Shown here: positions 1 through 64,000 of the stretch, in pieces | Layout of the letters: each line of letters opens with the position of its first letter | Numbering within the stretch: the stretch's first letter is position 1 | Assembly (NCBI GenBank): GCA_002269645.1 | Contig: NIVC01002064.1 | Location: 62,001-126,000, forward strand | Direction of reading: 5' to 3' | Source: Macrostomum lignano | Lineage: Eukaryota | Length of the DNA stretch: 64,000 nucleotides | The notes under the pieces: generated by a model | Seen by the model: the letters and a program-made list of their open reading frames with translations, nothing else | Databases searched by the model: none | Told to the model about the DNA's origin: nothing | Translations under genes and position numbers: made by a program

Positions 1-266
1 TGACTGACTGACTGACTGACTGACTGACTGACTGACTGACTGACTGACTGACTGACTGACTGACTGACTGACTGACTGACTGACTGACTGACTGACTGAC
101 TGACTGACTGACTGACTGACTGACTGACTGACTGACTGACTGACTGACTGACTGACTGACTGACTGACTGACTGACTGACTGACTGACTGACTGACTGAC
201 TGACTGACTGACTGACTGACTGACTGACTGACTGACTGACTGACTGACTGACTGACTGACTGACTG
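1..266. repeat. (TGAC)n microsatellite, runs off the window start
   Basis: Uninterrupted TGAC tetramer from base 1 to about 266. Confidence 0.98.
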
Positions 267-1155
267 ATTTAACGTCAAAAGTTAGAAGAATGTAAATCTT
301 TCAAATTGAACACCTCCCGTACAATTCAAGTAATTTCATATTCCATAGATTTGCACGGACTGTTACAATGCAAGCAAGGCACATGTAGATTCAACACAGA
401 TCCTTGTCAACATAAGTGGGACATTCAACTGTGCAGATAAGCATTAAACAGAAGAAACGTGAAGCAAAATATAAATCATTGTAGATGAGTGACCGTCAGC
501 TTGTCAGCTGCCAAAAACAGCAATTTTGTCCATACCTTACTACTGTAGTAGTAGTCAGAAGACACTGCCTTCATAGAAAATTTTACTGACCTACTGATTT
601 TGCAAATTTAGTACATTTAGACTAGCCAGTTTGTGCCCCTTTTGGGGAAGACACAGGATATCCCTTCTGTGAAATTTAAATCCCCTTTCTGCCATGTTCG
701 CTCCCAATACCATTTTAAAATAGCAGTAAATTGACCAATTTCTACACAATCTGAGCTATCCAGTTCAAAAATACTTTTTATGACCAAATTTGAAGCGCGA
801 CTTGAGTCCTCTCAACTACTGCAATTAGCGGTCCTGGCTACTAATTGCACAACAGACAGACAGCTCGGGCAAAGACCGTAGAAGTAGACAGCGAGCTGTA
901 AATCATAAGAAAATTAAAAATTAATTAATTAAAATGTCTGCGTGGGCAAGCAGCCGGCCTTTCTGTGCGCCCCCCGTTCTGTTGAAGAGTTTTGTCGATC
1001 ACCGCCTCGGAAAGGTCGACCAGAATTCTGCAGTGTTGAAGATGGAAAATGTTGCTGCAACTCTTTTTAGGACAATAGACAGCCACTTTCATGGTTGGGA
1101 TCATTTTTCATAGATGGGATCTTCACTAGTAGTAGTTGATAGCATCTGACTAGAG

Positions 1156-2390
1156 ATAGGATCTGGAATTGGAGGATGGGATCTGGAATTTGAGGATGGG
1201 ATGATGGGATTGGATAATGGGATCTGAGATTTGAGGATGGGATCTGGGATTGCAGGATGGAATCTGAGATTGGAGGATGGGATCTGGGATTGGAGGATGG
1301 GATCTGGGATTGCAGGATGGGATCTGGGATTGAAGGATGAGATCTGGGATTGGAGGATGGGATATTGGATTGGATAATGGGATCTGGGATTGCAGGATGG
1401 GATCTGAGATTGGGGGATGGGATCTGGGATTGCAGGATGGGATCTGAGATTGGAGGATGGGATATGGGATTGAAGGATGAGATCTGGGATTGGAGGATGG
1501 GATATTGGATTGGATAATGGGATCTGAAATTGCAGGATGGGATCTGGGATTAGAGAATGGGATCTAAGATTGCAGGATGGGATCTGGGATTGGAGGATGA
1601 GATGTGGGATTGGAGGATGGGATCTGAGATTGCAGGATGGGATCTGGAATTGGAGGATGACATCTGGGATTGGAGGATGGGATCTGGGATTGGAGGATGG
1701 GATATGGGATTGGAGGATGGGATATGGGATTGGATAATGGGATCTGAAATTGCAGGATAGGATCTGGGATTAGAGGATGGGATATGGGATTGGATAATGA
1801 GATCTGAAATTGCAGGATGGAATCTGGGATTAGAGGATGGGATCTGAGATTGCAGGATGGGATCTGGGATTAGAGGATGGGATCTGAGATTGCAGGATGG
1901 GATCTGGAATTGGAGGATGAGATGTGGGATTAGAGGATGGGATCTGCGATTGCAGGATGGGATCTGGGATTGAAGGATGACATCTGGGAGTGGAGGATGG
2001 GATCTGGGATTGGATAATGGGATATGGGATTGGATAATGGGATCTGAAATTGCAGGATGGGATATGGGATTGGATAATGGGATCTGAAATTGCAGGATGG
2101 AATCTGGGATTAGAGGATGGGATCTGAGATTGCAGGATGGGATCTGGGATTAGAGGATGGGATCTGAGATTGCAGGATGGGATCTGGAATTGGAGGATGG
2201 GATCTGGGATTGGATAAGTTTATCTGGGATGGAATAATGAGATCTGAGATTGCGGGATGGGATTTGAGATTAGAGAATGGGATCTGGGATTGAAGGATGA
2301 GATCTGGGATTGGAGGATGGTATCTGGGATTGGAGGATGGGATCTGAGATTGCAGGATGGGATCTCAAATTGCAGGAAGGGATCTGGAAT
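1156..2390. repeat. 20-bp G-rich minisatellite (GGGATCTGGGATTGGAGGAT)n
   Basis: Tandem 20-bp unit with variants (GATTGCAGGATG, GATTAGAGGATG). It explains the W/G/D-rich ORFs 1537-1760. Confidence 0.95.
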
Positions 2391-2849
2391 CTAAAATAAA
2401 TTTAATATCACTTGATGAAATCTTTACATAACTCAACATTTTAAAAGTCGATGTTGTCTGCAACTGCTTGTGCTATAGTCCTATAAAAATATAGGGATAT
2501 TTGGTGCAAGTTAGAAATCAAAAGTGCATTGCTTTCGGCTAGAAGCAGCCTAGACTAGGGGCGTTCGTAAATGCAAAAGAGATTAGGAGAGTGGCACAGC
2601 CACTGCGAACCCATTAGTATTGAACTAAACAAGGTTAATTGCCTGTCTGCCAGCCACTCACAAGCAGCTCATGGTGTTGTGTGGCAGCCTTCGAGCCTTC
2701 AACGGGTTGTAGAAGAACCGAAAGCTCCTGCCGCGACTAGTTAGTCAGCTATGATTGCTGTTGTTTTTAGAAGAAAACAAACAAAAATGCTTGATTAGAA
2801 CCAATAAATTAGAGGGTTAAATGTCCAGTTGTGCCAGCTGGACTCAATG

Positions 2850-9586
<6,737 letters not shown>

Positions 9587-9598
9587 CTATGGGATGAA

Positions 9599-9606
9599 GC
9601 TGCAAA
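9599..9606 (-). other. Splice acceptor upstream of the CDKL start codon (5'UTR intron or trans-splice acceptor)
   Basis: Minus strand ATTATTAATTGCTTTGCAG|CTTCATCC, 55 nt before the ATG at 9544. Confidence 0.5.
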
Positions 9607-10504
9607 GCAATTAATAATATTTCAATTTTTTCGAATTTAGATCACTCTTGGAGCACTGAGATTCTGTCCGTTTTACGTGTGATTAATTTTGCCTCATCAT
9701 CCAACCGCTGGTTCTACCCGGCTGGTTGTCATGGTTACCAAAATCCGCGAAACCGATAGGAGCTCAGGGGGAAGAGAGGAGGGAGTGAGGGGGGATGGAG
9801 AGGAGAGCAACCTGGCTGAGCTCAAACCCAGCCTCCCTAAATCCCCCTGGCTGGCTAGGGGAATGCTGGAATTTCAGCTCAAAGATAATTTTTTCCAGAT
9901 TGAAAGTTCACCGTCTTGCATTGTTAACACGGGGCTGGGGCTATTGAGAAAATCTCAGTCTATTTACGGTTGAACCGCCTGCCTTTAATTATGCATCTAA
10001 TGGAGAGCCTGCAGGGACTATCTGGAGGCTTCAGAATTCTCGCGGGTCGGTGGTCTGCCGTGCCATTGTTGTTGAATGGGCCTTTCACGGAGCTGCCATA
10101 CATATGCCAGCTATGGACCATAAAAACTTAATATAATGCAGACTGTAAGGATGCCGGGATTGAATAGAGTATGCAAGCAGACACCTTCCGTTGTGTCATT
10201 AATCCTTTAGCGTAATGGGATAAAAGTAGATCGGGTTTAAAATTATAAAGGATTTGCCTCAAAGCACTTCAGGGAATCTGAAGGGTGTTGACCAATGCAG
10301 GAAAATGGCTGGAGTCTCGTGTCTCGTGTTCTCACTCTGAAGATGGAGGTGTCAACTCTGTACCCTGGCAGCAGTGTAGTGAGTTGCATTATAATACGAG
10401 GGTACAGTTGCATTTTTGAGTCGGAGCGGCTTGCGACAAAGGAGGCACCCTGGTGAGCTTTTAATGCGATTTTAGCGTATACCCTGACATCTGATGCCTA
10501 GGAT

Positions 10505-11415
10505 TTAGAATGCCCTGACACCTGAGTTGGCACCCCTGACACCTGAGTTGGCACCCCTGACACATGAGTTGGCACCCCTGACAGCTGAGTTGGCACCCCT
10601 GACACATGAGTTGGCACCCCTGACACATGAGTTGGCACCCCTGACACCTGAGTTGGCACCCCTGACACCTGAGTTGGCACCCCTGACACCTGAGTTGGCA
10701 CCCCTGACACCTGAGTTGGTGTGTCCTGACACCTGAGTTCGTGTGTCCTGACACCTGAGTTGGTGTGTCCTGACACCTGAGTTGGTGTGTCCTCACACCT
10801 GAGTTGGTGTGTCCTGACACCTGAGTTGGTGTGTCCTGACACCTGAGTTGGTGTGTCCTGACACCTGAGTTGGTGTGTCCTGACACCTGAGTTGGTGTGT
10901 CCTCACACCTGAGTTGGTGTGTCCTGACACCTGAGTTGGTGTGTCCTGACACCTGAGTTGGTGTGTCCTCACACCTGAGTTGGTGTGTCCTCACACCTGA
11001 GTTGGTGTGTCCTGACACCTGAGTTGGTGTGTCCTGACACCTGAGTTGGTGTGTCCTCACACCTGAGTTGGTGTGTCCTCACACCTGAGTTGGTGTGTCC
11101 TGACACCTGAGTTGGTGTGTCCTGACACCTGAGTTGGTGTGTCCTCACACCTGAGTTGGTGTGTCCTGACACCTGAGTTGGTGTGTCCTCACACCTGAGT
11201 TGGTGTGTCCTCACACCTGAGTTGGTGTGTCCTGACACCTGAGTTGGTGTGTCCTGACACCTGAGTTGGTGTGTCCTCACACCTGAGTTGGTGTGTCCTC
11301 ACACCTGAGTTGGTGTGTCCTGACACCTGAGTTCGTGTGTCCTGACACCTGAGTTGGTGTGTCCTGACACCTGAGTTGGTGTGTCCTGACACCTGAGTTC
11401 GTGTGTCCTGACACC
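10505..11415. repeat. Bipartite minisatellite: 21-bp (TGACACCTGAGTTGGCACCCC) then 22-bp (TGACACCTGAGTTGGTGTGTCC)
   Basis: The unit switches at about 10715. It explains the ORFs 10461-11497. Confidence 0.95.
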
Positions 11416-13773
11416 TAAATAAGTAGACACTTAAGTCCTGCATTGGATGGAGAACCCCAAGCTCCCCAAAGTTAAAAAAATGATAACAGCAAGCCATAGC
11501 TATTGATGTTCGTAGAGTAATAGTTTTGAGTACTCACTTCTAAACTGAACGTCTTGTCCGGCAATTTGGTCTCGTCCAACAACTTTCTTCGATTAGAAAT
11601 AGAAATTTGCTTCTCAAGCGATACAATAAGGTAATATTGAGTCAAAGAAGCAGTTTTATGGCGGCAGCTTGTGGCATACGCTCCACCTGTCCAACCATTC
11701 AAGCCCCGGCTCACCCTAGGCAACAGGCCGGGCTTGAATTTGCAGTGTGCAAACTGAGCTGCGGAGAACTGTGCAGATGCTGCTGTACACTGAACCATCA
11801 AAGTGAGTGCCAAGCCCCAGCGGCTGCTCCTTCTGCTGTTGGAGAGAGAAATCTAACTAACTAGATGGTGAGATAAGAAGAGACTCCTCCTAAGCCCGGT
11901 CATTTCATCAGTTCCATTGTTCGCAATGTTTGCTAGAAAGCTTGCATGACCAGCTTTTATACATCTGAGCTACTTGTATAGCACTCGAAGCAGCTCATGC
12001 TTCAGCGCAGTTTAAATTTCTATTAGACTTCAAATCTAACAAAGCGCTGCGCAAGTTCTTCCCCAGCATGGCCCATTCGGATATTTCGATGCGGTGTGAC
12101 ACTTTAGCAATGGGTGCGGCAGTTTTATATTGCTACTGCCTTAGTCTTGCTAATATAAGCCACGATTACAGGTAGAATGCATGCAATACAGAAGGTCCAT
12201 TCATTTTATCAAATAATTAATTCAGAACATTTGCAAAGCGGCACCCAACCCCCGTTGCTGCTGCTACGATATTTATCGAACCTTATAGCTCTACGGTAAT
12301 CGCTTAATTACAGTAGTCAAAATTTATAATCGTTTATTCTACCAAGTGACCATCAATTAAGCTACACTCTGCTACCTTTCATTTTTAACTTTTTACAAGC
12401 TAACAAAGCATAGAATGCTTTTAACGCTTGTTCCACTATTTAATTTTCAATACTAGTGCTGCTGGGATGTGTTGATTCGGGATCATGTACCAGTATCATA
12501 AACCAGGATCATGTGTCGGGATCATGTACCAGGAATATGCATGTACCAGTGTACAGTATGTGTCATAAATCTGTTTTAAAGCGACAAAAATTATTTGTAT
12601 AGTTACAAGTGTAATATGCAGTGTATCGGCAGATTAAATTAAAGAGGAGACAGTAATCATCTTTACATGAGAACTTAATTGTGTAAGTACTATTAATTTA
12701 CATGCAGCAATAAAACATGTATATGTAGTGTTAGGTACTGAAAGTCGTCATTCGTGGTACATGTACATGTAAATATAATCTACATGTCATATGTATTTGC
12801 AGAGTAAAATACGCTACATCGCATGTAACTTCGCATTTGTCCCTTTTGATTTCGAGCTTCTGGGCTTACAAAAGGATTGAATTTCTCGTTTCCACTAACA
12901 TTCATGCTAAACGAGATTGTTGATGAATGCAAACAAAGCCACGCAACGGTTAAAAGGGATTAAGTAAAGGACCATGCTTTTTACAGTCACGAGTGTATAA
13001 TCAGAGGTGTACAATACATAAATGAAATTTTTGTCTAAAATCAAAAAAATTATTGAACAAAAAAAGTTCACTAATAAACCTAAGTAATTTTTAAAATATT
13101 TAGTTTTAATTGGCTAGTTATTTTATCGTGAGTTGAGGCACTAATTTAATACGTCACTTTTCATCATATTAATTTGGATCAGATTCAGCAGGGCAGGATT
13201 GAATCGAATTAGCCTTAGTTAAATGTTAATGCAAATTTAGCTCTAAAGGAGTAAATTTTATCATAAAGTCCTTAAGAAAACAATATTCTGAAATAAAGTA
13301 ATAGTATCACAGAACCAATATCCTTTTTTGACGAAGTATTGAGAAAATTATGCTCGACAATATATTTGTCTTGGTTTAGACTAGTGAAGGTCTTAATTGT
13401 AACTAATATATCAACTGGGCTAATTTGAGACAAGTGTTGAATGAATTAGTCTAAAATTTTCATGAATTAGTCTAAAATTGTCATTCTGCCACTTTTAAAG
13501 TGACTGTGCCACAAATAAGTGTTGCATATTGGGTGAAAAATAATATTAGCAGAGTCCTGCTATTTTTGTAAGTCTTTTTAATACTATTTTTATAACAATT
13601 CTCGAAACAAAATAATGCTCTATCTTGTTTGGAAAATAAATACTTGCTTCTTAAAAGTAAAAACACCCATGAATTATATTTCCTAAATTAATCCAAGGAC
13701 AAATTGAATATTATTATTAAAAACAACAAAAATAACATTGTAATTAAAGGGGCTAACAAAGATTTAATCAATT

Positions 13774-16700
13774 ATGGAAGCTCAGATTAAAAAAGATGAT
13801 AAAGCAAGCATGATTGATAAAGTATTTGAACTCAGAGGAAAAGCAACTATTTTTCTATGTGGAGGTAAGTTTTATTATAAATTGTACATGATAAATCTTG
13901 TCTTAAAATATATAAGTTTAATGAAGGCTTAAAGTTTATAATTTATATGAAAATCCAAAAAATTGGGCCATTCCTTTTTGCCTACAAATTTGCCAGGTCC
14001 ATTTTCTAATATTAGATTATATAGTGTTTGGTATAGCTTGCCTCTGCCCTAAAAAAATTCAAGATCTGTGCTTGATTTTTGCACTAGCTGGGCCTACTTG
14101 TTATTTTGGGGATGGTTGCTATTCAAGGACTTGCCATTTAGGCATGTTTGCTATTGGAGGATGTTTGCTATCTATGGGAGGGGGTATTTGCTATCTAGAG
14201 AATGCTTGCTATTGGGAGGGGAAAGGGTTTTGCTATCTAAGGGAGGGGGTTCTTGCTATCTGTTGCTATCTAGGGGATGTTTGCTATGTGGGGATGCTTG
14301 CTGTCTGGAAGATGCTTTCTATTTAGGGGGATGCTATCTTTGAGAGATGCTATCTTTGCAAAGGTTTTATTTTGTTGTGTCCTTTTATTACTCTAGAAAA
14401 AAAAGAGATTTATAGCTAGCATAAGACTGCTAAAATATACTTTGAACTACTTAGGTATGGCTGGCTGCCTAGCCAAGACAACAGTTGCACCACTGGACCG
14501 AGTCAAAATCCTTCTCCAGACGCACAATCATGCTCACGAATCTCATGGTAAGACCTGTCTTTGAAAATGTTTTATTGACTAAAGATTAATACTGTATAGA
14601 GAAATCAAAGTTTGCTTTGGTAGCAAACTTAATTGGCAATGACCTGCTCTCATAGTGCATTTGTATTCTCACTATTCTCAGGCATTTTCGGCACTCTTCG
14701 CCACATCTGGTCAGTTGAGGGCATCGCTGGTTTCTATCGAAGCAATGGAGCTCAAATGATACGTATATTCCCCTACTCGGCTATACAATTTCTATCATTC
14801 GATGTGTACAATAATGTAAGCTTCTGGGGGACTGCTTGTGTTTCTTGGATTCATCTTCAGGCCTTGACGCTCTACTGTTGACCAATTTCAGAGTTTGTCA
14901 GCCTCGCTAGGCGAAGGCAATCTGACGCGACTGATAAGCGGGTCAATGGCTGGTGAGCGTTTAAGAAATCAACTTCAAACTGTTTGTGTGCATAGATGAG
15001 TTAATACAGGTAGTTGAATGATTGCGACAGAGCAGGTACAGACTGCAAATTCACGGGCACTAAAGTACGTCGCACTTAGCCAGACAGTAAGACGGTGAGA
15101 TAATGGATAAGACACTGCGAGAGACAAATAACGTAAAGACACTCTGTCACTGAAGACACTCTGTCACTAAAGACACTCTGTCACTGAAGACACTTCAGAC
15201 ACTAAAGATAATTCAGACACTAAAGACACTCACAAACTAAAGATAAAGACAATAAAGACAGTCAGTCACCAAAAATACTCAGTCACTAATGACACCCAGG
15301 ACACTAAGACATGCAGACAGACACCCAGGACACTAAGACATGCAGACAGACACCCAGGACACTAAGACACACAGACAGACACCCAGGACACTAAGACATG
15401 CAGACAGACACCCAGGACACTAAGACATGCAGACAGACACCCAGGACACTAAGACATGCAGACAGACACCCAGGACACTAAGACATGCAGACAGACACCC
15501 AGGACACTAAGACATGCAGACAGACACCCAGGACACTAAGACATGCAGACAGACACCCAGGACACTAAGACACACAGACAGACACCCAGGACACTAAGAC
15601 ATGCAGACAGACACCCAGGACACTAAGACACACAGACAGACACCCAGGACACTAAGACATGCAGACAGACACCAAGGGCACTAAGACATGCAGACAGACA
15701 CCAAGGACACTAAGACATGCAGACAGACACCCAGGACACTAAGACACACAGACAGACACCAAGGGCACTAAGACATGCAGACAGACGCCCAGGACACTAA
15801 GACATGCAGACAGACACCCAGGACACTAAGACACACAGACAGACACCCAGGACACTAAGACATGCAGACAGGCACCAAGGACACTAAGACATTCAGACAG
15901 ACACTAAGGGCACTAAGACACACAGACAGACACCCAGGACACTAAGACACACAGACAGACACCCAGGACACTAAGACACACAGACAGACACCCAGGACAC
16001 TAAGACACACAGACAGACACCCAGGACACTAAGACATGCAGACAGACACCCAGGACACTAAGACACACAGACAGACACCCAGGACACTAAGACACACAGA
16101 CAGACACCCAGGACACTAAGACACACAGACAGACACCCAGGACACTAAGACACACAGACAGACACCAAGGGCACTAAGACATGCAGACAGACACCAAGGA
16201 CACTAAGACATGCAGACAGACACCCAGGACACTAAGACACACAGACAGATACCAAGGGCACTAAGACATGCACCGGGGCACCAAGGACACTAAGACACAC
16301 AGACAGACACCAAGGGCACTAAGACATGCAGACAGACACCAAGGACACTAAGACATGCAGACAGACACCCAGGACACTAAGACACACAGACAGACACCAA
16401 GGGCACTAAGACATGCAGACAGACACCAAGGACACTAAGACATGCAGACAGACACCCAGGACACTAAGACACACAGACAGACACGCAGGACACTAAGACA
16501 TGCAGACAGACACCCAGGACACTAAGACATGCAGACAGACACCCAGGACACTAAGACATGCAGACAGACACCCAGGACACTAAGACATGCAGACAGACAC
16601 CCAGGACACTAAGACATGCAGACAGACACCCAGGACACTAAGACATGCAGACAGACACCCAGGACACTAAGACACACAGACAGACACCCAGGACACTAAG

Positions 16701-19700
16701 ACATGCAGACAGACACCCAGGACACTAAGACATGCAGACAGACACCCAGGACACTAAGACATGCAGACAGACACCCAGGACACTAAGACATGCAGACAGA
16801 CACCCAGGACACTAAGACATGCAGACAGACACCCAGGACACTAAGACATGCAGACAGACACCCAGGACACTAAGACATGCAGACAGACACCCAGGACACT
16901 AAGACACACAGACAGACACCCAGGACACTAAGACATGCAGACAGACACCCAGGACACTAAGACATGCAGACAGACACCCAGGACACTAAGACATGCAGAC
17001 AGACACCAAGGACACTAAGACATGCAGACAGACACCCAGGACACTAAGACATGCAGACAGACGCCCAGGACACTAAGACATGCAGACAGACACCCAGGAC
17101 ACTAAGACATGCAGACAGACGCCCAGGACACTAAGACATGCAGACAGACGCCCAGGACACTAAGACATGCAGACAGACACCCAGGACACTAAGACATGCA
17201 GACAGACGCCCAGGACACTAAGACATGCAGACAGACGCCCAGGACACTAAGACATGCAGAAAGACACCCAGGACACTAAGACATGCAGACAGACGCCCAG
17301 GACACTAAGACATGCAGACAGACGCCCAGGACACTAAGACATGCAGACAGACACCCAGGACACTAAGACATGCAGACAGACACCCAGGACACTAAGACAT
17401 GCAGACAGACACCCAGGACACTAAGACATGCAGACAGACACCAAGGGCACTAAGACACACAGACAGACACCAAGGGCACTAAGACATGCAGACAGACACC
17501 AAGGGCACTAAGACATGCAGACAGACACCCAGGACACTAAGACATGCAGACAGACACCCAGGACACTAAGACACACAGACAGATACCAAGGGCACTAAGA
17601 CACACAGACAGACACCCAGGACACTAAGACATTCAGACAGACACTAAGGGCACTAAGACACACAGACAGACACCCAGGACACTAAGACACACAGACAGAC
17701 ACCAAGGACACTAAGACATTCAGACAGACACTAAGGGCACTAAGACACACAGACAGACACCCAGGACACTAAGACACACAGACAGACACCCAGGACACTA
17801 AGACACACAGACAGACACCCAGGACACTAAGACACACAGACAGACACCCAGGACACTAAGACATGCAGACAGACACCCAGGACACTAAGACACACAGACA
17901 GACACCCAGTACACTAAGACACACAGACAGACACCCAGGACACTAAGACACACAGACAGACACCCAGGACACTAAGACATGCAGACAGGCACCAAGGACA
18001 CTAAGACATTCAGACAGACACTAAGGGCACTAAGACACACAGACAGACACCCAGGACACTAAGACACACAGACAGACACCCAGGACACTAAGACACACAG
18101 ACAGACACCCAGGACACTAAGACATGCAGACAGACACCCAGGACACTAAGACATGCAGACAGACACCCAGGACACTAAGACATGCAGACAGACACCCAGG
18201 ACACTAAGACACACAGACAGACACCCAGGACACTAAGACACACAGACAGACACCCAGGACACTAAGACACACAGACAGACACCCAGGACACTAAGACATG
18301 CAGACAGACACCCAGGACACTAAGACATGCAGACAGACACCCAGGACACTAAGACATGCAGACAGACACCCAGGACACTAAGACACACAGACAGACACCC
18401 AGGACACTAAGACATGCAGACAGACACCCAGGACACTAAGACATGCAGACAGACACCCAGGGCACTAAGACATGCAGACAGACACCAAGGACACTAAGAC
18501 ATGCAGACAGACACCCAGGACACTAAGACACACAGACAGATACCAAGGGCACTAAGACATGCAGACAGGCACCAAGGACACTAAGACACACAGACAGACA
18601 CCAAGGGCACTAAGACATGCAGACAGACACCAAGAACACTAAGACATGCAGACAGACACCCAGGACACTAAGACACACAGACAGACACCAAGGGCACTAA
18701 GACATGCAGACAGACACCCAGGACACTAAGACACACAGACAGACACGCAGGACACTAAGACATGCAGACAGACACCCAGGACACTAAGACATGCAGACAG
18801 ACACCCAGGACACTAAGACATGCAGACAGACACCAAGGACACTAAGACATGCAGACAGACACCCAGGACACTAAGACATGCAGACAGACACCCAGGACAC
18901 TAAGACACACAGACAGACACCCAGGACACTAAGACACACAGACAGACACCCAGGACACTAAGACATGCAGACAGACACCCAGGACACTAAGACATGCAGA
19001 CAGACACCCGGGACACTAAGACACACAGACAGACACCCAGGACACTAAGACATGCAGACAGACACCCAGGACACTAAGACATGCAGACAGACACCAAGGA
19101 CACTAAGACATGCAGACAGACACCCAGGACACTAAGACATGCAGACAGACGCCCAGGACACTAAGACATGCAGACAGACGCCCAGGACACTAAGACATGC
19201 AGACAGACACCCAGGACACTAAGACATGCAGACAGACACCAAGGACACTAAGACATGCAGACAGACACCCAGGACACTAAGACATGCAGACAGACACCCA
19301 GGACACTAAGACACACAGACAGACACCCAGGACACTAAGACACACAGACAGACACCCAGGACACTAAGACATGCAGACAGACACCCAGGACACTAAGACA
19401 TGCAGACAGACACCCGGGACACTAAGACACACAGACAGACACCCAGGACACTAAGACATGCAGACAGACACCCGGGACACTAAGACATGCAGACAGACGC
19501 CCAGGACACTAAGACATGCAGACAGACACCCAGGACACTAAGACATGCAGACAGACACCTAGGACACTAAGACATGCAGACAGACACCCAGGACACTAAG
19601 ACACACAGACAGACACCCAGGACACTAAGACATGCAGACAGACACCCGGGACACTAAGACATGCAGACAGACGCCCAGGACACTAAGACATGCAGACAGA

Positions 19701-21576
19701 CACCCAGGACACTAAGACATGCAGACAGACACCCAGGACACTAAGACATGCAGACAGACACCCGGGACACTAAGACATGCAGACAGACACCCAGGACACT
19801 AAGACACACAGACAGACACCCAGGACACTAAGACATGCAGACAGACACCCAGGACACTAAGACATGCAGACAGACACCCGGGACACTAAGACATGCAGAC
19901 AGACACCCAGGACACTAAGACATGCAGACAGACACCCAGGACACTAAGACATGCAGACAGACACCAAGGACACTAAGACACACAGACAGACACCCAGGAC
20001 ACTAAGACATGCAGACAGACACCCAGGACACTAAGACATGCAGACAGACACCCAGGACACTAAGACATGCAGACAGACACCCAGGACACTAAGACATGCA
20101 GACAGACACCCAGGACACTAAGACATGCAGACAGACACCCAGGACACTAAGACATGCAGACAGACACCCAGGACACTAAGACATGCAGACAGACACCCAG
20201 GACACTAAGACATGCAGACAGACACCAAGACTCACAGCTCCTAATACACCGCAGGCATGACGGCAGTGTCGCTCACTTATCCACTGGACGTTGTTCGAAC
20301 TCGACTGGCTTATCAGTCGGCCGGCTGCGCCGATTATCCGCATAGCAACTATTCGGGCATCGCCGACTGTCTGCGCCACCTGCGCACCCAGCGCGCCCTG
20401 TTCGCCGGCCTGGCGCCCAGTCTGCTTGGCATGGCGCCTTACGCCGGCGTGAGCTTCTGCGCCTTCCACTGGCTTCAGAGGCAGGCCGTGGAGCGCTGGC
20501 CGGGTCTGTTCGCCGTGAGGGACGACGACGAGTCGCCTGCTCGACTGTGCACCTGGGCTCGACCCCTGATTGGTGGCCTGGCCGGAGCTGCCGCCCAGAC
20601 AGTCAGCTACCCACTGGACTGCGCCCGGCGATACATGCAGGTCTGGCACTGACTGTGTGTGCGCGGGCACTGGCACTGACTGTGTGTGCGGGCACTGGCA
20701 CTGTGTGTGCGCGGGCACTGGCACTGACTGTGTGTGCGCGGGCACTCGCACTGACTGTGTGTGTGTGTGCGGGCACTGGCACTGACTGTGTGTGTGCGGG
20801 CACTGGCACTGACTGTGTGTGTGCTGTCACTGTCACTCCATAACAAGGGCACTGTCACTACATAACAAGGGCACTGTCACTCCATAACAAGGGCACTGTC
20901 ACTACATAACAAGGGCACTGTCACTCCATAATAAGGGCACTGTCACTCCATAACAAGGGCACTGTCACTACATAACAAGGGCACTGTCACTACATAACAA
21001 GGGCACTGTCACTACATAACAAGGGCACTGGCACTGTCACTACATAACAAGGGCACTGGCACTGTCACTCCATAACAAGGGCACTGTCACTACATAACAA
21101 GGGCACTGGCACTGTCACTACATAACAAGGGCACTGGCACTGTCACTCCATAACAAGGGCACTGTCACTCCATAACAAGGGCACTGGCACTGTCACTCCA
21201 TAACAAGGGCACTGTCACTACATAACAAGGGCACTGTCACTCCATAACAAGGGCACTGGCACTGTCACTCCATAACAAGGGCACTGTCACTCCATAACAA
21301 GGGCACTGGCACTGTCACTCCATAACAAGGGCACTGTCACTCCATAACAAGGGCAACTGTCACTCTCAATTGCAGGTGGCGGGCGCTCCTGGCCGTTTCA
21401 GCTTGGCTGAAGTCCCGGCAGCGGGAGCCGCGGCCACGCTGTCGCAGCTGTACAGCCGCTACGGTGTGGCAGCCGGGCTGTACCGCGGCCTGTCGCTGAA
21501 CTACGTGAGGGTGGTGCCGACCGCTGGCGTGTCATTTGCAGCCTACGAGACTTTGCGACAGGCGTTCGGGGTCTGA
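13774..21576 (+). CDS. SLC25A16: Mitochondrial carrier SLC25A16 (Graves disease carrier; CoA-transporter subfamily), 6 exons, about 321 aa
   Basis: Exons 13774-13864, 14455-14547, 14682-14815, 14892-14952, 20255-20640 and 21376-21576 join in phase (966 nt). Three carrier signatures are present: APLDRVKILLQ, YPLDVVRTRLAYQ and YPLDCARRYMQ. FLCGGMAGCLAKTTVAP, NGAQMIRIFPYSAIQF and LYRGLSLNYVRVVP are typical of the SLC25A16/SLC25A42 clade and closer to SLC25A16. Confidence 0.88.
14090..14350. repeat. Degenerate ~20-bp repeat (GGGATGTTTGCTATCTAGG-like) in SLC25A16 intron 1
   Basis: Recurrent TTGCTAT / GGGGATG motifs. Confidence 0.7.
15295..20228. repeat. 29-bp satellite (GGACACTAAGACATGCAGACAGACACCCA)n, about 4.9 kb, filling SLC25A16 intron 4
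   Basis: About 170 tandem copies by length/unit, with a degenerate lead-in from about 15130. Confidence 0.98.
20641..21362. repeat. Two abutting minisatellites making up almost all of SLC25A16 intron 5
   Basis: (GGCACTGGCACTGACTGTGTGTGCGCG)n from the donor to about 20825, then (GGGCACTGTCACTCCATAACAA)n in 22/28-bp units to just before the acceptor. Confidence 0.93.
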
Positions 21577-21624
21577 GCTGGACTGGGAAACTCGCAGCAA
21601 GGAGATGCCCTGTGCCCGCTGCCC

Positions 21625-21995
21625 TGGCCTTCAACCCTATGGGCCTCCCTTCGACCCTATCGGACTCCCTTCAATCCTATGGGCCTCCCTTCACCCTTCA
21701 ACCTTTTCGCCCTCCCTTCAATCCTATGGGCCTCCCTTCAACCCTATGGGCCTCCCTTCAACCCTATGGGCCTCCCTTCAACCCTATGGGCCTACCTTTA
21801 ACACTTTCGGCCTCCCTTCAACCCTATCGACCTCCCTTAAACCCTATGGGCCTACATTTAACCTAATCTGACTCCCTTCAACCCGATGGGCCTCCCTTCC
21901 ACCCTATGGGCCTCTCTTAAACCCTATGGGCCTCCCTTCAACCCTTTGGGCCTCCCTTAAACCCTATCAACCTCTCTTCAACCCTACCGGACTCC
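21625..21995. repeat. 21-bp minisatellite (CCCTTCAACCCTATGGGCCTC)n just 3' of the SLC25A16 stop
   Basis: Tandem copies begin about 50 nt after the TGA at 21576. Confidence 0.92.
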
Positions 21996-23347
21996 CTTCT
22001 TGTATTTTTTGTAGGAAATAGGCCTCCAAAAATGCAAGATCTTTGATTTTTTATTTATGTTATACTACAGTGGTCCTTGCCTTCATATCGGCCTCTAGAT
22101 TGATATGCTTAACACTGGCTACTGTGAGTAGAGTTGCAAATTTCAGGAAAATTGTTTTCGCTAGCAAGTAATTCAGCTTTGCTGTGCTCCGAGTCTGAAA
22201 AAGAATTTTATATTCAATATTGGCACGCTCTCAGTTCTCGGGGTTAATCTGCACAAAAGTTTGACCCATTCATTGGACAAACTGTGTTTGTGTTGTTGCT
22301 TTACGAAAGATTATTGTTTTTAACTGTTCGATTTCTGCTTTCAATTGTTGCTAAGAGCAATGGTCACTTTTTATTTTCTCTTTAATTTTTCGATTTCGAA
22401 GGAATGTTTCTCTGGCCTGTAGAAGTTGAGCAAAGTATTTTTTGCTGAGCTTTTTAGTATTGATATTATTTTGCAGATTAGTTGCAATACAAATTTAGAT
22501 GTTGTAAAATATCGAACTAATTCTTACCTACACGAAGAAATTCTCTGCTAGATGAGCATTGGTAGCCACACTGCTTTTGCCATGCCAAGTTAGAGAAGCG
22601 GACCTTCAAATCTGCAAGACTGCAGATCAGAGACAGGTTGGGCCAGAGACAACACGCTACGACTTTGTCTATGGCCCAAACCTGTCTTTGCTCAGCAGGG
22701 TCTCAGTTTTGAATGACGACAAAAGCCATACTAATTTTAACAAATACTCCACGAGGATCTTGTCTTTGTACTCGTAGCAAGTCAAATCAAATCAATTTTA
22801 TATCTTGATAGATTTTTACTAGCTAGTGTGTTTCCGTTGCTACCTGCCTGTATATTAATATTAAACTGTTTTTTAACCGTTCAAATAGTGTAATAGATAA
22901 TATATTAATATCCCGCGCGTAATACAGCTCGTACTACTGACATAAGTAGACAGATTCTAGATTTTCATGCCCCAAAAAGAATTGCGGCAGTCAATATTCA
23001 TAGAGAATATGACTTGTTGCTGGTTAACTGTACTTTTATAAGATAATTTCTAACTTATTTTCGTTCTTTTTGTACATTATCTACCTGCTAGCGCTGTAAG
23101 TTAAGCAAAGTTGGCCGCGGTTAGTACGTAAACGTGGCTTTTAATAGGCTTGAGAAGCTGAGATGCTTCCCATATTCACCCCGCTGAGCTTCTGAGCTGC
23201 CGCAGAAGCACGGAGGCAGGGTGGGAGTTGACACCCTTAAAGAATTCATGATAGTCTTGACCAGGATTTTGCGGGCATAAAAATGAGAGCAAAATTATAC
23301 ATTGTTTGATTAAGCTGACTCATTTCATTGATCCTGTCAATCGAGTG

Positions 23348-24682
23348 CCATTGAGAATCGCCCCTTAATCATTGAGAATCGCCCTTTAATCATTGAGAAT
23401 CGCCCCTTAATCATTGAGAATCGCCCCTTAATCATTGAGAATCGCCCCTTAATCATTGAGAATCGCCCTTTAATCATTGAGAATCGCCCCTTAATCATTG
23501 AGAATCGCCCCTTAATCATTGAGAATCGCCCTTTAATCATTGAGAATCGCCCCTTAATCATTGAGAATCGCCCCTTAATCATTGAGAATCGCCCCTTAAT
23601 CATTGAGAATATCCTCTTAATCATTGAGAATATCCTCTTAATCATTGAGAATATCCTCTTAATCATTGAGAATATCCTCTTAATCATTGAGAATTGCCCC
23701 TTAGTCATTGAGAATCGCCCCTTAGTCATCGAGAATCGCCCCTTAATCATTGAGAATATCCTCTTAATCATTGAGAATATCCTCTTAATCATTGAGAATC
23801 GCCCCTTCATCATTGAGAATCGCCTCTTAATCATTGAGAATCGTCCCTTAGTCATTGAGAATCGCCCCTTCATCATTGAGAATCACTTCTTAGTCATTGA
23901 GAATCGCCCCTTAGTCATTGAGAATCGCCCCTTAATCATTGAGAATATCCTCTTAATCATTGAGAATATCCTCTTAATCATTGAGAATATCCTCTTAATC
24001 ATTGAGAATTGCCCCTTAGTCATTGAGAATCGCCCCTTAGTCATCGAGAATCGCCCCTTAATCATTGAGAATATCCTCTTAATCATTGAGAATATCCTCT
24101 TAATCATTGAGAATCGCCCCTTCATCATTGAGAATCGCCTCTTAATCATTGAGAATCGTCCCTTAGTCATTGAGAATCGCCCCTTCATCATTGAGAATCA
24201 CTTCTTAGTCATTGAGAATCGCCCCTTAGTCATTGAGAATCGCCCCTTAATCATTGAGAATATCCTCTTAATCATTGAGAATATCCTCTTAATCATTGAG
24301 AATATCCTCTTAATCATTGAGAATTGCCCCTTAGTCATTGAGAATCGCCCCTTAGTCATCGAGAATCGCCCCTTAATCATCGAGAATCGCCCCTTAATCA
24401 TTGAGAATATCCTCTTAATCATTGAGAATATCCTCTTAATCATTGAGAATCGCCCCTTCATCATTGAGAATCGCCTCTTAATCATTGAGAATCGTCCCTT
24501 AGTCATTGAGAATCGCCCCTTCATCATTGAGAATCACCTCTTAGTCATTGAGAATCGCCCCTTAGTCATTGAGAATCGCCTTAGTCATTGAGAATCGCCC
24601 CTTAATCATTGAGAATCGCCCCTTAGTCATTGAGAATCGCCTTAGTCATTGAGAATCGTCCCTTAATCATTGAGAATCGCCC
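23348..24682. repeat. 21-bp minisatellite (TCATTGAGAATCGCCCCTTAA)n with higher-order blocks
   Basis: Tandem array. The variant marker GAGAATCAC recurs at about 23879, 24194 and 24530. Confidence 0.96.
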
Positions 24683-25261
24683 TGAATGCTCGCTGATGAT
24701 GAGAGCAGCCGGTGGCTGCTGATATTCGAGTAAGTAAGAAGCGAAAACGATGCTCTCAACTCGGAAAAGAGTCATTTCCAACGAGGCGCTGGTTATAATT
24801 ACAGGTGTAATTTCCGGTTTAAACGCACCGCCTTTAGGCCTGCATTTGCGTCACTTGTGTATTTGGCCTCGGCTGCTTGCAGGTTTCAAAAGTACAATCG
24901 AATTTTAGTCCTTATTTACAGGCAGGCGTCAGACTGCACTGCAGAATCGCGGAGCTGCCGCACTCAACCAACTCTCAAGTGTTCAAAGAAAAAAACCATT
25001 TCTCTAAGAAGCCCTTACAGCTGTCCCCATGCAACCTGGCAGTATAAGGTATTTGAGATGGAAAATGAAATTATCGATTTGCGTGCAAGAGTGGATTGAG
25101 TCAGGGACCCCAGGAAATTGCTCCGGACTGGTAGCCGAACCGGGAAAATGGACCACAAAAGTAGAAGCAGAGGGACGCTACGGCAACTAAGAAATACGCG
25201 CAGCTTGATAAACTTGAGTGCGACTTGGATAAAGCATTTCGAATTCATGTCCATTTAATAA

Positions 25262-25545
25262 TAATAATTGATTAAACCGGCCCCAATTGGGCCAGATGTG
25301 CAACCGACAGCTCAGCCGCAGCTATTGCGCGGCGCATCTGAAGGCTGCGTACGGCTGTTCAGTCCAAGGACTGGGGGGTCGCCATCACACACCCTCAATT
25401 ACCCCAGCTAATGCTGGCACCCATTTTACAGCTGGGTGAACTGAAGCAATGCAGAGTTTTAAGTGTCTTGCTCAAGGACACAAATTATTCCAGTGGGATC
25501 GGGAATCGAACCCCTGACCATTGAGTCCGAGTCCGACGCTCTAAA
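25262..25545 (-). mobile_element. tRNA-derived CORE-like SINE (copy 2, 5'-truncated within the tRNA part)
   Basis: Near-identical to 3131-3415 (GGGCCAGATGTGCAACCGACAGCTCAGCCGCAGCTATTGCGCGG...CTTGCTCAAGGACAC...GGGAATCGAACCC). Confidence 0.85.
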
Positions 25546-26392
25546 TTCACACGATTTTCAAGAGTCTTTCCTTTATTTCAGTTGTCTATGGGACTTATTT
25601 AAAGCTGAATAAGCTGTTAATTTTTTGTAACTACATTATAAAAAGTGGTCTCCAGTCCAGTCCAAGTATAGCCTTAGGCGTCCTTGGCATATGTAAATAA
25701 AGGTCGGCATCAGCCTTGCTGTTTCCCTGCCGAGTAGTATGCCGGATTCAATTTCCGGTAGAGAATCTGCGGGAGCCTCCCCGCAGCTGTTCAAATCTTC
25801 ATATTTCACATTTCTAAGAATCTGGATGACCAACTTAAATACACGTCAGAGGGCCGACAGAAGGAACCTGCAGAAAGACAAATGCGCTTGAATACGAACA
25901 GGATCTGGCGTAGCTGGATGTACGTCTGTAGATGGAACCGAACTTACAACCTTAGTTTTATATTAAGAATCCAGACTATGTCTATGGCTAGAACCCTCTA
26001 GGTCATCACAGACCTCATAGCCTTCTACGATTTCCATAGAGTTAGCACTCCAGATTCTTAGTTCATGGTCTCCTTGGCAACTAAATTATAAGCAGCAGAT
26101 TCGATTCGTTACGCGCTGCGAGATTTCAAAGAAAAAGGATTTCCTAGAAATGCAAGCCTTCTCACATTTCCTCAATCCTCCTCGCAGATTCTCTGAAAAA
26201 ATAGCAAAATTAAATTACATTAGCAGCTGAAGATTTGCCTTATTTACTCAACTTTGTTTATGAAGTCGGTCGGCAGAAAATGCTTAATCTCAATTTCTGA
26301 AGATGGGAAAGTCTATAGAAAACAGTCACACAGATCTCAACAACTTTACAAGCCGGAAAATTTCATAGCGCCAAAATACGCTCGTAGCGGTT

Positions 26393-29300
26393 AGGTTCCA
26401 GGGTAGCTACAGAATGGGGATCCAGGGTAGCTACAGAATGGGTTCCAGGGTAGCTACAGAATGGGTTCCAGGGTAGCTGCAGAATGGGGATCCAGGGTAG
26501 CTACAGAATGTGGTTCCAGGGTAGCTACAGATTGGGGTTCCAGGGTAGCTACAGAATGGGTTCCAGGGTAGCTACAGAATGGGATCCAGGGTAGCTACAG
26601 AATGGGTTCCAGGGTAGCTACAGATTGGGGTTCCAGGGTAGCTACAGAATGGGTTCCAGGGTAGCTACAGAATGGGATCCAGGGTAGCTACAGAATGGGA
26701 TCCAGGGTAGCTACAGAATGGGTTCCAGGGTAGCTACAGAATGGGGTTCCAGGGTAGCTACAGAATGGGGATCCAGGGTAGCTACAGAATGGGTTCCAGG
26801 GTAGCTACAGAATGGGTTCCAGGGTAGCTGCAGAATGGGGATCCAGGGTAGCTACAGAATGTGGTTCCAGGGTAGCTACAGATTGGGGTTCCAGGGTAGC
26901 TACAGAATGGGTTCTAGGGTAGCTACAGAATGGGATCCAGGGTAGCTACAGAATGGGTTCCAGGGTAGCTACAGATTGGGGTTCCAGGGTAGCTACAGAA
27001 TGGGTTCCAGGGTAGCTACAGAATGGGATCCAGGGTAGCTACAGAATGGGATCCAGGGTAGCTACAGAATGGGTTCCAGGGTAGCTACAGAATGGGTTCC
27101 AGGGTAGCTACAGGATGGGGATCCAGGGTAGCTACAGAATGGGTTCCAGGGTAGCTACAGAATGGGTTCTATGGTAGCTACAGAATGGGTTCCAGGGTAG
27201 CTACAGAATGGGGTTCCAGGGTAGCTACAGAATGGGGTTCCAGGGTAGCTACAGAATGGGGATCCAGGGTAGCTACAGAATGGGTTCCAGGGTAGCTACA
27301 GAATGGGATCCAGGGTAGCTACAGAATGGGTTCTATGGTAGCTACAGAATGGGTTCCAGGGTAGCTTCAGAATGGGTTCCAGGGTAGCTACAGAATGGGT
27401 TCCAGGGTAGCTTCAGAATGGGTTCCAGGGTAGCTACAGAATGGGTTCTATGGTAGCTACAGAATGGGTTCCAGGGTAGCTACAGAATGGGGTTCCAGGG
27501 TAGCTACAGAATGGGTTCCAGGGTAGCTACAGAATGGGATCCAGGGTAGCTACAGAATGGGGTTCCAGGGTAGCTACAGATTGGGGTTCCAGGGTAGCTA
27601 CAGAATGGGTTTCAGGGTAGCTACAGAATGGGATCCAGGGTAGCTACAGAATGGGATCCAGGGTAGCTACAGAATGGGTTCCAGGGTAGCTGCAGAATGG
27701 GGATCCAGGGTAGCTACAGAATGTGGTTCCAGGGTAGCTACAGATTGGGGTTCCAGGGTAGCTACAGAATGGGTTCCAGGGTAGCTACAGAATGGGATCC
27801 AGGGTAGCTACAGAATGGGTTCCAGGGTAGCTACAGATTGGGGTTCCAGGGTAGCTACAGAATGGGTTCCAGGGTAGCTACAGAATGGGTTCCAGGGTAG
27901 CTACAGAATGGGATCCAGGGTAGCTACAGAATGGGTTCCAGGGTAGCTACAGAATGGGTTCCAGGGTAGCTACAGGATGGGGATCCAGGGTAGCTACAGA
28001 ATGGGTTCCAGGGTAGCTACAGAATGGGTTCTATGGTAGCTACAGAATGGGTTCCAGGGTAGCTACAGAATGGGGTTCCAGGGTAGCTACAGAATGGGGT
28101 TCCAGGGTAGCTACAGAATGGGGATCCAGGGTAGCTACAGAATGGGTTCCAGGGTAGCTACAGAATGGGATCCAGGGTAGCTACAGAATGGGATCCAGGG
28201 TAGCTACAGAATGGGTTCCAGGGTAGCTTCAGAATGGGTTCCAGGGTAGCTACAGAATGGGGATCCAGGGTAGCTACAGAATGGGTTCCAGGGTAGCTAC
28301 AGAATGGGTTCTATGGTAGCTATAGAATGGGTTCCAGGGTAGCTACAGAATGGGGTTCCAGGGTAGCTACAGAATGGGTTCCAGGGTAGCTACAGAATGG
28401 GATCCAGGGTAGCTACAGAATGGGGTTCCAGGGTAGCTACAGATTGGGGTTCCAGGGTAGCTACAGAATGGGTTCCAGGGTAGCTACAGAATGGGATCCA
28501 GGGTAGCTACAGAATGGGATCCAGGGTAGCTACAGAATGGGTTCCAGGGTAGCTACAGAATGGGTTCCAGGGTAGCTACAAGATGGGATCCAGGGTAGCT
28601 ACAGAATGGGTTCCAGGGTAGCTACAGAATGGGTTCTATGGTAGCTACAGAATGGGTTCCAGGGTAGCTACAGAATGGGGTTCCAGGGTAGCTACAGAAT
28701 GGGGTTCCAGGGTAGCTACAGAATGGGGATCCAGGGTAGCTACAGAATGGGTTCCAGGGTAGCTACAGAATGGGATCCAGGGTAGCTACAGAATGGGATC
28801 CAGGGTAGCTACAGAATGGGTTCCAGGGTAGCTTCAGAATGGGTTCCAGGGTAGCTACAGAATGGGGATCCAGGGTAGCTACAGAATGGGTTCCAGGGTA
28901 GCTACAGAATGGGTTCTATGGTAGCTACAGAATGGGTTCCAGGGTAGCTACAGAATGGGGTTCTAGGGTAGCTACAGAATGGGGATCCAGGGTAGCTACA
29001 GAATGGGGTTCCAGGGTAGCTACAGAATGGGTTCCAGGGTAGCTACAGAATGGGTTCCAGGGTAGCTACAGAATGGGTTCCAGGGTAGCTACAGAATGGG
29101 GATCCAGGGTAGCTACAGAATGTGGTTCCAGGGTAGCTACAGAATGGGTTCCAGGGTAGCTACAGAATGGGTTCCAGGGTAGCTACAGAATGGGGATCCA
29201 GGGTAGCTACAGAATGGGTTCCAGGGTAGCTACAGAATGGGTTCTATGGTAGCTACAGAATGGGTTCCAGGGTAGCTACAGAATGGGGATCCAGGGTAGC

Positions 29301-30252
29301 TACAGATTGGGGTTCCAGGGTAGCTACAGAATGGGTTCCAGGGTAGCTACAGAATGGGTTCCAGGGTAGCTACAGAATGGGGTTCCAGGGTAGCTACAGA
29401 ATGGGATCCAGGGTAGCTACAGAATGGGGATCCAGGGTAGCTACAGATTGGGGTTCCAGGGTAGCTACAGAATGGGTTCCAGGGTAGCTACAGAATGGGG
29501 TTCCAGGGTAGCTACAGAATGGGGATCCAGGGTAGCTACAGAATGGGTTCCAGGGTAGCTACAGAATGGGTTCCAGGGTAGCTACAGAATGGGGATCCAG
29601 GGTAGCTACAGAATGGGGTTCCAGGGTAGCTACAGAATGGGGATCCAGGGTAGCTACAGAATGGGGTTCCAGGGTAGCTACAGAATGGGGATCCAGGGTA
29701 GCTACAGAATGGGGTTCCAGGGTAGCTACAGAATGGGGTTCCAGGGTAGCTACAGAATGGGGTTCCAGGGTAGCTTCAGAATGGGTTCCAGGGTAGCTAC
29801 AGAATGGGGTTCCAGGGTAGCTACAGAATGGGGTTCCAGGGTAGCTACAGAATGGGGTTCCAGGGTAGCTACAGAATGGGGTTCCAGGGTAGCTACAGAA
29901 TAGGGTTCCAAGGTAGCTACAGAATGGGTTCCAGGGTAGCTACAGAATGGGGTTCCAGGGTAGCTACAGAATGGGGTTCCATGGTAGCTACAGATTGGGG
30001 TTCCAGGGTAGCTACAGAATGGGGTTCCAGGGTAGCTACAGAATGGGGTTCCAGGGTAGCTACAGATTGGGGTTCCGGGGTAGCTACAGAATGGGGATCT
30101 AGGGTAGCTGCAGAATGTGGTTCCAGGGTAGCTACAGAATGGGGGATCCATGGTAGCTACAGAATGGGGATCCAGGGTAGCTACAGAATGGGGATCTAGG
30201 GTAGCTGCAGAATGGGGTTCCATGGTAGCTACAGAATGGGGATCCAGGGTAG
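26393..30252. repeat. 22-24-bp satellite (GGGTTCCAGGGTAGCTACAGAAT)n, about 3.9 kb
   Basis: Tandem array with variable G-run length. It is the source of the EWGSRVAT / MGFQGSYR ORFs. Confidence 0.98.
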
Positions 30253-30762
30253 ACAGATTAGCTATCAAGTGCACACAATGTACTACTTCAATACATGGTT
30301 TTTTACGCAGTCGCGCAAGAAAAAGCTCTTTCTCCTTTAACTGAGACTAATCTGTTAATTAGTGTAATTAGTTTTCCAGAGACACAAATTGCGGCAGTTG
30401 ACTCGAACTGCGCACTGGACAGAGTTGAGTAAATGGCGCAGTGTGTATTTCAATCCGTGGCGCACAAAACTGTTTAGCCGGAGCCGTTGGGAGGATTATA
30501 ATAGAGAATTAAATGTAGGTTGCCGAAAGGCTGTCAGCCAGGCAGAGGTATCAGTAATACTACTATTATTATCTATTAATTAGTATTATATGCATGCAGA
30601 TTTTTTCTGGCCAGTTGGGACGTGCGTGATTAGTGAATATTATATGCAATCATCTTATACGGATTCGAATTCACGCCAGTCTGGTATTTCACAAATTTTG
30701 CATTTGTTAAAATCCAATCGGGATCACGTGGTCACTGACTTCTAAGAAAACGAACTCAAAGC

Positions 30763-32652
30763 TCAGATCAGCGTCTCGCGCGCGATCGGCGACTGCGAAC
30801 TGTCGCCATAGTAACGGCGCACAATGCGCGGCGGCCGGTAGGCGCCAAAATCGGCAACGCCGGCGTCACCGCTGCCGGTGGTGGCGCCGTCGTTGAAATC
30901 GTCGCCGCAGAAGCTGCTCTCGGCGTAGCGCGGGCCCAGCCGCCTGGCCCGTCGGCCGGAGTTCGAGCATCTCTCGCAGCCGTTGCAGCCGACCAACAGC
31001 CGCGCCGGCCCAGCGCTGTAGGGCGGCGGCGGCTGCCGCTGATCGGCGAGCAGATGAGGTCGGGGAGGCTGCCGAGCCAGCAGCGGCTCCTGCAGGCACA
31101 GCGGCGGCGGCGGCGGCGGATACGGCAGCGCCTTGGAGGCGACGCCAGCGGCGGCGAACTGCGGAAGCAGCGGCGATGGCGGAGTTCGCGACCTCTCCGG
31201 CTGCTGCTGCTGCTGCCATTGCCGGAGCACCGGCGAGCTGCCTTGGTTCAACTGACGGTGACGTTGGCATCGCTGACGATGTCGACGCCTCCTCTGCTCC
31301 CGGTGGCACCGTCGGCGGCTGGCGCTGCGCGCCTCCTCCCCGGCGCTCTCCTCGTCGACATCCTCGCTGGACCGGCCCGACTGGTACTCCATCTCCAGCT
31401 CCTCCGGCGCTGCCTCGTCGTCCTCCTCGAACTCATCTTGGTCTTCTTCTTTCGACTCGTTCCCGTCTCTCTCGTCTTCCTTCTTAGTGCCCCCGGCGCT
31501 CCGCCGACGCCGACGCCCGACGTCGCAATAGTCGACGCGCGCCCGCTGCAGGCTGGCCCGCTGCTTCTGGCTGGCGATGCGCAGCAGGATGACGTCGCAC
31601 AGCATGGAGGACAGGCCGAACAGGGCCAGGCCGCTGCCCAGGTTCATCGACAGTCTGTAGAAATCGAACCGGCCGCCCTCGCCGCTGACCGTGACGAAGA
31701 TCTTGATGCCGTAGGCGTGCACCAGCATCCGACGGTCCTGGCCCTCGCTCCTGTAGTTGTAGGCGTACTGCACGGAGAAGCCCTCAATGTCCGTGCCTTT
31801 GCCGATGTCCAGCTCGCGGAAGTGGTACTTGGGCAGGCAGTGCTCCTCCGGCAGGTCGAAGTTGCACTGCCAGGAAATGTCGATGCCGAACGCGCCGCCG
31901 ATTTTGTAGACCTCCTCGCTGGTGGTGCCAGAATAGGCGAGGATGTCGCCGAGGCGGAACACTGGGCAGTAGGTGAGGTTTGGGTGCGCCTTGTCGTACA
32001 GGCAGGTGTTCAGGTACTCGCTGGTCATCCAGTCCAGGATGTTGCGCCGTTTCTTATTGAATGCTCGAAAATCGACGCTGTTTTTTAGCTGGACGGTGAA
32101 GTTTCTGGCCCGGGTGAGCACCGAGCCGACTGGCAGGTTGAAGGCGTCCTGACTGGGCGCCGGGCACCAGCCGTAGCTGATGCAGGTTCTCGTGTCCGGG
32201 CTGCACCGGCCCGTGCGCCGGCCCTGACTGCTGATGCTGCCGGCCGGACAATCGCCGTCCTGATGGCAGTGGCCGACCGACTCCGGACACTCGCTCATGG
32301 CCTGCTTGTCGGTCACCCGAGCATTTGTTGTAATGAAAATGGCGCCATTCATGATCGGCGGTATGATGTAATCGGCCGAGTCCCACACTCTGGCGCCGTA
32401 GTCCGGATCTCCCGACCTGTTCACAAAGTCCAGGCCCTTCACTTTGAACACCACGCCGCCCTCCGGCGTCTCTATAACCTGGTAGCCTTTCTTGTGCCAG
32501 ATAATGTAGAACAGGAAGTAGACAATGACAGACAGCTGCACGCTGCGGTAGAACAGGCCGAACTTGACGCTGCGAATCACCACCACTTTCTGCAGGCGGT
32601 ACTCGAAGAACCCAGCCAGCATGCGGCTGAAGAACGATCTCAGGGAGCACAT
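30763..32652 (-). CDS. P2X purinoceptor-family ion channel, single exon, 629 aa, divergent ATP-binding site
   Basis: Uninterrupted ORF with first ATG at 32652 (the track's 32679 start is TTG). It contains FFEY..KVV, TM1 (LFYRSVQLSVIVYFLFYIIWHKKGYQ), KVKG, VWDSADY, ten ectodomain Cys, NFT..KN, CPVFRLGDI, AYGI and TM2 (MNLGSGLALFGLSSMLCD), followed by a long acidic/Pro/Arg-rich tail. Confidence 0.93.
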   Translation of the reverse strand: MCSLRSFFSRMLAGFFEYRLQKVVVIRSVKFGLFYRSVQLSVIVYFLFYIIWHKKGYQVIETPEGGVVFKVKGLDFVNRSGDPDYGARVWDSADYIIPPIMNGAIFITTNARVTDKQAMSECPESVGHCHQDGDCPAGSISSQGRRTGRCSPDTRTCISYGWCPAPSQDAFNLPVGSVLTRARNFTVQLKNSVDFRAFNKKRRNILDWMTSEYLNTCLYDKAHPNLTYCPVFRLGDILAYSGTTSEEVYKIGGAFGIDISWQCNFDLPEEHCLPKYHFRELDIGKGTDIEGFSVQYAYNYRSEGQDRRMLVHAYGIKIFVTVSGEGGRFDFYRLSMNLGSGLALFGLSSMLCDVILLRIASQKQRASLQRARVDYCDVGRRRRRSAGGTKKEDERDGNESKEEDQDEFEEDDEAAPEELEMEYQSGRSSEDVDEESAGEEARSASRRRCHREQRRRRHRQRCQRHRQLNQGSSPVLRQWQQQQQPERSRTPPSPLLPQFAAAGVASKALPYPPPPPPLCLQEPLLARQPPRPHLLADQRQPPPPYSAGPARLLVGCNGCERCSNSGRRARRLGPRYAESSFCGDDFNDGATTGSGDAGVADFGAYRPPRIVRRYYGDSSQSPIARETLI

Positions 32653-34479
32653 CCTGGCCGGACTCTGGGAACCTGCCAACCGACTCTAGGAAAACCGGCC
32701 CTCCCTCCCGAGTAGAGCGTCTACCTTAAAGCGTATACTGTCGCGTGGACGCGGAGGGAAGCTGCATGGAACTCGCGGATAGTGATTGGACAAGAAGCGC
32801 TGGCAACCCCCCTTCAAGCCCGTCCCCCCGGTCTCCTCCCATTCTCTCCTGAACCTTTTTCTCCAACTAGCGGCAGCTTCTCCCCATTGCCAATAAAATT
32901 CAACACACTGGCTGCATGAGGCCCGATGGTGACAAGGACAGCAGAGGAGAGCGATATTGCCTGAGCAGGGAGGGAGGGGAGGAACGGGCGAGGGGCGCTC
33001 GACTACAGAGAAGAAGCATGAAGGCCTCGGAGACAGGGGTGAAGGCGTTTGGCAGAGGCTAAAAGGGGAAGAAAGGGCCTTTCGGGCTTGCGGCGCCAGC
33101 CCGCGGGGCAAGGGCGCTGGAGATTAAAAAAATGACGGAAAAGGAAAGAAGGGAGCAGAGAGAGCTGGGCGGAGAGATTGGAGATCTGAAAGACGAGTAT
33201 GGGGAGGAACCGGCTAGAGGAAGAGAAAGTTCAGCCGATTTCGACCCGATATTTCCCCCTGTCTAATATAGCTAGGGATGCCCCATCGAATCGCGGGCAA
33301 ATCCCAGTCCGCCTGATCCCGACTCACAGGCTCACTCTGTCTCTGCTCCGCCGATCATCTTGGCTAGAGCCCGCGCCTCTGGGGAGCGCGCTCAACCCCC
33401 TGGCAGGCGATATAGGCTTCATCATCCATCCCGCTGATCAGCCTCCCCCTCCTCTGATCCCTGCCAGTATCCCTTCTACAGGGAGACTTATACTGAGGAG
33501 CTGATCCCATGCGAAGGGGAGAAGACAGGCAGACCGACGGCTAGATGACGAGAACCCCTGCCCCGCGGCCTGAGACAATACACGCACATAGACGGCAAGT
33601 TTACGAATGCGGCTACCATAGGACAGCTTCCAGATCGAATTAAACAAAAGCTCGATAGAGAAAGAGAGAAAGAATGGTTTAATAAAACCATGGACTGCGT
33701 AGGCGGAGGCAAGGCGAAAGAAGTGTGGGAGTGAGGCATAGGCCAGCTAAAATCGACTGCTGCACGGCAATAACACGAACTATAAGCCCTGGAAACTCAG
33801 AACTTGGAGCAAAGTGGGCAAGCACTCCAAGGACAGGCAGATCTGAGCAGGGGGGGGGGAGTTCAGCAGGAAAGAGGCGGAGAAAGAGGAAGTATACTTG
33901 GCAGCAACGTGCAACCTGCATCTGTGTGTTGGGGTTGCTGATCGATGAATAGGCTGCGTTCCCCATTTTTCCTCAAAAAAGGAGGGCCTGAGAGACACTG
34001 GCTGCTGCTCCCCCAGTTTCCACCCAACCACTCCCCCGCTCCATCCCCTAGGGTTGGGTGGTGTATGATGCGAGAAAGAAAACTGGGGATTTTTCGCCCT
34101 CAATTCCCCTTTCCGATCCTGTTTCGTCAAGCCCAGCTGGCTGCATAGCGAGGCCGAGAATGCAGCGCGTGAGCAATGGGCTTGGCAGCTCAATAGACAA
34201 AAACATAATCGGGTAGGAGGGGGAGAGACAAGCCTATACCCGCTAATCGTCAGGTGCAGACTCAGAGAGACAGAGGCAGCTCGCTCTAATGCACTGAAAT
34301 GTTTGCATATATAACATTAATAGATGTTTGGATTCTATCGTAGAATCTCAATTCAAATTTCGGCAGGTACATTTTCCCCGGGGTACTGTTCCTGAATCGA
34401 TATCGCGCGACTAAATTCGCTAATTTCATTTCTTAGAAGTGTGCAGCACCAATTAGATAGCTGCCTATCAGACTGCCTA

Positions 34480-35115
34480 ATCTGCCTGTCTCAGCAGTTG
34501 CCCAGACTCTTAATCTCCTACCTGTCTCATTAGTACCCAGTCTCGCTAATCTATCTGCCTCATCAGTGCCCAGTCTCATCGATGTACTTGCCTCATCAGT
34601 GCCCAGTCTCCTCGATGTACCCGCCTCATCAGTGCCCAGTCTCCTCGATGTACTTGCCTCATCAGTAACCAGTCTTGCTAATCTACCTGCCTCACCAGTG
34701 CCCAGTCTCCTCAATGTACCTGCCTCATCAGTGCCCAGTCTCCTCGATGTACTTGCCTCATCAGTACCCAGTCTTGCTAATCTACCTGCCTCACCAGTGC
34801 CCAGTCTCCTCAATGTACCTGCCTCATCAGTGCCCAGTCTCCTCAATGTACCTGCCTCATCAGTGCCCAGTCTCCTCAATGCACCTGCCTCATCAGTGCC
34901 CAGTCTGCTCGATGTACGCGTACTTGCCTCATCAGTGTCCAGTCTCCTCGATGTACCTGCCTCATCAGTGCCCAGTCTCCTCAATGTACCTGCCTCATCA
35001 GTGCCCAGTCTCCTCAATGTACCTGCCTCATCAGTGCCCAGTCTCCTCGATGTACCTGGCTCATCAGTGCCCAGTCTCCTCGATGGACTTGCCTCATCAG
35101 TGCCCAGTCCCGCTA
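34480..35115. repeat. 33-bp minisatellite (CCTCATCAGTGCCCAGTCTCCTCAATGTACCTG)n
   Basis: Tandem copies. The unit is a multiple of 3 with few stops, hence ORFs in several frames. Confidence 0.92.
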
Positions 35116-35247
35116 ATCCCCTCGCAAATCTTTCAGACAAATTTGAATTACACTAGAGTTACAAGTCAAAAATGAAGACCTCTCTTGTTAAATTTTGTTT
35201 CCACTTCTCAAGCAACAATAAACAAACGATCAGACCAACTCATACAG

Positions 35248-35253
35248 TTTATT
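35248..35253 (-). terminator. Candidate polyadenylation signal (AATAAA) of RPL26
   Basis: TTTATT on plus, about 110 nt downstream of the RPL26 stop. Confidence 0.6.
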
Positions 35254-35363
35254 TCAGCTTCTGTCTCCATCTGATTTAACGCATTACCGAACTCATCCGT
35301 ACACTCGACTAAACAAAACTGTCAATCAAGCTAACAGACACAACGGCACAGTTAGGCTAGCTT

Positions 35364-37266
35364 TTAAGCCTCCATCGCGTTGGCATCGGCCTCGGAGTAC
35401 TTGCCCTTCTCGGCGCCTCGGGCCCTGCCGGCGGCTTTGCGGTCCAACAGGCCGCGCCTGTCCCGGTCCAGCTTGAGCTTCGTGATCACCACCTGAGGCG
35501 GAATTCATAGGTGAGGGTCTTTGAAGTGAAGACTGCGGCTCTTGAAAGTTTGGTTATGGCGATTCTTAATGGGGCTGGGGGCGATTCCTAATGGGGTCGG
35601 GGCGATTCTTAATGGGGTTGGGGCGATTCTTAATGGGGTTGGGGCGATTCCTAATGGGGTTGGGGCGATTCTTAATGGGGTTGGGGCGATTCCTAATGGG
35701 GTTGGGGCAATTCCTAATGGGGTTGAGGGCGATTATTAATGGGGTTGGGGGCGATTCCTAATGGGGTTGAGGGCGACTCATAATGGGGTTGGGGGCGATT
35801 CCTAATGGGGCTGGGCGATTCCTAATGAGGGTTTGGGGGCGATTTTTAATAGGTATTTTGCAATGGGGTTCTTAAAATGTTTTTGAGCAGCATGTAAAAG
35901 TCAAAATTTGAAAGTCAATAGTTCAAGTCTATTAGTGGGAGAGAAAAACCAGCAGTCGAGTCGAGAACACGCTAACCATACTAAATAGCAGGAAGCTTAG
36001 TCTGCCTGATGAGTAAAATAGTACTCAAATGTCTGGCCTTACAAATTATCAAAAGACTGGTTTCCAATCATTTTTGCTTCGCATGAGAGCAAGAGACGAA
36101 AAAAGTTGCTTTTATATTAAAGAATTTCAGACGATGCAGTCAGGACAGGTGCATGCGTGTGTAGAAGCTAATATGGCAAAGGTGTGCGTTTCTAGATCCG
36201 AAAACAGCGTCATTGGAGGGGTGTTCTTCAAGCCGAAGGGAGCCGAGCCTAAGATGGGTGTCTGTGGAGCCTAAGATGGGTGTCTGTGGAGCCTAAGATG
36301 GGTGTCTGTGGAGCCTAAGATGGGTGTCTGTGGAGCCTAAGATGGGTGTCTGTGGAGCCTAAGATGGGTGTCTGTGGAGCCTAAGATGGGTGTCTGTGGA
36401 GCCTAAGATGGGTGTCTGTGGAACCTAAGATGGGTGTCTGTGGAGCCTAAGATGGGTATCTGTGGAGCCTAAGATGGGTGTCTGTGGAGCCTAAGATGGG
36501 TGTCTGTGGAGCCTAAGATGGGTGTCTGTGGAGCCTAAGATGGGTATCTGTGGAGCCTTAGATGGGTGTCTGTGGAGCCTAAGATGGGTGTCTGTGGAGC
36601 CTAAGATGGGTGTCTGTGGAGCCTAAGATGGGTGTCTGTGGAGCCTAAGATGGGTGTCCGGGAAGCCTAAGATGGGTGTTTGTGAAGGCTAAGTTGGGTG
36701 TCTGTAAAGGCTAAGATGGGTGTTTGTGGAGCCTAAGATGGGTGTCTGTGGAGCCTAAGATAGGTGTCCGGGAAGCCTAAGATGTGTTAGTGGAGCCTAA
36801 GATGGGTGTCCAGGCTAAGATGGTTGTCTGTAAAGGCTAAGATGGGTGTCCGGGAAGCCTAAATGCCTTACATCTTTTTTCGGTGAACTTGAAGCGAAAT
36901 GGTGAACAGTAATAGAGGGGTCACGTCTAAAAAAGCAGAACTTCCGTCCATTATTACCTTGCTAGGATGCAGGTTAACATAGACGGTAGCACCGTTAGCC
37001 TTCTCCCTTTGAATCCGTTCCACGTGGATGACATACTTGGAACGATAGACTGCCACCACTTTGCCAGTCTGGGTGCCCTTGTGGTGACCCCGGACAAGTT
37101 GCACCTCGTCGTCTTTGCGGATGGGCATAGAGCGGACATTGTACTTGGTGCGCAGCTCCTTGGACAGCGGAGCCGACATCAGCTTGCGTCGAATGTGCGA
37201 CGGCGCATTGAAATAGCGCTGGCGATTCTTCCGCTTGGAGCTGGTGACGCTCTTGTTGAACTTCAT
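35364..37266 (-). CDS. RPL26: 60S ribosomal protein L26 (uL24), 2 coding exons, 145 aa
   Basis: Exon 37266-36958 ([39 protein letters not shown]...[11 protein letters not shown]...[16 protein letters not shown]) splices AAG|GT..CAG|GTG to exon 35492-35364 ([12 protein letters not shown]...[14 protein letters not shown]). Total 438 nt. Confidence 0.97.
35560..35850. repeat. 21-bp G-rich minisatellite (GGGGCGATTCYTAATGGGGTT)n in the RPL26 intron
   Basis: Tandem copies starting about 65 nt from the acceptor. Confidence 0.92.
36245..36865. repeat. 22-bp minisatellite (GAGCCTAAGATGGGTGTCTGTG)n in the RPL26 intron
   Basis: Tandem copies. Confidence 0.95.
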
Positions 37267-37625
37267 CTCTGCTGCTGCAATAGTTAACAATTGCGATTTG
37301 ATTATTGTTGAATCCGTTAACTCAGATCAGTTCGCGATCTCCACGCGGCAGACAATACGATTTTCCCCCTCAAACTCCAAAGTGAATCAGTCCCACTGTT
37401 AATAATTACGCAACTGATACTGCCATTTGACTGCCGGGTAGTGTTGTTTGGTGGTATAAGGAATATGATTTCATCCTTTGACTTTGGACCTGTGATTCTA
37501 AAATATAATCGAAGTTTTTGTATACTACAAGTACATACTTTACGAGTATAAAAGATGCATAGCCATGAATTTTTATTAGGGATGGGGGCGTCATGGGGTA
37601 GGGGTGCCACCTCGGAGGCGTCAAG

Positions 37626-38155
37626 TTAGGGACGCTATCGTGGGGGCGCCATTTCGAGTACACAATCGTTAGGGACGCTATCGTGGGGGCGCCATTTCGA
37701 GTACACAATCGTTAGGGACGCTATCGTGGGGGCGCCATTTCGAGTACACAATCGTTAGGGACGCTATCGTGGGGGCGCCATTTCGAGTACACAATCGTTA
37801 GGGACGCTATCGTGGGGGCGCCATTTTGAGAACACAATCGTTAGGGACGCTATCGTGGGGGCGCCATTTTGAGAACACAATCGTTAGGGACGCTATCGTG
37901 GGGGCGCCATTTTGAGAACACAATCGTTAGGGACGCTATCGTGGGGGCGCCATTTTGAGAACACAATCGTTAGGGACGCTATCGTGGGGGCGCCATTTTG
38001 AGAACACAATCGTTAGGGACGCTATCGTGGGGGCGCTATTTTGAGAACACAATCGTTAGGGACGCTATCGTGGGGGCGCCATTTTGAGAACACAATCGTT
38101 AGGGACGCTATCGTGGGGGCGCCATTTTGAGAACACAATCGTTAGGGACGCTATT
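37626..38155. repeat. 43-bp minisatellite (TTAGGGACGCTATCGTGGGGGCGCCATTTYGAGWACACAATCG)n
   Basis: About 12 near-identical copies upstream of the RPL26 CDS. Confidence 0.95.
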
Positions 38156-38340
38156 GTGGTGGTGCCATATGCTCATTCGAATCCTCAGCTACCAAGCCCC
38201 TACAAGTAATAGCTCGCTATCGACACATCCCTAATAACAGATTTCTGATGATGTGAAGCGATGAAAGCTGTGTAAAAATAAGTAAAAACCGCGGTCCGCT
38301 GGATCACGCAGAAATTAGTCTCTGAACACAATGGCGATGT

Positions 38341-38347
38341 GAAAGAG
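38341..38347 (-). promoter_or_regulatory. Candidate TCT/5'TOP-type transcription start (CTCTTTC) for RPL26
   Basis: Minus strand GGCTCTTTCACATCGCC, about 1.07 kb upstream of the acceptor at 37275 that precedes the ATG. TCT starts are typical of ribosomal-protein genes. No convincing donor was found, so this is tentative. Confidence 0.35.
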
Positions 38348-40590
38348 CCTTAAGCCGTTAAAGTAATTGATTGAGGCGGCAAATGCCGAAATCTATTTTA
38401 AAAGGTTCTACTTTTAGCTGCTTTTTGAACTTTTCAGAAGTTCAGCACGCGGGAAAAAATTCCCGAAATGAATTGAATTAATTAACAACTCGCGGAATTT
38501 TCACATTTTTCACATTTTACTTCAACTTCAATCGCATATAATACAACTTTCTTGCCCGCAATTTTACAGATTTAAGTCTTCGAAAATAGCAGAAAAGTTG
38601 TGAACATTTTAATCAAATTCAAATAATTATCTAAAAGATAATTCAAATATATAAAAGAAACAAGTCAAAATTGATATGCAGACTATTTTCTTCGCGAATC
38701 CACTGTACTTAGTCCACTGTACATCCTACTCACTTCTGTTTGTACCGTCTAGTCTCTAAATAAGGAGGCTTCATTATCAGCCCGAGCTTTATTCCCCAAT
38801 GCAATCAAAAAGGACGAATCAAAAACCGAGAACAGAACATCAAGTACTGATTGATTTTCTGACTTAAGAAGTTTGTTATAGATTAGATTAACAAACAACT
38901 ATAATTCAGCACTATAAGCCAGAGCACGCCCCTTTTAACATAGTTACTCAAGCACTGATACTTATAACTAATTAAATTTGCCGGCGGTTTATAAACTAAC
39001 CGGCATAGCTAGAGCCAAGTCTACTTGATAGCTACTAGGCCTTAAAACCTCGATGTCAAGATTTCATCACCGCAGGCGATATATTTTAGGGTACATGACA
39101 GCCCATTTTCACTAGGAAGAGGGAGCAGCTAACGAGGGGAGGCATCTTGGCATCCTTCTGAAAATGTTGACGACATTTTGGCATCGCGGATATAAAAAAC
39201 GCAGGTAAATAATGCAAAAATTTAATTTTCCCAGAATCAGACGCAAAGCAGGGCCTAAGAAGCTTTTGCGGTGGAAAATTGGCAAACAGGTCTCCCAGGG
39301 GGAAGGGAAGCTACCAACCGAATTGGTTATTAAGCTACCAACTAGCAAGAGCAGCCACTCAGGCCCCCGCTTTTTGAGCAATAAATCCCAAAGCTATATG
39401 GGAATATGGGAGCAGTCGGAGCAATCGGCCGGGATACAGGACCAACTGCGCAAAAATAGGGGAAGCCAAGAGCGGCAAATCGGGCATGGAGTTTGGGATT
39501 GGCAGAGGGGAGGGGGAAATTAGAGCGAGGCCAAACCTTCTTGACTTACGCCCGCCAGATTATCAATAGGAGGAAAAATGAAGCTCGGGAGAGATGAAAT
39601 TTGGCGTCGGACGGTTGCCAATTTGAAATATAAGGATAGATTGGGCAAGTACGAATAATAAATTGGGAATGAACTGAGCATGTCTGCCCCGGCGAGTGTG
39701 GGGAAACTTGATTTGCATAGAAGTACAGAAAGCGGGGAAGGGAGACAGGGGAGGACGCGGCCAAGCAGAATTGGGGTGGGATGGGAGGCAAGTTTTAAGA
39801 AGACCGAGACAGGCGAGTCACGGATGGTGGAGTCCAATTTCGAGGCGCAGGAGGCAACCGCTGCACTGCGGACAGGGCTGCACTGTACTTTCTGTTCAGT
39901 GAAAATGAGAACGGTGTGAAAGTACCCTTGTACTATGCTTCATCTGAATTGTTAACGCAGAACAATCTAGTGAACAAAGAATCCTAGTTTTTATTTATCT
40001 CTTCTAAATTGGCGGTTTTATTGGTGACTAAAAATTAGAGAAATTGCCTCAAACTGCTTTTAATTGGATAGCCATCGTTCAGAGGTAAACTCTTGATAAA
40101 AATTATCACCAAGGAAGCTGATGGCCAAGTCTGCATATGCTTTTGTACTGATTTTGGATCCTTATAAAAAACACGGCTAAGTGAGTTCAAACTTTGAGCT
40201 GTGCAGCGAAGGCAAAGTTAAAATCGAATCGATGGCCTTTATAAACATTGGCATGGTTAATCAATCGCTAGTTATAATTTGAGCAAACAGAGGTCGCCAA
40301 TCAGAAAAAAATCAATTCGCCGAGGAACATGAAAAGCGGGACAAATTAATTCAAAGGACGGCAGGCAGGCGATTGTTGCCCCTTGCACCAAGTAGCAGAA
40401 GTTTAATAAGCATTTGAGCACGAAGGAAAATAGGGAAAAATGAACGATGACCACCCACCCTGATCCTGACTGGCTAAAGAGCACGCACGTAGCTTGATCA
40501 TGGTCGCAGGCCCGAAAACTTATATGTCATAAAGTCTCAAATTAAAATTCATATCGAAGGTTTTGAAGGTCTATAATTCTAACGGTGAAC

Positions 40591-41038
40591 CACAGATACT
40601 AGAATAACTAGATGGGCCACTCAGCACATTTGCGTGTAAGCTACTTTCAGTTCAGTAGTATAGGTTAAACAAAAGCATTTTAATGTACTTTAATTCAAAG
40701 CGAATGCTCATTGACTTTTACCCACCAGCCTCAGCCCTGCAACCGCGCCTTTCCACACTACCCCCCGCCCCGTCCCAATTTTTATTGCCTTTCTCGGAAC
40801 CCCAGCCTAAAGCTGCCATGTACATTTCAGTAGACTGGTTAATGTACATTATCGCTGAACCAATTAGCAAGTTGTTTACGCCTTAAAGCTTGGGCTTCTA
40901 AACTTATCAGTCATTTCAGCTGCCTTACTTTATTTAAAATAGCTTATGCATTCTTCTTTGCTACTGAACTGAAAGTAGAAAGCTGTTTTACTACGCATAT
41001 ATGCCTGAGAAGCCCATCTAGTTATTTTAGTATCTGTG
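40591..41038. mobile_element. MITE with CACAG termini (second copy, inverted relative to 8006-8440)
   Basis: CACAGATACTAGAATAACTAGATGGGCCACTCAG ... CCCATCTAGTTATTTTAGTATCTGTG. Flanks are CGGTGAAC and CGGTGAAA. The interior is homologous to the reverse complement of 8006-8440. Confidence 0.87.
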
Positions 41039-41229
41039 CGGTGAAAAAGAAGTTCATCCAAGTCGCTCAAAAGCTCAACTCAAAGAAATGAAAAATTTTG
41101 TCAGTGCTTTACGAAAAAAGCAGATCTTAACTAAGGAATTAGCTAATCAAGTTGAACAGTGGAAAGTCGACAAGAAACAAGCGAATGCCATTTTAGCTAC
41201 CTCTGAGTATGAGCACACATGGTCAAGGA

Positions 41230-41445
41230 CAAGTTTACAGTGGCCCTGACTGACTTGTGCATCGTCAGGCATAAAGCCCGATACCTTACCAAGGTTGGCC
41301 TACCGGCACGCGAGTTGTACGACACGGTCTCTAGATTTAGTTCCGTGCACGAAGTCTTAACACCAAATTAATGCAGTCACGCCAGGGATCGAACTCAGGT
41401 ACGTTATTGCGACAGTCCAACGCGTTACCACTCATCGCCTACCCT
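41230..41445 (-). mobile_element. Degenerate tRNA-derived SINE-like element (second family)
   Basis: Minus strand GGGTAGGCGATGAGTGGTAACGCG (A-box-like) ... GAGTTCGATCCCTGG (B box). No acceptor-stem pairing, so not a tRNA gene. Single copy in this window. Confidence 0.5.
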
Positions 41446-42548
41446 TACCGAACGTGTAAAATTAAGTTCAAGAGAACTGAAAAACCCTAATTTTAAATGC
41501 TCAAGACGGATACACAGGGGCCAGTTGAGGTTAACACATCTTTAGCTTTGCACATAAATCAGAGATCTACCCTGCCTTATATTGCTCAGGGAGCAGGCAG
41601 TCGGCCACCCACACAAGCACATTTCGCCGCTGCTCTAATAAATTATTAACAACTGCCTGTTCCCAAGAGAAAGTAAAAAGCGGAAGTAGAGCAGATGGAA
41701 GAATGCGCGTGAAACCGGGACTAAGATAGGCTAAGATTGATTGAGATTTGGTTGAGGAAGCTTTGCACCTCTGGCGAACGGTAGGGAGCCAACCCCAAGC
41801 TGCCAATTAGTAACTAAGCTATAAACCGCGGCAAGCTCGCACATTAAACTCAATATACTGTAAACTAAAACTTCCCTTATAAATGAGGGGAAGGCATCAA
41901 TCAACTCTGCAGAGCTCACAGACTTAATTGATTTTAAATCAAACTTTTAATCAGTCAACTTCCAATTCATGTTTCTTTTATTTAAGGTCCTTTTCTAATA
42001 CCCAAGTAACTGTGAAGCGTTAATATTAGAAATACGTAATAACATTGGAAAAACAGTTCCTATAAGCAAAAGGGCCACTTCAAAGAATATTTCTATAGGT
42101 GGCTGCTAAATTCCTAAGTACACCCTTTGAAGTTGAATTATTCGAATAGTTGACTGTCCCGAGTATTTAAAATTAACACAATTATTGCTACTTTCAGTAG
42201 TAAGTAAGACAAATAAAAGAGAATATAATCTGCAAATCTTCAATATATAGACCTAATATTTTTTTCTTGAATTAAGAAATGCATTAAAGGAAAAAAACCT
42301 TTGCATGCCTAGAGGCAAAAGACAGCCCAATTTAATACGCTAAGAATACATGGCTTGTTGATAATACTCTGTGTGGGAAAGGGATGCAGGTCCAATGTTG
42401 ATAGTGATAGATAACAACAAAAATTATAGTGAAAAGGAGCTGATGGACGAAGTTGAAAAGTTTCTAAAGATGGTAGTTGAAAGAATCATTGGCCCTGTTT
42501 AGAGCTAGAGAGGCTATTGCAAGAAGAAGACTGATGAATAGTTCATAA

Positions 42549-43175
42549 GTGTTCTGCTATAGCCATAGATCCTACAGCAAATATGGTAAAATAGGTGCCT
42601 ACAGTAGCTATGGATATGCCTACGGTAGCTAGCTGCTCTTATGGCTACAACTATGGAAATATAGTAGTTGCTGTCATATTCTGTAGATTCCCGTAGCCAT
42701 AGTTATTAATTTAAAAAATTGAAAAAATATTAGAAACAGGTAGAGTAAAACAAAGATACTTTAGTAAATTGTATTATCAACTTAAAAACTTATTGAATAT
42801 ACACAATAAATTACAATAAAACACTAGCAAACTCTAATTTTTATTATTATGAAAAAGTTCAGCATTAGCAATTTCAGTAATTATTAAGTATTATTGCTCT
42901 GTAAAAAGACAAAATATAATCTTACAAAGGCAATTGAGTGTTTCTTTTATTTTCTAGCTTAATTTGCAATTGTTTAAGCACCAAGTTATCTTCTTGTTTC
43001 AAAATATTTTGTTTTTTAGACTTTTTGTTAAAACTACAGCTACAGCTATGGGAACTATGGGAATATGATAACATTGGGGTCCCTATGGCTATGGAATATG
43101 GATAATTGGAATATGCCATAGTTTTGCTTACAGCTACAGCTATAGCACATGGACCCTCCTTACAGCAGAACACTA
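42549..43175. mobile_element. hAT-type MITE
   Basis: Left (A)GTGTTCTGCTATAG, right CTTACAGCAGAACACTA. Flanks GTTCATAA and GTTAATAA (7/8). Subterminal CTATGG/CCATAG repeats. Confidence 0.6.
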
Positions 43176-44522
43176 GTTAATAAGTCAGGAAGCTGGGCTT
43201 GGTCAGGCTATTAGAGTAGGCCTAGGCATTGGTCTAATGTCTTTTTCAAAAGGGCTTTAGGATAGGGCTTACCTAATTTGTACCTACTTTGTTATCTAAT
43301 TAGTGTAATAGGAGTAAGGATTAAATTAAAAGCAAATATTAACTGCTTTAAATATAGCCTGACAAAGTAGCTTTGATCAAAATAATGTTTTACCTAAATT
43401 TTCTAGCAGTTCAATGTTCTAATTTGGTACAAAATTTATGCCATTATGCTTTGGGTTAAAATGCCTTAAATAGTGACAACCAAACAATATTAATAAACAT
43501 TAAACACACTTTTAATTTTTGCTATATATATTTGAAAATATTTTGTACAACAGATAATTTGAAATCCAAAGTGTATTCTTTTAAAACCTAATCATGTACC
43601 TTTAACAATTTTTAAATTCTGTCTTAATCTTAACACTGTGTTCCTACTTTTGCTTAGGAGTTTAATCTTTTAATAGCTATTCAAGGGCATAGCTACCATG
43701 TTTATATAGTGGTCTAAAATACTAGGGACATGGTAGCTATACATACAAACCTACTATAAATAAGGACAAGAAACTAAATTTCTTGAAAATTTTAGGCAGG
43801 TTTTTTATCAAAAAATACACTATGAAGATAGTAGTTTTCATTTTTTTAGCAAAAAATGGTATTGCTTTTGCTTCTGATAGGCAGTGCTATGATTAGCAAA
43901 GGGCCATTTTTTTCATGCCTCAAAAAATTTTCATTAATATTTACTAGTTTAAATAACATATTAACTACATATATATACATGTAGAAAACCTATATTTTTA
44001 TGTTTTTTGATACTTTTTCTAGCTCTAAGGTTCAATCCATGCTATAGCAATACTCTACTACTCATAAAAGTTTGGCTTGCACAACTAAAAAAACTGAAAA
44101 GAAAGAAAAAAACCATCAACCATCAAGATTTTTTATCTAGAAGAGAACTATCAATCAATTAAGCTTGCAAAATAATCAATTGCAACCTTGTAAATACTTT
44201 TAGTCAGATTGATATATTTAGCTACTTGAAAAATATTGGGCTCATAACTACTACCCTAGACAATGCCAAAAAGCAGCTAAGGTACTGGTACATAAGTTTT
44301 TCAACCTCAGTGTGACTGGCAGAGTTGTAGCAGTCCAATTTTTGGCTTGTAGGCAAGATTGTATCACAAAAAGTGCTTTGACAATGTGCAAAGCAAGGTT
44401 AGTATGCTTTTTTATCTTTATAATCTATGTAAAATATAATCTATAGAAAATTCTACATTGATGTATATAAGTCCCACATTTGAGTTGGTAGCCATCTAGG
44501 AGAAAAGTTAGATAGGCCCTAT

Positions 44523-44781
44523 CAATGGTGTAGCCAGGAATTTCAATTGGGAGGAGGGCTAGGTTGGCCTGGCTAGTCATGCCTTTTGCCATTAAATGCC
44601 ATTGCCACTTTTGGTGCCACAAGTGCTCATTTTAATGCCACAGGCACTCATTTTGATGCCGCAAGCACTCATTTTGGTGTCACAGGCACTCAATTGCCTC
44701 CTGGTTTTGGTATCCACCATGCCCAACCCCACCCCCTAGGCGATTAGGGGGGGGGGGGCGGCCCCCTTGGTTATGCCACTA
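44523..44781. mobile_element. hAT-type MITE
   Basis: TIR CAATGGTGTAGCCAGG / CCTTGGTTATGCCACTA. Perfect 8-bp TSD GGCCCTAT at 44515-44522 and 44782-44789. Confidence 0.8.
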
Positions 44782-45021
44782 GGCCCTATATAAATTATAC
44801 CAACATTTGCCTAGCTGGCTTGCTTAGCTTACTATTAATACCTATAAAAAGGCACTTGCCACTTGAAACTTTCCATTGACCATTGATAGATAATTTGATT
44901 TTTACTAGCAAAAGCATTGCACTAGGCCTAGCCTAGTTGGCAATTGGCCCTAATAAGGGCTTAGTATTAGTACTAGCACTCATTATTTATATGGTACCAT
45001 GTAAATAGTACTGTTTTTATT

Positions 45022-45692
45022 CATTTGTAGATATAGAAAATTTTGAATGGGAGAGGCACAAACTACTAAGGTACATATTAGTGATGGATTTGACAGTGGC
45101 AGCACAGGGGGGCAGGGGAGGCAGCTGCCCCTGGGTGACCACCTTACTATCCCCACGCCTTGAAAAAGACCCTAGGAAAAGAGGGCAGATGGTCACCCCT
45201 GCCTTGCAACTTATATCAATGATTAATAATACATTTTTATAAGAATTTTTAAGTTGTGCATTTGTTTTATAAGTATGACATAAATTGTTTATAATTTTTC
45301 ATTTTCTTAGAAAATAATCTGGTTTGTTCCAATTCAAATGTTTGTATTTGTTTAATTACAATTGGTAGGGGAAGGGGGATGACCACCTAATTACTGCAAG
45401 CCCATCCTAACCAAAGATACTGCGCCGCCATTGGGATTCAAATATTTAGATTTGGAATCTAAATCCAAAAAATGTCTTACTTTTTTAGAAATATGAAGGT
45501 TTTTGATTTGGATTTTTTTGTACATTTAAATTCTGTTTTAAAAACTTGCAAAAATCCATATTCAGTCTATATCATGTATCATATAATGTACAAATATTAT
45601 ATAGGCCTAATGATATATTTTGTCTACATAAAAATTATAAATCTAATTTCATAGGGCCTGCGCCCTATGTGCCCTCTCTAAATCTACCACTA
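45022..45692. mobile_element. MITE homologous to 57481-58190, interrupted by a nested element
   Basis: It shares AGAAAATTTTGAA..GGCRCARACTACTAAGGTACAT at the left end and GCGCCCT.TGTGCCC..CTCTAAATC..CC.CT at the right end with 57481-58190. Confidence 0.6.
45094..45433. mobile_element. Nested hAT-type MITE
   Basis: TIR CAGTGGCAGCAC / GCGCCGCCATTG. Flanks GGATTTGA and GGATTCAA (6/8). Confidence 0.6.
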
Positions 45693-46338
45693 TGGTTATT
45701 TACATAGTAATTAAAATATAGGGTACAGTTGAAATCGTCATCTTTTTAAATTGTTATATGAATATGATGATGAAAACTTGGCCAATCTATAAGACTTTAT
45801 CATTTAATTTGAATATGACCAATTTATCAAATTTCTTGGAATTGAAACCAAATCAAACAAAATAACATAGGACCCTAGAATAAATTAAAGCTAAGGAATA
45901 ATATATTGCATAAAGTTTAAAAATATACCCTACATCTGCTTTTAATTATAGAGTTATCAAATCATTATAACACTATTTTATATCATTCATTCCTAGTTAA
46001 ACCTTGAATATTTAGCTCAACTAGGCCTATTAACTTTAATATAGAAATTAGTCCAAGGCTTTGCATCTTTTAAGTGGATGCTAGGCCTAGGCCTATGAAT
46101 GTAATTTAAAGTTGAAAATCCTTTGTTGGCAAACAAGAATATATTGCCACTATGAGAGCTAAGATCTTTGCATAGCCAATGAAACATCTAGGACTATTTA
46201 AGTAACATATCTAACTCAAAAAATTCAAGTTTTCTTTGTAAAACATAATATGATGATTTAGTGAATTCAACATTGTCTAAATGCAAAGACAATGACAATT
46301 TAGATAATTTAGTTGTTTTTATTGTAACCCACATATGA

Positions 46339-46840
46339 CGGCTTCCAGACAGTTTGGTGACAAGACAATCCGGCAATAAATGATCCAGCAACAGTCAATC
46401 TAGTGACAGACAATCTAGCAACAGATATTAAATCAATATATATCAGCATATATAGGCCTCCCAGCAATTTTTGGTTCTTTGACTTTTGAATATTGTCACA
46501 AATACAATATATACAATAATATTGATCATAGTCATACAAAATTGCTTTCCAAATTAAATTGATTGTCTTTGAAAATAACATTTTAAAAATCAACAGCTAT
46601 ATATAGCTATAAAAATATAATTGCAACAATTATAGTTTATATAGGCCTAATTGTTATTTAATTATTTAAGTATTAATAAGTAATAATAAAGAGCTAAAAA
46701 AATAGCTCAACTAATCTATATATATGCTGATATATGTTGAATTAATATCTAACACAGGATTGTCTGCTGCTGGATTGACTGTTGCCAGATTGTCTATTGC
46801 CAGATTGTCTTGTTGCCAGAGCCAGATTGACTCGATACCC
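46339..46840. mobile_element. Foldback-type element with inverted arrays of GACAATCTGGCAAC subterminal repeats
   Basis: The left arm carries GACAATCCGGCAA/GTCAATCTAG repeats and the right arm their reverse complements. ATATGA is a direct repeat at both flanks. Confidence 0.6.
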
Positions 46841-47252
46841 ATATGAGGATCTTGAAAATGACGACTTTGGTTGGAGCCAAAAATATATATATTATATATT
46901 TATAGGCCCTATCAATAACTTTAGGTGTTAGACCTAACTGTATTAGATTTTTAAACTTTTTATATTATAGAACTACAAAAAATTAGTATTTTTGTTCAAT
47001 TAGGTTAGGAGCACTTGATGTTATAAAATTTGTGTTATGAAGCCCCAGGCTGTATGGCTATTGAGATAGGTCCTAGTATGGTAAAATTTGATTTAGTTAT
47101 CCTATGAAGATGCAGTGCAATAAAACACTAAATCCATATATTTATAAACTAAACAACCATTGATTAGGGCATAAGAAATGAGATGTTTTAGAGGGTTTTA
47201 TTAAGCTAAAGATTGGCCTAGGGAGATTCTTCATTTAGATTGTTTTTTTTAT

Positions 47253-47860
47253 AAGGAAATGCTTATCCCTATAGATCCATGTCAATAATTTCCAGCTTTC
47301 CCCAGGGCAGCTTATTGGAATAAAGAACCTTAAAATGAATCTGTTCAAAAACCATCTTTGTTTTCACTGTTTTATAAATCTTCCAAATAAACTAAATGTA
47401 TTGAATACTGAATAGTATTGAGTACTTTGTTAAAACTTTTTGTCATTAAAAGGGTTAGGCCCTAATTTTAAATATTTGCTTAGCTGCCGGCTTTATTTAG
47501 AACAACCGAACAACCCAAAGATTGAGGCGAATGAGACTTGCAAGATTCAACTTTCAATATATAATAATAATGATATTAACATTACTAATAATAATGACAA
47601 TATTGATTTAACGTCAGTACACAAAACTAAAGACAAACAACTGCACAATCCTAGCCATGGGGATAAGCTGAAAATTATTGACACGGATCCATGTGGATAA
47701 AATTGTAATTATTGACACGGCCTATATAGACTTGAATGGTGGCAGCTATTTCCATAACTTGAATAAGCTGCCGTGGGGACAAGCTAGAAATTATTGACAT
47801 GGATCTGTGTGGATAAAATTGGAATTATCGGCACGGGACCGTTGGGATAAGCACTTCCTT
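47253..47860. mobile_element. Inverted-repeat element, superfamily unassigned
   Basis: Left AAGGAAATGCTTATCCC..GATCCATGTCAATAATTTCCAGCT..GGCAGCTTATT is mirrored by right AATAAGCTGCC..AGCTAGAAATTATTGACATGGATC..GGGATAAGCACTTCCTT. Confidence 0.65.
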
Positions 47861-49013
47861 TTTATAATATTTAATAATAACATAAAATAATCTAAATAAC
47901 GCCTTTTAATATAGGCATACACTCATTAGCAACAGAAAAATTCCTAGGCTAGGGCGCTTCTGGCGGATGTCGAATGACCATCGAACTAACTAGCCTGCCG
48001 TTGCGAAACAATTCTGATTCCGAAACAATCCTGAATAGGAAATCGCCTCGGCGCAGCTCGGCTTGAGCGGCTCCGTATAGCCCTCCATCTATTATCAACA
48101 TTGTTAATTGTTAGCTGTTAGATTTCGCGCTTGCGAAAAGCGAAGCATATAAACTAAAACAAAATACTGTATAGCCGTCAGTCTGCGGACCAAATTAAAA
48201 AGTTGCGTTTATTATACGAGTAAAGCAAATTAAATATCTGATTGAATATCATCATTTGATCATTGTCTACTATAATAAAACAATAGAAGGGTTTTTTGCT
48301 GAAAATTCTTTATCAACTGACAAATAATTTTTATATCTCCATTACTTTAAAACTCAACTTCCGAGTTTTTTACTATTAGCCTTATGCAATCGCTTTAAGG
48401 TTGTATGAAGGGCTCCCTGTAATCCAGAATCAGAAAAATCTTAGAATAAAATCAATGTTAGCTAGTAGGTCTACTAAAGCACGAATATTTTTATTTTGTG
48501 AGGAACTCAGGTTTTCAATGGCAATAACAAGTAAATTAGAATTGCTTTTTCTGATAAAAAGTAGAACCGTGGCTTTATGTTTTCGATCTTTACTTACATA
48601 CAGATTTTACACGTAGCCACAGGAATTTTTTCACGCATATTTTAAAAACTCTTCCAATTTCCATCCTCGACTTCTTCTATTCAAAGAATGGTTTCGCGTG
48701 TTGTACAGATTGTGTAGCTATACATATAGGTAAAAAAATATAGAAAATCTATTTCGTTTTGTAGTCATTAAATTATTCCAAGTGCTATTTAAAATTTCTG
48801 CAATATCTTTCGCAATAGGTGAAAGCCACTAAGCAGTGAGTGGCGTTTATAGCAGTTTAAAGAGGTGGGGCTACAACCCACTTGGCTCAATTTGGCTCAT
48901 TGTCATTACTTGTTCCCGTCTCATCGATAGCTAGAGATTTGAGGGCGGGCTAAACCGTAAAGGCAAAATAACTGAAGGGCGAGACTGCGAGAGCAAATGG
49001 CGAAGCGTCATTC

Positions 49014-49047
49014 CAGGGACTACTCAAACATGTTTGAGTAGTCCCTG
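49014..49047. mobile_element. 34-bp TIR-only hAT-like insertion (perfect palindrome)
   Basis: CAGGGACTACTCAAACA|TGTTTGAGTAGTCCCTG flanked by a perfect 8-bp direct repeat CGTCATTC (49006-49013 and 49048-49055). Confidence 0.8.
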
Positions 49048-50064
49048 CGTCATTCTTGATTGAATTGTACATGTACAAGGTTTTTTATTGGAATTTATAT
49101 TACATGTTCGTGCAGTTACTACAGTAGCTACACATGGAAGTTTATCTAGTTACATAGAAAAAATTTACTACATTAAAGGCCTTGTTGTACTGTTAACTAT
49201 TACATGTACATTTATGTATGTACTCTAAAACGAGTAAATCAAGGTGATAAGAACACAATTTAAAAACGATCAACTTGTGTGTAGTACATGTAATATTATT
49301 GCTTCAGTATATTTTATTATTACGATTGCTACAACGCAATTAAGCGATTAAATGTTTGCAAAACAATTAGAAATATTCAAATATAACATAAAACAAAGGA
49401 CTTCGATGGTCCCACGATAAAACTTCTTTTTTTTATCTACTTTAACTTTTCTTTCAAAGCGATCGAGACATATTGGGAGAATTGTACAGTAATAAAAGTG
49501 CAGCTTTAATTTGATGTTTAAAAAAATTAATTTTTATATTACAGAAATAATTAATCAAATTAAAACACTGTCAAAAAGTACGAACAAAAGTCTAAGAAGA
49601 CTAATTATAGTAGCTAAAACATAACAGTATATAATTGCAACACGGCTTGAACAGGTAAACAAATAGGTCAAATGAATTAGGCAATCGCTTAACACAATAA
49701 AAAGTAACAAAATAAATTTAATGCTTAGTATTTCTGTAATCTTTTGAGAATTTTTCAAAACGCACATGTAAGACTGAACCACATCGAAAAAAATTAAAAA
49801 TAAAAAAACCGCTCGCATACTCAAAATGCAGCACTTTTTGCTGAGACGATATCGACTGCCCACTCTTCCAATGCATACCAATAAACCATAAATTCAGTTA
49901 ACCAACTTTTATCAAAAAATCAATCCAAGGGTATACAAAAGCATCAACGAGGGGTTAAAATCAATAAAATTCGCTTCCTAAACTGATTTGTTAACAGGGG
50001 ATATTTGATGGATTCAAGATCGAAAATAGAATATGCAAATGGAAATATCGGTAAAAATTATACT

Positions 50065-50760
50065 GCTCAACTGCGGTCTATCCTACCCGTTCTATCCCTG
50101 CTCATTAGTTTTCACAACTGCGGTCTATCCTACCCGTTCTATCCCTGTTCATTAGTATTCACAACTGCGGTCTATCCTACCCGTTCTATCCCTGTTCATT
50201 ACTATTCACAACTGCAGTCTATCCTACCCGTTCTATCCCTGTTCATTAGTATTCACAACTGCGGTCTATCCTACCCGTTCTATCCCTGTTCATTAGTTTT
50301 CACAACTGCGGTCTATCCTACCCGTTCTATCCCTGTTTATTACTATTCACAACTGCGGTCTATCCTACCCGTTCTATCCCTGTTCATTAGTATTCACAAC
50401 TGCGGTCTATCCTACCCGTTCTATCCCTGTTCATTAGTTTTCACAACTGCGGTCTATCCTACCCGTTCTATCCCTGTTCATTAGTTTTCACAACTGCGGT
50501 CTATCCTACCCGTTATATCCCTGTTCATTAGTATTCACAACTGCGGTCTATCCTACCCGTTCTATCCCTGTTCATTAGTTTTCACAACTGCGGTCTATCC
50601 TACCCGTTCTATCCCTGTTCATTAGTTTTCACAACTGCGGTCTATCCTACCCGTTCTATCCCTGTTCATTAGTATTCGCAACTGCGGTCTATCCTACCCG
50701 TTCTATCCCTGTTCATTAGTATTCACAACTGCGGTCCATCCTACCCGTTTTATCCCAGCT
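50065..50760. repeat. 47-bp minisatellite (CAACTGCGGTCTATCCTACCCGTTCTATCCCTGTTCATTAGTATTCA)n just 3' of the nanos stop
   Basis: About 15 copies. Confidence 0.95.
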
Positions 50761-50850
50761 CACTATTCTTCACTCTGATAAACAAAAAACGCACTTAACA
50801 AAGTTCTGATAAGCCAGTTTGCAGACCAATGAATGAATCGATCAAATCAG

Positions 50851-53800
50851 TCAGAATCCGGACACGGACTGCAGACGATGGCGCTGCTGCTGATTGGTGC
50901 CGTTGCCAAGCGGGCAGTACTTGATGGTGTGCGCCTTGCTGCCCGAGACGCCACAAATTGGGCACACGTACCTGGATTTTTTCAGGCAGGGACAAAATAG
51001 TAAAGATTATATTATTCTGAATAAATTTGTGCTCTTGTCACTAAAAAGTCGGTCATATTTTATCTTCTCTACTGTTAGTAGCTTAAATGAAGTGATTATA
51101 TACCGGTATATCTAGAGGCTGGTGCAGGATTTTTTTAGGCTAGGTCAGCGGTTTTACAGGGGTCCTGACTTGTGTATAAATTTTTAATCACAGCAGGCAG
51201 ACCGAGCTCACCTGAACAGCACTGGGCAGGTAACATTGCCGTTGATGTCGGCCAGTCGGTGGCTGGTGTACACGTGGAACGGTTCCTGATTCTGTCGGCA
51301 GAATGCGCACAATTCGATGCCAATTTCGCGTTTCTTCTGATGATGCATCTTCAGCTTGGCCAGGAAGCTGAGCAGGGTAGCTTTGTCAACTAGGATCCGG
51401 TTCGGGCCAAGCTGATTCGGCCTGGTTTTCATGTTGCTAGGCAACGAGGCGCAACAGCTGACCGAGGCGATCCACTTGTCAATCTCGTGGCCGATGCTCA
51501 GTTTAGGCTGCTGATGCTGATGATGCACAGCTGGTTGAGCTGCAGGCGTGCCGATTGGCATTGGCAGGTGCTGCTGCTGGTTGCCACGCTGTCTCAGACT
51601 CAGCGATGCAGCTGCAGGGCGATTCTGATGACGAAGAATGCCAACGGATTCGTCGGTTGTGCGAGACTCGTCCGTCAGTGTTGAGCACAGCAGATGTTGA
51701 CGGTGCACCTCAGCCTCTCCTGTGTTTTGTATTTTGAGATGAAATAGTTTTTTACGAGTATTGCGTTTTGTTGCAACTACATGTAGCAGCTCCCTGGGAT
51801 TCCTCAGTGGGTCAATATAGCTCTCCCTGGGATTCCTCAGTGGGTCAATATAGCTCCCTGGGATTCCTCAGTGGGTCAATATAGCTCCCTGGGATTCCTC
51901 AGTGGGTCAATATAGCTCTCCCTGGGATTCCTCAGTGGGTCAATATAGCTCCCTGGGATTCCTCAGTGGGTCAATATAGCTCCCTGGGATTCCTCAGTGG
52001 GTCAATATAGCTCCCTGGGATTCCTCAGTGGGTCAATATAGCTCCCTGGGATTCCTCAGTGGGTCAATATAGCTCCCTGGGATTCCTCAGTGGGTCAATA
52101 TAGCTCTCCCTGGGATTCCTCAGTGGGTCAATATAGCTCCCTGGGATTCCTCAGTGGGTCAATATAGCTCCCTGGGATTCCTCAGTGGGTCAATATAGCT
52201 CCCTGGGATTCCTCAGTGGGTCAATATAGCTCCCTGGGATTCCTCAGTGGGTCAATATAGCTCCCTGGGATTCCTCAGTGGGTCAATATAGCTCTCCCTG
52301 GGATTCCTCAGTGGGTCAATATAGCTCCCTGGGATTCCTCAGTGGGTCAATATAGCTCCCTGGGATTCCTCAGTGGGTCAATATAGCTCCCTGGGATTCC
52401 TCAGTGGGTCAATATAGCTCCCTGGGATTCCTCAGTGGGTCAATATAGCTCTCCCTGGGATTCCTCAGTGGGTCAATATAGCTCCCTGGGATTCCTCAGT
52501 GGGTCAATATAGCTCTCCCTGGGATTCCTCAGTGGGTCAATATAGCTCCCTGGGATTCCTCAGTGGGTCAATATAGCTCCCTGGGATTCCTCAGTGGGTC
52601 AATATAGCTCCCTGGGATTCCTCAGTGGGTCAATATAGCTCCCTGGGATTCCTCAGTGGGTCAATATAGCTCTCCCTGGGATTCCTCAGTGGGTCAATAT
52701 AGCTCCCTGGGATTCCTCAGTGGGTCAATATAGCTCCCTGGGATTCCTCAGTGGGTCAATATAGCTCCCTGGGATTCCTCAGTGGGTCAATATAGCTCCC
52801 TGGGATTCCTCAGTGGGTCAATATAGCTCCCTGGGATTCCTCAGTGGGTCAATATAGCTCCCTGGGATTCCTCAGTGGGTCAATATAGCTCTCCCTGGGA
52901 TTCCTCAGTGGGTCAATATAGCTCCCTGGGATTCCTCAGTGGGTCAATAGCTCCCTGGGATTCCTCAGTGGGTCAATATAGCTCCCTGGGATTCCTCAGT
53001 GGGTCAATATAGCTCCCTGGGATTCCTCAGTGGGTCAATATAGCTCTCCCTGGGATTCCTCAGTGGGTCAATAGCTCCCTGGGATTCATCAGTGGGTCAA
53101 TATAGCTCCCTGGGATTCCTCAGTGGGTCAATATAGCTCCCTGGGATTCCTCAGTGGGTCAATATAGCTCCCTGGGATTCCTCAGTGGGTCAATATAGCT
53201 CCCTGGGATTCCTCAGTGGGTCAATATAGCTCCCTGGGATTCCTCAGTGGGTCAATATAGCTCCCTGGGATTCCTCAGTGGGTCAATATAGCTCCCTGGA
53301 TATGGGATTCCTCAGTGGGTCAATATAGCTCCCTGGGATTCCTCAGTGGGTCAATAGCTCCCTGGGATTCCTCAGTGGGTCAATATAGCTCCCTGGGATT
53401 CCTCAGTGGGTCAATAGCTCCCTGGGATTCATCAGTGGGTCAATATAGCTCTCCCTGGGATTCCTCAGTGGGTCAATAGCTCCCTGGGATTCATCAGTGG
53501 GTCAATATAGCTCCCTGGGATTCCTCAGTGGGTCAATATTGTTCCCTGGGATTCCTCAGTGGGTCAATATAGCTCCCTGGAATTCCTCAGTGGGTCAATA
53601 TAGCTCCCTGGGATTCCTCAGTGGGTCAATGCATGTATAGCTCCCTGGGAGGCTGGGCTCGAGACTTTGGGAGAATTAGTAACCGTGTAGAAACGAGACA
53701 TCTAGATTCAGAATCAAAGAAATCGCCTTAAACAGAATAAATAGCTACAGAGTGTAAGCTGTGACTGTGACCCTCTGATCCTGGTAACAGCCGCGGACTG

Positions 53801-54559
53801 AGAAATAAATCCTCAATAGGAGCGAATACAGAGATTGAAATAGGGGGGAAATACATGAAATAGGATAGGATAGGTGCCATAAGACCGCTCAGACCAATAA
53901 TACATGATACGCAACAGAGTAATACATAATACGATATTAGAACTAGAAGTACATCAAGTGCTACTCAGATCTGTCACAACTTTGGTGGCAGCAAGTGGAA
54001 TATTTTAAGAGACAGAGAAAGACCCTAATTACAAAAAACTTTGTGGCCACCTAGTAGCGGGATAGCAACAGACCCACTGCGCCAACTCGACCTCGTCAAC
54101 TTTTGGTGACAACGGCGGGATAATAAAAGATTAAAATATCACAAACAGAGAAAGAGCCCTATATCATAGATGCATGCACGCACTCGTGCACTCACCAAAA
54201 GCGTCGTAAGAAAAGAGTTTTTGCTGATGTTCAGGAATGCCACTAGCGCCGCCTCCGCCGTCGCAGACTCCATTCCAGCCTTCGGCAGCGGGCGACACCG
54301 GAGCCCGATGGTTTTGCTCAGCAGAGTCGCTCATGCAGCCCGAGTCAAAGTCAATCAGAGGCTTCACTGTGCTCCAGCTCCAGCCTAGCTGGCCCGAGCT
54401 GCCAAATGCCTCGCTTTTGTGTCCGGCCTTATCTGGAGACGAGTTCGACGAGATTGATAACGAGGACAACAATGGCTCAGCAGACAGCTGGGCTGGTTTC
54501 AACAGCTTCCAGCTGCTGTGATCAGTAAGCCAGGTGCTGCTTTCAAGAAGGTGTTGCAT
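50851..54559 (-). CDS. nanos: Nanos homologue (tandem CCHC zinc-finger translational repressor), 3 exons, about 330 aa
   Basis: Exons 54559-54196, 51719-51212 and 50971-50851 join in phase (993 nt) with GTGAG donors. C-terminal CAFCRQNQEPFHVYTSHRLADINGNVTCPVLFR|YVCPICGVSGSKAHTIKYCP is the nanos double CCHC finger. Exon 1 is supported by phase, donor and an upstream TATA box rather than by homology. Confidence 0.9.
51782..54121 (+). mobile_element. Probable LTR-retrotransposon 5' remnant (LTR plus tRNA-Leu-type PBS), antisense to nanos
   Basis: It begins TGTAGC at 51782, contains AATAAA at about 53735 and 53803, and ends ..GTCACA at 53978. TGGTGGCAGCAAGTGGAAT (53983-54001) and TGGTGACAACGGCGGGAT (54104-54121) follow, both resembling TGGTGGCAGCGGTGGGAT (complement of a tRNA-Leu 3' end). 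No gag/pol follows. Confidence 0.5.
51786..53652. repeat. 31-bp minisatellite (AGCTCCCTGGGATTCCTCAGTGGGTCAATAT)n in nanos intron 1
   Basis: About 60 copies with +2/-2 nt variants. Confidence 0.97.
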
Positions 54560-54644
54560 TGTGGCTTCTTGATTCAAGATTGTGTATTATGAATATGAAG
54601 TAACTTAGTTGACTTTCTAGCTTCTTTCCTAGACTCTGGGCTCG

Positions 54645-54763
54645 TATTTATACTGGCGTCGGTTCCCTGGCCTAAAAGGGGGCTATTAAAATTGTCTCAG
54701 CCAATTAAATTCAGTCTAAGGATTGGTGGGGTGGTGCAATTGAAAAATTGGGCTCAGCCAATC
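54645..54763 (-). promoter_or_regulatory. Candidate nanos core promoter: TATA box plus CCAAT boxes
   Basis: TATAAATA on minus at 54652-54645, about 85 nt upstream of the ATG. CCAAT/ATTGG at 54701, 54722 and 54759. Confidence 0.6.
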
Positions 54764-55524
54764 AGAACCGGTGTAGAGAAACGGGGTGCTGTCTAGCTAG
54801 CAATTTGAGGTGGTTGTCGCCGGGCTTGCTTCGGCGGTTCCCTCTCCGCGGGGGTTCGTCTGGGCGTCGGGTGTTAGTTTGTAGCGCAGGAAACAAGCTT
54901 TAGATAGATAACCATTAATTTGTATTAAAATCGTAAAACGAGAGCCAGTGCCTATCAGTTATGTTATCTCTAAACGAATAAGTTACTCGTATTGCAATTC
55001 AATAAGTAAGGGAGCTTTGGGGATGGCAGCAAGCAACCAATGTTGGCATAGTAATTGCGTCTGTCTGATAATAAACTACGACCGTAATCGCGTTGCCAGC
55101 AGCAGCACCGAGTGAAGCAATAAAACTTATTTGAACCATTAGATACAAGCTTATTTAACTATTTTATGTAAAACTTTTTTAAACTCACAAAGTTTGTAAG
55201 GTATGAGAAAATGATAATTGATAATATGCGGTACCTTTTTTAAAGCTTTTTTTAGAATGAAGCGGATTTGGGAAAGAAAAGTGACGTGATTAGAAGGGGA
55301 GAGTGAAAGTGGAGTTGAGAGAGAAACAAGAGAATTTCGGGTATGAGATGAGAGTAAAAGAGAAGGGCGAAGAAGTTAATACACAAGCCAAAATAATCGA
55401 TCTTATCACCATTATTTCTAAACCTCTGCTAATTGCATTCCTTCCTGCCGGCAAAGAGCCCGAGGGTAGCTTAATTTAGCAATTCTACACTGCTGATATT
55501 TGATTTATGGCTAAATAAGGGGAG

Positions 55525-55740
55525 CACGAAAATTTCCCGCAGGAATTTTTCCCGCCGAGCTATCCCCGCACGAGATTCTCCCGCAGCGAGTTTTTACCAC
55601 AGCGAGAGTTTCCCGCAGGAAATTTTCCCGTCGAGATTTTCCTGCCGAGATTTTACCACCGAGATTTTCCCACACGAATTTTCCCCGCACAGACTTTTTC
55701 CAGCAGAAAGATTTTCCCGCAAGAAATTTCTCTTGATTGC
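55525..55740. repeat. Degenerate short-unit array (GAGATTTTCCCGC-like), typical of the subterminal repeats of a non-autonomous DNA element
   Basis: Repeated TTTCCCGC(A/C)G motifs. No matching opposite end was found. Confidence 0.5.
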
Positions 55741-55814
55741 CTGTTTACCTTAAGAAAGAACTTATAAAAAGGAAAGCTATTAGCAGAGACGCGATTTTCT
55801 TTGATAAATTCGAC

Positions 55815-56600
<786 letters not shown>

Positions 56601-56963
56601 ACAGAAGAGGTGCCATCATGGCAATCAAAAGGCAAAAATAACTAAGCCATGCACCGCAAGAAATGCCTGGATCATTTCAGTCGGAAATATCCAGACAAAG
56701 TACTTTACTTTTCAACAAAGTAAATTTAGCTGCATTTCTTGGGTGTATAATTAAGAGAAATTCAGTCCAAATGGCTGTTTATTTTAGTGGAGTTTCAGGT
56801 TTCGCTATTAAAAGTACCATTTATTGGCGAAACCACCATAGAGATGTTAATAATGAATGTTTAAATAGGTATCTTTTTGACACAATACACGCTTGGAAAA
56901 GATTCGTACACGTGTTTCGAGTTAATCAGATAGAAAAGAACTGTCGGGCTCAAGTAAGATTAC

Positions 56964-57109
56964 TTCCGCCGTTTCTTTGACTTCGAAGCAGCCTCATCAT
57001 CCCAATTGGTGTTCTCCAACGTTCTCCGGATCCGGCAGGTCGTTGATCCCGTCAGCCTCCGACTCGGTCAGGTAGTTGTCGGACTCGTCGTCATCCATCA
57101 TCTCGGAGG
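56964..57109 (-). other. Orphan exon-like segment (acidic, NLS-like end), possibly frameshifted
   Basis: TCTCAG|CC TCC GAG ATG ATG GAT GAC GAC GAG... (SEMMDDDESDNYLTESEADGINDLPDPEN) has codon-like GC bias and a GTAAT donor at 56963. No partner exons were identified. Confidence 0.3.
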
Positions 57110-57480
57110 CTGAGATTTGAACCGCAGCAAAGCAGGAAGGTCAGGAAGAACTGTCACTTCATGTTTTTGGCTGTCCTCTCGTTAACTCGTGAGACGTGTC
57201 TGTCTATACAGCTGAGGCTATACAGTGAGGCTCCTGAGGCTGCACAGCTTTATATATACTTTTTCATTCGCAGTCTGAAAACGTGCCATGAGCAATATAG
57301 AGTCTTGTTTTGCCACGAGAATCACGAACACGTGAGCCTGGGACACTGGAGAGGTTACCCACCTACTTTGCTTTATTGCTAATGTTCAATAGGCTCGAGA
57401 AAAATAGGTTACGAGATATTATGTCTGCTGCATGCATGCTGTGCGAGGCCTGCTTCACGTTTTTCAGCTGGCCCGAGTCC

Positions 57481-58190
57481 CAGTAGCGGATCCAGAAAAT
57501 TTTGAACGGGGGGCGCAGATAGGGATTGCAAAATGAGCAATCATCATTTGTGATTGGCCCGGGATTTGGCCAATCCCGGGATCAGAATAATACAGATTTT
57601 TATGCTTCTAGGTTGAAATTTTAAGGCAAAATATGCGCTAAACGCTTTTTTGCTTACTTTTTTGATTGTTATAGAGATAATGATCTATTTGTAGATGATA
57701 AACAGCATTATCTTGTGACCTATTGAAGTAAGTAGTATAAATGTACTAATTAGTAGTAAAGAAGCAAATCATATCAAAATTTAAATTGGAATTAATTTCA
57801 CATTTAAATCTGTGACGCGGGGTTTAAAAAGGAGCAACACGACGTGAGGCAATAACGGAAATTAGCGCAGTATAATAAACTAGTTGTGGGCCTAATTATG
57901 TTTATATTACAGCACTTTTTGTAAAAATATTAACAAACATTAGTCCCGGGATTTGGGGTCCCGAATCCCGGGACTGGAAATCCCGGGATTTAGGCCCAAT
58001 CCCGGGATTTCGGGATCCCGGGATCCCGGGATTGCAATCCCTAGGCGCAGACTACTAAGGTACATGTATATTCATATCATGTACAAGTATATGTACATGG
58101 TAATGTGTATTTTCCATATAAAAAATACAAAAAATAAAACTCAACGGGGGGGCGCGCGCCCTGTGCGCCCCCCCTCTAAATCCGCGACTG
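57481..58190. mobile_element. MITE (outer) with CAGT(A/C)GCGGAT termini
   Basis: Left CAGTAGCGGATCCAG, right CTAAATCCGCGACTG. Homologous to 45022-45692. The TSD is unclear. Confidence 0.7.
57520..58043. mobile_element. Nested hAT MITE with CCCGGGAT subterminal repeats
   Basis: TIR TAGGGATTGCAA / TTGCAATCCCTA. Perfect 8-bp TSD GGCGCAGA at 57512-57519 and 58044-58051. Confidence 0.88.
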
Positions 58191-59217
58191 GGCCCGACTG
58201 GCACACAGATACAAAAGAAACAATTAATTTGCTATTAAAGGTGTGTCTCCATCTCCAACTTGGTTGATTAAGTGCATTCCCGCAACAACAGTGTCATTTG
58301 TTTTTGCAGTTGAAGCCTCTAAAAAGCCCAACCACATGCAGCAGCCAGCAAGTAAGAGACTTAGACTTAAGCTGCTGGAACTTAACTAAGCATACACACT
58401 GTGCACTGCAGAAACCCAGAGCCAAGCAGGCAGAATGCAGACATCAGGATCTGCATTTGCATTGAATCAGTGCTGGTCGGGGTCCCAAATCCCGTAGATT
58501 CCTCAATCAGCGGGATCCCAGACCGAACGAGTCCCAAGATTGCATGGGATAACAAAAAGACGCAAAAATACAAGCAGTCAAGCTGTAAAAGTACGCATCG
58601 GCCTAATTGATTTTCTTCTGACGAGCAATTCAAAGAACTTCCTCTATATCACTGTCTTGGACCGATAAACAGAACAATGGGAATAGGAACTATACGCTCG
58701 AAGAGTGTAGAAAAATGCCTGTAACACTGCACATGCTGTGCAAAAGCGAAACATGCTATCACATAAAGAGCACGTGAGGCATTCAAAACATGCTGGAAGC
58801 CTGAAACCTATGCAGAGAGAGGTTACCGCATGTACTGTACGGGGATGATGGTAGAATTCAAAATTCATACCATAAAGAGTATAACAAACGCTTTGCATCT
58901 AAATTTTATTCAGCATCATTTCATTTAGTGCTACCATCTACCATTCAGTCCTTGGTAGATGCACTTTGTCAGAATCCGTTAAAGATGTACGTTTGATTTT
59001 TAATTAGGAATTGATTTGAAAGGATTGCAAAACTTTTGAATTCAAGCAAGTCTCTCCTGCTTCCGCAAGAGTCGTCCTATCCATTTCTTTGTAGTACATG
59101 CGATCTAAGTGAATACAGTTAATTTTGCTAAACCACTAAATTTTCCAACATGGAAGATATACAATGCCAGTTCAATTGAATTTTTGGCAGGTTTTTTTTC
59201 GCCAAGCAGCCCTAAAA

Positions 59218-59330
59218 TAGGGAATACAGAATCCCGAGTTTTGCCAATCCCGGGATTCTCGGGATCGGGTTATCCCGGACTTTGCTAATCCGCGGGATCC
59301 CGACGAATTGGGCTTGGATCCCGAGATTGA
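59218..59330. mobile_element. Partial relative of the 57520-58043 hAT MITE (one end only)
   Basis: TAGGGAATACAGAATCCCGAG..ATCCCGGGATT..GGGATCCCG resembles the reverse complement of that element's right end. Confidence 0.5.
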
Positions 59331-59454
59331 AAAGGTTTCTATTTTCTGTTGGTGCAATTTGTTTTACAAAGCCATCTAATATGATTTTAAAGGGCTTTCA
59401 ATGATAAAAGTACAACAGAATAAAAGATTTTGCAAGTAAGAAACAGACAGTGAG

Positions 59455-59826
59455 CTCTGATCATCTAGTAGCACCCCAGATCATCTAGTGCCACCCCATA
59501 TCATCTAGTGCCATCCCAGATCATCTAGTGCCACCCCATATCATCTAGTGCCATCCCAGATCATCTAGTGTCACCCCAGATCATCTAGTGTCACCCCAGA
59601 TCATCTAGTGTCACCCCAGATCATCTAGTGTCACCCCAGATCATCTAGTGCCATCCCAGATCATCTATTGCCACCCCAAATCATCTAGTGCCACCCCAAA
59701 TCATCTAGTGCCACCCCAGATCATCTAGTGCCACCCCAGATCATCTAGTGCCACCCCAAATCATCTAGTGCCACCCCAGATCATCTATTGCCACCCCAGA
59801 TCATCTAGTGCCACCCCAGATCATCT
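59455..59826. repeat. 20-bp minisatellite (GATCATCTAGTGCCACCCCA)n
   Basis: Tandem copies. Confidence 0.95.
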
Positions 59827-60494
59827 TGTGCTTTCTTACTGAAGCAAGTTCGCAATTCATACTCATTTAGCCATCTAATATCTTATCATAGCCTTTATTT
59901 TGCACCATGCGAGACACAAGGCCTCATCAAGCTAAACTCAGATACGAGTAAGGACAGGTTTGCTTGAGTGATGCAGGCACTGCAGTGGCCCTGCTGTGAA
60001 GTGCGCACACTCAGACAGGCACTGAGACACTGAGAATGCCCCCCACGGTGAACTGCACGATCTGCCCAAAGTATAGTATGGCTGCCCATTTTACAATCTC
60101 TTATCATCCATCAATTTCAGCAATAAAATATAGCTATTTACGCATACCTGTACAGAGCGCTGAGAGCGGGACCCAGTAGGGTCATAAAAAATAAACTCTG
60201 GCTAGAGTTTGGGGTATATAGGTTAGTAAAGCTCAGGGAGTCCATATATTTGTGGATTTGGATTGTGCATTTCCGATAATACTTAGGAATTTCAATCTTG
60301 TTTTCTATTCATTATCACAGCCCTAATTTGCCAACCTATAAAACTTTTAAAAAAATTGCGTTCTCTGAAAGAATTACCAACGGAAAGCTAAATCTGACGA
60401 TTTTCACACACGACTGCTTCATCACACAATTGAAGCTAAGGTGAGATTGTATTCCGTTCAATAGGATCGTTTGCTTATTACAATTACCGGCTTT

Positions 60495-61110
60495 ATACCC
60501 GCTCCTGATCATTCAGTGGGGCTCTGATACCCGCTCCTGATCATTCAGTAGGGCTCTGATACCCGCTCCAGATCATTCAGTGGGGCTCTGCTACCCGCTC
60601 CTGATCATTCAGTGGGGCTCTGCTACCCGCTCCTGATCATTCAGTAGGGCTCTGATACCCGCTCCAGATCATTCAGTGGGGCTCTGCTACCCGCTCCAGA
60701 TCATTCAGTGGGGCTCTGCTACCCGCTCCAGATCATTCAGTGGGGCTCTGCTACCCGCTCCAGATCATTCAGTGCATGGGACTCTGCTCAAGGACTCCTG
60801 TATATAACTATATACTAGCAATATACAGTGGTCCTTGGCTCTGCTACCCCTTCCTGATCATTCAGTGGGGCTCTGCTACCCGCTCCAGATCATTCAGTGG
60901 GGCTCTGCTACCCACTCCAGATCATTCAGTGGGGCTCTGCTACCCACTCCAAATCATTCAGTGGGGCTCTGCTACCCACTCCAAATCATTCAGTGGGGCT
61001 CTGCTACCCACTCCAAATCATTCAGTGGGGCTCTGCTACCCGCTCCAGATCATTCAGTGGGGCTCTGCTACCCACTCCAGATCATTCAGTGGGGCTCTGC
61101 TACCCGCACC
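60495..61110. repeat. 32-bp minisatellite (CTACCCGCTCCAGATCATTCAGTGGGGCTCTG)n, split by a ~60-bp spacer near 60775-60835
   Basis: Tandem copies in two blocks. Confidence 0.93.
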
Positions 61111-62052
61111 AAATAAATTTGGATATCCAAATTTGCAAAAGGTTGAATAGCTGAATTTAATGGATTTAATGGCTAATATGATTTGCGAACAGATGCCAAT
61201 GGATTTCATGCGCCAAACCTGATCTTGTGATATTTCGAATTGTGCAGGAGTATAATTTAGCTGACAGTCCTTAGTTTCCAGATGAATGCATTTACTTTAT
61301 GTACTTTACTCTGTTCTGTTCCATATAGTAGAGTTTCTAAAATTCTTTCAAGCTGCTTTATAATCGATTGGATAGAGGCGCGAACCTAGGACGTCAGCGA
61401 GGCGTAAAAATTGCCCATACTGGCTGATAGAGACAGGCAATTTCACGCCAGGAAACAAGCAATCGATATTGACATTCACATGTAATTCTAAGGAAGCAGA
61501 AAGACGCGAAAAGTTTCGAATTTAAAGAATCCAGTTGAAAATTTCTTCTTTCCTAGCTTGGCTTGACTTGATAAATCATTTAGTCCGCTACAACACTCAC
61601 CCACTATATGTAAGCATGCTAATCCTTAATCCACTCTGGATGGAAGCCCAATTCCCGGGCCTCATCTTTGAGCCTGTCTAGGCGAATTAGTTTGCGAGGA
61701 TTAGCGGCCGGCATATGCTCGGATTATATATAGAGCTTGTATTGCCAACTGCGTCTTCTATGTAGTAGGCGCTTTCCACTGGGGCTACTGATGCCATTGG
61801 CTATCAATTAGTGCAATGCTTAGTGGGTATTGCATAACTGGCTACATGGATGGCAGACAGGCTGCCAGCTAAAGTTCACTAAGTAACGGCAACTGCTTGG
61901 CAGACGGAACGGTACAGACCACAGAATTTCTGCACAGACTGCAGCACTCTGGAATGCAGTTAACTACTTTTGCGCTTTCCAGGTCGAAGAAGAACTGCGT
62001 AATTTTGCACTCTGTAAGGTTTGTCTTGAGACTAAGGACCACAAAACTGCAG

Positions 62053-62697
<645 letters not shown>

Positions 62698-62976
62698 TGA
62701 CATGTACTTTTACGACTAGTCCGAGCTACGCTCGCATTTCGGCGAAAAAGCTCAGGCAGAGGCAGGCAGCATGGCCCTCCCCTCGCCCGAGGAGCTGTCC
62801 GTCCGCGCTTTGAACTGAAACGCATAGCCACGAAAGTCTGAGATAATTGCGGCCTGTCGGGTTTTAGGGTTCGATCAATGAAATACGAACTGTGACACCA
62901 TTCTCAAATCTGAGAGTGATCGGTGGAGTACACTTCTGGCTGGCCCTCTTTGGCTATCAAAAAGGAGTTGTATCTA

Positions 62977-63870
62977 CTGACACCCCGCTTGTCTTCTTGG
63001 GTTATCAGGGAGGCGGTTGTGGCTCCTGACACCCCGCTTGTCCTCTTGGGTTATCAGGGAGGCGGTTGAGGCTCCTGACACCCCGCTTGTCTTCTTGGGT
63101 TATCAGGGAGGCGGTTGAGGCTCCTGACATCCCGCTTGTCTTCTTGGTTTATCAGGGAGGCGGTTGAGGCTCCTGACACCCCGCTTGTCCTCTTGGGTTA
63201 TCAGGGAGGCGGTTGTGGCTCCTGACACCCCGCTTGTCCTCTTGGGTTATCAGGGAGGCGGTTGTGGCTCCTGACACCCCGCTTGTCCTCTTGGGTTATC
63301 AGGGAGGCGGTTGAGGCTCCTGACACCCCGCTTGTCTTCTTGGGTTATCAGGGAGGCGGTTGAGGCTCCTGACATCCCGCTTGTCTTCTTGGTTTATCAG
63401 GGAGGCGGTTGAGGCTCCTGACACCCCGCTTGTCCTCTTGGGTTATCAGGGAGGCGGTTGTGGCTCCTGACACCCCGCTTGTCCTCTTGGGTTATCAGGG
63501 AGGCGGTTGTGGCTCCTGACACCCCGCTTGTCCTCTTGGGTTATCAGGGAGGCGGTTGAGGCTCCTGACACCCCGCTTGTCCTCTTGGGGTATCAGGGAG
63601 GGGTTGTGGCTCCTGACACCCCGCTTGTCCTCTTGAGTTATCAGGGAGGGGTTGTGGCTCCTGACACCCCGCTTGTCCTCTTGGGTTATCAGGGAGGCGG
63701 TTGAGGCTCCTGACACCCCGCTTCTTGTCCTCTTGGGGTATCAGGGAGGGGTTGTGGCTACTGACAGTTCGCTTCTTGTCCTCTTGGGTTATCAGGAAGG
63801 GGTTGTGGCTACTGACAGTCCGCTTCTTGTCCTCTTGGGTTATCAGGGAGAGGTTGTGGCTACTACTGAC
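62977..63870. repeat. 49-bp minisatellite (CTGACACCCCGCTTGTCCTCTTGGGTTATCAGGGAGGCGGTTGTGGCTC)n
   Basis: About 18 copies, degenerating rightwards. Confidence 0.95.
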
Positions 63871-64000
63871 ATGTAGGCTGCGTATCTGCGTTATATACTT
63901 AATTTATATAAAAAAATCCGAAGATGCGAAGGAAAACAGCAAACAAAGCAGGCTCAGTTCAAGCGCGAGTAGCACTGATGAACAGCATGATGTGGTGAGC

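What the first reader, a model, noticed from the sequence alone, without database searches (positions are those of the whole stretch)
31717..31776. P2X-fold channel that has lost half of its ATP-binding site: candidate ATP-independent or differently gated P2X
Seen: the ORF keeps the ten ectodomain Cys, KxKG, NFT..KN and both TM helices (GSG, terminal Asp). Where P2X receptors have GYNFRFAKYY it reads GFSVQYAYNY, and where they have RTLIKAYGIR it reads RMLVHAYGIK. Established: the NFR Asn/Arg and that Lys (N293, R295 and K313 in human P2X4) coordinate the ATP phosphates, and mutating them greatly lowers ATP potency. The N-terminal T-x-K/R site (here YRLQK) and the C-terminal YxxxK motif (here LQRAR) are also gone. 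Inference: an intact 629-codon ORF with a conserved scaffold but a rewired ligand pocket suggests a channel gated by another ligand or stimulus, or a modulatory subunit of heterotrimers, not a decaying pseudogene.
Basis: partly seen in the sequence, partly recalled or inferred. Interest (0 to 1): 0.8.

Follow-up and report, generated by a model that had tools for sequence, protein, structure and literature searches.

The report
P2X subunit without ATP-binding residues
A flatworm (Macrostomum lignano) gene encodes an otherwise intact, selectively maintained P2X ion-channel subunit whose ATP-phosphate-gripping residues have been replaced, so ATP probably cannot open it on its own and it may serve as a partner subunit or respond to another signal.

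Summary
Window 30763-32652 (- strand) is an uninterrupted 629-codon gene of Macrostomum lignano. It encodes a P2X-family protein (Pfam PF00864, E=4e-99) whose model matches solved P2X structures. The flagged bases encode SVQYAYNYRSEGQDRRMLVH.

Of 68 positions at least 90% conserved in 43 canonical P2X sequences, the protein keeps 62, which is within the canonical range. The six it changes are:
- N293S, R295Q and K313H, which contact the ATP phosphates;
- E168P, the salt-bridge partner of R295;
- T17L and the lysine of the YxxxK motif.

A 58-62% identical paralogue is also changed at all six positions. The other half-site (K67, K69, T186, K190), all ten cysteines and the pore motifs are kept.

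Three near-identical genomic copies differ by 10 synonymous and 5 non-synonymous changes (omega about 0.14, P=5e-4). The public gene models are transcript-derived. It is therefore not a decaying pseudogene.

My best reading, which is inferred and not shown: the homotrimer cannot bind ATP in the canonical way, and the subunit most likely works in heterotrimers with canonical paralogues. Gating by another stimulus remains open.

Parasitic flatworms have a separate clade of ATP-site-degenerate P2X paralogues. Whether it is orthologous to this gene is unresolved. I found no paper describing either group.

The parts
30763..32652 (-). Complete intronless CDS of the divergent P2X subunit: 629 codons plus TGA. 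It corresponds to BOX15_Mlig019017 copies g2/g3 in GCA_002269645.1.
   Evidence: ORF list. Translation and stop codon. 99% identical to PAA81535.1. GC3 is 0.84.
31561..32607 (-). P2X receptor domain (aa 16-364).
   Evidence: Pfam PF00864, E=4e-99. AF2 model pLDDT 79.4; Foldseek top hits are all P2X structures, with TM-score normalised to target length up to 0.83.
32494..32568 (-). TM1 helix (aa 29-53).
   Evidence: AF2/DSSP helix H29-53. Aligns to TM1 of hP2X4.
32587..32601 (-). YRLQK: N-terminal YxTxK/R motif with the Thr (hP2X4 T17) replaced by Leu.
   Evidence: T is present in 39 of 43 canonical sequences. L is present in both Macrostomum divergent paralogues.
32434..32445 (-). KVKG: the retained ATP-phosphate lysines K67 and K69.
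   Evidence: Column map; coordinates.
32155..32166 (-). CPAP: E168 (equivalent to hP2X3 E156) replaced by Pro. E156 is the acidic-chamber residue and the salt-bridge partner of the NFR arginine.
   Evidence: Equivalence shown through hP2X2 CPVEDG and hP2X4 CPVEDD and PMC11352409. The R281-E156 salt bridge is reported in PMC6590987.
32080..32103 (-). NFTVQLKN: F185, T186 and K190 retained. L188, which contacts the adenine base (my recollection of the zebrafish P2X4-ATP structure, not a tool result), is replaced by Gln.
31807..31821 (-). FRELD: R278 replaced by Glu. R278A is non-functional in rP2X4.
   Evidence: PMC3874471 table. Also non-Arg in all eight neodermatan divergent paralogues.
31768..31782 (-). 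GFSVQ in place of G(Y/W)NFR: N293S, F294V, R295Q.
31702..31731 (-). RMLVHAYGIK in place of RTLIKAYGIR: K313H.
31579..31662 (-). TM2 pore helix with NLGSGLAL and D354 conserved.
31537..31551 (-). LQRAR in place of the C-terminal YxxxK surface-stabilisation motif (Y->L, K->R).
   Evidence: Motif function from PMC3837535.
30766..31512 (-). Low-complexity cytoplasmic tail (aa 381-629) with acidic, Arg-rich, Gln-rich and Pro-rich tracts and a PPPPY motif at 31018-31032.
   Evidence: Translation. Tail omega is 0.13 between the window and L001. The tail is frameshifted in the third copy, L003.

Best explanation
Shown:
- This is a real, transcribed, selectively maintained M. lignano gene for a P2X-fold channel subunit.
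- The subunit keeps the trimer scaffold, the five disulfides, the pore (GSG, D354) and the K67/K69/T186/K190 face of the ATP pocket.
- It has lost every conserved residue of the opposing face (N293, R295, K313), together with E168 and R278. It has also lost two cytoplasmic motifs (T17 and YxxxK).

Inferred:
- The two faces come from adjacent subunits. A homotrimer would therefore have three defective pockets and should be insensitive to ATP, or nearly so.
- The most likely working mode is as a heteromeric partner of the canonical M. lignano P2X paralogues (P0007/P0026, P0020).
- In a trimer of one divergent and two canonical subunits, the divergent subunit still gives its intact KxK/T/K face to a canonical NFR/K face. 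That leaves two complete ATP sites, which is reported to be enough for gating, while ATP stoichiometry, kinetics and trafficking would be altered.
- The loss of YxxxK and T17 fits a subunit that depends on partners for surface expression, as mammalian P2X6 does.
For: - Family and fold.
- Targeted loss: 62 of 68 conserved positions are kept. The six changed are T17, E168, N293, R295, K313 and the YxxxK lysine, and all six are also changed in paralogue P0002. Enrichment at the ATP site: Fisher P=0.0012.
- Purifying selection: window versus L001 gives dS 0.020, dN 0.0028, omega 0.136. Across three copies there are 10 synonymous and 5 non-synonymous events, binomial P=5e-4. The CDS is 99.3% identical between copies, against 95-96.5% in the flanks.
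- Transcription: the GenBank models of this assembly come from an RNA-seq-based transcriptome (PMC5730564).
- Mutagenesis: rP2X4 R295A/K and K313A/R are non-functional or about 10,000-fold weaker, and N293C gives a major loss. K68C/F291C cross-linking shows the two faces lie on adjacent subunits. Two ATP molecules suffice for activation. P2X2/3 heteromers tolerate a lysine-dead P2X2 subunit (PMC3874471).
- Even the most divergent ATP-gated P2X (Ostreococcus) keeps the K313 equivalent (PMC3853471).
- P2X6 precedent for a heteromer-only subunit (PMC3837535).
- Canonical partners exist in the same genome.
Against: - There is no direct evidence of co-assembly, co-expression or any current.
- E168P lies on the retained face, so that face is not fully intact either.
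- The only available model of the paralogue P0002 lacks the KVKG strand. This is probably a model error, but if it is real the retained face is not conserved within the clade.
- The neodermatan divergent paralogues have degraded both faces. This shows that P2X-like proteins can persist with no usable half-site, which favours an ATP-independent role.
- The selection estimate rests on only 15 substitutions among copies within one genome.
Confidence: 0.45

Rival explanations
1. The protein forms a homotrimeric P2X-fold channel gated by something other than ATP. Candidates include protons (His at position 313), a metal, or a different small ligand sitting in the remodelled inter-subunit pocket. 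It could also be a constitutive leak channel.
For: The pocket is changed at many positions: R278E, E168P, L188Q, N293S, F294V, R295Q and K313H. Its charge shifts from strongly basic towards neutral or acidic. Four of the new residues (P168, Q188, E278, V294) are identical in the 58-62% identical paralogue. The pore and scaffold are fully conserved, and selection is purifying. An independent or related neodermatan clade has persisted with both half-sites degraded.
Against: The residues at the three key positions differ between the two paralogues (S/V, Q/E, H/R), as expected for relaxed constraint rather than a newly specified site. Four identical residues out of seven is no more than the roughly 60% background identity. 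The retention of K67, K69, T186 and K190 has no explanation under this reading. I know of no P2X family member shown to be gated by a non-nucleotide ligand (own knowledge; none turned up).
Confidence: 0.2
2. The protein is still ATP-gated, but with very low potency. It might act, for example, in an organelle or a niche with millimolar ATP, using the remaining lysines plus His313 or other basic residues.
For: K67, K69, T186 and K190 are retained. Position 313 carries His (Arg in P0002), which can be cationic. Some non-animal P2X receptors work at 100-500 uM ATP in intracellular membranes (PMC3853471). Loss of YxxxK fits an intracellular location.
Against: In rP2X4 even the conservative R295K and K313R changes abolish or greatly reduce function. 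Here N293, F294, R295, K313, E168 and R278 are all changed together, and P0002 has Glu at position 295. All characterised ATP-gated P2X receptors keep the K313 equivalent.
Confidence: 0.15
3. The protein has no channel function. It could be a recently disabled or decaying duplicate, possibly a retrocopy, or a dominant-negative or scaffolding protein.
For: The CDS is intronless, whereas canonical paralogue P0007 has at least 5 introns and the genome average is about 5 per gene. One of the three copies carries a 1-bp deletion that frameshifts the tail. Several cloned P2X homologues give no current, such as DdP2XC.
Against: Omega is about 0.14 (P=5e-4), in both the domain and the tail. 62 of 68 conserved positions are retained, including all the cysteines and the pore motifs. 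The 58-62% identical paralogue still has an open P2X domain with changes at the same positions, so the state is old yet the scaffold persists. GC3 is 0.84. No poly(A) remnant was seen, and the phylogeny does not place the gene as a recent copy of any canonical M. lignano gene (2-16% bootstrap).
Confidence: 0.12

Closest known systems
Canonical flatworm P2X receptors (Schistosoma mansoni SchP2X, ATP-gated; M. lignano P0007/P0026/P0020)
   Same: Same family and fold, 42-45% identity. All ten cysteines, KxKG, NFT..KN and the TM2 GSG/Asp are shared. The flatworm-type xQK N-terminus is shared.
   Different: Canonical members have G-W-N-F-R, K313, E168, R278, T17 and YxxxK. They also have a C-x11-C loop before CEIYGWCP, where the window protein has C-x6-C. 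Canonical P0007 is multi-exon, while this gene is intronless.
Mammalian P2X6 (a subunit that is retained in the ER and non-functional alone, and works only in P2X2/6 or P2X4/6 heteromers)
   Same: It is the proposed functional analogue: a subunit that is non-functional alone and depends on canonical partners (PMC3837535).
   Different: As far as I know, P2X6 keeps the canonical ATP-binding residues. Its defect lies in assembly and ER exit through its N-terminus. Here the defect is in the ligand site itself. There is no orthology between the two.
Neodermatan divergent P2X paralogues, annotated 'P2X purinoceptor 4' (Fasciola A0A504YYX1, Opisthorchis A0A4S2MB78, Clonorchis, Trichobilharzia CAH8840334, Schistosoma margrebowiei A0A183LTH8, Dibothriocephalus A0A3P7LC49)
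   Same: They are flatworm P2X paralogues with replaced N293/R295/K313 (for example S-Q-Q..Q, I-Q-E..T, S-M-R..H). They have also lost T17, E168 and R278, and they share the C-x6-C loop and an 'EG(F/S)S' motif.
   Different: They carry large head-domain, pre-NFT and left-flipper insertions that are absent here. They have P18 where this clade has Q18. They have also degraded K69, and retain only 52-54 of the 68 conserved positions. Grouping with the window clade gets only 20-26% bootstrap support, and signature sites are split 3/4/6.
Dictyostelium P2XC and other cloned P2X homologues that give no ATP current
   Same: They are P2X-family proteins that fail to form ATP-activated channels on heterologous expression (PMC3853471).
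   Different: They are very distant, non-animal intracellular receptors, and the molecular reason for their silence is not the same documented loss of residues. The window protein has not been tested functionally.

Membership tests
P2X receptor family (Pfam PF00864; structural family) | Significant match to the family profile over its full length | tested here: met
   E=4e-99, 332 bits against a cut-off of 27, profile positions 1-352 of 361.
P2X receptor family (Pfam PF00864; structural family) | Two transmembrane helices flanking a large ectodomain with the P2X fold | tested here: met
   AF2 model with pLDDT 79.4 and helices 29-53 and 331-384. The Foldseek top 50 hits are all P2X1-7 structures, E down to 5e-36.
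P2X receptor family (Pfam PF00864; structural family) | Ten conserved ectodomain cysteines (five disulfides) | tested here: met
   All ten align with hP2X4 C116-C270.
P2X receptor family (Pfam PF00864; structural family) | TM2 pore motif (N-x-G-S-G ... D354) | tested here: met
   NLGSGLAL and LCD are conserved.
ATP-gated P2X receptor (functional class) | Phosphate-binding lysines K67 and K69, plus T186 and K190, on one subunit face | tested here: met
   KVKG and NFT..LKN are present.
ATP-gated P2X receptor (functional class) | N293-F294-R295 and K313 on the adjacent subunit face | tested here: not met
   S-V-Q and H are found instead. These residues are required in mutagenesis studies (PMC3874471).
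ATP-gated P2X receptor (functional class) | ATP-evoked cation current | not testable with these tools
   This needs electrophysiology or Ca2+ imaging.
ATP-gated P2X receptor (functional class) | Cytoplasmic YxTxK/R (N-terminal) and YxxxK (C-terminal) motifs | tested here: not met
   YRLQK (T->L) and LQRAR (Y->L, K->R) are found instead.
Neodermatan divergent P2X clade | Monophyly with that clade | tested here: inconclusive
   NJ bootstrap for the union is 20-26%, while the neodermatan clade alone gets 90-99%. Signature sites are split 3/4/6.
Neodermatan divergent P2X clade | Head-domain, pre-NFT and left-flipper insertions | tested here: not met
   The insertions are absent from the window protein and from P0002.
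Processed retrogene | Intronless CDS while the parent family is multi-exon | tested here: met
   The gene is a single ORF. P0007 has at least 5 introns over 12.8 kb. The genome mean is about 5 introns per gene.
Processed retrogene | Poly(A) remnant or target-site duplication, and an identifiable recent parent gene | tested here: not met
   There is no A-tract in the 400 nt after the stop codon. The gene is not sister to any canonical M. lignano P2X (2-16% bootstrap). If retroposition did occur, it is ancient.

The most novel reading that the evidence does not exclude
The window gene and the neodermatan ATP-site-degenerate paralogues together form an ancient, flatworm-wide lineage of P2X-fold channels. 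On this reading the lineage abandoned ATP early in platyhelminth evolution and is gated by a different ligand or stimulus. It would be the first non-purinergic branch of the P2X superfamily.
Probability: 0.12. Interest if true: 0.85.

Novelty: new variant of a known kind. Interest (0 to 1): 0.6.

Why it matters
P2X receptors are defined by ATP gating, and every functionally characterised member keeps the lysine and arginine residues that are lost here.

A P2X subunit held under purifying selection after losing one complete face of the ATP pocket is a natural experiment on three questions:
- how many intact sites a trimer needs in order to gate;
- whether P2X families evolve dedicated non-binding (structural or modulatory) subunits, as Cys-loop and glutamate receptor families do;
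- whether the P2X fold can be put to use for other stimuli.

M. lignano has transgenesis and RNAi methods (PMC5730564), so this can be tested in vivo. Related degenerate paralogues occur in liver and blood flukes. They are currently labelled 'P2X purinoceptor 4', an annotation that probably misstates their pharmacology. That matters for ion-channel-based anthelmintic target lists.

Tried and rejected
1. The first homology search, with the full protein, was starved by the low-complexity tail (18 hits). I re-ran it with the domain alone and with a profile.
2. DNA for paralogue P0002 could not be obtained, because no gene with that exact product is on record. I therefore could not compute a paralogue-level dN/dS or check its missing KVKG strand.
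3. Orthology with the neodermatan divergent clade stayed unresolved. I tried NJ with two distance corrections, Dayhoff-6 recoding, taxon-removal experiments and signature-site counts. No ML phylogeny program is available.
4. Loop length (C-x6-C versus C-x11-C) splits flatworm P2X sequences cleanly. It is homoplastic across animals, however, so I did not accept it as a synapomorphy.
5. Recent retrocopy of a canonical M. lignano gene: rejected on phylogeny and on the absence of hallmarks.
6. Pseudogene: rejected on omega, conserved-site retention and GC3.
7. Compensating basic residues: none were gained in the NFR or K313 strands, and K298 is also lost. R144 in the head loop is new and shared with P0002, but I could not place it relative to the pocket without trimer coordinates.
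8. Literature searches for this gene ID and for flatworm P2X paralogues found only gene counts and no description of the ATP-site loss.
Full report
**What is in the sequence**

The minus strand of window 30763-32679 is one open reading frame. From the ATG at 32652 it encodes 629 residues ending in TGA. The flagged bases 31717-31776 encode exactly SVQYAYNYRSEGQDRRMLVH, residues 293-312.

The protein matches Pfam PF00864 (P2X_receptor) at E=4e-99 over almost the whole profile. Its best solved relative is human P2X4 (E=8e-75). An AlphaFold2 model (pLDDT 79.4) retrieves only P2X1-7 structures (E down to 5e-36).

The organism is the free-living flatworm Macrostomum lignano. A 99% identical protein is PAA81535.1, BOX15_Mlig019017g3.

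**Checking the observation**

I mapped the protein onto human P2X4 numbering, taking the hP2X4 sequence from the PDB alignment.

- Retained: K67, K69, F185, T186, K190, all ten ectodomain cysteines, the TM2 GSG motif and D354.
- Changed: N293S, F294V, R295Q, K313H, T17L, and YxxxK to LQRAR.

The alignment has no gaps in these strands.

**An unbiased look at what has changed**

I took all 68 alignment columns that are at least 90% conserved in 43 canonical P2X sequences from flatworms, tardigrades, a brachiopod, a sponge, vertebrates and others.

- The window protein keeps 62 of them. Canonical sequences themselves keep 55-68.
- The six changed positions are T17, E168, N293, R295, K313 and the YxxxK lysine.
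- All six are also changed in a second M. lignano protein, P0002 (A0A1I8ISC6, 58-62% identical). It has L, P, V, E, R and R at those positions.

E168 is the equivalent of hP2X3 E156. I established this through the CPVE(D/V)(D/G) alignment and PMC11352409. In hP2X3 this glutamate forms a salt bridge with R281, the NFR arginine, and helps hold Mg-ATP (PMC6590987). So the arginine and its partner were lost together.

Four of eight ATP/Mg-ATP-site columns are changed, against two of sixty others (Fisher P=0.0012).

Further substitutions shared by both paralogues and rare elsewhere lie in or near the pocket:
- R278E (R278A is non-functional in rP2X4);
- L188Q (adenine contact, from my recollection of the zebrafish P2X4-ATP structure);
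- F294V and P196R.

The damage is therefore focused on the ligand site and on two cytoplasmic motifs. It is not scattered as it would be in a decaying gene.

**Is the gene alive?**

The public assembly GCA_002269645.1 holds three syntenic copies, all next to a ribosomal protein L26 gene:
- the window's own contig;
- L001 (NIVC01000525.1);
- L003 (NIVC01000441.1).

Window versus L001:
- 13 differences in 1890 nt, 9 synonymous and 4 non-synonymous;
- dS 0.020, dN 0.0028, omega 0.136;
- omega is similar in the P2X domain (0.15) and the tail (0.13);
- the flanks are only 95-96.5% identical, against 99.3% for the CDS.

Across all three copies there are 10 synonymous and 5 non-synonymous events (binomial P=5e-4 against neutrality).

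L003 has a 1-bp deletion at codon 387. It frameshifts only the low-complexity tail. This could be real or an assembly error.

Other indicators:
- GC3 is 0.84 against 0.64 for the CDS overall.
- The GenBank gene models of this assembly derive from an RNA-seq-based transcriptome (PMC5730564). At least one copy is therefore transcribed.
- The same paper explains the triplication: 180 Mb of the assembly lies in duplicated blocks at least 95% identical.
- P0002 is changed at the same six positions yet is about 40% diverged while keeping the scaffold. The ATP-site loss is therefore old and has been followed by long-term constraint.

**Origin**

The CDS has no intron. The canonical paralogue P0007 spans 12.8 kb with at least five introns, and the genome average is about five introns per gene. 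An ancient retroposition or intron loss is possible. No poly(A) remnant is visible.

An exhaustive HMMER scan of 1.84 billion representatives found nothing closer than 45% identity apart from P0001 and P0002.

In NJ trees:
- window + P0002 form a pair at 100% bootstrap;
- they are not sister to any canonical M. lignano gene (2-16%);
- they tend to fall within, or next to, the flatworm P2X radiation (47-58%).

**A wider pattern**

I surveyed the key columns in the best 150 family representatives and looked up their names. Fasciola, Fasciolopsis, Opisthorchis/Clonorchis, Trichobilharzia, Schistosoma margrebowiei and the tapeworm Dibothriocephalus all carry a second kind of P2X paralogue, annotated 'P2X purinoceptor 4'.

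- In these paralogues N293, R295 and K313 are variously replaced, for example S-Q-Q..Q, I-Q-E..T and S-M-R..H.
- T17, E168 and R278 are also lost.
- The group is monophyletic (90-99% bootstrap).
- It carries large insertions that the window protein lacks, and it has also degraded K69.

Whether it is orthologous to the Macrostomum pair is unresolved:
- the bootstrap for the union is 20-26%;
- signature sites are split 3/4/6;
- two discrete characters conflict, the C-x6-C loop and residue Q18/P18.

In the papers I could search, flatworm P2X genes are only counted. Their ATP sites are not discussed.

**Mechanism**

Established knowledge:
- The KxK/T/K residues and the NFR/K residues sit on adjacent subunits (K68C/F291C cross-link).
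- rP2X4 R295A/K and K313A/R are non-functional or about 10,000-fold weaker.
- Two ATP molecules suffice for gating.
- P2X2/3 heteromers tolerate a lysine-dead P2X2 subunit (all from PMC3874471).
- Even the Ostreococcus receptor keeps the K313 equivalent (PMC3853471).

Inference: a homotrimer of the window protein has three defective pockets and should not respond to ATP at physiological concentrations.

The K67/K69/T186/K190 face is fully kept while the opposite face is completely lost. The simplest functional reading is therefore a heteromeric partner. In a trimer of one divergent and two canonical subunits, two pockets remain complete.

Loss of YxxxK, a surface-stabilisation motif (PMC3837535), and of T17 fits dependence on partners. 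P2X6 behaves this way: it is retained in the ER when alone and functional only in heteromers.

I put this at about 0.45. The alternatives are:
- a homomeric channel gated by something else (0.2);
- a low-potency ATP channel (0.15);
- a non-channel or dying gene (0.12).

Weak points of my preferred reading:
- there are no co-assembly data;
- E168P lies on the 'kept' face;
- the P0002 model lacks the KVKG strand;
- the fluke paralogues persist with both faces degraded.

**Verdict**

The proposed functions remain hypotheses.

The protein belongs to the P2X structural family, but it fails a defining feature of the ATP-gated functional class. I rate it a new variant of a known kind. It is of moderate to high interest, and of higher interest if the flatworm-wide ATP-independent lineage proves real.

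Noticed in passing
window 15291-20226; 26394-30273; about 20 further arrays across the window: The window is packed with minisatellites. A 29-bp unit repeated about 170 times at 15291-20226 explains the AT-skew of 0.75 there. A 23-bp unit repeated about 165 times ends about 490 bp downstream of the P2X stop codon. The long 'ORFs' with MGFQGSYR-type repeats are translations of these arrays.
   Followed up: partly
L003 8001-9404 (NIVC01000441.1), equivalent to window codon 387 (about 31492-31494): The third genomic copy (Mlig019017g2) has a 1-bp deletion in a G-run. It frameshifts the cytoplasmic tail and gives a 467-aa product with an intact P2X domain. This may be a real variant or an assembly error.
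   Followed up: partly
P0060, P0065, P0049, P0072, P0042, P0086, P0178, P0180 (no loci fetched): Liver flukes, blood flukes and a tapeworm have a monophyletic set of P2X paralogues with degenerate ATP-site residues and large ectodomain insertions. They are all annotated simply as 'P2X purinoceptor 4'.
   Followed up: partly
P0011 (Logan contig, 1859 bp) and P0033 (MetaClust), organism unknown: These two proteins show the reciprocal pattern to the window protein. K69 becomes S or F and K190 becomes S, while N293, R295 and K313 are kept. They group with the neodermatan divergent clade at 64-84% bootstrap.
   Followed up: no
P0067 (Eptatretus burgeri, with a Myxine glutinosa cluster-mate annotated 'P2X purinoceptor 3-like'): Hagfish P2X3-like proteins carry N293S, R295K and K313Q, so ATP-site erosion is not confined to flatworms.
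   Followed up: no
window 31018-31032 (-), aa 541-545: The tail contains a PPPPY (PY-type) motif. It sits among acidic (aa 402-423), Arg-rich (aa 446-467), Gln-rich and Pro-rich tracts, and may be a WW-domain/ubiquitin-ligase docking site. Tail omega is 0.13.
   Followed up: no
P0002 (UniProt A0A1I8ISC6): This gene model has about 260 N-terminal residues that do not look like protein. It also lacks the beta-strand carrying KVKG, so it is probably a mis-prediction in the older assembly. No DNA was available to check.
   Followed up: partly
window about 35360-37270 (-) and about 20950-24450 (+), by synteny with L001 4845-6776 (+) and 18235-21731 (-); L001 runs reversed relative to the window: The neighbouring genes are a ribosomal protein L26 gene, present in all three copies, and a mitochondrial carrier gene. 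Both are multi-exon, unlike the P2X gene.
   Followed up: no
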